Below the pieces are notes generated by a model, which was not told the origin of the DNA, did not search any database, and saw only the letters and a list, made by a program, of their open reading frames with translations. The translations under genes and the position numbers were made by a program. DNA of 64,000 nucleotides. Source: Eledone cirrhosa. Its lineage: Eukaryota. The stretch spans positions 4,774,001 through 4,838,000 of the forward strand of contig OZ024764.1 in NCBI GenBank assembly GCA_964016885.1, in the 5' to 3' direction. Positions 1 to 64,000 of the stretch are shown here, piece after piece (position 1 is the first letter of the stretch; each line of letters opens with the position of its first letter).

Positions 1-593
1 ACTCTATTCCCATAGCTGGTACAGCCAGCTGTTGGGGTGCTACTCTATTCCCATAGCTGGTACAGCCAGCTGTTGGGGTGCTACTCTATTCCCATAGCTG
101 GTACAGCCAGCTGTTGGGAGCCCTAATATACGTTAATCAGTTCCCCATAGCTGGTACAGCCAGCTGTTGGGGTGCTACTCTATTCTCATAGCTGGTACAG
201 CCAGCTGTTGGGGTGCTACTCTATTCCCATAGCTGGTACAGCCAGCTGTTGGGGTGCTACTCTATTCCCATAGCTGGTACAGCCAGCTGTTGGGGTGCTA
301 CTCTATTCCCATAGCTGGTACAGCCAGCTGTTGGGGTGCTACTCTATTCCCATAGCTGGTACAGCCAGCTGTTGGGGTGCTACTCTATTCCCATAGCTGG
401 TACAGCCAGCTGTTGGGGTGCTACTCTATTCCCATAGCTGGTACAGCCAGCTGTTGGGGTGCTACTCTATTCCCATAGCTGGTACAGCCAGCTGTTGGGG
501 TGCTACTCTATTCCCATAGCTGGTACAGCCAGCTGTTGGGGTGCTACTCTATTCCCATAGCTGGTACAGCCAGCTGTTGGGGTGCTACTCTAT
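1..593. repeat. 41-bp tandem minisatellite (~14 copies, runs off the window edge)
   Basis: Unit ACTCTATTCCCATAGCTGGTACAGCCAGCTGTTGGGGTGCT repeated almost perfectly, with one interrupted unit at ~118-143 and an internal inverted repeat AGCTGG/CCAGCT. Confidence 0.97.
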
Positions 594-1134
594 ATGTTTT
601 ACTGTCTCTCCATCATGATATTTCAGCAAGCCTTAGAAATATTTGACAGTGCCCATCTCCTCTCCAAGTGTCCCACCCCTCATTAAGTTTAGCATGACAC
701 CATCTGGGTGTTGTTGAGAACTAGTGTACCTGAACACTAATAAAATATCAGTTTAATTAACCGTTTATGTATTATTCACATATTAATTGTCTTCCACTTA
801 CTAATGAATGTTATTAATGTGGCTGGACTGATGTCTAGATGGAGGTAAGTAATCTATATTTTAATCTATATTTTAATTATTTGTTGAAAAAATATATATG
901 TGAACGAAATGAATGGAAGTAATCCGTTTGGAACATTTTTTCACAAGAAAATTGTCAGTGTGTTGATGGTTGATGACAAAGAGTTTTGTTTTCAAATTAT
1001 AAATCAGAAATGTTTTTACTAGTAACTATATATGTTACAAAGTCAAATTATGTAATTGTTTGTCCGTGAAACATATACACTAGATCCGAACACAAAGAAA
1101 CCAAACTCTCACTGTCACCGCCTTTGTCTCTTCT

Positions 1135-1850
1135 GTAGGATCTCATACAGCCAGCTAAACCTTGGTCAATGCCCAGCTTTAGGGTGTATATGTCCCATAC
1201 AATCTCCTACAGCCAGCTAAACCCTGGTCACCACAAGCTTAAAGGACAAAAGAAGCAGTTTTAGAGCATATACTTCACATAGCATGTCGTACGGCCAAAC
1301 CCTGGTCAATGGCTAGCTAAACCTTTGTCAATACCAAATATTTTCCATGGGTCATCCATGCTATGAGGCAAGTCTTGCAATATATATATGTGTGTGGGAG
1401 TACACTTATAGTTGTCCTTTGAAATTTGCTGATGACAAACTTGTTCATCAATTGTGGATCCTTTGGTGACAGCAGGCGAAATAAGCCATATACTAATACG
1501 CTCTCCCACAGCCAGTTAAACCATGGTCAATGCTTACCTAGCAGGTGAAATGAACAGTTTACGGGCCTAAACTTCTCATAGGATTCTTTACGGCCAGCTA
1601 AACCCTCGACAATGCCAGGTGAGAGGGTGATTGAAACACTTTAAAGACGTATACTTCCCATAGTATCTCCTAAACCATGGTCGGTGCTAGCCAGCTAAAC
1701 CATAGTTGGTGTCTGCTTAGAGGTCGAAAGGAGTAGTTTTAGTGCACAGACTTCCCATAGTATCTCCTACGGCCACTGAAACCCAGGCTAGAGGGCTAAA
1801 GTAATGAATCTCCTACGGCCAGCTAAACCCTGGTCGCTACAACCATAAAG
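1135..1850. repeat. Degenerate old tandem repeat sharing a core with the 41-bp unit
   Basis: Recurrent motifs (CCTAC)(A/G)GCCAGCTAAACC(C/A)TGGTC and CTTCCCATAG at irregular spacing. Confidence 0.7.
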
Positions 1851-1904
1851 AGCAAAAGAAGTGCGTCATTAATATAGCTGGACTGCCGTCTATACGGAGG
1901 TGAG

Positions 1905-2125
1905 TGATTATTCATTGAAAAAAATATATAAACGCAATCTAAGCCGGCACTGTTCCTCTATATCGTATGTCTCTATTTGCTCTTCCTTGCTGTCAGTCAA
2001 CATACTTCTAAATTTGTTACTGTTTGATAGGTCTTTTAACTTCCATACTTGTCTCCTCCAGGTTGGCTTCTGTTGTCTAGTTCTTCTAGCCCTGACTATA
2101 AGATCGCTAACTACTATGTTTACAC
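1905..2125 (-). mobile_element. RTE family B internal fragment (end of endonuclease/linker)
   Basis: VSDLIVRARRTRQQKPTWRRQVWKLKD...SKEEQIETYDIEEQ aligns by eye with ISDLIVRTRRTRQRKRTILRRKIWKLKD...SKEEQLESYNIEEQ of the 50-52.7 kb ORF. Confidence 0.85.
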
Positions 2126-2424
2126 ACACTTATTGGTTTCCACCTGTTTATCTGAAAATATGTTTAAACATTGTTCCAGAATCGGCGCCCTTTAATCCTG
2201 CCTGTCCAGAATGTTAGCTCTATGGAACTCCCTGACAAAGTCATAACTTCAAATGTAGACTTTTAAAACATTTCCAGCCTCTGTTTTTATGAGTATATAA
2301 GACTACATCGTCATCATCTTTAGTGTCTTTCTTTGTGTACGAGAGCCAAATATTTGACTATCATATAACTCCCTTAAGGTGGCAAATTGAAATAGTCGAT
2401 AGAATGGTGTTTCTGTTGTACCAA

Positions 2425-2490
2425 AGTTCAACTTTGCCTTTCATCCATTCGAGGTCGATAAAGAAAGTACCAGTCTAGTACTGGGGACGA
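2425..2490 (+). mobile_element. tRNA-derived SINE fragment (central core)
   Basis: CTTTGCCTTTCATCC..GAGGTCGATAAA..AAGTACCAG core shared with the TSD-bounded SINE at 31768-31952. Confidence 0.7.
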
Positions 2491-2638
2491 TTCTTCCTCT
2501 ATCCCATCCTTCTCTGTTGTATACTTCTTTCTGTGTAGTTAGCAGCCAACACACTCAAGTGTTCTTTTAAAAGGAAAAAAAATCTTTATTGCTCCAGTGC
2601 ACTCGGTTAAGGCATCCTATCTACAGAACAAACATTAT

Positions 2639-2926
2639 GGTGGATTGGCAGTATCGGTAGAGGGTCGGACGCCATGCTAGGGTGGTGGATTGGCAGTATC
2701 GGTAGAGGGTCGGACGCCATGCTAGGGCGGTGGATTGGCAGTATCGGTAGAGGGTCGGACGCCATGCTAGGGTGGTGGATTGGCAGTATCGGTAGAGGGT
2801 CGGACGCCATGCTTTGACGCATTGAGTTACGGCCTTTGCCTTTCATCCTTACGGGGTCGATAAAATAAAGTACCAGTAATACAGTGGGTAATTTGCTGGT
2901 CTTGTGCCAAAAGTAGAAACAATTAT
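2639..2926 (+). mobile_element. tRNA-derived SINE whose 45-bp head is tandemly quadruplicated
   Basis: Four copies of GGTGGATTGGCAGTATCGGTAGAGGGTCGGACGCCATGCT followed by core and tail matching 31768-31952; B-box region deleted. Confidence 0.85.
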
Positions 2927-3164
2927 AATTATATATTTACTAAATTAGGTTTAATCAATAATTGATACTTATAAGACGACGGTTTGCATTTTTTATTTCC
3001 AGAAACAAGTATATTTACTTATATATTCATTGTTCGGTATATATGTACAAAATACTAATAGTATTTAAAATAATTTATATATAGAAACGGAATGAGAGCA
3101 AGGTAACACTTATCTCGCTTCTTTCCGTTTCTATTTTTTTTTTTTAAATAAATAAAATTTTACC

Positions 3165-3259
3165 TATAAGTAAACTAATTCTACTTATAAGTAAACTAAT
3201 TCTACTTATAAGTAAACTAATTCTACTTATAAGTAAACTAATTCTACTTAGTAGAATTG
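3165..3259. repeat. 21-bp tandem repeat (4 copies) ending in a palindrome
   Basis: (ATAAGTAAACTAATTCTACTT)x4, then AATTCTACT-T-AGTAGAATT. Confidence 0.9.
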
Positions 3260-3499
3260 CGGCGATGCTGTTAGGGCTGCGTCGGCAACATCGGCATGGC
3301 GTGACCATTCTATGTGTCTTCGTGGCTTATGCAGCTAGGGAACAATTGATCTTTTGATGTAAAATGGATTAGAATTACCTCCCTTTATATAGAGTTACTT
3401 CCCCCTATATGGAACTCTTTTAGATAACTTCCGGTTTTTTGAAAGAAAATCATTTTGGATATTGATTTCATAGAGGTATGTAATGTGACGCCAGTACAT

Positions 3500-3618
3500 T
3501 ACTGGTACTTTATTTATCGACTACATAAGGATGAAAGGCAAAGCTAATCTCGGCGAGATTTGAATTCAGACTGTAAAGGGCCGTAAAGCATATTGACCGA
3601 TACTGCCAATACGCAGCC
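3500..3618 (-). mobile_element. tRNA-derived SINE, degenerate copy
   Basis: Reverse complement gives TTGGCAGTATCGG (A box), TGAATTCAAATCTCGCCGAG (B-box-like) and CTTTGCCTTTCATCCTT...GTCGATAAATAAAGTACCAG. Confidence 0.8.
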
Positions 3619-3659
3619 ATGAATGAATTTAATAATAAAGCCACCTGACTATCGTTAAC

Positions 3660-4260
3660 CTGTTGTGTGTAGGTCACTTAATATGGATGGAGATCACCTT
3701 TGTTCTTCCTCTACCAGATCCAGCTGGAACTCCTCTCCACCTCCTCTGATATAGTCTTTAGTACTTTGGTCTGTTCCACCCAGTTACTCAGAGATATTTC
3801 ATGAGATTGTAGGCCGATATTTCTACCAACCCTCTCCCTCCAGCCTGTGGGGTGAGGACTGTGACAGGGAAACCTACTTTTTAAAGAACTTTCTCTCTCC
3901 TGTATGTCTGTCCTTCTCGTAATCATAGCTGTTAACAGATCGATATCGATTAACGGCACAACAACCTTCCCGCTCCGTCAGGGTAGGCCCTTCGTTTAGG
4001 AAGGATGTCATACGTTGTGACATTTTCTCAAGTGACAACATTGTGTGCTCAGTGACCAGCCCAGGCTTTGCTGCTCGTCATGTCAAAGTATCGGCCTTTG
4101 ATATGTTTGTGATTGAGATTTTGGCAGTGGAGACTTCCAGTGTTCTTGTCCCTCCGCCTAACCAAATCCCCCTTTGCAAGGCTATCGGAACGGATTTAGC
4201 TACCCACAAGTGCCTCCCTAGCTCCAGAACCACAAGACAGACAGCCCCTTAAGTTTCATC
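3660..4260 (-). mobile_element. Possible internally deleted RLE-type (HERO/R2-group-like) non-LTR element remnant
   Basis: Minus frame ends ...LKTISEEVERSSSWIW*RK, resembling the E..ER.S.W(L/I)W.K C-terminus of HERO-like ORFs; GC-richer than the flanks. Confidence 0.35.
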
Positions 4261-4659
4261 TATGGTGCGGGCATGTAGAATATATTTATTTAAGCACTAT
4301 TGTTATTTTAATAAAAAAACCTATGTGTTTGTTTTTTATTCACAAAATTAATGTTGAAAATAAACAATAAAATGCAGGGATTTAATAATAAAATTCAACA
4401 TGTTTCTTTTTTATTCACAGGAAATATATTTAATGTATTTTGTTTTAAAACTCTTCCTAGTTTTCCCTGTAGCAGCTCTGTTGTCTTTAGCAAATATTTT
4501 GGTGGATTTAAATGTTTCTTTCAAGATTGAGATCAAAGACCGTAAATTTCACTTTCTGAAACTAATCACCATTTAATATTGTTAATTAGTCGGCGATTGT
4601 CTTGTTGCCTTAAATCCCCAAAGTATGTGGAGGTTCTCTGGTGTGTCGCTTATGAGAGT

Positions 4660-5025
4660 ACAAGACTCCCCCCTGAAAAAAGTATCAAAGGTTTGAATCT
4701 AAGTAAGGCAAGAATGTAGTAAGAAGTATCAAGGGTTAGAATCTAAGAGTCAAGTTTAGAATGTAGAAAGAAGAATCTAAGGTTCGAATCCAACTGTCTT
4801 CCAAGAATGTCAAGGAGTTCTAAGAATGGAAGTAAAATTGTGGGTTTTAAGAATCAGAAACTAAATTAAGAAGGTTCAAATCCAACTGTCTTCCAAGAAT
4901 GTAATTAAGGTTCTAAATGAAACTTCAAAAATGTAATTAAGATTCTTTCTAATAAAATTTCTTCTAATATGTAAATGAAACTTCAAAGCTCATTTGCATA
5001 TTAGATATGTAAATGAAACTTCTAC
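4660..5025. repeat. Degenerate AT-rich repeat with octamer-like inverted motifs, related to 8690-9290
   Basis: AAGAATCTAAG-type subrepeats; the block TTCTAATATGTAAATGAAACTTCAAAGCTCATTTGCATATTAGATATGTAAAT also occurs at 8956-9290. Confidence 0.75.
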
Positions 5026-5035
5026 TCCTCCACTT

Positions 5036-5995
5036 TACAGTCCATGCTGTAAAATGGAGGGGTAGAGAGGGCCCCTGAGTCTAGTAAGACAACCTTTCTA
5101 GTGCTGGTGGCACGAATAAAAGCACCCAGTCCATGCTGTAAAATGGAGCGCCCCTGAGTCTAGTAAGACAACCTTTCTAGTGCTGGTGGCACGAATAAAA
5201 GCACCCAGTCCATGCTGTAAAGAGGGCCCCCCGAGTCCAGTAAGACAACCTCTCTAGTGCTGGTGAGATGAATAAAAGCACCCAGTCTATGTAAAATGGA
5301 GGGCCCCTGAGTCTAGTAAGACAACCTCTCTAGTACTGGTGGCACGAATAAAAGCACTGTCCATGCTGTAAAATGGAGGGCCCCTGAGTCTAGTAAGACA
5401 ACCTCTCTAGTACTGGTGGCATGAATAAAAGCACTCAGTCCATGCTGTAAAATGGAGGGCCCCTGAGTCTAGTAAGACAACCTCTCTAGTACTGGTGGCA
5501 TGAATAAAAGCACTCAGTCCATGCTGTAAAATGGAGAGCCCCTGAGTCTAGTAAGACAACCTTTCTAGTGCTGGAAAGTGTAGGGGTAAAGAGGGCCCAG
5601 TAAGACAACCTCTCTAGTGCTGGTGAGACGAATAAAAGCACCCAGTCTATGTAAAATGGAGGGCCCCTGAGTCTAGTAAGACAACCTTTGTAATGCTGGT
5701 GGCACGAATAAAAGCACCCAGTCCATGCTGTAAAATCTATGGGTAGAGAGGGCCCCTGAGTCTAGTAAGACAACCTCTCTAGTGCTGGTGGCACGAATAA
5801 AAGAATGAAAATTTTGTTTAGCTATTGCTACCCTCCTTACTTTTTTTCAATATGTCCAGTAAGACAAGCTCCCTAGTGCTGGTGGCACAAATAAAAGCAC
5901 CCAGTTGTAAAGTGGAGTGGTAGAGAGAGCCCCTGAGTCTAGTATGACAACCTCGCTAGCGCTTGTGGCACGAATGAAAGCACCCAGTCCATGCC
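5036..5995 (+). repeat. ~78-bp tandem array (~12 copies) derived from the RTE family A 5' leader
   Basis: Unit GAGGGCCCCTGAGTCTAGTAAGACAACCTCTCTAGTGCTGGTGGCACGAATAAAAGCACCCAGTCCATGCTGTAAAATG matches the reverse complement of 60322-60423. Confidence 0.92.
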
Positions 5996-6048
5996 AAAAA
6001 CTATGAGCATGACAAATGAGAATGATGTGGATATCTATGTATATATAT

Positions 6049-6151
6049 ATAAGGTGTCTCCAAAAAATGTATACACACTTTGATTACCTGTACATGCAGA
6101 ATTTATTAGAATGCTGTTGAACTATGTTTACATTTTTGGCGGACACCCTAT
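6049..6151. mobile_element. Tc1/mariner-type MITE
   Basis: Imperfect TIRs AGGTGTCTCCAAAAAATGTATAC / GTTTACATTTTTGGCGGACACCCT flanked by TA. Confidence 0.6.
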
Positions 6152-6194
6152 ATGTGTATATCTATACATATATGTGTATATACATCGATATACA

Positions 6195-6385
6195 AATTGC
6201 TGGCCTTGTGCCTAAAGTAGAAACAAAGTCGGACGCCATGTTTTGTAGTCGAGTTCCGGCCCTTTATGGCCTGGGTTCAAATCCTGCCGAGGTTAACTTT
6301 GCCTTTCATCCTTACGGGGATCGATAAAATAAAGTACCATTAATACATTGCTGTCCTTGTGCCAAAAAATAGAAACAATTATTAT
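6195..6385 (+). mobile_element. tRNA-derived SINE copy preceded by an extra tail fragment
   Basis: GGGTTCAAATCCTGCCGAGGTTAACTTTGCCTTTCATCCTTACGGGG..CGATAAAATAAAGTACC...CCTTGTGCC matches 31768-31952. Confidence 0.8.
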
Positions 6386-6410
6386 AGTTGTATATATGTA
6401 GATAAAATAT

Positions 6411-6540
6411 TCTGCGCATGCGCAATTGATGCCATTTTTCAGAAAACAAATGGCCGCTGAAATTTTACAAGTATTTTTTAACCTGTAGAAAATAAACGTT
6501 AAAAACTTGGATTTTTACCATTTTTACGAAGGTAAAGTAA
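6411..6540 (+). promoter_or_regulatory. Candidate promoter and first non-coding exon
   Basis: NRF1-type palindrome TGCGCATGCGCA (6413-6424), YY1-like GCCATTTT (6431) and AAATGGCCGC (6448), candidate donor AG|GTAAAG at 6532. Confidence 0.35.
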
Positions 6541-6783
6541 AGCTTTATATTATGTTGAAGTCTTTCATTGAAATATTGCATATTTATTTCCCTCCATAAT
6601 GTCACCAATAACTTATTAAACGATAACTTTGTTTAGCTATTGCCACCCCTCCTCACGTTTTTCAATATACAGGGTGACCCCCAAAACACTCTGAGAGCTT
6701 GATTATAACATTGATGTAGTATCAACCACCACATGAAATTTTGTTAGTTTATGCAACTGTAAGAATATCATAAGTATTTTAAA

Positions 6784-7512
6784 TCATAGTCGCAATTATC
6801 TCTAAAACTAATTAGACTCTTGAGACACATGACACAAGTCCACCATGGTCAGTTACATCTGTCAACACATCGTTCAAACTTTTGTTAATAATTTTCAGGT
6901 CCCAGTCGATCTTGGGACATCCTCTTTCCAGTTGAAGGGGTACTTGTCTCTCACCTGGGAGTCGTGGGAGATAGACATATTAGACTTAAAACTCCCATAT
7001 CTTGAGACATACGAGGCAACCAAAGTATTCCAACGATCACCATTGTCAGTTGCATCTATCAATACATTGTTCCAACTTTTGTTGACGGGTATCAACCAAT
7101 AAATACCACATGAAACCTTCGTATTTTTACCACATTTTAATACAACACCCCCAACATAATCGAACGGTTAGTACACTTTAATATATTCTTATTGATTTAT
7201 ATTCACCATTCTTTCCGTAGTTAATGTTTGTCACTCAGGTAGTTTTTGATCACCTATGATTGAACACACATCTCTGTGTATTTCTCTCTATTTTTAGTTA
7301 GTTTGTTACGTTGATGTAACTTGGTAAATATTATATTTCTAGTTCACCTTTGTTTTGGAAGACTTTCTCTTTGTCATAGTCGCAATTATCTCTAAAACTA
7401 ATTAGACTTGAGACATACGAGCAACCAATGTCCTCCATGGTCAGTTACATCTATCAATAACATCGTTCCAACTTTTGTTGACGAGTTTCAGATTATCTTG
7501 GGACATCCTCTT
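6784..7512. repeat. Local diverged duplication/triplication of a ~130-bp block
   Basis: TCATAGTCGCAATTATCTCTAAAACTAATTAGACT at 6784 and 7374; the GTCAGTT(A/G)CATCT..CAA..CAT.GTTC.AACTTTTGTT block occurs three times. Confidence 0.8.
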
Positions 7513-8689
7513 CGTCTTTTTTGGGTGTCGTGTGAAATAGACAGACCGACGTAGTTTCGTTTTTAGACACTTCATCTACATTCTTGGTAGGGGGTACCAA
7601 TACAGATTTACACAGAACGGATCCTTTGGGTTTCTCTCTCCCCACTCTCTGCTTAAATTTTAAACATGTTTTCCAACCTACAGAAAAAAATAAACTTGGA
7701 TTTTTACGAAGTTTTATTTTATTGAAACTTACTTTGTATTTTTATTTCCCATTGGATTATCATGTCTCTCATTTGGGAGGACTTAAAGCTCATGTTTCCG
7801 CTGGAACCACAAAGGCATTATATTTAATCTGCCTGTCACCCACCTTATGGATTGTCTCTCTCTCGACCATCGCTGTCTTTGACAGTATTTACTTGTTTTA
7901 ACGGCTGTTTTCTCATATCTTCTCGCTTCATCTCGATCAGAGACAACACTCTTCTAACTTTATCATAGCTATGATTAGCTTTCTATTTAGGACAGACACC
8001 ATAACTTGAGGTCCACCGTCCCATTATTTGCTTGTCTTTCACACTCACACTCACATCATACCAACAGAAAGATATATATCATTTTAAAATGGTACTCTCA
8101 ATTAATTCGGGCGAAACTATATATTTATGCATATTATTTTATACGTACATAATATATATATATCTATACATAATAAAAGACAAAACTGGAAGAATTTGAT
8201 AAAGTTTTAAATTTATTTTATTGACAATGTATATAAATGACTTTCATAGTTTTTCTTATTTCATACAGATGTCCCTTCTCGGTCATATGCCGTGTTGTTT
8301 GCTGCAACCACTGAAAGTTTCCTGAACAGTGATGAAGTGTGTCTGTTAAAAGAAATATTTACGAATTGTATGAATAAAGTTTTTGTTAATAAAAAAAAAA
8401 AAAATCTTTACACTTTATATTCGAGTTGTGTTCAGTTCATTTAGACAAAATTTGTTAATAAAGAAATCCCGACTGTCTAAAACCCCAGTCTCAATAAATT
8501 CGAAGACTTCCGTGAATTCTTTCAAAGGTATACTTATGCGGGGAAAATCGTTTTTTTTTTTTTTTACATTAAAGGGAGACAACGCAGTAATAACCTTCTC
8601 ACTAAAGGGAAATAATTCATAATTTTTTTTTTTTTATTAAAGGGAGACAACTCATACTTTTAAAGAGTTCCCTCCCTTTAGTAAGAAGA

Positions 8690-9290
8690 ATGAAAATGAA
8701 GTGTCTAAAAAGAAATTAAGAATCTAAATGAAGTGTCTAAAAAAAAAAGAAACTAAGAATCTAATTGAAGAAAAGAAATTAAGAATCTAATTGAAGAAAA
8801 AAAAAAGAACTAAGAATCTAATTGAAGAAAAGAAATTAAGAATCTAATTAAAGAAAAAAAAAAAAAGAAACTAATTGAAAAAAAAAAAGAGAATCTAATT
8901 GAAAAAGAAAAAAGAAACTAAGAATCTAATTGAAAAAAAAAAAAAAATTAAGATTCTTCTAATATGTAAATTTGCTCATTTGCATATTAGATATGTAAAT
9001 GTAACTTCAAAAATGTAATTAAGAATCTTTCTAATAAAATTCTTCTAATATGTAAATTTACTCATTTGCATATTAGAGTGTAATTAAGATTCTTTCTAAT
9101 AATATATTTCTAAAAAAAATTTTCTTCTAATATGCAAATTTCTTTCTATATGCTAAGATTCTTTCTAATATGTAAATGAAGCTTCAAGAGTTTAATTAAG
9201 ATTCTCTCTCTATATATTAAGATTCTTTCTAATAAAATTCTTCTAATATGTAAATGAACTTCAAGCTCATTTGCATATTAGATGAAATTT
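8690..9290. repeat. A-rich degenerate ~25-bp tandem repeat followed by octamer-containing repeats
   Basis: AAGAAA(C/T)TAAGAATCTAATTGA subunits; ATTTGCAT at 8978, 9064, 9269 and ATGCAAAT at 9132. Confidence 0.8.
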
Positions 9291-9504
9291 GAAAAAGAAT
9301 TCTTCACGGTGGTCAGGGACGGGCCTTGCATCTATGTGCCGGCCCCGAATAGTCCCAGGCCGATGCAGTCGTACGCCACTACGAATCGAACGCCAGCCAG
9401 GGGGACTGGTAGTCTGAGACGCAGATCGCACGCCACCGCGAAGGCCGCAATTCTACTGAGTTAAATAGTGGTACTTATGGCTACTTTGGAAAAATTTTGA
9501 TCAA

Positions 9505-10200
9505 AAAAAAATTAATATATGCAAACGGAGCAAAGGGAAGTAATTCTGGATTCAAATATTTTTTTCATAAGACAATTATTAATGCATTGGTGGTGCTACG
9601 AAGACGGGGTTTTCGATGTCTGCCAACGGATTGTTTGGGGAGTTTAATTATGGGGGTTTATCGAAGTTCGATAGTGACCCTTTCTACAATTCAGGACCCT
9701 TTAATGTCTACAAGATATTGCGATAGAGACGCAAGTTAGACGTGAGAGGGTAGCCAGCTTTGTTTACATTCGAGCGATAACCATAGAAGATTATACAGGT
9801 TAGACATGTCTTTTAACCACCTTTTTGGCGACCTTATGTACATACACTACATGCCTTTGGCCACCTAAGCGAGCGTTAGCCACAGAGAAGATCTTACAAG
9901 CCAGAGAGGACATTGAGCCTTCGAGAGAGGGAGGAAATTTAACTTGGGTGTTCTCAGTCCTGGAAGGAGACTGAAGTGTGCTACACACAACACTGTACAG
10001 TAACCAAAGGAGGCAGGAACTGACATATGTACAGTCACCCAACGATCCATAAGACAATAAACATCGGTTTTCGATTGACAACCATAACTACACCCCGTAA
10101 CAACACATATAGCACCAGCAACACATTAACAATTTTCTAATGAAAAATATATTCACACCTGAATTACTTCCATTTATTCCGTTTACATATATTATTTCAT
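9505..10200. mobile_element. Non-autonomous element with long (~100-bp) degenerate terminal inverted repeats
   Basis: 9511-9600 (TAATATATGCAAACGGAGCAAAGGGAAGTAATTC...TGGTGCTA) is the diverged reverse complement of 10108-10195; a third TIR-like copy lies at ~878-975. Confidence 0.6.
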
Positions 10201-10299
10201 CAACGAATAATTACAAATATAGATACAAATGTAACTAATACGTACCTTGATGGACTCCGGGTTTAAGGGTGTGCCATTAACAGATGACCCCAGTTTTTG

Positions 10300-10655
10300 G
10301 GATGTAGAGAGGAGCAGCTAACATACTGTATATGAGGGATATTAAAAGACAGAGACAAACAGACCTTATATTAGATGTACCAGCTGATATATGGAGGGAC
10401 AGCTACCGCAATATACTCTATATCTGGGACGTTACAAGACAAACACACTTACATTAAAAGACAGGTCCACCTTTTTATAAGCTGCAACTGTGGGCCGTGT
10501 AGAGTGAGGGACAGATGTAATTATGGGTCGTATAAAGGGGCAGCTACAACAATACACTGTAAGACAGTCTCCGCCTTACATTAAATGTACCAGCAGCCGT
10601 ATAGAGGGCCAGCTATCATAATATACTGTATATGAGGGACGTTAAAAGACAGGCC
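10300..10655. repeat. Degenerate ~80-bp tandem repeat
   Basis: Recurring GAGGG.CAGCTA...AATATACTGTATAT.GGGACGTTA.AAGACA...CTTACATTA. Confidence 0.6.
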
Positions 10656-10689
10656 CATTCTTTTACCACAGAGAAAGAGTCTTGCTGCT

Positions 10690-10915
10690 CTCTGGACTAT
10701 AAGTTTCAAGAAGATGGAAGTATTCCACCAGCCTGCACCTCAGGAAGAGTACCACCCTAGAAGAGTCCCTATATCAACATTGGCGAGACTGAACTGTATA
10801 TCAGGGACGTTATTTCAACTACCTGGGGTGCCAAGATCAACAGAGAAATCAGCAACAGACTGGCAAAGGGGAGCAGTGAATTTGGTAGACTGTAATAACG
10901 TGTGGAAGATTAAAT
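10690..10915 (+). mobile_element. RTE-BovB-like RT C-terminal fragment
   Basis: Pieces translate as KMEVFHQPAP, FNYLG and EISNRLAKGSSEFGRL..VW; no PHD insert is seen in this interval. Confidence 0.65.
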
Positions 10916-10974
10916 ACGCTGGGCAGAGCACGTCTCTAGGATGAGGGATCATAGCCTTCCCAGGATCACTCTAG

Positions 10975-11300
10975 GGTTATCGAAGTTCAATGGAGACCCT
11001 GTTCTACATTTGAGGATCCTTTGATAACGACAAGATCTTACGATAGAGCCGCAAGTTAGACATGTCTTTAAACCACTTTGTTTACCCTCCAGCGAGAGGG
11101 TTTAAACACCTTTGAAGGTTATACAGGTGAGACATGTCTTTTTAACCGATTTTTTGCGACCTTGTGTAAATACACTCCATCCCGTTGGCCACAGAGAAGA
11201 TCTTACAAGCCAGACAGAGCAGTAAACCTTCGAGAAGGAGACTGAGGTGTGACACACAATACTTCCACTAAAATATGTACAGTCACCAAATGAGGTAGGG
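10975..11300. repeat. Second diverged copy of the internal region of the 9505-10200 element
   Basis: Colinear with 9657-10040 (TTATCGAAGTTC, GCAAGTTAGAC, CCACAGAGAAGATCTTACAAGCCAGA, GAAGGAGACTGA). Confidence 0.85.
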
Positions 11301-14300
11301 TTGACATATGTACTGCCTGTACAGTCACCAAAGGAGGTGTAGACAGACACATGTACTGCCTGTACAGTCACCAAAGGAGGTGTAGACAGACACATGTACT
11401 GCCTGTACAGTCACCAAAGGAGGTGTAGACAGACATGTGTACTGCCTGTACAGTCACCAAAGGAGGTATAGACAGACACATGTACTGCCTGTACAGTCAC
11501 CAAAGGAGGTGTAGACAGACATATGTACTGCCTGTACAGTCACCAAATGAGGTAGGGTTGACATATGTACTGCCTGTACAGTCACCAAAGGAGGTGTAGA
11601 CAGACACATGTACTGCCTGTACAGTCACCAAAGGAGGTGTAGACAGACACATGTACTGCCTGTACAGTCACCAAAGGAGGTGTAGACAGACATGTGTACT
11701 GCCTGTACAGTCACCAAAGGAGGTATAGACAGACATATGTACTGCCTGTACAGTCACCAAAGGAGGTATAGACAGACATATGTACTGCCTGTACAGTCAC
11801 CAAAGGAGGTATAGACAGACATGTGTACTGCCTGTACAGTCACCAAAGGTGAGATGGACAGACATGTGTACTGCCTGTACAGTCACCAAAGGAGGTGTAG
11901 ACAGACATATGTACTGCCTGTACAGTCACCAAAGGAGGTGTAGACAGACATATGTACTGCCTGTACAGTCACCAAAGGAGGTATAGACAGACATATGTAC
12001 TGCCTGTACAGTCATCAAAGGAGGTATAGACAGACATGTGTACTGCCTGTACAGTCACCAAAGGTGAGATGGACAGACATGTGTACTGCCTGTACAGTCA
12101 CCAAAGGAGATATAGACAGACATGTGTACTGCCTGTACAGTCACCAAAGGAGGTATAGACAGACATGTGTACTGCCTGTACAGTCACCAAAGGTGAGATA
12201 GACAGACATGTGTACTGCCTGTACAGTCACCAAAGGAGAGATAGACAGACATGTGTACTGCCTGTACAGTCACCAAAGGAGAGATAGACAGACATGTGTA
12301 CTGCCTGTACAGTCACCAAAGGAGGTGTAGACAGACATATGTACTGCCTGTACAGTCACCAAAGGAGGTGTAGACAGACATGTGTACTGCCTGTACAGTC
12401 ACCAAAGGAGGTATAGACAGACATGTGTACTGCCTGTACAGTCACCAAAGGAGAGATAGACAGACATGTGTACTGCCTGTACAGTCACCAAAGGAGGTAT
12501 AGACAGACATGTGTACTGCCTGTACAGTCACCAAAGGAGAGATAGACAGACATGTGTACTGCCTGTACAGTCACCAAAGGAGAGATAGACAGACAGACAT
12601 GTGTACTGCCTGTACAGTCACCAAAGGAGGTATAGACAGACATGTGTACTGCCTGTACTGTCACCAAAGGTGAGATGGACAGACATGTGTACTGCCTGTA
12701 CAGTCACCAAAGGAGGTGTAGACAGACATGTGTACTGCCTGTACAGTCACCAAAGGAGGTGTAGACAGACATATGTACTGCCTGTACAGTCACCAAAGGA
12801 GGTATAGACAGACATGTGTACTGCCTGTACAGTCACCAAAGGTGAGATAGACAGACATGTGTACTGCCTGTACAGTCACCAAAGGAGGTGTAGACAGACA
12901 TGTGTACTGCCTGTACAGTCACCAAAGGTGAGATAGACAGACATGTGTACTGCCTGTACAGTCACCAAAGGAGGTGTAGACAGACATGTGTACTGCCTGT
13001 ACAGTCACCAAAGGAGGTGTAGACAGACATGTGTACTGCCTGTACAGTCACCAAACGAGGTATAGACAGACATATGTACTGCCTGTACAGTCACCAAAGG
13101 AGGTATAGACAGACATGTGTACTGCCTGTACAGTCACCAAAGGTGAGATGGACAGACATGTGTACTGCCTGTACAGTCACCAAAGGAGGTGTAGACAGAC
13201 ATATGTACTGCCTGTACAGTCACCAAAGGAGGTATAGACAGACATGTGTACTGCCTGTACAGTCATCAAAGGAGGTATAGACAGACATATGTACTGCCTG
13301 TACAGTCACCAAAGGTGAGATGGACAGACATGTGTACTGCCTGTATAGTCACCAAAGGAGGTGTAGACAGACATGTGTACTGCCTGTATAGTCACCAAAG
13401 GAGGTATAGACAGACATGTGTACTGCCTGTACAGTCACCAAAGGAGGTATAGACAGACATGTGTACTGCCTGTACAGTCACCAAAGGAGAGATAGACAGA
13501 CATGTGTACTGCCTGTACAGTCACCAAAGGAGAGATAGACAGACATATGTACTGCCTGTACAGTCACCAAAGGAGGTATAGACAGACATGTGTACTGCCT
13601 GTACAGTCACCAAAGGAGAGATAGACTGACATGTGTACTGCCTGTACAGTCACCAAAGGAGAGATAGACAGACATGTGTACTGCCTGTACAGTCATCAAA
13701 GGAGGTGTAGACAGACATGTGTACTGCCTGTACAGTCACCAAAGGAGGTGTAGACAGACATGTGTACTGCCTGTACAGTCACCAAAGGAGGTATAGACAG
13801 ACATGTGTACTGCCTGTACAGTCACCAAAGGAGGTGTAGACAGACATGTGTACTGCCTGTACAGTCACCAAAGGAGGTATAGACAGACATGTGTACTGCC
13901 TGTACAGTCACCAAAGGTGAGATAGACAGACATGTGTACTGCCTGTACAGTCACCAAAGGAGAGATAGACAGACATGTGTACTGCCTGTACAGTCACCAA
14001 AGGAGAGATAGACAGACATATGTACTGCCTGTACAGTCACCAAAGGAGGTATAGACAGACATGTGTACAGTCACCAAAGGAGAGATAGACAGACATGTGT
14101 ACTGCCTGTACAGTCACCAAAGGTGAGATAGACAGACATGTGTACTGCCTGTACAGTCACCAAAGGAGGTGTAGACAGACATGTGTACTGCCTGTACAGT
14201 CACCAAAGGAGAGATAGACAGACATGTGTACTGCCTGTACAGTCACCAAAGGTGAGATAGACAGACATGTGTACTGCCTGTACAGTCACCAAAGGAGGTG

Positions 14301-15659
14301 TAGACAGACATGTGTACTGCCTGTACAGTCACCAAAGGAGGTGTAGACAGACATGTGTACTGCCTGTACAGTCACCAAAGGTGAGATGGACAGACATGTG
14401 TACTGCCTGTACAGTCACCAAAGGAGAGACAGACAGACATGTGTACTGCCTGTACAGTCACCAAAGGAGGTATAGACAGACATGTGTACTGCCTGTACAG
14501 TCACCAAAGGAGGTGTAGACAGACATGTGTACTGCCTGTACAGTCACCAAAGGAGGTATAGACAGACATGTGTACTGCCTGTACAGTCACCAAAGGTGAG
14601 ATAGACAGACATGTGTACTGCCTGTACAGTCACCAAAGGAGAGATAGACAGACATGTGTACTGCCTGTACAGTCACCAAAGGAGAGATAGACAGACATAT
14701 GTACTGCCTGTACAGTCACCAAAGGAGGTATAGACAGACATGTGTACAGTCACCAAAGGAGAGATAGACAGACATGTGTACTGCCTGTACAGTCACCAAA
14801 GGAGAGATAGACAGACATATGTACTGCCTGTACAGTCACCAAAGGAGATATAGACAGACATGTGTACTGCCTGTACAGTCACCAAAGGAGGTATAGACAG
14901 ACATGTGTACAGTCACCAAAGGAGAGATAGACAGACATGTGTACTGCCTGTACAGTCACCAAAGGAGAGATAGACAGACATATGTACTGCCTGTACAGTC
15001 ACCAAAGGAGGTATAGACAGACATGTGTACTGCCTGTACAGTCACCAAAGGTGAGATAGACAGACATGTGTACTGCCTGTACAGTCACCAAAGGAGGTGT
15101 AGACAGACATATGTACTGCCTGTACAGTCACCAAAGGAGGTATAGACAGACATGTGTACTGCCTGTACAGTCACCAAAGGAGGTGTAGACAGACATGTGT
15201 ACTGCCTGTACAGTCACCAAAGGAGGTATAGACAGACATGTGTACTGCCTGTACAGTCACCAAAGGTGAGATAGACAGACATGTGTACTGCCTGTACAGT
15301 CACCAAAGGAGAGATAGACAGACATGTGTACTGCCTGTACAGTCACCAAAGGAGAGATAGACAGACATGTGTACTGCCTGTACAGTCACCAAAGGAGGTG
15401 TAGACAGACATATGTACTGCCTGTACAGTCACCAAAGGAGGTGTAGACAGACATGTGTACTGCCTGTACAGTCACCAAAGGAGGTATAGACAGACATGTG
15501 TACTGCCTGTACAGTCACCAAAGGAGAGATAGACAGACATGTGTACTGCCTGTACAGTCACCAAAGGAGAGATAGACAGACATGTGTACTGCCTGTACAG
15601 TCACCAAAGGAGGTGTAGACAGACATATGTACTGCCTGTACAGTCACCAAAGGAGGTGT
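11275..15659. repeat. 43-bp satellite, ~100 copies
   Basis: Unit TGTACTGCCTGTACAGTCACCAAAGGAGGT(G/A)TAGACAGACAT(G/A) with variant GGAGAGAT/GGTGAGAT segments. Confidence 0.98.
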
Positions 15660-15699
15660 TATTTTAATAAATATATATAAAATTGTATATGCACATATA

Positions 15700-16488
15700 T
15701 ATAATTGTTTTATCTGGTTGGGGCACCACGATTGTTGCTACACATTCTATCTCCAGCCTGTGTTGGCTGGCCATTGGAGCAAAAGGGAGTTCGTTGCTGT
15801 TGCCCCTTAGGTTACCATCGTACCGTGCTGTGGGCTCATCCGGGATTCTGGATAGCAAGGGGTCAACATGTTTCTTGTAAACATCCACATGCAGATCTCT
15901 CAAATTTCTTGGCAGCTTATTGAAGAGTTGAGGGCTTTTGAAACCCAGACTATTGCAATATCTGCTCCTTATTCTAGATGTGAAAGATGGGATCTTTGGC
16001 ACCACTCAGTGACGTCCTGTCTGGGGGTTGGTCCAGCTCTCAATGTCAAAGTTTGGTGCTAGTCCTCTAGGATTTTCCACACGTATATCTCTCCTGTCTT
16101 CATTTCAAGGAGTAGAGATTCAGTTCTTTTAGCCTACCATCGCAATCCTCTTGGTGTAGCTACGTTGGATTGCCTCAAGCTCTGTGGTTAGTTTGATACT
16201 ATGGGGTGACCACAGCTGGGAGCAATAGTCCAGGCAGCTAAGGACAAATGTCCTTCATAGGTCTCTTGCCTGGAAAGTCCTCAAGATCGAGCCAGCTGCA
16301 CATTGTCTCCACCCTCAAGATGTGTGAAGAAAAAGATGCATTGTCGCTCATGTCTATTCCCAGGTCTCGTATAGATTTCAACACGGGGATTTCGATCCCT
16401 CCTGGTCCAGTGTAGCTGTTTACAGGTTTTTATTGTAGGGCTTGAAATTTTCCAGCATTAAACTGCATGTTGTTGTCCTCAGCCCATA
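15700..16488 (-). mobile_element. CR1-like LINE 3' fragment, decayed
   Basis: Minus-strand pieces WAEDNNMQFNAGKF, RDLGI, LDYCSQLWSP, LEAIQR, LKELNLYSL, FNKLPRNLRDL, IPDEPT; many indels. Confidence 0.85.
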
Positions 16489-16499
16489 TTTATGATATA

Positions 16500-18050
16500 T
16501 AGTCCTGGGTATGACATTAAACTACATCCAGGTGGAAAGGTTCCAGTTCAGGAGCTGTGGGGATTGTGGAGTTACCCGTTAGTTGTTATCACTCCCAGAT
16601 CTGCCCTTCTAAAATCCCGGAGAGCTCAATTTGCTGGCCACTGTCACCGTGCCAGCAATGAAATCATATCCGCTCTCTTGCTCTGGAACCCTGACTAGGA
16701 GTAGGAAGCTGTCATTCCCTGACGTTATCTCTAGGGATACGGGAATCAGCAGACAGGACCTGGGGGGACAGGGGATTCTGGGGCATGAGAGTGAGATCCA
16801 TCATCTCGACGAGTGATGATGATGATGAGTACCTGTCAGGGCCCCTTTTATGGGTTAAATAATTACCTTATTCAAGTGGTGCTGGTAAGGTATTATCAGC
16901 CACTGAAAAGAACGAAGGGGAGTGGATTTAACAGCACTAGGATTAGAGCCCCTAACTACAGTCAAGGATCAGTCTGGTCGTTATGACTCTGTTGGCTGAG
17001 AGCCACAGGGAGGGCCAGTGGGTGATGGATCAGCTGTCTCAGACAAATATAAAGAATGCAGTTTTGTCCTGCAGAAGAGCCATTAAAATGAGCACTCCAA
17101 ATGTGAGGACTGTTCGGACATTGGAGAGGAGCTGGGTCATCTGTTCGAGGAGAGTGGTATGCAGATCCTACACGATGAGCCCGTGAGGAGAGTGATGATT
17201 GGGAAGAGGAACACAACAAATGCTGCAGTAGGAGTGGGTTTTGTTTTCAATGCAAAAACCAATCTATTGGTGAGGGAAATCGTACCTGCCCCCCCACGAG
17301 TGTTGAGGGTGACCTTCAATGGAAACCCAAGACTGTCATCTCAGCCTATAGTCCAACTGAGGGAGCCAGTGATGTGAGTGCGGAAGAGTTCCATGAAGTG
17401 TGTAGAGCACACAACATCCTGCTTGTTCTGGGGGACTTCAATGCACATCTGAGTAAGGAGAGCAGTGAAGATCCTTGCTCGTACTTCCATAACAACACCA
17501 ACCAGAATGGAAGACTACTGAGAGACGCCCTGCTAGAAGCGAACTTGATGGCAACCAACCTAAGGTTTAGGAAGAATCAGGGGAAGATGTGGACCTACAT
17601 CTCTGATTTCATTCTGTGGCGGAATAGTGCTCTGAACACAGAACCATACAACTATTTCAGTACACTGGGCAGTGACCATCGGCTTGTTATGAGTGAGGTC
17701 CGGGTGAGCTTAAGAAAGAGCAAGGCTCAGCCCCGGAGAGCTTTCAAGGAAGATAAGCTACAGGAGAGGTTCACAGTAGAAGTGAGGAACAGGTTCAGTG
17801 CTCTGTGTGGAGAGAGATTGGAGGGACTGAGGAGGTACAGGTACTTCACCAATGCAGTGGCGGAAGCAAGTGAGACCCTGGTGTTAAGGAGAAAAAGAGG
17901 ACGCACATAAGCTCTGCAGGCCCAAAAGTGTGTGCAGCCAGAGAACACGTGAAAGCTGCCAAGGACCAATTCTATGCTGATCCTGCGGAGGAGGGGAAGA
18001 ATATGGAGGTGATGAGGCAAGAACTCTGTACCGCTTACAGTGAGGCCAGA
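16500..18050 (+). mobile_element. RTE/RTEX-like family C element, 5' region and AP-endonuclease, decayed and 3'-truncated
   Basis: LGDFNAH and LGSDHRLV endonuclease motifs in ORF 17374-17910; closely similar to 62995-64000(-). Confidence 0.85.
16600..16829 (+). mobile_element. Short 3'-end of an RTE/RTEX-like LINE with (TGA)n tail
   Basis: RRAQFAGHCHR...LLLW.P and KLSFPDVISRDTG C-terminal motifs, ending TGATGATGATGATGA. Confidence 0.75.
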
Positions 18051-18380
18051 GACACTTTCTCAACCTGGTGTAGTCTGTGACTAACCTAGGCTCTGCTGCA
18101 CTTCGGGCTGAGGAGGCCAAACTCTCCAAGTATCGGTCGCTTTCTGACAGGTTTGCTGTCGTGCTCTTGGCAGTGGAGACTTCATGTGTCCTTGGCCCTA
18201 GGGCTACCTCCCTACTTACCACCATAGGTGTTGACTGGCCCGCCGAAGGTGTGAGCTTCGCGACATGGAATGGCTCTTCCAGCTCATCTCACTTACCATC
18301 CTCCGGGGAAACGCCTTCTCCATTCTGTCTGCCAGGGCTGTGAGCCGGCAAGCATGTGGAGCCTCATTTGCTCATAATAG
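18048..18380 (+). mobile_element. CRE-like non-LTR element 3' fragment (restriction-like endonuclease C-terminus)
   Basis: AEEAKLSKYRSL..F..LAVETS.VLGPRA, then in another frame EWLFQLISLTILRGNAFSIL. Confidence 0.75.
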
Positions 18381-18712
18381 AGAGAGATGGGGAGGGCGAG
18401 AGAGATGGAGGTGATGACAGTGGGAGTTCGGCTCTTCCGTATTGGGACCTGGTGTACGTGTGAGATGCGGAGGGTGAGAGTGATGGAGGTGATGACAGTG
18501 GGAGTTTGGCTCCTCTGTGTCAGGACCTGGTGTACGTGTGAGAGATGGGGAGGGCGAGAGTGATGGAGGTGATGGCAGTGGGAGTTCGGCCCTTCCTTGT
18601 TGGGACCTGGTGTACGTTTGAGAGATGGGAAGGGCGAGAGAGATGGAGGTGATGACAGTGGGAGTTCGTCTCTTCTGTGTTGGGACCTGGTGTACGTGTG
18701 AGAGATGGAGGA
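18380..18712. repeat. 78-80-bp minisatellite (~4 copies)
   Basis: GAGATGGAGGTGATGACAGTGGGAGTTCGG...GGGACCTGGTGTACGTGTGAGA repeated, with GTGATG at 18411, 18489, 18569, 18649. Confidence 0.92.
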
Positions 18713-19167
18713 GGTATTATGTCTACAAATATTGTAGATTTATGTTAAAACTTCTCACATCACAAATATATTTTCGTATTTCTTTCATTATTTCTTTCGT
18801 TATGGTGATCATGTGTAATTAACCCACCTTTAATTAAAGTGAAAACTTTAGTTGTTGCAAGTCAGACATTGATATTCCATTGTCCAGTATATTGTCTCAA
18901 ATATCTCAAATTAAACAGATTTTAACAACAACAACACAAATAAACAACTTTATTCTTGATTATCTAAATTACGATGTATAAATGTTTAGAAATGTAATAC
19001 AATCTTACAGCTTTTACTAGGAAGAGGCTATGTAGCCGGTAAGAGTGTCAGACACCAGGAGTTGCTGCCAGAGTTGAGATAATTTGAAATCTTTTCCACC
19101 ATAAATTGTTTAAAAAACAAGTTAAAATAATTTAGTCGTCCATTGGTAACATATGTTACACTTTAGT

Positions 19168-19540
19168 TACCTACACACATCTACAGGTAAATATAGAGAC
19201 AAGAGAGGTGTAAACCTACATATACACACATCTACAGGCAGATATATAGACAGAGACAAGACAGGTGTAAACCTACATATACACACATTTACAGGTAGAT
19301 ATATAGACAGAGAGAGACAAGAGAGGTGTAAACCTACATATACACACATCTACAGGCAGATATATAGACAGAGACAAGACAGGTGTAAACCTACATATAC
19401 ACACATCTACAGGTAGATATATAGACAAGAGAAGTGTAAACCTACATATACACACATCTACAGGCAGATATATAGACAGAGACAAGAGAGGTGTAAACCT
19501 ACATATACACACATCTACAGGCAGATATATAGACAGATAT
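19168..19540. repeat. ~57-bp minisatellite (~6.5 copies)
   Basis: ACCTACATATACACACATCTACAGGCAGATATATAGACAGAGACAAGAGAGGTGTAA repeated. Confidence 0.92.
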
Positions 19541-20450
19541 ATTTCTTTATTTGCCACAGAGGCACAAAAGAAGGGGACAAATACAAAGGGGGAAGTTTAC
19601 ATACAATAAAAACATGTAAAATATTATCACAAATGTAATTTAAAAATTAGTCGATTTTCCTCAATAGGGGGAGACATTTCATATGGGTAACACATACCCC
19701 CGAAAAAAATGTGCAACCCTCATCTCCAGGAGTACTAAGAGTTTGTAGCCGTTTCCTCAACCTACAGGCTGATATAGAGAGAAGGCCCATTCACTCGGGC
19801 CATTCTCGCCACTTTCACCCACCTTTCATAAAACTTGCTGGGGTACAGCACCTCTCTCTCCATCCTGATTCTTCTTCCAAAGTGGTATTTGAAAAACAGA
19901 ATCAGTTGTTGGCCGGAGAGAAAGGTGTCTGACCTCAGCCCTTTTAACCTCGTCCACCATACAACCTCTTTCGCCATAGCTATCACACAAAGGAAAACCG
20001 CCTCTCCTTCGTTTTTGAAGGAGGGTGGCGGTTTGATCATGACAATGGACTCGGTGGTCAACCGAATTGGTCCCACCTGCGACAATAGTCGTTCTACATA
20101 GCCCCACAGGTCGCTGACGCCCGGGCAGCGTATGAATGCATACTCGACGGTTTCTTCATCTCGGACAGATTTTTTTGCAGGGTCCCTGCCCGGGCGCCCA
20201 TGTCTGGAGAGCTTGTCTCGAACTGGTAGAGCTCCTCGGTAGCACTGCCAGGCCAGGGACTTTTGGAAGTTGTCCATCGGTCCCAGGCGGAAGGTCCTAC
20301 CGAACAGACTGGCCAGTTCGTCTTCCTCTACGCCCAGAGTTTCACCGAGCACGTCATCGCACTTGCTGCGGATCAACCCTCTATAGCACAGGTTCTCAAC
20401 CCATTTAGGCCAAACTTTTGTCCCTCGAAATCACGAAACGCCCCGCCACC
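19540..20450 (-). mobile_element. Tx1/L1-like LINE 3' fragment (C-terminal zinc-binding region plus 3' UTR)
   Basis: ORF 19762-20376: SLAWQCYRGALPVRDKL...EETVEYAFIRCP..SDLW...AKEVVWWTR. Confidence 0.8.
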
Positions 20451-20528
20451 CTATTTTTTCACTTTTTCAATATACTACTGATTTTTATATCAGTAGATTA
20501 CTAAAAAAATTGATTAACAATATTCCAA

Positions 20529-23500
20529 AGATGTGTGTATTATCTGATTATGTGTTGTATGAAGTCCTAGATGTGTGTATTATCTGCTTATGTGTTGTAT
20601 GTGGTCCTAGATGTGTGTATTATCTGATTATGTGTTGTATGTGGTCCTAGATGTGTGTATTATCTGATTATGTGTTGTATGTGGTCCTAGATGTGTGTAT
20701 TATCTGATTATGTGTTGTATGAAGTCCTAGATGTGTGTATTATCTGATTATGTGTTGTATGTGGTCCTAGATGTGTGTATTATCTGATTATGTGTTGTAT
20801 GTGGTCCTAGATGTGTGTATTATCTGATTATGTGTTGTATGTGGTCCTAGATGTGTGTATTATCTGATTATGTGTTGTATGAAGTCCTAGATGTGTGTAT
20901 TATCTGATTATGTGTTGTATGTGGTCCTAGATGTGTGTATTATCTGATTATGTGTTGTATGTGGTCCTAGATGTGTGTATTATCTGATTATGTGTTGTAT
21001 GTGGTCCTAGATGTGTGTATTATCTGCTTATGTGTTGTATGTGGTCCTAGATGTGTGTATTATCTGATTATGTGTTGTATGTGGTCCTAGATGTGTGTAT
21101 TATCTGATTATGTGTTGTATGTGGTCCTAGATGTGTGTATTATCTGATTATGTGTTGTATGTGGTCCTAGATGTGTGTATTATCTGATTATGTGTTGTAT
21201 GTGGTCCTAGATGTGTGTATTATCTGATTATGTGTTGTATGAGGTCCTAGATGTGTGTATTATCTGATTATGTGTTGTATGTGGTCCTAGATGTGTGTAT
21301 TATCTGATTATGTGTTGTATGTGGTCCTAGATGTGTGTATTATCTGATTATGTGTTCTATGTGGTCCTAGATGTGTGTATTATCTGATTATGTGGTCCTA
21401 GATGTGTGTATTATCTGATTATGTGTTGTATGTGGTCCTAGATGTGTGTATTATCTGATTATGTGTTGTATGTGGTCCTAGATGTGTGTATTATCTGATT
21501 ATGTGTTGTATGTGGTCCTAGATGTGTGTATTATCTGATTATGTGTTGTATGAGGTCCTAGATGTGTGTATTATCTGATTATGTGTTGTATGTGGTCCTA
21601 GATGTGTGTATTATCTGATTATGTGTTGTATGTGGTCCTAGATGTGTGTATTATCTGATTATGTGTTGTATGTGGTCCTAGATGTGTGTATTATTTGATT
21701 ATGTGTTGTATGAGGTCCTAGATGTGTGTATTATTTGATTATGTGTTCTATGTGGTCCTAGATGTGTGTATTATCTGATTATGTGTTGTATGAGGTCCTA
21801 GATGTGTGTATTATCTGATTATGTGTTGTATGTGGTCCTAGATGTGTGTATTATCTGATTATGTGTTGTATGTGGTCCTAGATGTGTGTATTATCTGATT
21901 ATGTGTTGTATGTGGTCCTAGATGTGTGTATTATCTGATTATGTGTTGTATGTGGTCCTAGATGTGTGTATTATCTGATTATGTGTTGTATGTGGTCCTA
22001 GATGTGTGTATTATCTGATTATGTGTTGTATGTGGTCCTAGATGTGTGTATTATCTGATTATGTGTTCTATGTGGTCCTAGATGTGTGTATTATCTGATT
22101 ATGTGGTCCTAGATGTGTGTATTATCTGATTATGTGTTGTATGTGGTCCTAGATGTGTGTATTATCTGATTATGTGTTGTATGTGGTCCTAGATGTGTGT
22201 ATTATCTGATTATGTGTTGTATGTGGTCCTAGATGTGTGTATTATCTGATTATGTGTTGTATGAGGTCCTAGATGTGTGTATTATCTGATTATGTGTTGT
22301 ATGTGGTCCTAGATGTGTGTATTATCTGATTATGTGTTGTATGTGGTCCTAGATGTGTGTATTATCTGATTATGTGTTGTATGTGGTCCTAGATGTGTGT
22401 ATTATTTGATTATGTGTTGTATGAGGTCCTAGATGTGTGTATTATCTGATTATGTGTTCTATGTGGTCCTAGATGTGTGTATTATCTGATTATGTGTTGT
22501 ATGAGGTCCTAGATGTGTGTATTATCTGATTATGTGTTGTATGTGGTCCTAGATGTGTGTATTATCTGATTATGTGGTCCTAGATGTGTGTATTATCTGA
22601 TTATGTGTTGTATGTGGTCCTAGATGTGTGTATTATCTGATTATGTGTTGTATGTGGTCCTAGATGTGTGTATTATCTGATTATGTGTTGTATGTGGTCC
22701 TAGATGTGTGTATTATCTGATTATGTGTTGTATGTGGTCCTAGATGTGTGTATTATCTGATTATGTGTTGTATGTTGTCCTAGATGTGTGTATTATCTGA
22801 TTATGTGTTGTATGTGGTCCTAGATGTGTGTATTATCTGATTATGTGTTGTATGTGGTCCTAGATGTGTGTATTATCTGATTATGTGTTGTATGTTGTCC
22901 TAGATGTGTGTATTATCTGATTATGTGTTGTATGTGGTCCTAGATGTGTGTATTATCTGATTATGTGTTGTATGTAGTCCTAGATGTGTGTATTATCTGA
23001 TTATGTGTTGTATGTGGTCCTAGATGTGTGTATTATTTGATTATGTGTTGTATGAGGTCCTAGATGTGTGTATTATCTGATTATGTGTTGTATGTGGTCC
23101 TAGATGTGTGTATTATCTGATTATGTGTTGTATGTGGTCCTAGATGTGTGTATTATCTGATTATGTGTTGTATGTGGTCCTAGATGTGTGTATTATCTGA
23201 TTATGTGTTGTATGTTGTCCTAGATGTGTGTATTATCTGATTATGTGTTGTATGTGGTCCTAGATGTGTGTATTATCTGATTATGTGTTGTATGTGGTCC
23301 TAGATGTGTGTATTATCTGATTATGTGTTGTATGTTGTCCTAGATGTGTGTATTATCTGATTATGTGTTGTATGTGGTCCTAGATGTGTGTATTATCTGA
23401 TTATGTGTTGTATGTAGTCCTAGATGTGTGTATTATCTGCTTATGTGTTGTATGTGGTCCTAGATGTGTGTATTATCTGATTATGTGTTGTATGTGGTCC

Positions 23501-24188
23501 TAGATGTGTGTATTATCTGATTATGTGTTGTATGTGGTCCTAGATGTGTGTATTATTTGATTATGTGTTGTATGAGGTCCTAGATGTGTGTATTATCTGA
23601 TTATGGGTTCTATGTGGTCCTAGATGTGTGTATTATCTGATTGTGTTGTATGAGGTTCTAGATGTGTGTATTATCTGATTATGTGTTGTATGTGGTCCTA
23701 GATGTGTGTATTATCTGATTATGTGTTGTATGTGGTCCTAGATGTGTGTATTATCTGATTATGTGTTGTATGTGGTCCTAGATGTGTGTATTATCTGATT
23801 ATGTGTTGTATGTGGTCCTAGATGTGTGTATTATCTGATTATGTGTTGTATGTGGTCCTAGATGTGTGTATTATCTGATTATGTGTTGTATGAGGTTCTA
23901 GATGTGTGTATTATCTGATTATGTGTTGTATGTGGTCCTAGATGTGTGTATTATCTGATTATGGGTTCTATGTGGTCCTAGATGTGTGTATTATCTGATT
24001 ATGTGTTGTATGAGGTTCTAGATGTGTGTATTATCTGATTATGTGTTGTATGTGGTCCTAGATGTGTGTATTATCTGATTATGTGTTGTATGTGGTCCTA
24101 GATGTGTGTATTATCTGATTATGTGTTGTATGTGGTCCTAGATGTGTGTATTATCTGATTATGTGTTCTATGTAGTCCTAGATGTGTG
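20529..24188. repeat. 40-bp satellite, ~91 copies
   Basis: Unit AGATGTGTGTATTATCTGATTATGTGTTGTATGTGGTCCT, with three 31-bp deletion variants. Confidence 0.98.
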
Positions 24189-24458
24189 ATCTACTCGCTT
24201 CTTTTTTTTATTTGTAATATTATTTATACAATTTCAGTTGAATCAATACAGTTACGGTTGAATCAATAATTTCAAACAAGATATACATTGTTATCGGTGA
24301 AGGAAAGATAAGATTCTAATTGGCTACACTCAAAGTGTCCTTGACCCAGTTGACTGGATTTTTCTATTTTTAGGATCTGCCTGCACACCGCTGCAGTCAG
24401 GCTATAGTTATGCTGTCTGCAAGCTCATTCAAACTGCAGCTGTGAGCAAACATATCCA

Positions 24459-25554
24459 GTTAGTTGTTAGGGTTAGGGTTAGTTGCTAGGGTTAGGGTTA
24501 GTTGTTAGGGTTAGGGTTAGTTGTTAAGGTTAGGTTTAGTTGTTAGGGTTAGGGTTAGGGGTTAGGGTTAGTTGTTAAGGTTAGGTTTAGTTGTTAGGGT
24601 TAGGGTTAGGGTTAGTTGTTAGGGTTAGGGTTAGTTGTTAGGGTTAGGATTAGGGTTAGTTGTTAGGGTTAGGGTTAGTGGTTAGGGTTAGTTGTTAGGG
24701 TTAGGGTTAGGATTAGGTTTAGTTGTTAGGGTTAGGGTTAGTTGTTAGGGTGAGTGGTTAGGGTTAGGGTTAGTTGTTAGGGTTAGTTGTTAGTGTTAGG
24801 GTTAGTTGTTGTGGTTAGGGTTAGGGTTAGTTGCTAGGGTTACGGTTAGGGTTAGGGTTAGGGTTAGTTGTTAGGGTTAGTTGTTAGGGTTAGTTGTTAG
24901 GGTTAGGGTTAGTTGTTAGGGTTAGGGTTAGTTGCTAGGGTTAGGGTTAGTTGTTAGGGTTAGTTGTTAAGGTTAGGTTTAGTTGTTAGGGTTAGGGTTA
25001 GTTGTTAGGGTTAGGTTTAGTTGTTAGGGTTAGTTGTTAGGGTTAGTTGTTAGGGTTAGGGTTAGTTGTTAGGGTTAGGGTTAGTTGTTAGGATTAGGGT
25101 TAGTTGTTAGGGTTAGGGTTAGTTGTTAGGGTTAGGGTTAGGGTTAGGATTAGGTTTAGTTGTTAGGGTTAGTTGTTAGGGTTAGGGTTAGTTGTTAGGG
25201 TTAGGGTTAGGGTTAGTTGTTAGTTGTTGTGGTTAGGGTTAGTTGTTAGGGTTAGTTGTTAGGGCTAGGGTTAGTTGTTAGGGTTGTGGTTAGTTGTTAG
25301 GGTTAGGGTTGGGTTAGTTGTTAGGGTTAGTTGTTAGGGTTGTGGTTAGTGGTTAGGGTTAGGGTTAGGGTTGGGTTAGGGTTAGTTGTTAGAGTTAGGG
25401 TTAGGGTTAGTTGTTAGGGTTGTGGTTAGTTGTTAGGGTTAGGGTTAGTTGTTAGGGTTGGGTTAGGGTTAGTTGTTAGGGTTAGGGTTAGGGTTAGGGT
25501 TAGGGTTAGTTGTTAAGGTTAGGGTTAGTTGTTAGGGTTGGGTTAGGGTTAGGG
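24459..25554 (+). repeat. Interstitial telomere-like array of TTAGGG mixed with TTAGTTG
   Basis: 1.1 kb of TTAGGG interspersed with TTAGTTG, TTGTGG and TTGGG variants in a single orientation. Confidence 0.95.
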
Positions 25555-26139
25555 ACGAGCTAAACATACAGAGAATAAAAAAATTGAACAGAGAAGAAAA
25601 ATATTGTGATTTCACTTTACGGATATAAACGACGGGAGGAACTTTAGGCAGGGTTCACCGCTTGCTGAGACGCAAACTTTCACTTTTGACAGACAAAAAC
25701 AAACCTTGCCTGTTATTTTAATATATATTTGATATATATTTATCCTTATCGAGCCCTCTTTGGATTTTAGTCTTCACATTTATTATTATTACTATATACA
25801 CACACACACACACACGATGTATAATTGTTTAGAAATTTAATACAATCTTACAGTTTTTTTTTTATTAAAGCCTGTATTCTAACTAAATTACTGATGTATA
25901 TTTAATATATAGACAGGTAAATATTTCCAAGTGTTTCGCTATTTGCTGCTTTCAACTGTTATGAAGTATTGTACTGAATAAAACTTTTATTACAATTGTA
26001 TAAATTTACAGTAGAATAGCGTAAATATGTTTTAAATATATACATAAATAACATAACAAATGTGTAAATAACATAAATTGGTCGCAATTCCTTGAGGAAG
26101 ACATTACAAATATATTGTCTAAACTGTGTATAATAATAT

Positions 26140-27610
26140 AATAATATAATTTATTGAACAATTAGGATAAAAAAGGAAAAAAACAGTGGGAAATGGCAAT
26201 TTCCCACCAAGTGTGATAATAGGCCACACCTCACACCTTAGGGGTTAACTACACATTTTGAGGCAAGCCAACACACTGGTAGGATTACCTCGGGTGATGG
26301 CGAGGCTAGGGTGCTGAAATAACCAGGGACCCTCACGGGTATCACCTGACACCTCAGTAAGGTGAGGCTAAGGTGCTGAAGTAACCAGGGACCCTCATAA
26401 GTATCACCTGACACCTCAGTAAGGTGAAGTTAAGGTGCTGAAATAACCAGGGACCCTCACGTGTATCACCTGACACCTCAGTAAGGTGAGGCTAAGGTGC
26501 TGAAATAACCAGGGACCCTCACGGGTATCACCTGACACCTCAGTAAGGTGAGGCTAAGGTGCTGAAATAACCAGGGACCCTCACGGGTATCACCTGACAC
26601 CTCAGTAAGGTGAGGCTAAGGTGCTGAAATAACCAGGGACCCTCACGGGTATCACCTGACACCTCAGTAAGGTGAGGCTAAGGTGCTGAAATAACCAGGG
26701 ACCCTCACGGGTATCACCTGACACCTCAGTAAGGTGAGGCTAGGGTGCTGAAATAACCAGGGACCCTCACGGGTATCACCTGACACCTCAGTAAGGTGAG
26801 GCTAAGGTGCTGAAATAACCAGGGACCCTCACGGGTATCACCTGACACCTCAGTAAGGTGAGGCTAAGGTGCTGAAATAACCAGGGACCCTCACGGGTAT
26901 CACCTGACACCTCAGTAAGGTGAGGCTAAGGTGCTGAAATAACCAGGGACCCTCACGGGTATCACCTGACACCTCAGTAAGGTGAGGCTAAGGTGCTGAA
27001 ATAACCAGGGACCCTCACGTGTATCACCTGACACCTCAGTAAGGTGAGGCTAGGGTGCTGAAATAACCAGGGACCCTCACGGGTATCACCTGACACCTCA
27101 GTAAGGTGAGGCTAGGGTGCTGAAATAACCAGGGACCCTCATAAGTATCACCTGACACCTCAGTAAGGCGAGGCTAAGGTGCTGAAATAACCAGGGACCC
27201 TCACGTGTATCACCTGACACCTCAGTAAGGTGAGGCTAAGGTGCTGAAATAACCAGGGACCCTCACGGGTATCACCTGACACCTCAGTAAGGCGAGGCTA
27301 AGGTGCTGAAATAACCAGGGACCCTCATAAGTATCACCTGACACCTCAGTAAGGTGAGGCTAAGGTGCTGAAATAACCAGGGACCCTCATAAGTATCACC
27401 TGACACCTCAGTAAGGTGAGGTGATGGCGAGACTAAGACACTCTGACAGGCATCACCTGAAACCTCAGTAAGGTGAGCCGAGCCGCCAATGACAAGAACT
27501 TCGCTGTCAGCGGCCCAATTCCACCCAACATCTCAACGCCAGAGGCTGGAAAAAACAATTATTTGATAAGTCCTGGTATTTCCGAATTTTATTCCGTTTG
27601 GCAGCGGAAG
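26140..27610 (-). mobile_element. CRE-like non-LTR element 3' fragment with internal tandem expansion
   Basis: Minus strand KYQDLSNNCFFQPLA..EMLGGIGPLTAKFL, LTEVSGDTREGPWLFQHLSL, SLAITRGNPTSVLACLKMCS*; 3' UTR with a 9-bp hairpin (26186-26207) and AATAAA. Confidence 0.75.
26300..27475. repeat. 62-bp satellite, ~18-19 copies
   Basis: Unit GGTGCTGAAATAACCAGGGACCCTCACGGGTATCACCTGACACCTCAGTAAGGTGAGGCTA(A/G). Confidence 0.97.
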
Positions 27611-27961
27611 CAGTGACCCCTTGGTTATAAGCAGTGACCCCTTGGTTATAAGAGTTAAATAAAAATTGTTTGCCCGTCAAACAAACTCCACGTGCAATCT
27701 TTGAGTTTAACGTGCCAACAGCTATAGAAAGATAGAGTGAGAAGAGAAAGGAATGGATTCGAATAGGCTATGTAGCCTGTAAACCCTAAAGGGAAGCAAC
27801 ACACATCGCTATAGCGTTTCACCAACCCAATCTGTTGTCTGTATCTGTTTATGTATTTAGCTGAGTTTAATGTGCCACTTACACTCAAAGTTGTACTTGG
27901 TGAAAGACACATTTTTCAAGTGCAGGTAGGATCTATAGGGGTGGTTGATAGCTTCTGATAC

Positions 27962-28505
27962 CTAGGTTATCAGATTAGCAAGGGAGGAGGGTGTTCCAAG
28001 GACATAGTATCTTGAATAAGAACAGGTTGGAAGAAGTTTAGGGAGCTGCTTCCTCTGTTGACAAAGAAGGGTTTCTCCCTGCGTACGAAAGGACGGTTAT
28101 ATGATGCCTGTGTGAGATGCGCAATGCTGCATGCTAGTGAGACATGGGCAGCAACTGCAGAGGATATGCGACGGCTGGAGAGAAATGAAGCAAGCATGCT
28201 CCGTTGGATGTGCAATGTCAATGTGCATGAACGACCAAGCATAGACGACTTGAGAGAGAAACTGTAGTGTGTGGGAGAGAAGACTGCGATGGTATGGACA
28301 TATGATGCGCATGGAGGATGACCGCTGGGTGAAGAAGTGCCAAGAAATCCCAGTAGAAGGAAGACATGGGCAGAGGTGGTGAGAGCTGACATAAGATCGC
28401 TGAAGCTTACAGAGAAGATGACGAATGGAGAGATGCTGTGCTGAATAGGACCCGTCCAACCCTTGCAAGCAAAGAAAAGCAAACGTAAAATGATGATGAT
28501 CATCA
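27962..28505 (+). mobile_element. RTE family A 5'-truncated, decayed 3' end
   Basis: WKKFRELLPLLTKKGFSLRTKGRLYDACVR...; colinear with 40638-41241; (GAT)n tail. Confidence 0.93.
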
Positions 28506-28849
28506 TTGTTTTACGTCCTATGTTGTATAGAAGAAGAAAGTGTTATATCTACAGTTTATCATCATCGTTTAACATTCAATGTAGTAAAATTTCCCGTTTT
28601 ATTTCTACTTTCTAAATATCTCATAATGTTTCTTTCTTATATTTCAGAACACCAGATAACACCGACATACAGCCATTTTTTACACCAGATTTATCTTTAA
28701 TGTTCATTAGCTTTTTTTTTTTTTTTAATAAAAAAAAAAAACCCAACTAAAAGGTGTTATACAAAAGGGATTTACATAAACCTTGTCTATATAAATCTTT
28801 GGTGAATAACTGTGGAATATTTCTTCTTAAGACAACTGATGACGACTGG

Positions 28850-29120
28850 CTTGTGGGAAATTTGGTAGACAGCAACTGTTTGGAAGCCCATTGGATTGAC
28901 TGTGACTGTAATTCAAAGAGTCAGCCTTTGTCACATTGCATGTTATGCTGAATCTCCTGAGAACTACGTTAATGGTACATGTCTGTGGAATGCTCAGCCA
29001 CTTAAACTATAATACAAGATGGACTGTACCTGGAATTCAAAGAACCAGCTTTGTTACGCTCTAAATCGTGCTGAATCTCCCTGAGAACTACATTAAGGGT
29101 TCATGTGTCTGTGGAATTTC
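28850..29120 (+). repeat. Duplicated fragments of an interspersed (probably SINE-derived) repeat
   Basis: AATTCAAAGA..CAGC.TTTGT.AC...TGCTGAATCTCC(C)TGAGAACTAC.TTAA.GGT..ATG..TCTGTGGAAT present twice. Confidence 0.55.
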
Positions 29121-29556
29121 TTCTGAACTGAGATTAATACTAACATTTTTCAACAATTCTCTTCATATCTTGGCTCCTTTGCTGTATGGAATATGAAGAA
29201 GATGACTTTAAATTCTAATTAAACTTGGACAAATTCACAAAAGGAGATTGCAGCATCTTGAATTATTGCTAAAGATGAGAGCTAATGGAGATATAAGAGT
29301 AGAAATATTTATGTCATTATAGAAATATCTGTTTTTCTTGGTCCACATTGCTGAGAGGGTCATTGGGCAGCAGAGTCCTCAAACACTCCCTTCAATGGGT
29401 CCTGTCAGAAACAACCATCTCTAACTGATACAGCTGGATCTCCAAGCATGACCAGCCAAGCTAAAAAAAAACAAAAAAACAGAAAAGAAAAATATTGAAA
29501 AATGAATTACATAAGAAACTTAAATAATTGATATCACGCCCCATCCCCCCAAAAAG

Positions 29557-31102
29557 ATGTCAAAAGACATGGAAAATCCACTATACCATGGTGATATCTG
29601 TAAAAAGACATTTTCTCAAACTAGCAACTTACCTAAAAAAAAAAGTATTCATTCAGGAGAGAAGCCGTACCACTGTGACATCTGTGGTAAATCATTCTTT
29701 CGAAGAGGTGACTTAACTAAACACAGACGTATCCATACAGGAGAGAAGCCATACCACTGTGATATCTGTGATAAATCATTCTCTGAAATTAGTCACCTAA
29801 CTAGACACAAACGTATCCATACAGGAGAGAAGCCATATCACTGTGATATCTGTGGTAAATCGTTCTCTGGAAGTGGTGTGTTAACTAATCACAAACGGGT
29901 TCATACAGGAGAGAAACCATATCACTGTGATATCTGTTCTAAGCCATTTTCTGTGAGTAGTGACTTAACTAGACATACGTATTCATACAGGAGAGAAACC
30001 TTATCACTGTGATATCTGTGATAAATCTTTCTCTAAAGGTAGTACCTTGAGTACTCACAAACGTGTTCATACAGGAGGGAAACCATATCACTGTGATGTC
30101 TGTGGTAAATCTTTCTCTCAAGGAAGTACCTTAAATACACACAAACGCGTTCATACAGGAGAGAAGCCATATCTCTGTGATGTCTGTGGCAAATCATTCG
30201 CTGGACACGGTGTCTTAACGAAACACAAACGTATTCATACAGGAGAAAAACCATATCACTGTGATATCTGTGGTAAATCATTTTCTAGAAATAATGATTT
30301 CACTACTCACACACGTATTCATACAGGAGAGAAACCATATCAGTGTGATATCTGTTGTAAATCATTTACTAGAATTGATACCTTAACTACTCACAAACGT
30401 ATACATACAGGAGAGAAGCCATATCACTGTGATATTTGTGGTAAATCATTCTCACATGGAAGTCACGTAACTACTCACAAACTTATTCATACTAGAGATA
30501 AGACGTATCTTTGTGATATCTGTGGTAAATCATTCTCTGGAATTACTCAGTTAACTGCTCACAAATGCCTTCATTCAGGAGAGAAGCCATATTGCTGTGC
30601 TGTCTGTGGTAAATCTTTCTTTCAAGCATGTACTTTAAACAGACACAAATATATCCATACAGGAGAGAGGCCATATCATTGTGATGTCTGTGGTAATTCA
30701 TTCTCTTGGAAAAGTACTTTGACTACTCACAAACGTATTCATACAGGAGAGAAGCCATACCATTGTGATATCTGTGATAAATCATTCTCGCAAAATGGTG
30801 AATTAACTACTCATAAACGTATTCACACAGGAGAGAAGCCATATCAGTGTGATATCTGTGATAAGTCATTCTCTCAAAGAAATACCTTAATTGAACATAA
30901 ACGTATTCATACAGGAGAAAAACCATATTACTGCGATGTCTGTGGTAAATCATTCTCTCACAGAAACCCCTTCATTGAACACAAACATATTCATACAGGA
31001 GAGAAGCCCTACCACTGTGATATCTGTGGTAAATCATTCTCTCACAGAAATTATTTAACTACCCACAAAAATATACATACAGGAGACAAGCAATATCCCT
31101 GA
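29557..31102 (+). pseudogene. Tandem C2H2 zinc-finger array (~17 fingers plus one degenerate) with a frameshift at ~29975; pseudogene or consensus error
   Basis: ORFs 29557-30012 and 30047-31102 with [16 protein letters not shown]...H repeats; AGACATACGTATTCAT lacks 2 nt relative to H-K-R-I-H; no KRAB or other effector domain seen. Confidence 0.9.
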
Positions 31103-31617
31103 CATCATCATCATCATTTTACGTCTGCTTTTCCTTGCATGCAATGGTGGGACGGGTCTTATTCAGCACAGCATCTCTCCATTTGTCACGGTCCTTCGTC
31201 ACCTCTGTGAGCTTCAGCGATCTGAGGTTTGCTCTCACCACTCCACCCTTGATTTTAATGGTTTTCCTTCAACTGGGATTTCTTGGCACTTCTTTACCCA
31301 GCAGTCATCCTCCATGCACATCACATGTCCATACCAATGCAGTCTTCTCTCCCACACACTACAACTTATCCCTCTTATACAGTTTCTCTCTCAACTCATC
31401 TATGCTTGGTTATTCACACACATTGACATTGCACATCCAATGGAGCATGCTTGCTTTATTTCTCTCCAGCCATTGCATATCCTTCGCAGTTGCTGCGCAT
31501 GTCTTACTACCATGCAGCATTGCGCATCTCACACAGGCATCGTATAACCAGCCTTTCACTCGTAGGGAGAAACCCTTCTTTGTCAACAGAGAAAGCAGCT
31601 CCCTAAACTTCTTCCAT
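31103..31617 (-). mobile_element. RTE family A 5'-truncated, decayed 3' end
   Basis: WKKFRELLSLLTKKGFSLRVKG.LYDACVR; the (CAT)n tail abuts the ZNF stop codon. Confidence 0.93.
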
Positions 31618-31767
31618 TCATCGTTAGTCATTAAGCATGTATGCATGTTCCTGTAACTCCTGGGGTAGTCAATGGGGCACTGTATTGATATATGGCATTT
31701 CTAGGGCATTGTTAAACCTGGCAGCACCCATATCCCCTCTAGATATTAATCATTATGCTACTTACAA

Positions 31768-31952
31768 GGGCGGTGGATTGGCAGTATCGGTAGAGGGTTG
31801 GACGCCATGCTTTCCAGCATAGTTATGTCCCCTTACGATCTGAGTTCAAATCCCGCCGAGGTTGACTTTGCCTTTCATCCTTACAGGGTCGATAAAATAA
31901 AGTACCAGTAATGCACTGGGTAATTGCTGGCCTTGTGCCTAAAGTAGAAACA
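31768..31952 (+). mobile_element. Full-length tRNA-derived SINE with 16-bp TSD
   Basis: A box TGGCAGTATCGG, B box GAGTTCAAATCC; TSD ATTATGCTACTTACAA at 31752-31767 and 31953-31968. Confidence 0.92.
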
Positions 31953-32014
31953 ATTATGCTACTTACAAATGTATTTATACAAGAGAAAAACTATATTGTG
32001 ATATGTGATAAATC

Positions 32015-32129
32015 TTAGCCTTTAGCGTGCTAGTAATTTTAATGAGTTGTTTCCCTTGGCACTACATTATTTATTAAGGGGAGACTACTCTATGGTGCAA
32101 TGTGTTGCCAACAGCATTCTAAAGGTTAA
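32015..32129. mobile_element. piggyBac-like MITE
   Basis: Ends TTAGCCTTTAGCGTGCT / AGCATTCTAAAGGTTAA (imperfect TIR, TTAA-like termini). Confidence 0.5.
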
Positions 32130-32576
32130 TGCAACCAGTGCACTCTGTTGAGTGGTAATGCTGGTGCTACAATAAAATGTACCCACTGTAAAATAGTTGT
32201 GCAGGTGCAACAACAAAATATGCCTAGTTCACATTGTAAAGTGGTTGTGCTGGTGCCATGATAAAATGCACCCAGCTCTCTACAGTGGTAATGTTGGGAC
32301 CTCAATAAAATGCTTCCAGTTCACTCTGTAAAACGGTTGTGCTGATGTCACCACAAAATGCACCCATTTACACATTGTAAAGTGGTGGTGCTGGAACCCC
32401 AATAAAAGCACCTGTAATTTTAAGCTTATAACTGTCAAAAATATGATAAAGTAGTGATGTATAATGAATATACCAGTAGAGAAGTGTACTTGGGCATGTT
32501 GCAAGTATGTATATAGATGGACCTGAAGCTCCTGTCTAACCCATGTTGCGGTGGAAAGTGGACATTAAGTGATGAT
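32130..32576 (+). mobile_element. Decayed non-autonomous RTE derivative: ~6 tandem leader modules plus RTE tail
   Basis: Repeated GTGCTGGTGC..ATAAAA.GCACCC...CTGTAAA.TGG and tail CCTGTCTAACCCATG..GTGGAAAGTGGACATTAAGTGATGAT. Confidence 0.65.
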
Positions 32577-32699
32577 ATATATATATATGCTTCAATTATA
32601 AAATACACATTTAACATTAAAGAAGAAAACTATTTAACCGGTACAAAAAACGTACTTCTAAAGCAAAGTCTGTTTGATGTTTATTAATTCAAAGCATTC

Positions 32700-35283
32700 A
32701 CATTATTTTATATATCCTATTATATTTTCACAGTAAAGGCTTTACCTCACATATCTCACATAACATTTACATTACTCTATATATACTTTTGTATTTTCAC
32801 AGTAAAGGCTTTACCTCACATATCTCACATAACATTTACATTACTCTATATATACTATTGTATTGTCACAGTAAAGGCTTTACCTCACATAATATCTCAC
32901 ATAACATTTACATTACTCTATATATACTATTGTATTTTCACAGTAAAGGCTTTACCTCACATAACATTTACATTACTCTATATATACTATTGTATTTTCA
33001 CAGTAAAGGCTTTACCTCACATAATATCTCACATAAGATTTACATTACTCTATATATACTATTGTATTTTCACAGTAAAGGCTTTACCTCACATATCTCA
33101 CATAATATTTACATTACTCTATATATCCTATTATATTTTCACAGTAAAGGCTTTACCTCACATAATATCTCACATAACATTTACATTACTCTATATATAC
33201 TATTGTATTTTCACAGTAAAGGCTTTACCTCACATAATATCCCACATAACATTTACATTACTCTATATATACTATTGTATTTTCACAGTAAAGGCTTTAC
33301 CTCACATAATATCTCACATAACATTTACATTACTCTATATATACTATTGTATTGTCACAGTAAAGGCTTTACCTCACATAATATCTCACATAACATTTAC
33401 ATTACTCTATATATACTATTGTATTTTCACAGTAAAGGCTTTACCTCACAACATTTACATTACTCTATATATACTTTTGTATTTTCACAGTAAAGGCTTT
33501 ACCTCACATAACATTTACATTACTCTATATATACTATTATATTTTCACAGTAAAGGCTTTACCTCACATAATATCTCATATAACATTTACATTACTCTAT
33601 ATATACTATTGTATTTTCACAGTAAAGGCTTTACCTCACATAATATCTCACATAACATTTACATTACTCTATATATACTATTGTATTTTCACAGTAAAGG
33701 CTTTACCTCACATAATATCTCACATAACATTTACATTACTATATATATTTTCATGGTAAAGGCTTTACCTCACATAACATTTACATTACTCTATATATAC
33801 TATTGCATTTTCACAGTAAAGGCTTTACCTCACATAACATTTACATTACTCTACATATACTCTATATATAGAAATAGTGGACACCTACCGTTACCTGGGT
33901 GACAAAATCAGCAGTGGTGGAGGGTGCTCTGAAAGTACAGTAGCTAGAGTCAGAACGGGATGGAAAAAGTTCAGAGAGCTTATACCACTATTGGCCGCTA
34001 AAGGGTTCTCTCTAAAAATGAAAGGCAGGCTGTATGATGCCTGCATACGAACAGCAATGTTACATGGCAGTGAGACCTGGGCATTGTGTGCAGAGGATAT
34101 ACGCAGACTGGAGAGGACCGAAGCTTGCATGCTCCGTTGGATGTGTAATAGTAATATACATGAACGGCAAAGCATAAATGAACTAAGGGAGAAATTAGAT
34201 GTTGTTTACTGGAGAGAAGACTACGTTGGTATGGTCACGTGATGCGCATGAAAGACGACAGCTGTATAAAAAAGTGCAGGGCGTTAAAAATAGACGGTAG
34301 CCACGGAGTAGGCAGACCCAGAAAAACCTGGAACGACTTGATAAATTCTGACCTCACAACTTACACCTCTCCATGACAATGTCACTGGACCAAGATCTTT
34401 GGCGCTACACAATAATACAGAAGACCCACCTTGCCTAAGTACAAAGCGAAACCTACAGTCAGTAGGCACCTCTAACAAAAATACACCCCCGCCCAACCAC
34501 CCCCACCACCCCTTTCGATGTAAAGTTATGTTGGTACCACAGCATCTAGTCCGAAATAAATGAGGTCGTATAGGTGTTACGAAAAAAAAAACATCACACA
34601 GTCCACGCTGTAATGTGGCCGTGTAGGTAACACAGTAAAAACCTCCCAGTCCACACTGTAAACGTGGTTGGTGTTAGGAAGGGCATCCAGCCGTAGAAAA
34701 CCCGCCAGACAGTCCTATACGAGCAAGACAACCTATCTTGCCTCAAGTGGGAAAACTCCCGTCCAAACCCATGCTAGCGTGGAATATGGACATTAAATGA
34801 TGATGATGATGATACTATTGTATTTTCACAGTAAAGGCTTTACCTCACATAACATTTACATTACTCTATATATACTATTGTATTTTCACAGTATAGGCTT
34901 TACCTCACATAATATCTCATAACATTTACATTACTCTATATATACTATTGTATTTTCACAGTAAAGGCTTTACCTCACATAACATTTACATTACTCTATA
35001 TATACTATTGTATTTTCACAGTAAAGGCTTTACCTCACATAATATCTCACATAACATTTATATTACTCTATATATACTATTGTATTGTCACAGTAAAGGC
35101 TTTACCTCACATAATATCTCACATAACATTTACATTACTCTATATATACCATTGTATTTTCAAAGTAAAGGCTTTACCTCACATAATATCTCACATAACA
35201 TTTACATTACTCTATATATACTATTGTATTTTCACAGTAAAGGCTTTACCTCACATAATATCACATAACATTTATATTACTCT
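32700..35283. repeat. 60/69/72-bp satellite interrupted by an RTE-B insertion; further remnants at 36200-36288 and 36898-36924
   Basis: Unit TATTTTCACAGTAAAGGCTTTACCTCACATA(ATATCTCACATA)ACATTTACATTACTCTATATATACTATTG. Confidence 0.97.
33867..34813 (+). mobile_element. RTE family B 5'-truncated copy with complete 3' UTR
   Basis: YLGDKISSGGGCSESTVARVRTGWKKFREL; colinear with 52137-53236; (GAT)n tail; inserted in the TATATA run of the satellite. Confidence 0.95.
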
Positions 35284-35284
35284 C

Positions 35285-35671
35285 CTCATCCTCACCGTTT
35301 TACGTCCGTTCTTCCACGCTAGCATGGGTTAGACGGGTTGTCCTGTTGTTGGCAATGTTAGGTCAGTTTACCATGTCTTGCTCATACAGGAACTGATTCT
35401 GGCTTGATTTCTACAGCTGGATGCCCTTCCTAACACCAACCTCATTTACAGTGAGTGCTGGGTGCTTTTTTGCCGTGGCACCTGCACGACCACTTTGCAG
35501 TGGAATGGTAGGGACCCCAGTCCCTATCATCTCATTTCTACAGCTGAGTAAACTGGAGCAATATGAAATAAAGTGTCTTGCTCAAGGAAACAACACATCA
35601 CCCGGTCTGAGAATTAAACTCACAACCTTTCAATTGCAAGCCCAATGCTCTAACCACTAAGCCATGAGCCT
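35285..35671 (-). mobile_element. Composite SINE: tRNA head, CORE-like segment, RTE leader module and RTE tail
   Basis: Minus strand TGGCTTAGTGG (A box), GAGTTTAATTC (B-box-like), CCTTGAGCAAGACACTT, GGTTGGTGTTAGGAAGGGCATCCAGC, CCGTCTAACCCATGCTAGCGTGGAAGAACGGACGTAAAA. Confidence 0.75.
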
Positions 35672-36285
35672 ATATATATATATCAGTAGCAAAGGGTGAC
35701 ATGGAAAGCAGGGCATGCAGTCCATGATGCCAGCCAATTGCCATGGCAGAGTGTGGGGTAGGGGAGCTGCTTTTCTCTCTTTAACCTCACTCCCACTCCT
35801 TCATACATAGAAAATGGAAGAAAATAATTCAGTGATTTTTATTCTTTTTTTTTCACAAAGCCAGCTGGAGCTTTCTCTACTTCAATAATTGTTTACAATT
35901 TATCTAAAGAAATAAAGGAATGAGACATAGAAAAAGATATATATATATGTATGTATCACAAGTACAATGAGGATAGAGAATAATTAATTTGATATTACAC
36001 AAACATTTATCCTGGAAAAAGTAAGGCATGCAGTACATACATAGACATATATATATAGAGAGGGGGGGGGGAGAAGAGAAGGAGAGAGAGATTATAGATA
36101 TTCAGAAATGAGAAGTTGTTCTGTGGCAAAGTAAACAAGAAGAGAGGGAGTGTATACAATAGAGAAAGCCAGAGAGAGAAAGAAAGAGGAAGAGTGAGAT
36201 ACTCTATATATACTATTGTATTTTCACAGTATAGGCTTTACCTCACATAACATTTACATTACTCTATATATACTATTGTATTTTC

Positions 36286-36898
36286 ACGGTAAAAACCTCC
36301 CAGTCCACACTGTAAACGTGGTTGGTGTTGGGAAGGGCACCCAGCCGTAGAAAACCCGCCAGACGTGTAGGTGTCACGACAAAAAAACACACAGTCCACG
36401 ATGTAATGTGGCCATGTAGGTAACACTGTAAAAACCTCCCAGTCCACACTGTAAACGTGGTTGGTGTTGGGAAGGGCACCCAGCCGTAGAAAACCCTGCC
36501 AGACGTGTAGGTGTCACGACAAAAAAACACACAGTCCACGATGTAATGTGGCCATGTAGGTAACACTGTAAAAACCTCCCAGTCCACACTGTAAACGTGG
36601 TTGGTGTTGGGAAGGGCACCCAGCCGTAGAAAACCCGCCAGACGTGTAGGTGTCACGACAAAAAAACACAGTCCACGATGTAATGTGGCCGTGTAGGTAA
36701 CACTGTAAAAACCTCCCAGTCCACACTGTAAACGTGGTTGGTGTTAGGAAGGGCATCCAGCCGTAGAAAACCCGCCAGACAGTCCTATACGAGCAGGACA
36801 ACAAATCTTGCCTCAAGTGGGAAAACTCCCGTCCAAACCCATGCAAGCGTGGAAGATGGACGTTAAACGATAATGATGATGATGATGATGATGATGAC
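36286..36898 (+). mobile_element. RTE family B 3'-UTR-only insertion with a ~140-bp module repeated ~3.5 times
   Basis: AGACGTGTAGGTGTCACG at 36361, 36501, 36640; terminal part matches 34610-34813; (GAT)n tail. Confidence 0.92.
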
Positions 36899-37243
36899 AG
36901 TAAAGGCTTTACCTCACATAATATCGGATCTATGAGATTTTGAAAGTATGTATTTTGAGAACAATACCTTAACATCAGCTTGAGTGACCAGTTACAGCCA
37001 GTTTCAACAGAAAGAGGTAGAGAATTCTGGCTGGTTTTGGCCAGTTTCAACATTAAAGGGTTAAAATACCTGTATAGAATGTATAATGCAAGGTGGATGG
37101 AAATAAACTCCTTATTTAAAACTTTTAATAACTTTATTAATTACAAGACGACCTGTGACCCATTAGGTCATGTTTACTTCAAAATATTTTTTAATTAATT
37201 AAAATATACAGTCATGCATATAATGTGAAATGAAACTGGAAGG

Positions 37244-37295
<52 letters not shown>

Positions 37296-37965
37296 GTGTG
37301 TGTATATATGTGATATACAGACATGTATATAATGTGAAATGAAACTGGAAGGCCTATATATATATATATATGTGTGTGGTGTGTGTATATATGTGATATA
37401 CAGACATGTATATAATGTGAAATGAAACTGGAAGGCCTATATATATATATATATGTGTGTGTGGTGTGTGTATATATGTGATATACAGACATGTATATAA
37501 TGTGAAATGAAACTGGAAGGCCTATATATATATATATATATATGTGTGTGGTGTGTGTATATATGTGATATACAGACATGTATATAATGTGAAATGAAAC
37601 TGGAAGGCCTATATATATATATATGTGTGTGTGTGGTGTGTGTATATATGTGATATACAGACATGTATATAATGTGAAATGAAACTGGAAGGCCTATATA
37701 TATATATATATATATGTGTGTGGTGTGTGTATATATGTGATATACAGACATGTATATAATGTGAAATGAAACTGGAAGGCCTATATATATATATATGTGT
37801 GTGTGGTGTGTGTATATATGTGATATACAGACATGTATATAATGTGAAATGAAACTGGAAGGCCTATATATATATATATGTGTGTGGTGTGTGTATATAT
37901 GTGTGTGTGTGTGTGTATATATGTGATATACAGACATGTATATAATGTGAAATGAAACTGGAAGG

Positions 37966-38005
<40 letters not shown>

Positions 38006-38167
38006 GTGTGTGTATATATGTGATATACAGACATGTATATAATGTGAAATGAAACAGGAAGGCCTATATATATCTATATAGGTGTGTGGTGTGTGTATAT
38101 ATGTGTGTGTGTGTGTATATATATGTGACATACAGACATGTATATAATGTGAAATGAAACTGGAAGG

Positions 38168-38203
<36 letters not shown>

Positions 38204-38463
38204 GTGTGTGTATATATGTGTGGTGTGTGTATATATGTGTGTGTGTGTATATATGTGATATACAGACATGTATATAATGTGAAATGAAACTGGAAGGCCT
38301 ATATATATATATATATGTGTGTGGTGTGTGTATATATGTGATATACAGACATGTATATAATGTGAAATGAAACTGGAAGGCCTATATATATATATATATG
38401 TGTGTGGTGTGTATATATGTGATATACAGACATGTATATAATGTGAAATGAAACTGGAAGGCC

Positions 38464-38495
<32 letters not shown>

Positions 38496-38569
38496 GTGTG
38501 TGTATATATGTGATATACAGACATGTATATAATGTGAAATGAAACTGGAAGGCCTATATATATATATAT

Positions 38570-41241
38570 GAGACATCGTTATGCTAGCAGGAGACTTCAA
38601 TGGTCATGTTGGACAGCTCCAGGATGGTTACACTGGGGTACATGGTGGGCATGGTTACGGTTCAAGAAATGAAGAAGGAGTGAGACTTCTTGAATTTTGT
38701 GATGCAAGTACATTGACTATTTGCAACACAAACTTCCAGAAACCTGCCAATCACCTAATAACCTACAAATCTGGTGAGCACATAAGCCAGATTGACTTCC
38801 TGCTAGTTAGGCAGCGGGACAGGCAGATAGTGTCTAATACCAAGGCATACCCTGGGGAAGAATGTACCCCACAGCATAGGTTAGTTGTTAGTGATATCTC
38901 AGTAAGCAAGAGATGGAATGAGCCATATAGGAAGGTGTGGAGAAGAAAGGTCTGGAAGCTAAAAGACCTTTCACTAAAATTCAAATTTAGGAAAGCCCTT
39001 CAAGATGTATATGACGAAAAAGAAGACGATTTAGAGACGTATGACATAGATAATAACTGGAAGTTCTTACGTGACAACTTGCTGAAGGCTACTGATGAAA
39101 CTTGTGGCTGGAGCAGAGCCCCAACCAGACAGAGAGTGACCTGGTGGTGGAACAGCAGTGTAGATAAGGCTATTAGAGACAAAAGACTAGCATGGAAGGC
39201 TTGGAATAAGGGTGGGAGTAGGGAAGAATATACAGCCACTAAGAGAGAAGCTAGACGTCAGGTGTACTTAGCACGCAGGGAGGCAGAGAGTAGGAGGTTT
39301 GCCAATGTTCTGCGACGGGAAGATCAGAGGCGTGCGGTGTTCCACATTGCAAGGCAGTGTGTCAATGCAAATCAGGATGTTGTTGGTGATAAATGTGTCC
39401 GGGATGATGCCGGTGTACTTAGTGTCACGAATGACCAGAAAAAGGAGGCCTGGAAATGCCATTATGAGAGACTGATGAATGTGGAGAACGAATGGGAGAG
39501 AGAGAAATTACCCTTGGTAGATCCGACAGAGGGACCAGCTATTGAGATTGACGAATATAGGGTCCAAGAGGCGATTAGGGAAATGAAAAATGGTAAGGCG
39601 GCCGGACCATCGGGAATAGTTGCTGAGATGCTGAAGGCATCAGGGGACGTAGGCACTAAACTGGTTGCACGCATAATCAATCAGGCTATATATGGTGGTG
39701 TCATACCCAAAGACTGGTGCAGCAGTATTCTCATAAATTGCTACAAAGGTAAAGGGGATGCTTTGGAGAGGAGCAATTATAGGGGTATAAAACTGATAGA
39801 TCAGGTTATGAAAGTGGCAGAAAGGATTTTAGCACAACTAATTAGAGAAAGGGTCAAACTAGATGAGATGCAGTTTGGTTTTGTGCCTGGGAAGAGTACA
39901 ACAGATGCCCTCTTCTTGGTGAGACAAATGCAAGAGAGGTTCTTAGAGAAGAATAAGCCACTATACTTGGCCTTTGTTGACCTAGAGAAGGCCTTTGATA
40001 GGGTACCCCGATCTGTCATCTGGTGGTCCCTAAGGAAGCTGGGTGTTGAGGAATGGCTTGTAAGGACAGTGCAAACTTTGTACAGAGGTACTCTCAGTAA
40101 AGTCAGGGTAGGAATGGAGTTTAGTGAGGAATTCCAGATACAAGTAGGAGTACATCAGGGTTCGGTCCTCAGCCCGCTCTTGTTCATTATAGTCCTCCAA
40201 GCCATAACAGAGGAGTTTAAGACTGGCTGTCCATGGGAACTTCTCTATGCTGACGATCTGGCTCTTATGGCAGAATCAGTAGAGGAGCTAGAGAATAAAT
40301 TCCGGCTATGGAAACAGCAGTTGGAAGCAAGAGGACTGAGAGTAAATCTAGCTAAGACAAAAGTGTTGATGAGTAGAAAAGAGGACAAAACCCTGATTCC
40401 GTCAGGGAAATGGCCATGTTCGATATGCAGAAAAGGAACTGGCATAAATTCTATAAAATGCACACAATGTAGGTCCTGGGTACACAAGAGATGTAGCGGG
40501 ATAGCAGGCAAACTAACAGGTAGGGAGAAATATGTATGCAGTAGATGCACAGGGAAATTAGACAGTAGAAGTCGCACTGATAGACACATTTTTCAAATGC
40601 GAGAGGGCGCTATAGAAGTGGTGGATAGCTTCCGGTACCTAGGAGATCAGATTAGCATGGGAGGAGGGTGTTCCGAGGCCATAGTATCTAGAATAAGGAC
40701 GGGTTGGAAGAAGTTTAGGGAGCTGCTTCCTCTGTTGACGAAGAAGGGTTTCTCCCTGCGTATGAAAGGCCGGTTGTATGATGCCTGTGTGAGGAGCGCG
40801 ATGCTGCATGGTAGTGAGACATGGGCAGCTACCGCAGAAGATATGCGACGGCTGGAGAGAAATGAGGCAAGCATGCTCCGTTGGATGTGCAGTGTAAATG
40901 TGCGTGAACGACCCAGCATAAATGTGTTGAGAGAGAAACTGTGTCTGAGAGGGATAGAATGTAGTGTACGGGAGAGGAGACTGAGGTGGTATGGACATGT
41001 GATGCGCATGGAGGATGACCGATGGGTGAAGAAGTGCCAGGAAATGCCAGTTGAAGGAAGACGAAGTAGAGGTAGACCACGAAAAACATGGGCGGAGGTG
41101 GTGAGAACAGACCTCAGATCATTGAAGCTCACGGTGGAGATGACGAGGGACCGTGACGAGTGGAGAGATGCTGTGCTGAATAAGACCCGTCCCACCCTTG
41201 CAAGCAGGGAAAAGCGGACGTAAAATGATGATGATGATGAT
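38570..41241 (+). mobile_element. RTE family A LINE, 5'-truncated within the endonuclease, young
   Basis: Near-identical to the reverse complement of 57135-59813; (GAT)n tail; flanked by (TA)n on both sides. Confidence 0.97.
38581..41223 (+). CDS. RTE-A polyprotein (partial AP endonuclease, RT, PHD-type finger), 880 aa, N-truncated
   Basis: GDFNGH, QHRLV, YRGIKL, QFGF, FVDLEKAFD, GVHQGSVLSP, LLYADD, C4HC3 motif, FRYLG, RLRWYGHV, GRPRKTW. Confidence 0.93.
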   Translation: MLAGDFNGHVGQLQDGYTGVHGGHGYGSRNEEGVRLLEFCDASTLTICNTNFQKPANHLITYKSGEHISQIDFLLVRQRDRQIVSNTKAYPGEECTPQHRLVVSDISVSKRWNEPYRKVWRRKVWKLKDLSLKFKFRKALQDVYDEKEDDLETYDIDNNWKFLRDNLLKATDETCGWSRAPTRQRVTWWWNSSVDKAIRDKRLAWKAWNKGGSREEYTATKREARRQVYLARREAESRRFANVLRREDQRRAVFHIARQCVNANQDVVGDKCVRDDAGVLSVTNDQKKEAWKCHYERLMNVENEWEREKLPLVDPTEGPAIEIDEYRVQEAIREMKNGKAAGPSGIVAEMLKASGDVGTKLVARIINQAIYGGVIPKDWCSSILINCYKGKGDALERSNYRGIKLIDQVMKVAERILAQLIRERVKLDEMQFGFVPGKSTTDALFLVRQMQERFLEKNKPLYLAFVDLEKAFDRVPRSVIWWSLRKLGVEEWLVRTVQTLYRGTLSKVRVGMEFSEEFQIQVGVHQGSVLSPLLFIIVLQAITEEFKTGCPWELLYADDLALMAESVEELENKFRLWKQQLEARGLRVNLAKTKVLMSRKEDKTLIPSGKWPCSICRKGTGINSIKCTQCRSWVHKRCSGIAGKLTGREKYVCSRCTGKLDSRSRTDRHIFQMREGAIEVVDSFRYLGDQISMGGGCSEAIVSRIRTGWKKFRELLPLLTKKGFSLRMKGRLYDACVRSAMLHGSETWAATAEDMRRLERNEASMLRWMCSVNVRERPSINVLREKLCLRGIECSVRERRLRWYGHVMRMEDDRWVKKCQEMPVEGRRSRGRPRKTWAEVVRTDLRSLKLTVEMTRDRDEWRDAVLNKTRPTLASREKRT

Positions 41242-41703
41242 ATATATATATATGTGTGTGGTGTGTGTATATATGTGATATACAGACATGTATATAATGT
41301 GAAATGAAACTGGAAGGCCTATATATATATATATATATATGTGTGTGGTGTGTGTATATATGTGATATACAGACATGTATATAATGTGAAATGAAACTGG
41401 AAGGCCTATATATATATATATATGTGTGTGGTGTGTGTATATATGTGTGTGTGTGTGTGTATATATGTGATATACAGACATGTATATAATGTGAAATGAA
41501 ACTGGAAGGCCTATATATATATATATATATATGTGTGTGTGGTGTGTGTATATATGTGATATACAGACATGTATATAATGTGAAATGAAACAGGAAGGCC
41601 TATATATATCTATATAGGTGTGTGGTGTGTGTATATATGTGTGTGTGTGTGTATATATATGTGACATACAGACATGTATATAATGTGAAATGAAACTGGA
41701 AGG

Positions 41704-41739
<36 letters not shown>

Positions 41740-42088
41740 GTGTGTGTATATATGTGTGGTGTGTGTATATATGTGTGTGTGTGTATATATGTGATATACA
41801 GACATGTATATAATGTGAAATGAAACTGGAAGGCCTATATATATATATATATGTGTGTGTGGTGTGTGTATATATGTGATATACAGACATGTATATAATG
41901 TGAAATGAAACTGGAAGGCCTATATATATATATATATGTGTGTGTGGTGTGTGTATATATGTGATATACAGACATGTATATAATGTGAAATGAAACTGGA
42001 AGGCCTATATATATATATATATGTGTGTGGTGTGTGTATATATGTGATATACAGACATGTATAAAATGTGAAATGAAACTGGAAGGCC

Positions 42089-42120
<32 letters not shown>

Positions 42121-42454
42121 GTGTGTGTATATATGTAATATACAGACATGTATATAGTGTGAAATGAAACAGGAAGGCCTATATATATATATATATATAT
42201 GTGTGGTATGTGTATATATGTGTGTGTGTGTGTGTGTATATGTGATATACAGACATGTATATAATGTGAAATGAAACTGGAAGGCCTATATATATATATA
42301 TATGTGTGTGTGGTGTGTATATATGTGATATACAGACATGTATATAATGTGAAATGAAACTGGAAGGCCTATATATATATATATATATATGTGTGTGGTG
42401 TGTGTATATATGTGATATACAGACATGTATATAATGTGAAATGAAACTGGAAGG

Positions 42455-42492
<38 letters not shown>

Positions 42493-42719
42493 GTGTGTGT
42501 ATATATGTGATATACAGACATGTATATAATGTGAAATGAAACTGGAAGGCCTATATATATATATATATGTGTGTTTGGTGTGTATATATGTGATATACAG
42601 ACATGTATATAATGTGAAATGAAACTGGAAGGCCTATATATATATATATATATATGTGTGTGGTGTGTGTATATATGTGATATACAGACATGTATATAAT
42701 GTGAAATGAAACTGGAAGG

Positions 42720-42757
<38 letters not shown>

Positions 42758-42984
42758 GTGTGTGTATATATGTGATATACAGACATGTATATAATGTGAA
42801 ATGAAACTGGAAGGCCTATATATATATATATATGTGTGTGTGGTGTGTATATATGTGATATACAGACATGTATATAATGTGAAATGAAACTGGAAGGCCT
42901 ATATATATATATATATATATGTGTGTGGTGTGTGTATATATGTGATATACAGACATGTATATAATGTGAAATGAAACTGGAAGG

Positions 42985-43032
<48 letters not shown>

Positions 43033-43089
43033 GTGTGTGTATATATGTGATATACAGACATGTATATAATGTGAAATGAAACTGGAAGG

Positions 43090-43127
<38 letters not shown>

Positions 43128-43287
43128 GTGTGTGTATATATGTGATATACAGACATGTATATAATGTGAAATGAAACTGGAAGGCCTATATATATATATA
43201 TATGTGTGGTGTGTGTATATATGTGTGTGTGTGTGTGTATATATGTGATATACACACATGTATATAATGTGAAATGAAACTGGAAGG

Positions 43288-43327
<40 letters not shown>

Positions 43328-43384
43328 GTGTGTGTATATATGTGATATACAGACATGTATATAATGTGAAATGAAACAGGAAGG

Positions 43385-43428
<44 letters not shown>

Positions 43429-43603
43429 GTGTGTGTATATATGTGTGGTGTGTGTATATATGTGTGTGTGTGTATATATGTGATATACAGACATGTATAT
43501 AATGTGAAATGAAACTGGAAGGCCTATATATATATATATATGTGTGGTGTGTGTATATATGTGATATACAGACATGTATATAATGTGAAATGAAACTGGA
43601 AGG

Positions 43604-43641
<38 letters not shown>

Positions 43642-43733
43642 GTGTGTGTATATATGTGATATACAGACATGTATATAATGTGAAATGAAACTGCAAGGCC
43701 TATATATATATATATATATATGTGTGGTGTGTG

Positions 43734-43782
<49 letters not shown>

Positions 43783-43906
43783 GATATACAGACATGTATA
43801 TAATGTGAAATGAAACTGGAAGGCCTATATATATATATATGTGTGTGCTGTGTGTATATATGTGATATACAGACATGTATATAACGTGAAATGAAACTGG
43901 AAGGCC

Positions 43907-43938
<32 letters not shown>

Positions 43939-44026
43939 GTGTGTGTATATATGTGATATACAGACATGTATATAATGTGAAATGAAACTGGAAGGCCTAT
44001 ATATATATATATATGTGTGGTGTGTG

Positions 44027-44075
<49 letters not shown>

Positions 44076-44197
44076 GATATACAGACATGTATATAATGTG
44101 AAATGAAACTGGAAGGCCTATATATATATATATGTGTGTGCTGTGTGTATATATGTGATATACAGACATGTATATAATGTGAAATGAAACTGGAAGG

Positions 44198-44235
<38 letters not shown>

Positions 44236-44410
44236 GTGTGTGTATATATGTGATATACAGACATGTATATAATGTGAAATGAAACTGGAAGTCCTATATA
44301 TATATATATATATATATGTGTGTGGTGTGTGTATATGTGATATACAGACATGTATATAATGTGAAATGAAACTGGAAGGCCTATATATATATATATATGT
44401 GTGGTGTGTG

Positions 44411-44448
<38 letters not shown>

Positions 44449-44569
44449 ATATACAGACATGTATATAATGTGAAATGAAACTGGAAGGCCTATATATATA
44501 TATATGTGTGTGGTGTGTGTATATATGTGATATACAGACATGTATATAATGTGAAATGAAACAGGAAGG

Positions 44570-44607
<38 letters not shown>

Positions 44608-44693
44608 GTGTGTGTATATGTGATATACAGACATGTATATAATGTGAAATGAAACTGGAAGGCCTATATATATATATATATGTGTGGTGTGTG

Positions 44694-44731
<38 letters not shown>

Positions 44732-44771
44732 ATATACAGACATGTATATAATGTGAAATGAAACTGGAAGG

Positions 44772-44815
<44 letters not shown>

Positions 44816-44955
44816 GTGTGTGTATATATGTGATATACAGACATGTATATAATGTGAAATGAAACTGGAAGGCCTATATATATATATATATGTGTGTGGT
44901 GTGTATATATGTGATATACAGACATGTATATAATGTGAAATGAAACTGGAAGGCC

Positions 44956-44987
<32 letters not shown>

Positions 44988-45046
44988 GTGTGTGTATATA
45001 TGTGATATACAGACATGTATATAATGTGAAATGAAACTGGAAGGCC

Positions 45047-45080
<34 letters not shown>

Positions 45081-45470
45081 GTGTGTGTATATATGTGATA
45101 TACAGACATGTATATAATGTGAAATGAAACAGGAAGGCCTATATATATCTATATAGGTGTGTGGTGTGTGTATATATGTGTGGTGTGTGTATATATGTGT
45201 GTGTGTGTATATATGTGTGTGTGTGTATATATGTGATATACAGACATGTATATAATGTGAAATGAAACTGGAAGGCCTATATATATATATATATATGTGT
45301 GTGGTGTGTGTATATATGTGTGGTGTGTGTGTGTGTGTATATATGTGATATACAGACATGTATATAATGTGAAATGAAACTGGAAGGCCTATATATATAT
45401 ATATGTGTGTGGTGTGTGTATATATGTGATATACAGACATGTATATAATGTGAAATGAAACTGGAAGGCC

Positions 45471-45504
<34 letters not shown>

Positions 45505-45654
45505 GTGTGTGTATATATGTAATATACAGACATGTATATAGTGTGAAATGAAACAGGAAGGCCTATATATATATATATATGTGTGGTGTGTGTATATATG
45601 TGTATATATGTGATATACAGACATGTATATAATGTGAAATGAAACTGGAAGGCC

Positions 45655-45688
<34 letters not shown>

Positions 45689-45995
45689 GTGTGTGTATAT
45701 ATGTGTGGTGTGTGTATATATGTGTGTGTGTGTATATATGTGATATACAGACATGTATATAATGTGAAATGAAACTGGAAGGCCTATATATATATATATA
45801 TATGTGTGTGGTGTGTGTATATATGTGTGGTGTGTGTATATATGTGTGTGTGTGTGTGTATATATGTGATATACAGACATATATATAATGTGAAATGAAA
45901 CTGGAAGGCCTATATATATATATATATATATGTGTGTGGTGTGTGTATATATGTGATATACAGACATGTATATAATGTGAAATGAAACTGGAAGG

Positions 45996-46045
<50 letters not shown>

Positions 46046-46293
46046 GTGTGTATATATGTAATATACAGACATGTATATAGTGTGAAATGAAACAGGAAGG
46101 CCTATATATATATATATATATATGTGTGTGGTGTGTGTATATATGTGATATACAGACATGTATATAATGTGAAATGAAACAGGAAGGCCTATATATATAT
46201 ATATATGTGTGGTGTGTGTATATATATATGTGTGTGGTGTGTGTATATATGTGATATACAGACATGTATATAATGTGAAATGAAACTGGAAGG

Positions 46294-46380
<87 letters not shown>

Positions 46381-46508
46381 GATATACAGACATGTATATA
46401 ATGTGAAATGAAACTGGAAGGCCTATATATATATATATATATATGTGTGTGGTGTGTGTATATATGTGATATACAGACATGTATATAATGTGAAATGAAA
46501 CTGGAAGG

Positions 46509-46554
<46 letters not shown>

Positions 46555-46611
46555 GTGTGTGTATATATGTGATATACAGACATGTATATAATGTGAAATG
46601 AAACTGGAAGG

Positions 46612-46651
<40 letters not shown>

Positions 46652-46811
46652 GTGTGTGTATATATGTGATATACAGACATGTATATAATGTGAAATGAAA
46701 CTGGAAGGCCTATATATATATATATATGTGTGGTGTGTGTATATATGTGTGTGTGTGTGTGTATATATGTGATATACACACATGTATATAATGTGAAATG
46801 AAACTGGAAGG

Positions 46812-46851
<40 letters not shown>

Positions 46852-46908
46852 GTGTGTGTATATATGTGATATACAGACATGTATATAATGTGAAATGAAA
46901 CAGGAAGG

Positions 46909-46950
<42 letters not shown>

Positions 46951-47125
46951 GTGTGTGTATATATGTGTGGTGTGTGTATATATGTGTGTGTGTGTATATA
47001 TGTGATATACAGACATGTATATAATGTGAAATGAAACTGGAAGGCCTATATATATATATATATGTGTGGTGTGTGTATATATGTGATATACAGACATGTA
47101 TATAATGTGAAATGAAACTGGAAGG

Positions 47126-47165
<40 letters not shown>

Positions 47166-47257
47166 GTGTGTGTATATATGTGATATACAGACATGTATAT
47201 AATGTGAAATGAAACTGCAAGGCCTATATATATATATATATATATGTGTGGTGTGTG

Positions 47258-47306
<49 letters not shown>

Positions 47307-47430
47307 GATATACAGACATGTATATAATGTGAAATGAAACTGGAAGGCCTATATATATATATATGTGTGTGCTGTGTGTATATATGTGATATACAGACAT
47401 GTATATAATGTGAAATGAAACTGGAAGGCC

Positions 47431-47462
<32 letters not shown>

Positions 47463-47550
47463 GTGTGTGTATATATGTGATATACAGACATGTATATAAT
47501 GTGAAATGAAACTGGAAGGCCTATATATATATATATATGTGTGGTGTGTG

Positions 47551-47599
<49 letters not shown>

Positions 47600-47721
47600 G
47601 ATATACAGACATGTATATAATGTGAAATGAAACTGGAAGGCCTATATATATATATATGTGTGTGCTGTGTGTATATATGTGATATACAGACATGTATATA
47701 ATGTGAAATGAAACTGGAAGG

Positions 47722-47759
<38 letters not shown>

Positions 47760-47934
47760 GTGTGTGTATATATGTGATATACAGACATGTATATAATGTG
47801 AAATGAAACTGGAAGTCCTATATATATATATATATATATATGTGTGTGGTGTGTGTATATGTGATATACAGACATGTATATAATGTGAAATGAAACTGGA
47901 AGGCCTATATATATATATATATGTGTGGTGTGTG

Positions 47935-47972
<38 letters not shown>

Positions 47973-48093
47973 ATATACAGACATGTATATAATGTGAAAT
48001 GAAACTGGAAGGCCTATATATATATATATGTGTGTGGTGTGTGTATATATGTGATATACAGACATGTATATAATGTGAAATGAAACAGGAAGG

Positions 48094-48131
<38 letters not shown>

Positions 48132-48217
48132 GTGTGTGTATATGTGATATACAGACATGTATATAATGTGAAATGAAACTGGAAGGCCTATATATATATA
48201 TATATGTGTGGTGTGTG

Positions 48218-48255
<38 letters not shown>

Positions 48256-48295
48256 ATATACAGACATGTATATAATGTGAAATGAAACTGGAAGG

Positions 48296-48337
<42 letters not shown>

Positions 48338-48477
48338 GTGTGTGTATATATGTGATATACAGACATGTATATAATGTGAAATGAAACTGGAAGGCCTATA
48401 TATATATATATATGTGTGTGGTGTGTATATATGTGATATACAGACATGTATATAATGTGAAATGAAACTGGAAGGCC

Positions 48478-48509
<32 letters not shown>

Positions 48510-48568
48510 GTGTGTGTATATATGTGATATACAGACATGTATATAATGTGAAATGAAACTGGAAGGCC

Positions 48569-48602
<34 letters not shown>

Positions 48603-48992
48603 GTGTGTGTATATATGTGATATACAGACATGTATATAATGTGAAATGAAACAGGAAGGCCTATATATATCTATATAGGTGTGTGGTGTGTGTATATATG
48701 TGTGGTGTGTGTATATATGTGTGTGTGTGTATATATGTGTGTGTGTGTATATATGTGATATACAGACATGTATATAATGTGAAATGAAACTGGAAGGCCT
48801 ATATATATATATATATATGTGTGTGGTGTGTGTATATATGTGTGGTGTGTGTGTGTGTGTATATATGTGATATACAGACATGTATATAATGTGAAATGAA
48901 ACTGGAAGGCCTATATATATATATATGTGTGTGGTGTGTGTATATATGTGATATACAGACATGTATATAATGTGAAATGAAACTGGAAGGCC

Positions 48993-49026
<34 letters not shown>

Positions 49027-49176
49027 GTGTGTGTATATATGTAATATACAGACATGTATATAGTGTGAAATGAAACAGGAAGGCCTATATATATATATAT
49101 ATGTGTGGTGTGTGTATATATGTGTATATATGTGATATACAGACATGTATATAATGTGAAATGAAACTGGAAGGCC

Positions 49177-49210
<34 letters not shown>

Positions 49211-49519
49211 GTGTGTGTATATATGTGTGGTGTGTGTATATATGTGTGTGTGTGTATATATGTGATATACAGACATGTATATAATGTGAAATGAAACTGG
49301 AAGGCCTATATATATATATATATATGTGTGTGGTGTGTGTATATATGTGTGGTGTGTGTATATATGTGTGTGTGTGTGTGTATATATGTGATATACAGAC
49401 ATGTATATAATGTGAAATGAAACTGGAAGGCCTATATATATATATATATATATATGTGTGTGGTGTGTGTATATATGTGATATACAGACATGTATATAAT
49501 GTGAAATGAAACTGGAAGG

Positions 49520-49571
<52 letters not shown>

Positions 49572-49819
49572 GTGTGTATATATGTAATATACAGACATGT
49601 ATATAGTGTGAAATGAAACAGGAAGGCCTATATATATATATATATATATGTGTGTGGTGTGTGTATATATGTGATATACAGACATGTATATAATGTGAAA
49701 TGAAACAGGAAGGCCTATATATATATATATATGTGTGGTGTGTGTATATATATATGTGTGTGCTGTGTGTATATATGTGATATACAGACATGTATATAAT
49801 GTGAAATGAAACTGGAAGG

Positions 49820-49906
<87 letters not shown>

Positions 49907-49949
49907 GATATACAGACATGTATATAATGTGAAATGAAACTGGAAGGCC

Positions 49950-49983
<34 letters not shown>

Positions 49984-50055
49984 GTGTGTGTATATATGTG
50001 ATATACAGACATGTATATAATGTGAAATGAAACTGGAAGGCCTATATATATATAT

Positions 50056-53000
50056 TTATATGATGCTCGCTACCTCCCAAATAACCGACAGTGACTATAT
50101 AGTTATTGCAGGCGACCTAAATGGTCACGTTGGACAACATTGTGACGGCTATGACGGAATCCATAGAGGCTATGGGTTCGGTACTAGAAATGAGGAAGGC
50201 TCCAGAATCCTGGAATTCTGCGACGCAAATAACTTAACTATCTGTAACACTAACTTCAAAAAACGAGACAATCACTTGATCACCTATAGATCGGGGGAAC
50301 ACACAAGCCAGGTAGATTATATCCTTACCAGAAGACGTGACAGAGTGTCTGTTGTTAACACTAAATCCCACCCCCATGAAGAATTCACCTCCCAACATAG
50401 ACTGATAATTAGCGACCTCATAGTCAGGACGAGACGTACTAGACAGCGGAAGAGGACTATCCTCAGGAGAAAAATATGGAAGCTAAAGGACCCCATAGCC
50501 AGAAATAAATTCCAAAGCATATTACTTGACGCTTTCGACAGTAAGGAAGAGCAATTAGAGTCGTATAATATAGAGGAACAGTGGGAATTCCTGAGAGCAA
50601 ACCTGCTGACGGCGGCAGACGAAGTCTGTGGCTGGAGCAGGCCTGTAGGTAGGAGGAGAGTAACATGGTGGTGGAACAGTAAGGTGGAGGAGTCAATTAA
50701 GGCCAAAAAGCAGGCTTGGAAAGTATGGCGGGATGGGGGAAGTAGAGAAGACTATCAAGTGGCCAGGAGGGAAGCTAGGAGACAAGTGTACTTCGCAAGA
50801 AGGGAAGCAGAGGAAAGAAAGTTCAAGCATGTTCTACAACGTGAGGACCAAAAACGTGAGGTGTTCAGGATTGCCAGGCAATGTGTCAAGGAAAACCGTG
50901 ATATTGTCGGGGAGAAGTGTGTACTTAACGATGATGGCATACTTGCCATCACCGACGCTGATAAGAAGGTAGCTTGGAAGTGTCACTACGAAAGGCTTCT
51001 AAATGAGGAGAACAAATGGGAGAAAGACAGTCTCCCCCAGATCGATCCAATAGAGGGACCAGCAGTGTTAGTTGAAGGTAGTATAATAAGTAAGGCAATC
51101 AAAGATATGAAGACGGGTAAGGCGGCTGGGCCTTCGGAAATAGTTGCTGAGATGCTGAAGGCATCTGGTTCGGTGGGACACACCATGGTCACCCGGATAG
51201 TTAACCAAGTCGTACAGAATGGGGTTGTTCCGAAGGAATGGCGTAGCAGCATCATCGTTAACTGCTATAAGGGAAAAGGAGATGCCCTAGATAGGAGTAA
51301 CTATAGAGGCATTAAATTAATCGACCAGGTCATGAAGGTCACGGAAAAAGTAATAGCGCAACTAATCAGAGAGAGAATTGATCTAGATGAAATGCAGTTC
51401 GGGTTTGTGTCAGGCAAAAGTACCACAGACGCTCTTTTCATTGTACGACAACTACAGGAGAAGTACCTAGCTAAAAGTAAACCCCTATACTTAGCTTTCG
51501 TCGACTTGGAGAAAGCCTTCGACAGAGTCCCCCGTTCCATTATCTGGTGGTCTCTTAGAAAACTAGGTGTTGACGAATGGCTTGTGAGAGCTATACAAGC
51601 CATGTATAAAGAAACAGTCAGTAAGGTTAGAATTAACAACGAATATAGTGAAGAGTTTAGCGTAAAAGTTGGTGTCCATCAGGGCTCTGTTCTTAGCCCC
51701 CTACTATTTATTATTGCCCTTCAGGCTATAACAGAGGAGTTCAAGACCGGCTGCCCATGGGAACTCCTATACGCAGATGATCTAACGCTCATAGCTGAAT
51801 CAATGACCGAACTAGAGAAGAAATTCCAAACGTGGAAGCACGGCCTAGAATCAAAAGGCCTTAAAATTAACCTGGCTAAGACTAAAGTTCTAGTTTGTAG
51901 GAAAGAAAATAAGGCGGTGGTCCCATCGGGGAAATGGCCATGCTCAGTGTGTAGGAAAGGCGTAGGTAGAAACTCCATTTTATGTCCCAAATGCAAAGTA
52001 TGGGTGCATAAAAGATGTAGTGGGATCACAGGTAAGCTAACTAAGAAGATAGATTTTACATGTGGCCGGTGCTCTGGTGCAATAAGTAGCAGCAAGTGCC
52101 CACAAAATACTAGCTCCTTCAACTGCGCAGAGGGTTCTATAGAAATAGTGGACAGCTTCCGTTATCTGGGTGACAAAATCAGCAGTGGGGGAGGGTGCTC
52201 TGAAAGTACAGTAGCTAGAGTCAGAACTGGATGGAAAAAGTTCAGAGAGCTTATACCAGTATTAGCCGCTAGAGGGTTCTCCCTAAAAATGAAAGGCAGG
52301 TTATACGATGCCTGCATACGAACAGCAATGCTGCATGGCAGTGAGACCTGGGCATTGTGTGCAGAGGATATACGCAGACTAGAGAGGAACGAAGCTTGCA
52401 TGCTCCGCTGGATGTGCAATAGTAATATACGTGAACGGCAAAGCATAAACGAACTAAGGAAAAAATTAGAAATAAGAGGGATCAGATGTTGTTTACTCGA
52501 GAGAAGGCTACGTTGGTACGGTCATGTGATGCGCATGAAAGACGACAGCTGTATAACAAAGTGCAGGGCAATAAAGATAGACGGTAACCACGGAGTAGGC
52601 AGACCCAGAAAAACATGGGACGAGCTGATAAATTCCGACCTCACACGCTTACACCTCTCCAAGACAATGTCACTGGACCGAGACCTTTGGCGGTACTCAG
52701 TAATAGAGAAGACCCGCCTTACCTAAATACAAAGTAAAAACCTACTACAGTCAGTAGGCATCTCTATCAAAACACACCCCCGTCCCACCACCCTCCACCC
52801 CACCCACACCGCCCCTTTCAATGTAAAGTTATGTTGGTCCCACAACATCCAGGCCGAAACAAATGAGATCGTGTAGGTGTCACGACAAAAATCACACAGT
52901 CCACGCTGTAAATGTGGCCGTGTAGGCAACACGGTAAAAACCTCCCAGCCCCACACTGTAAATGTGGTTGGTGTTAGGAAGGGCATCCAGCTGTAGAAAA

Positions 53001-53236
53001 CCCGCCAGACAGTCCACGCTGTAATGTGGCCGTGTAGGCAACACGGTAAAAACCTCCCAGCCCCACACTGTAGATGTGGTTGGTGTTAGGAAGGGCATCC
53101 AACTGTAGAAAACCCGCCAGACAGTCCTATGCGAGCAAGACAACCACTCTTGCCTCAAGTGGGAAAACCCCCGTCCAAACCCATGCAAGCGTGGAACACG
53201 GACGCTAAACCTGATGATGATGATGATGATGATGAT
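50056..53236 (+). mobile_element. RTE family B LINE, 5'-truncated, with ~500-bp structured 3' UTR
   Basis: Uninterrupted ORF to 52726, 3' UTR matching 34440-34813, (GAT)n tail, inserted in satellite (TA)n. Confidence 0.97.
50060..52726 (+). CDS. RTE-B polyprotein (partial AP endonuclease, RT, PHD-type finger), N-truncated
   Basis: GDLNGH, FVDLEKAFD, GVHQGSVLSP, LLYADD, CSVC..CPKC..H..C..CGRC, FRYLG; the ORF-track start at 50027 lies in satellite. Confidence 0.93.
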   Translation: MMLATSQITDSDYIVIAGDLNGHVGQHCDGYDGIHRGYGFGTRNEEGSRILEFCDANNLTICNTNFKKRDNHLITYRSGEHTSQVDYILTRRRDRVSVVNTKSHPHEEFTSQHRLIISDLIVRTRRTRQRKRTILRRKIWKLKDPIARNKFQSILLDAFDSKEEQLESYNIEEQWEFLRANLLTAADEVCGWSRPVGRRRVTWWWNSKVEESIKAKKQAWKVWRDGGSREDYQVARREARRQVYFARREAEERKFKHVLQREDQKREVFRIARQCVKENRDIVGEKCVLNDDGILAITDADKKVAWKCHYERLLNEENKWEKDSLPQIDPIEGPAVLVEGSIISKAIKDMKTGKAAGPSEIVAEMLKASGSVGHTMVTRIVNQVVQNGVVPKEWRSSIIVNCYKGKGDALDRSNYRGIKLIDQVMKVTEKVIAQLIRERIDLDEMQFGFVSGKSTTDALFIVRQLQEKYLAKSKPLYLAFVDLEKAFDRVPRSIIWWSLRKLGVDEWLVRAIQAMYKETVSKVRINNEYSEEFSVKVGVHQGSVLSPLLFIIALQAITEEFKTGCPWELLYADDLTLIAESMTELEKKFQTWKHGLESKGLKINLAKTKVLVCRKENKAVVPSGKWPCSVCRKGVGRNSILCPKCKVWVHKRCSGITGKLTKKIDFTCGRCSGAISSSKCPQNTSSFNCAEGSIEIVDSFRYLGDKISSGGGCSESTVARVRTGWKKFRELIPVLAARGFSLKMKGRLYDACIRTAMLHGSETWALCAEDIRRLERNEACMLRWMCNSNIRERQSINELRKKLEIRGIRCCLLERRLRWYGHVMRMKDDSCITKCRAIKIDGNHGVGRPRKTWDELINSDLTRLHLSKTMSLDRDLWRYSVIEKTRLT

Positions 53237-53250
53237 ATGTGTGGTGTGTG

Positions 53251-53288
<38 letters not shown>

Positions 53289-53328
53289 ATATACAGACAT
53301 GTATATAATGTGAAATGAAACTGGAAGG

Positions 53329-53376
<48 letters not shown>

Positions 53377-53717
53377 GTGCGTGTATATATTTGATATACA
53401 GACATGTATATAATGTGAAATGAAACTGGAAGGCCTATATATATATATATGTGTGTGGTGTGTGTATATATTTGATATACAGACATGTATATAATGTGAA
53501 ATGAAACTGGAAGGCCTATATATATATATATATATATATGTGTGTGGTGTGTGTATATATGTGATATACAGACATGTATATAATGTGAAATGAAACAGGA
53601 AGGCCTATATATATATATATGTGTGTGTGGTGTGTGTATATATGTGATATACAGACATGTATATAGTGTGAAATGAAACAGGAAGGCCTATATATATATA
53701 TGTGTGTGTGGTGCGTG

Positions 53718-53762
<45 letters not shown>

Positions 53763-53902
53763 GATATACAGACATGTATATAATGTGAAATGAAACAGGA
53801 AGGCCTATATATATATATATGTGTGTGGTGTGTGTATATATGTGTGTGTGTGTATATGTGATATACAGACATGTATATAATGTGAAATGAAACTGGAAGG
53901 CC

Positions 53903-53936
<34 letters not shown>

Positions 53937-53993
53937 GTGTGTGTATATATGTGATATACAGACATGTATATAATGTGAGATGAAACTGGAAGG

Positions 53994-54029
<36 letters not shown>

Positions 54030-54345
54030 TGTGGTGTGTGTATATATGTGATATACAGACATGTATATAATGTGAAATGAAACTGGAAGGCCTATATATA
54101 TATATATATATATATGTGTGTGGTGTGTGTATATATGTGATATACAGACATGTATATAATGTGAAATGAAACTGGAAGGCCTATATATATATATATATGT
54201 GTGTGTGGTGTGTATATATGTGATATACAGACATGTATATAATGTGAAATGAAACTGGAAGGCCTATATATATATATATATGTGTGTGGTGTGTGTATAT
54301 ATGTGATATACAGACATGTATATAATGTGAAATGAAACTGGAAGG

Positions 54346-54389
<44 letters not shown>

Positions 54390-54446
54390 GTGTGTGTATA
54401 TATGTGATATACAGACATGTATATAATGTGAAATGAAACTGGAAGG

Positions 54447-54488
<42 letters not shown>

Positions 54489-54648
54489 GTGTGTGTATAT
54501 ATGTGATATACAGACATGTATATAATGTGAAATGAAACTGGAAGGCCTATATATATATATATATGTGTGGTGTGTGTATATATGTGTGTGTGTGTGTGTA
54601 TATATGTGATATACAGACATGTATATAATGTGAAATGAAACTGGAAGG

Positions 54649-54690
<42 letters not shown>

Positions 54691-54749
54691 GTGTGTGTAT
54701 ATATGTGATATACAGACATGTATATAATGTGAAATGAAACTGGAAGGCC

Positions 54750-54783
<34 letters not shown>

Positions 54784-55111
54784 GTGTGTGTATATATGTA
54801 ATATACAGACATGTATATAGTGTGAAATGAAACAGGAAGGCCTATATATATATATATATGTGTGTGGTGTGTGTATATATGTGATATACAGACATGTATA
54901 TAATATGAAATGAAACAGGAAGGCCTATATATATATATATATATATGTGTGGTGTGTGTATATATGTGTGTGTGTGTGTGTGTATATGTGATATACAGAC
55001 ATGTATATAATGTGAAATGAAACTGGAAGGCCTATATATATATATATATGTGTGTGGTGTGTATATATGTGATATACAGACATGTATATAATGTGAAATG
55101 AAACTGGAAGG

Positions 55112-55151
<40 letters not shown>

Positions 55152-55208
55152 GTGTGTGTATATATGTGATATACAGACATGTATATAATGTGAAATGAAA
55201 CTGGAAGT

Positions 55209-55246
<38 letters not shown>

Positions 55247-55485
55247 GTGTGTGTATATATGTGATATACAGACATGTATATAATGTGAAATGAAACTGGA
55301 AGGCCTATATATATATATATGTGTGTGTGGTGTGTGTATATATGTGATATACAGACATGTATATAATGTGAAATGAAACAGGAAGGCCTATATATATATA
55401 TATATGTGTGTGGTGTGTGTATATATGTGTGTGTGTATATATGTGATATACAGACATGTATATAATGTGAAATGAAACTGGAAGT

Positions 55486-55523
<38 letters not shown>

Positions 55524-55642
55524 GTGTGTGTATATATGTGATATACAGACATGTATATAATGTGAAATGAAACTGGAAGGCCTATATATATATATATATA
55601 TATATGTGTGGTGTGTGTATATATGTGTGGTGTGTGTATATA

Positions 55643-55673
<31 letters not shown>

Positions 55674-55853
55674 GATATACAGACATGTATATAATGTGAA
55701 ATGAAACTGGAAGGCCTATATATATATATATATGTGTGTGGTGTGTGTATATATGTGATATACAGACATGTATATAATGTGAAATGAAACTGGAAGGCCT
55801 ATATATATATATATATGTGTGGTGTGTGTATATATGTGTGGTGTGTGTATATA

Positions 55854-55884
<31 letters not shown>

Positions 55885-56097
55885 GATATACAGACATGTA
55901 TATAATGTGAAATGAAACTGGAAGGCCTATATATATATATATATGTGTGTGGTGTGTGTATATATGTGATATACAGACATGTATATAATGTGAAATGAAA
56001 CTGGAAGGCCTATATATATATATATATATATGTGTGTGTGGTGTGTGTATATATGTGATATACAGACATGTATATAATGTGAAATGAAACTGGAAGG

Positions 56098-56135
<38 letters not shown>

Positions 56136-56438
56136 GTGTGTGTATATATGTGATATACAGACATGTATATAATGTGAAATGAAACTGGAAGGCCTATATA
56201 TATATATATATATGTGTGTGGTGTGTGTATATATGTGTGGTGTGTGTATATATGTGTGTGTGTGTGTGTATATATGTGATATACAGACATGTATATAATG
56301 TGAAATGAAACTGGAAGGCCTATATATATATATATATATATATGTGTGTGGTGTGTGTATATATGTGATATACAGACATGTATATAATGTGAAATGAAAC
56401 TGGAAGGCCTATATATATATATATATGTGTGGTGTGTG

Positions 56439-56477
<39 letters not shown>

Positions 56478-56601
56478 GATATACAGACATGTATATAATG
56501 TGAAATGAAACTGGAAGGCCTATATATATATATATGTGTGTGGTGTGTGTATATATGTGATATACAGACATGTATATAATGTGAAATGAAACTGGAAGGC
56601 C

Positions 56602-56635
<34 letters not shown>

Positions 56636-56692
56636 GTGTGTGTATATATGTAATATACAGACATGTATATAATGTGAAATGAAACTGGAAGG

Positions 56693-56734
<42 letters not shown>

Positions 56735-56896
56735 GTGTGTGTATATATGTGTGTGTGTGTGTGTGTATATGTGATATACAGACATGTATATAATGTGAAA
56801 TGAAACTGGAAGGCCTATATATATATATATATGTGTGGTGTGTGTATATATGTGATATACAGACATGTATATAATGTGAAATGAAACTGGAAGGCC

Positions 56897-56930
<34 letters not shown>

Positions 56931-56987
56931 GTGTGTGTATATATGTAATATACAGACATGCATATAATGTGAAATGAAACTGGAAGG

Positions 56988-57027
<40 letters not shown>

Positions 57028-57134
57028 GTGTGTGTATATATGTGTGGTGTGTGTATATATGTGTGTGTGTGTGTGTATATATGTGATATACAGACATGTA
57101 TATAATGTGAAATGAAACTGGAAGGCCTATATAT

Positions 57135-60100
57135 CATCATCATCATCATCATCATCATTTTACGTCCGCTTTTCCCTGCTTGCAAGGGTGGGACGGGTCT
57201 TATTCAGCACAGCATCTCTCCACTCGTCACGGTCCCTCGTCATCTCCACCGTGAGCTTCAATGATCTGAGGTCTGTTCTCACCACCTCCACCCATGTTTT
57301 TCGTGGTCTACCTCTACTACGTCTTCCTTCAACTGGCATTTCCTGGCACTTCTTCACCCATCGGTCATCCTCCATGCGCATCACATGTCCATACCACCTC
57401 AGTCTCCTCTCCCGTACACTACATTCTATCCCTCTCAGACACAGTTTCTCTCTCAACACATTTATGCTGGGTCGTTCACGCACATTTACACTGCACATCC
57501 AACGGAGCATGCTTGCCTCATTTCTCTCCAGCCGTCGCATATCTTCTGCGGTAGCTGCCCATGTCTCACTACCATGCAGCATCGCGCTCCTCACACAGGC
57601 ATCATACAACCGGCCTTTCGTACGCAGGGAGAAACCCTTCTTCGTCAACAGAGGAAGCAGCTCCCTAAACTTCTTCCAACCCGTCCTTATTCTAGATACT
57701 ATGGCCTCGGAACACCCTCCTCCCATGCTAATCTGATCTCCTAGGTACCGGAAGCTATCCACCACTTCTATAGCGCCCTCTCGCATTTGAAAAATGTGTC
57801 TATCAGTGCGACTTCTACTGTCTAATTTCCCTGTACATCTACTGCATACATATTTCTCCCTACCTGTTAGTTTGCCTGCTATCCCGCTACATCTCTTGTG
57901 TACCCAGGACCTACATTGTGTGCATTTTATAGAATTTATGCCAGTTCCTTTTCTGCATATCGAACATGGCCATTTCCCTGACGGAATCAGGGTTTTGTCC
58001 TCTTTTCTACTCATCAACACTTTTGTCTTAGCTAGATTTACTCTCAGTCCTCTTGCTTCCAACTGCTGTTTCCATAGCCGGAATTTATTCTCTAGCTCCT
58101 CTACTGATTCTGCCATAAGAGCCAGATCGTCAGCATAGAGAAGTTCCCATGGACAGCCAGTCTTAAACTCCTCTGTTATGGCTTGGAGGACTATAATGAA
58201 CAAGAGCGGGCTGAGGACCGAACCCTGATGTACTCCTACTTGTATCTGGAATTCCTCACTAAACTCCATTCCTACCCTGACTTTACTGAGAGTACCTCTG
58301 TACAAAGTTTGCACTGTCCTTACAAGCCATTCCTCAACACCCAGCTTCCTTAGGGACCACCAGATGACAGATCGGGGTACCCTATCAAAGGCCTTCTCTA
58401 GGTCAACAAAGGCCAAGTATAGTGGCTTATTCTTCTCTAAGAACCTCTCTTGCATTTGTCTCACCAAGAAGAGGGCATCTGTTGTACTCTTCCCAGGCAC
58501 AAAACCAAACTGCATCTCATCTAGTTTGACCCTTTCTCTAATTAGTTGTGCTAAAATCCTTTCTGCCACTTTCATAACCTGATCTATCAGTTTTATACCC
58601 CTATAATTGCTCCTCTCCAAAGCATCCCCTTTACCTTTGTAGCAATTTATGAGAATACTGCTGCACCAGTCTTTGGGTATGACACCACCATATATAGCCT
58701 GATTGATTATGCGTGCAACCAGTTTAGTGCCTACGACCCCTGATGCCATTCAGCATCTCAGCAACTATTCCCGATGGTCCGGCCGCCTTACCATTTTTCA
58801 TTTCCCTAATCGCCTCTTGGACCCTATATTCGTCAATCTCAATAGCTGGTCCCTCTGTCGGATCTACCAAGGGTAATTTCTCTCTCTCCCATTCGTTCTC
58901 CACATTCATCAGTCTCTCATAATGGCATTTCCAGGCCTCCTTTTTCTGGTCATTCGTGACACTAAGTACACCGGCATCATCCCGGACACATTTATCACCA
59001 ACAACATCCTGATTTGCATTGACACACTGCCTTGCAATGTGGAACACCGCACGCCTCTGATCTTCCCGTCGCAGAACATTGGCAAACCTCCTACTCTCTG
59101 CCTCCCTGTGTGCTAAGTACACCTGACGTCTAGCTTCTCTCTTAGTGGCTGTATATTCTTCCCTACTCCCACCCTTATTCCAAGCCTTCCATGCTAGTCT
59201 TTTGTCTCTAATAGCCTTATCTACACTGCTGTTCCACCACCAGGTCACTCTCTGTCTGGTTGGGGCTCTGCTCCAGCCACAAGTTTCATCAGTAGCCTTC
59301 AGCAAGTTGTCACGTAAGAACTTCCAGTTATTATCTATGTCATACGTCTCTAAATCGTCTTCTTTTTCGTCATATACATCTTGAAGGGCTTTCCTAAATT
59401 TGAATTTTAGTGAAAGGTCTTTTAGCTTCCAGACCTTTCTTCTCCACACCTTCCTATATGGCTCATTCCATCTCTTGCTTACTGAGATATCACTAACAAC
59501 TAACCTATGCTGTGGGGTACATTCTTCCCCAGGGTATGCCTTGGTATTAGACACTATCTGCCTGTCCCGCTGCCTAACTAGCAGGAAGTCAATCTGGCTT
59601 ATGTGCTCACCAGATTTGTAGGTTATTAGGTGATTGGCAGGTTTCTGGAAGTTTGTGTTGCAAATAGTCAATGTACTTGCATCACAAAATTCAAGAAGTC
59701 TCACTCCTTCTTCATTTCTTGAACCGTAACCATGCCCACCATGTACCCCAGTGTAACCATCCTGGAGCTGTCCAACATGACCATTGAAGTCTCCTGCTAG
59801 CATAACGATGTCTCCGTCCTCTGTCATTGTGGTTGTTTGCAAAAGTTGCTCATAAAAGCAGTCTTTCTCATCTTTGCCTAGGCCTGCTTGGGGAGCATAG
59901 ACCGAGATGATTGTCAGTAGTCTCCTACCTACAACTAATCTAAGCTTAATTATTCGATTACTAACTCGAACTACCTCTATTGTCTTATTGATCCATTTCT
60001 CAGCCAGGAAAATGCCTACTCCCCCTAACCCATCATCCTTACCTACCCAGAATAGCTTATAGCTAAGACGCTTGCCTACGACTAGTCTCGCAGAGGCACC

Positions 60101-61695
60101 TCTCCATCTCACCTCTTGCACGCAGCACACATCCACCTGCCTTCTCTCCAGCATCTCCGCTATTTCAGCAGATCTACCTCTGAGAGTGCCAACATTAAGT
60201 GTTGCAACTCTGAGATGCGACGTCTTCATATTTTTTTTTTTCTATGCTGTTTTGTTGCTGTGCTGATAAGCTTTTTGGCATTGATACACTGGTTGGATGC
60301 CCTTCCTAACACCAGCGCCACTTTACAGCATGGACTGGGTGCTTTTATTTGTGCCACCAGCACTAGAGAGGATGTCTTACTAGACTCAAGGGCCCTCTCT
60401 ACCCCTCCATTTTACAGCATGGTCATTTAAAAAAAAAAAAAAAAAAAAACTTATTGACACGACTCACACACTAATACTCATGCATACAAACCACAACCAC
60501 ACATACCAACACTCATTCATGCATACAATCACACACACAACTCACAAACACATATATATATATACATATATTACCGACAGTTCTGATACAAAATCAAAAT
60601 CAAAGTCAAAATCGTCAAAATCACTATCATGTCAACTGTTGACCTTTCCCAGTCCAGTTCGGCTTGTATATAATAACAATAACAATAATAATTGTTTGTT
60701 TACGCTGGTGGATGGTGTCAGTGTGGTGGTGGTGGATGGTATCAGCGTGGTGGTGGTGGATGGTCAGTGATGGTGGTGACAGTTGTTGGTGCTGTAGTTG
60801 TTACTGTTGTTGTTGTCCTTCATTTCACTGCTGCTGTTGCTGCAGACAATGGTGTTGATGCTGTTATTGCTGTCGCATATATACAAATACATACACACAC
60901 ATTCAACACAGACGATGGTGTTGTTGCTGTTGTTGTTGTTGTTGGTGTTGCTGCTGTTGTTGTTGTAGTTGTTGCTGTGTTGAAATCTGGTCGCATCCAC
61001 TGAGATATACATATACACACACATACACATATGTATATACACACACATACACATATGTATATACACATACATACATCAAAAGATAGTCAGCAGTATGTCA
61101 ACAGGGGACAGGACAGCGACCTTAGAGTAATGTGGTGATGGTGGGGAGCGAGTGTAGGCGTTATTGTTATTGTGGTGACGGGGGGGTCAGTGAGATGTTA
61201 CAAGTTCATAGATCACTTCTCTCTTTTCCTCTCTCTTCAAAATTTTGAATTTATGGCCTTTTGCAATGGCGGCCAAGTATATATAATATATATGAAGCAA
61301 AGAAAAGAAAATTTTCACTGATATGAAAGATTTCCTGGTAGAAGTTCAGGTGTATTCAGTGATTGGTATCCAGTTTCGGGGTATCCAATTAGAAAATCCA
61401 ACGAATTTTGAGAGGGGTCCACGCAAGCATATATATAGATATATATATGTATATATGCAAAATGCAAGCAGAAATAACAACACATATACTAATGAACATA
61501 CATTAAACACAGAGGGACTGTAAATGATGATAGCAATATCTAGATATAAATATATAAATGTACATATCTCTATTGGTCTCATAAATTTTAAATTTTCTCT
61601 TTCCTCTTGTGTGTGTGTAGCAACACGTGGTTGTGTGTTGCTGCTGACTCTAGCAGAGCCCAAGAAAACACGTCTTGCCCTAACAGCTGCTGCTC
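57135..61695 (-). mobile_element. Full-length RTE family A insertion (4561 bp) including 1.27 kb of extra 5' sequence
   Basis: TSD CCTATATAT at 57126-57134 and 61696-61704; (CAT)n tail at 57135; ORF 60229-57160; leader module 60270-60428. Confidence 0.9.
57160..60229 (-). pseudogene. Complete RTE-A ORF (AP endonuclease, RT, PHD-type finger) broken by a 1-bp insertion at 58748
   Basis: LRVATLNVGTL, CCVQEVRW, SVYAPQ, GDFNGH through YADD; CTGAATGGCATCA versus CTGAAGGCATCA in the 38.6-kb copy. Confidence 0.93.
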
Positions 61696-61776
61696 CCTAT
61701 ATATATATATATGTGTGTGGTGTGTGTATATATGTGATATACAGACATGTATATAATGTGAAATGAAACTGGAAGG

Positions 61777-61831
<55 letters not shown>

Positions 61832-61896
61832 ATATATGTGATATACAGACATGTATATAATGTGAAATGAAACTGGAAGGCCTATATATATATATA

Positions 61897-62456
61897 TATC
61901 TAGAATAAGGACGGGTTGGAAGAAGTTTAGGGAGCTGCTTCCTCTGTTGACGAAGAAGGGTTTCTCCCTGCGTACGAAAGGCCGGTTGTATGATGCCTGT
62001 GTGAGGAGCGCGATGCTGCATGGTAGTGAGACATGGGCAGCTACCGCAGAAGATATGCGACGGCTGGAGAGAAATGAGGCAAGCATGCTCCGTTGGATGT
62101 GCAGTGTAAATGTGCGTGAACGACCCAGCATAAATGTGTTGAGAGAGAAACTGTGTCTGAGAGGGATAGAATGTAGTGTACGGGAGAGGAGACTGAGGTG
62201 GTATGGACATGTGATGCGCATGGAGGATGACCGATGGGTGAAGAAGTGCCAGGAAATGCCAGTTGAAGGAAGACGTGGTAGAGGTAGACCACGAAAAACA
62301 TGGGCGGAGGTGGTGAGAACAGACCTCAGATCATTGAAGCTCACGGTGGAGATGACGAGGGACCGTGACGAGTGGAGAGATGCTGTGCTGAATAAGACCC
62401 GTCCCACCCTTGCAAGCAGGGAAAAGCGGACGTTAAATGATGATGATGATGATGAT
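61897..62456 (+). mobile_element. RTE family A 5'-truncated young copy
   Basis: Near-identical to 40685-41241; (GAT)n tail; inserted in satellite (TA)n. Confidence 0.96.
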
Positions 62457-62542
62457 ATGTGTGGTGTGTGTATATATGTGTGTGTGTGTGTGTATATGTG
62501 ATATACAGACATGTATATAATGTGAAATGAAACTGGAAGGCC

Positions 62543-62574
<32 letters not shown>

Positions 62575-62631
62575 GTGTGTGTATATATTTGATATACAGA
62601 CATGTATATAATGTGAAATGAAACTGGAAGG

Positions 62632-62675
<44 letters not shown>

Positions 62676-62994
62676 GTGTGTGTATATATTTGATATACAG
62701 ACATGTATATAATGTGAAATGAAACTGGAAGGCCTATATATATATATATGTGTGTGGTGTGTGTATATATGTGATATACAGACATGTATATAATGTGAAA
62801 TGAAACAGGAAGGCCTATATATATATATATATATATGTGTGGTGTGTGTATATATGTGATATACAGACATGTATATAATGTGAAATGAAACTGGAAGGCC
62901 TATATATATATATATATGTGTGGTGTGTGTATATATGTGATATACAGACATGTATATAATGTGAAATGAAACAGGAAGGCCTATATATATATGT

Positions 62995-64000
62995 GTCCTC
63001 TCCTCCGTAGGATCAGCATAGAATTGGTCCCTGGCAGCTTTCAGGTGTTCTCTGGCTGCACACACTTTTGGGTTTGCAGAGCTGACGTGCTTCCCTTTGT
63101 TCTTTTTCCTCGGCACCAGGGTTTCACTTGCTTCCGCCACTGCATTGGCGAAGTGCCCGTACCTCCTCGTCACACTCTCCCCACTCCATCCAATCTCTCT
63201 CTCCTCTGACTCTCCACACAGAGCACTAAACCTGTTTCTCACTTCCACTGTGAACCTCTCCTGTAGCTTATCATCTTCCTTGAAAGCTCCCCAGTCATAG
63301 ATTGTTCTCCGGGACTGAGCCTTGCTCTTTCTTAAGCTCACGCGGACCTCACTCATAAAAAGCCGGTGGTCACTACCCAGTGTACTGAAATAGCTGTATG
63401 GTTCCGTGTTCAGAACACTATTCCGCCACTTTTTCCTCACCAGAATGAAATCAATCTGGGACTTGGACAGGTGCATATCTGAGATGTAGGTCCACATCTT
63501 CCCCAGATTCTTCCTAAACCTTAGGTTGGTCGCCATCAAGTTCGCCTCCAGCAGGGTGTCTCTCAGTAGTCTTCCATTTCGGTTGGTGTTGTTATGGAAG
63601 TACCAGCAAGGATCTTCACTGCCCTCCTTACTCAGATGTGCATTGAAGTCCCCCAAAACAAGCAGGATATTGTGTGCCTGAGTGGTGTTGACAGCTCTAC
63701 ACACCTCCTCATGGAACTCTTCCGCATTCACATCACTGTCCCCCTTGGTTGGACTATAGGCTGAGATGACTGTCAGTCTTGGGTTTCCATTGAAGGTCAC
63801 CCTCAACACTCGCGGGGAGACAGGCATTATTTCCCTCACCAACAGATTGGTTTTTGCACTGAACACAAAACCCACTCCTCCTACTGCAGCATTTGTTGTG
63901 TTCTTCACTGCCGATGTAGTGATGAGCTGGCTCTTCTTCCCGATCATCACACTCCTCACGGGCTCATCGTGTAGAATCCTGTGTTCTTGGATTGCAAGTA
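62995..64000 (-). mobile_element. RTE/RTEX-like family C endonuclease region, cut off at the satellite and running off the window
   Basis: LAIQEHRI (window edge), GGVGFV, ISAYSPT, LGDFNAH, SQIDFIL, LGSDHRL; similar to 17150-17995. Confidence 0.92.

Follow-up and report, generated by a model that had tools for sequence, protein, structure and literature searches.

Introduction

Small H-type pseudoknots are familiar from viral RNAs. In these, as in the tandem 3' pseudoknots of tobamoviruses, a stem 1 of 4-6 bp and a stem 2 of 3-5 bp are connected by an A-rich linker, which in small viral knots lies in the minor groove of stem 1, and neighbouring knots abut. Plant-virus UTRs also carry cap-independent translation enhancers, located 5' or 3'.

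The closest described systems outside viruses are found in RTE elements and SINEs (statements on published work here refer to the accessible portions of each paper). Parts of RTE 5' UTRs are repeatedly retained by SINEs, and Kojima (2018) suggested regulator binding for them with no structure put forward (PMC5786205). The function of the SINE central domains is termed unknown in PMC4824008. The structures proposed in PMC4758252 and PMC6007223 are hairpins, and concern other parts of the elements. A preprint describes switching of the 5' region in plant RTEs (bioRxiv 2022.11.04.512097), and RTE-1 templates make use of both their cognate UTRs (PMC13708176). A pseudoknot proposal for the RTE 5'-UTR, SINE or CORE domains was not found in the accessible literature, with subscription papers and patents outside the scope, and the accessible text of PMC13295347 held nothing on the topic.

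Here we describe a cassette that recurs in RTE-type elements and in a SINE of Eledone cirrhosa. The cassette is real and homologous among its carriers. Sequence comparison gives moderate support to selected pseudoknots in two of its modules, A and B, and weaker support to a third, C, within the data from this genome.

Genomic setting and architecture of the cassette

The window, i.e. the whole stretch analysed, comprises 64,000 nt of contig OZ024764.1 (4774001-4838000) from a genome of 3.0 Gb. It contains three RTE-type ORFs with endonuclease, RT and PHD domains (Pfam EN, RVT_1, PHD), one of family 1 (50021-52726) and two of family 2 (38572-41223 and 57160-60241), the proteins of the two families being 65% identical. 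The features of RTE-clade LINEs are present, namely a single ORF with AP endonuclease and RT, and a (GAT)n tail; by this architecture the ORFs are putatively assigned to the RTE clade. Among 30 loci, many have the family-1 3' UTR joined to DNA from the end of the ORF. The main features are as follows.

50021-52726, plus strand: RTE-type ORF, family 1 (endonuclease, RT, PHD finger); 5'-truncated copy with the cassette in its 3' UTR
52831-52848, plus strand: degenerate upstream A-like hairpin, from sequence and variants in other copies; loop-tail partner not seen
52869-52897, plus strand: module A, an H-type pseudoknot by prediction; stem 1 of 5 bp, loop of 7 nt, A-rich linker, stem 2 of 3-4 bp
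52897-52917, plus strand: module B, predicted H-type pseudoknot adjoining A; CAG/CTG stem, loop complementary to a GTGG tail
52918-52943, plus strand: module A', tandem paralogue of A; stem 1 of 6-7 bp, stem 2 register-shifted and 3 bp long at this site
52946-52967, plus strand: module B', tandem paralogue of B
52973-53006, plus strand: module C, core; bulged stem, GGCA-containing loop, A-rich linker, GCC; possible third pseudoknot
53010-53118, plus strand: 112-bp tandem duplication B-A'-B'-C; other copies carry one or more such repeats
53172-53237, plus strand: 3' terminal nested stem-loop and (GAT)n tail
34566-34738, plus strand: older family-1 cassette copy, site of a chance double change
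36285-36780, plus strand: tandem expansion of the cassette, 140 bp x 3.6
35290-35670, minus strand: bipartite SINE with tRNA-like head, CORE-like domain, hairpin, A, B, C and RTE-type tail; B-type knot in CORE at 35531-35555, A at 35461-35490, B at 35441-35460, C at 35401-35434
60277-60425, minus strand: family 2 5' UTR with partial B, hairpin, A (60338-60363), B (60318-60337) and C (60277-60310, about 50 nt ahead of the ATG)
57160-60241, minus strand: family 2 ORF, frameshift near 58730; short 3' tail without cassette, the same tail that terminates the SINE
5040-5990, plus strand: 79-bp satellite derived from the family-2 hairpin-A-B unit
16502-16531, plus strand: motif of a separate repeat family; 3-bp stem, 6-bp loop-tail complement

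Several other features of the surroundings were observed. The RTE copies sit in a TA-rich satellite with an 83-87-bp period (37270-57130), and many copies genome-wide begin in (TA)n tracts. A long GT-rich extension with poly-T lies upstream of the 5' UTR in most of 30 family-2 loci (60430-60700 in the window), which suggests a composite transposing unit. An array of about 17 C2H2 zinc fingers occupies 29627-31101.

The three modules follow distinct plans. Module A has a stem 1 of 4-7 bp, a GG-containing loop, an A-rich linker and a stem 2 of 3-5 bp. Module B adjoins A and consists of a CAG/CTG stem, a loop, TAAA and a tail complementary to the loop. Module C contains a bulged stem, a loop with GGCA, an A-rich linker and GCC. 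The initial annotation had noted a CAG..CAC.CTGTAA..G.GG segment behind the A-type motifs; it is indeed present, but instead of a mere spacer it is module B, which can form an H-type knot itself.

Relationship to described elements

The bipartite SINEs Mar-1, WALLSI2, SINE2-2_ACar and Bov-tA (PMC5786205) share with the Eledone SINE a CORE-like part, an RTE 5'-UTR part and an RTE 3' tail, and have a tRNA head where it has a tRNA-like one; by eye their RTE 5' part has the plan of module C (bulged stem, GGCA loop, linker, TGCC). Unlike in these published elements, an autonomous RTE here also holds the unit in its 3' UTR, in tandem copies. The CORE's 3' half in CORE-SINEs and MIR (PMC4824008) resembles module B in plan, with a CAG/CTG stem, a TAAA linker and a loop-complementary tail; module B differs in having a shorter loop, in being repeated and in lying outside the CORE proper, and the homology is judged by eye. 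The 3' stem-loops of LINEs and SINEs that are bound by RT, such as the plant RTE/Au hairpin (PMC6007223), are likewise small structured cis elements that LINE and SINE have in common and that display compensatory changes. However, the RTE/Au type is a terminal hairpin, whereas the cassette is a subterminal or 5' chain of predicted pseudoknots, with a separate terminal stem-loop. The 5' ribozymes, namely the Perere-3 twister (PMC8501958) and the HDV-like ribozyme of R2, parallel the pseudoknotted RNA found beside the same core in families outside this genome, while the modules of this genome have neither a catalytic core nor an Rfam match. In contrast to the viral and tobamovirus knots, the cassette has no slippery site, viral context or Rfam match.

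A search of the window against Rfam (E up to 1) returned nothing relevant, the best 150 of 192 matches being simple-repeat, miRNA-type noise; the UTRs of both families likewise gave nothing relevant and matched no known family. HDV-like and twister folds for A+B were ruled out by eye and with Rfam.

We also compared published RTE and SINE parts by eye, from the accessible supplement of PMC5786205, with sequences chosen post hoc and no statistics applied. In nine RTE 5' parts (BOVA2, BovB, MAR1, SINE-1_Pmo, SINE2-2_ACar, EbuSINE2, AFROSINE3, SINE2-1_EC and RTE-14_Lch), the outer stem appears to be maintained with different letters (GGAG/CTCC, GAAG/CTTC, CTGGG/CCCAG), as does the loop-tail match (GGCA/TGCC, GGCC/GGCC, GCGC/GCGC). 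In the group of CoeSINE4, HaSE2_DP and RTE-4_PPo, the corresponding matches read GGCCA/TGGCC, GAGCA/TGCTC and TGCCA/TGGCA. By the same inspection, module B's plan recurs in the CORE 3' half, with CCCAT/ATGGG in MIR1_AMi and CTCAT/ATGAG in MAR1. We consider this lead the most valuable part of the work.

Descent and spread of the cassette

The strings given in the initial annotation were all found where it placed them (52869, 34566, 52918, 34.6 and 36.4 kb, 60338-60363, the 5-kb array, 35461-35488 and 16502). All A/B motifs descend from a single 48-bp unit (A+B) with core C behind it. Being homologous copies, they are not independent instances; the apparent modularity results from tandem duplication and descent of this one unit. 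A profile of the unit yielded 517 matches in 48 of 138 sources (137 random 10-kb genome stretches, 1.37 Mb in total, plus the window), and the C pattern occurred 99 times, spread over 46 of those 137 stretches. In family 1 the A+B-C cassette is found on the 3' side of the ORF and in family 2 on the 5' side, and the tRNA-CORE SINE carries it centrally; the 48-bp unit also builds satellites. Upstream of the family-1 ORF the cassette is absent in the 11 loci, of 24, that extend to the 5' region. This region is longer than 1 kb and unrelated to that of family 2, and some copies have an open frame well upstream of the endonuclease.

The SINE's middle portion is common to the family-2 5' UTR, with A-B-C in both. 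All 19 CORE-bearing copies in 1.37 Mb terminate in the tail of family 2, and the SINE copy in the window carries the other tail type. The head of the SINE contains A/B-box-like sequences by eye, and ARAGORN reported no tRNA genes. A near-perfect 11-bp hairpin lies between the CORE part and module A (35503-35531, minus strand).

The site at 16502-16529, initially listed as a weaker candidate, belongs to a different repeat family, with 786 pattern matches that are nearly invariant among the 100 listed and in which covariation was not seen. The knot-like motif forms the sharp start of this repeat (16490-16830), which terminates in (GAT)n.

Predicted pseudoknots and chance controls

Crossing stems with sterically usual linkers are possible in both A and B. 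A generic H-type scan, which returned 26 rows, recovered the sites at 52869, 52918, 53030, 34566, 34621, 36364, 36504 and 36643, as well as 35461-35488 (minus strand), 60338-60363 (minus strand), 5101, 5180 and 5876; the 16502 motif is absent from these rows. In all four family cassettes, two non-overlapping H-type knots with A-rich linkers are predicted on the sense strand and none on the reverse complement. Two sense-strand knots were equalled by 1, 6, 3 and 8 of 300 dinucleotide shuffles of the four cassettes.

Other properties of the predicted folds are less favourable. As a nested fold, the entire 3' UTR does no better than its shuffles (z -0.11), with the A and A' stems kept and those of B lost. 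The pairing of A' depends on a shifted stem 2 of 3-4 bp. Stem 1 of B has 3 bp and never covaries, and it is broken in a loose-end consensus from one other organism (agreement 0.6).

Evidence for selected pairing in modules A and B

The change at 34566 that had been read as a compensatory G-C to A-U replacement is ordinary decay. Genome-wide, this type of pair is unchanged in 8,515 copies, changed singly in 131 and 117, and doubly in 4 (1.8 expected), two of the four probably being one duplicated locus.

A clearer event affects stem 2 of B. In one sequence background, exact genome-wide matches number 1,991 for A-T (a class that takes in satellite units) and 46,802 for T-A, compared with 309 for T.T and 225 for A.A. 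The small mismatched classes indicate that no mismatched lineage has spread, although this is one event.

The amplified families were also compared through their majority sequences, which are related to each other and were classed by diagnostic bases. Both knots are kept better than under random divergence in five of six majority sequences (Fisher p 5e-7, or 3e-5 when changes are restricted to variable columns). Permutation of columns among seven majority sequences gave p 0.006 overall, 0.11 for A, which is not significant, and 0.004 for B, a value that one register-dependent column may inflate. One family majority, with a GGAG loop, loses knot A. Single copies appear neutral relative to the majority sequence of their family (mean p 0.15-0.52). 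In an alignment of 12 rows, 88% of the cells are paired, 6 of 19 pairs have double changes, and none of 500 shuffles matched the covariation score; these rows were selected ones, one is the chance copy at 34566, and the shuffle control ignores relatedness.

The initial annotation had expected significant covariation in the stems, and what was found in A and B is marginal. In a tree-aware test modelled on R-scape (124 distinct units from 46 loci, with 370 of the 517 matches parsed and at most 5 taken per locus), 1 of 19 predicted pairs was borderline, the A-T/T-A pair of B stem 2 (E 0.049), and a pair that is not predicted ranked first. One pair of A is found in a mismatched A.A state that has been amplified in three loci (91 units, in tandem arrays), and as paired T-A in 30 loci.

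These comparisons point, at moderate strength, to amplified families that keep the complementarities while single copies and satellites decay. Modules A and B probably fold and are selected as RNA structure. The structure-conserved cis element initially proposed to be common to autonomous RTEs and the SINE thus stands at moderate strength, without the modular assembly.

Module C in this and other genomes

Of 55 distinct C copies, 39 have GCC at +15, and the preceding 4 nt vary. Covariation over shuffles was found neither for the hairpin register that had initially been described (GGTTGG..CCAGC) nor for the alternative knot register, in an ungapped alignment of 22 rows that scores tails at other spacings as unpaired. 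In one C sub-family, two linked changes make the bulged stem unbroken (36330-36345, 36469-36484 and 36609-36624, in three units of the tandem expansion, and locus L053).

Matches to the C core came from at least 120 metagenome loci, mostly animal-like repeats. Since the search pattern fixes the 3' strand of C, the covariation that these matches can display is limited. The core is conserved as sequence and its outer stem varies freely. Among the matches listed, a loop complement stands behind the A run in 2 of 88 and 1 of 13 members of the two largest outside families, and in 2 of 2 and 4 of 4 members of two small ones. In the largest family a twister-P1 ribozyme lies directly 5' of C in 6 of 20 tested sources (best match 50 bits, E 1e-8, all below the gathering score); Perere-3, an RTE, likewise carries a twister (PMC8501958). 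Six short repeats of this family, which makes up 88 of 121 among the matches listed, start with twister-P1 and continue with C.

A scan of genome contigs for the Bov-A-type core gave 40 loci, of which 16 appear to be ruminant SINE contamination of one family and 24 are chance bacterial matches, so that no cross-family covariation could be counted. The 16 are short, apparently contaminant contigs in bacterial genome records; they display the bulged stem and GGCA loop and, where the contig extends far enough, a GCC tail outside the search pattern. Two patterns gave no matches in viral contigs.

Proposed function and alternative explanations

Of the three functions initially offered for the element, the best fit is RT/RNP loading, since the cassette has been retained in 5', 3' or internal position and in a non-coding SINE. 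We tentatively propose, at somewhat below an even chance, that two or three abutting minimal H-type pseudoknots serve, together with the 3' tail, as a position-independent handle for loading the RTE protein. If A and B do fold and are selected, such loading would be their somewhat likelier task. The stacked knots would form a compact rod, with the A-rich linkers in the minor groove of stem 1 by analogy with small viral knots, and the RTE protein would bind this rod along with the terminal stem-loop. An RNA that captures the cassette would then be mobilised better, and selection would act at retrotransposition on master copies only. Family 1 may have taken up the bipartite unit as its 3' UTR, after which it could replace its 5' end. 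Binding of the RT protein would explain both the capture of the cassette by the SINE and this 5'-end swap.

Selection may instead concern a DNA or linear RNA motif, such as a promoter, a factor site or a recombination-prone repeat, with double changes arising by chance and fixed in master copies. We regard this as rather unlikely, though it has points in its favour: tree-aware covariation is not significant and one clean event supplies most of the signal, C is conserved as a sequence core with a freely variable outer stem, and regulator binding is what Kojima suggested (PMC5786205). It does not readily account for the loop-tail complement retained through different letters in several families, the strand asymmetry of the knots, or the compensations seen by eye in the accessible published RTE/SINE parts. 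Less probable still is that the knots form but act on ribosomes, as a cap-independent translation enhancer which SINEs keep in order to sit near new RT. The position of C ahead of the family-2 ATG, and directly behind a twister in outside families, would suit such a role, and in Schistosoma a cleaved twister supports RTE translation (PMC8501958); but the SINE is non-coding, the family-1 5' region has no cassette, and no ribozyme was found upstream of family 1 or family 2 here.

A function as nuclease block or general stabiliser protecting the template RNA seems improbable to us. Compact stacked knots are predicted, and the double pseudoknot of the ribozyme in R2 templates gives cap-like protection (PMC13708176), yet the position of the cassette varies. 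Moreover, the 5' ends of family-1 copies are scattered over the element's length and the first 68 nt contain the start of 19 of 29 SINE alignments, so there is no clear class of copies beginning at the knots, and no pile-up of 5' ends at the knots was seen in either set. That module B is what remains of a twister's 3' half, and the cassette a decayed 5' ribozyme, is very improbable. In outside contigs, twister-P1 does occupy the same place before C (6 of 20 sources), and the TCC-loop, TAAA and GG spacing are alike. However, the window modules have no match to the Rfam twister (RF03160) even at E 10, the loop is too short, the partner for the second knot is missing, and B is closer to the CORE 3' half within the same SINE.

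Implications

A wider form of the protein-loading proposal, which we hold more tentatively, is that the RTE 5'-UTR piece of Bov-A, Mar-1, AfroSINE and reptile SINEs, together with the MIR/CORE 3' half, may represent small H-type pseudoknots that serve as portable modules for loading LINE proteins; in Eledone they would have been duplicated, chained and moved from the 5' UTR to the 3' UTR. The conservation of SINE central domains and RTE 5'-UTR pieces across animal phyla is a stated open question in the accessible text of PMC4824008 and PMC5786205. The pseudoknot model names exact, testable base pairs in very-high-copy elements (Bov-A, MIR, RTE-1), and would bear on RTE-based gene-writing templates, whose UTRs, according to the accessible portion of PMC13708176, are tuned empirically.
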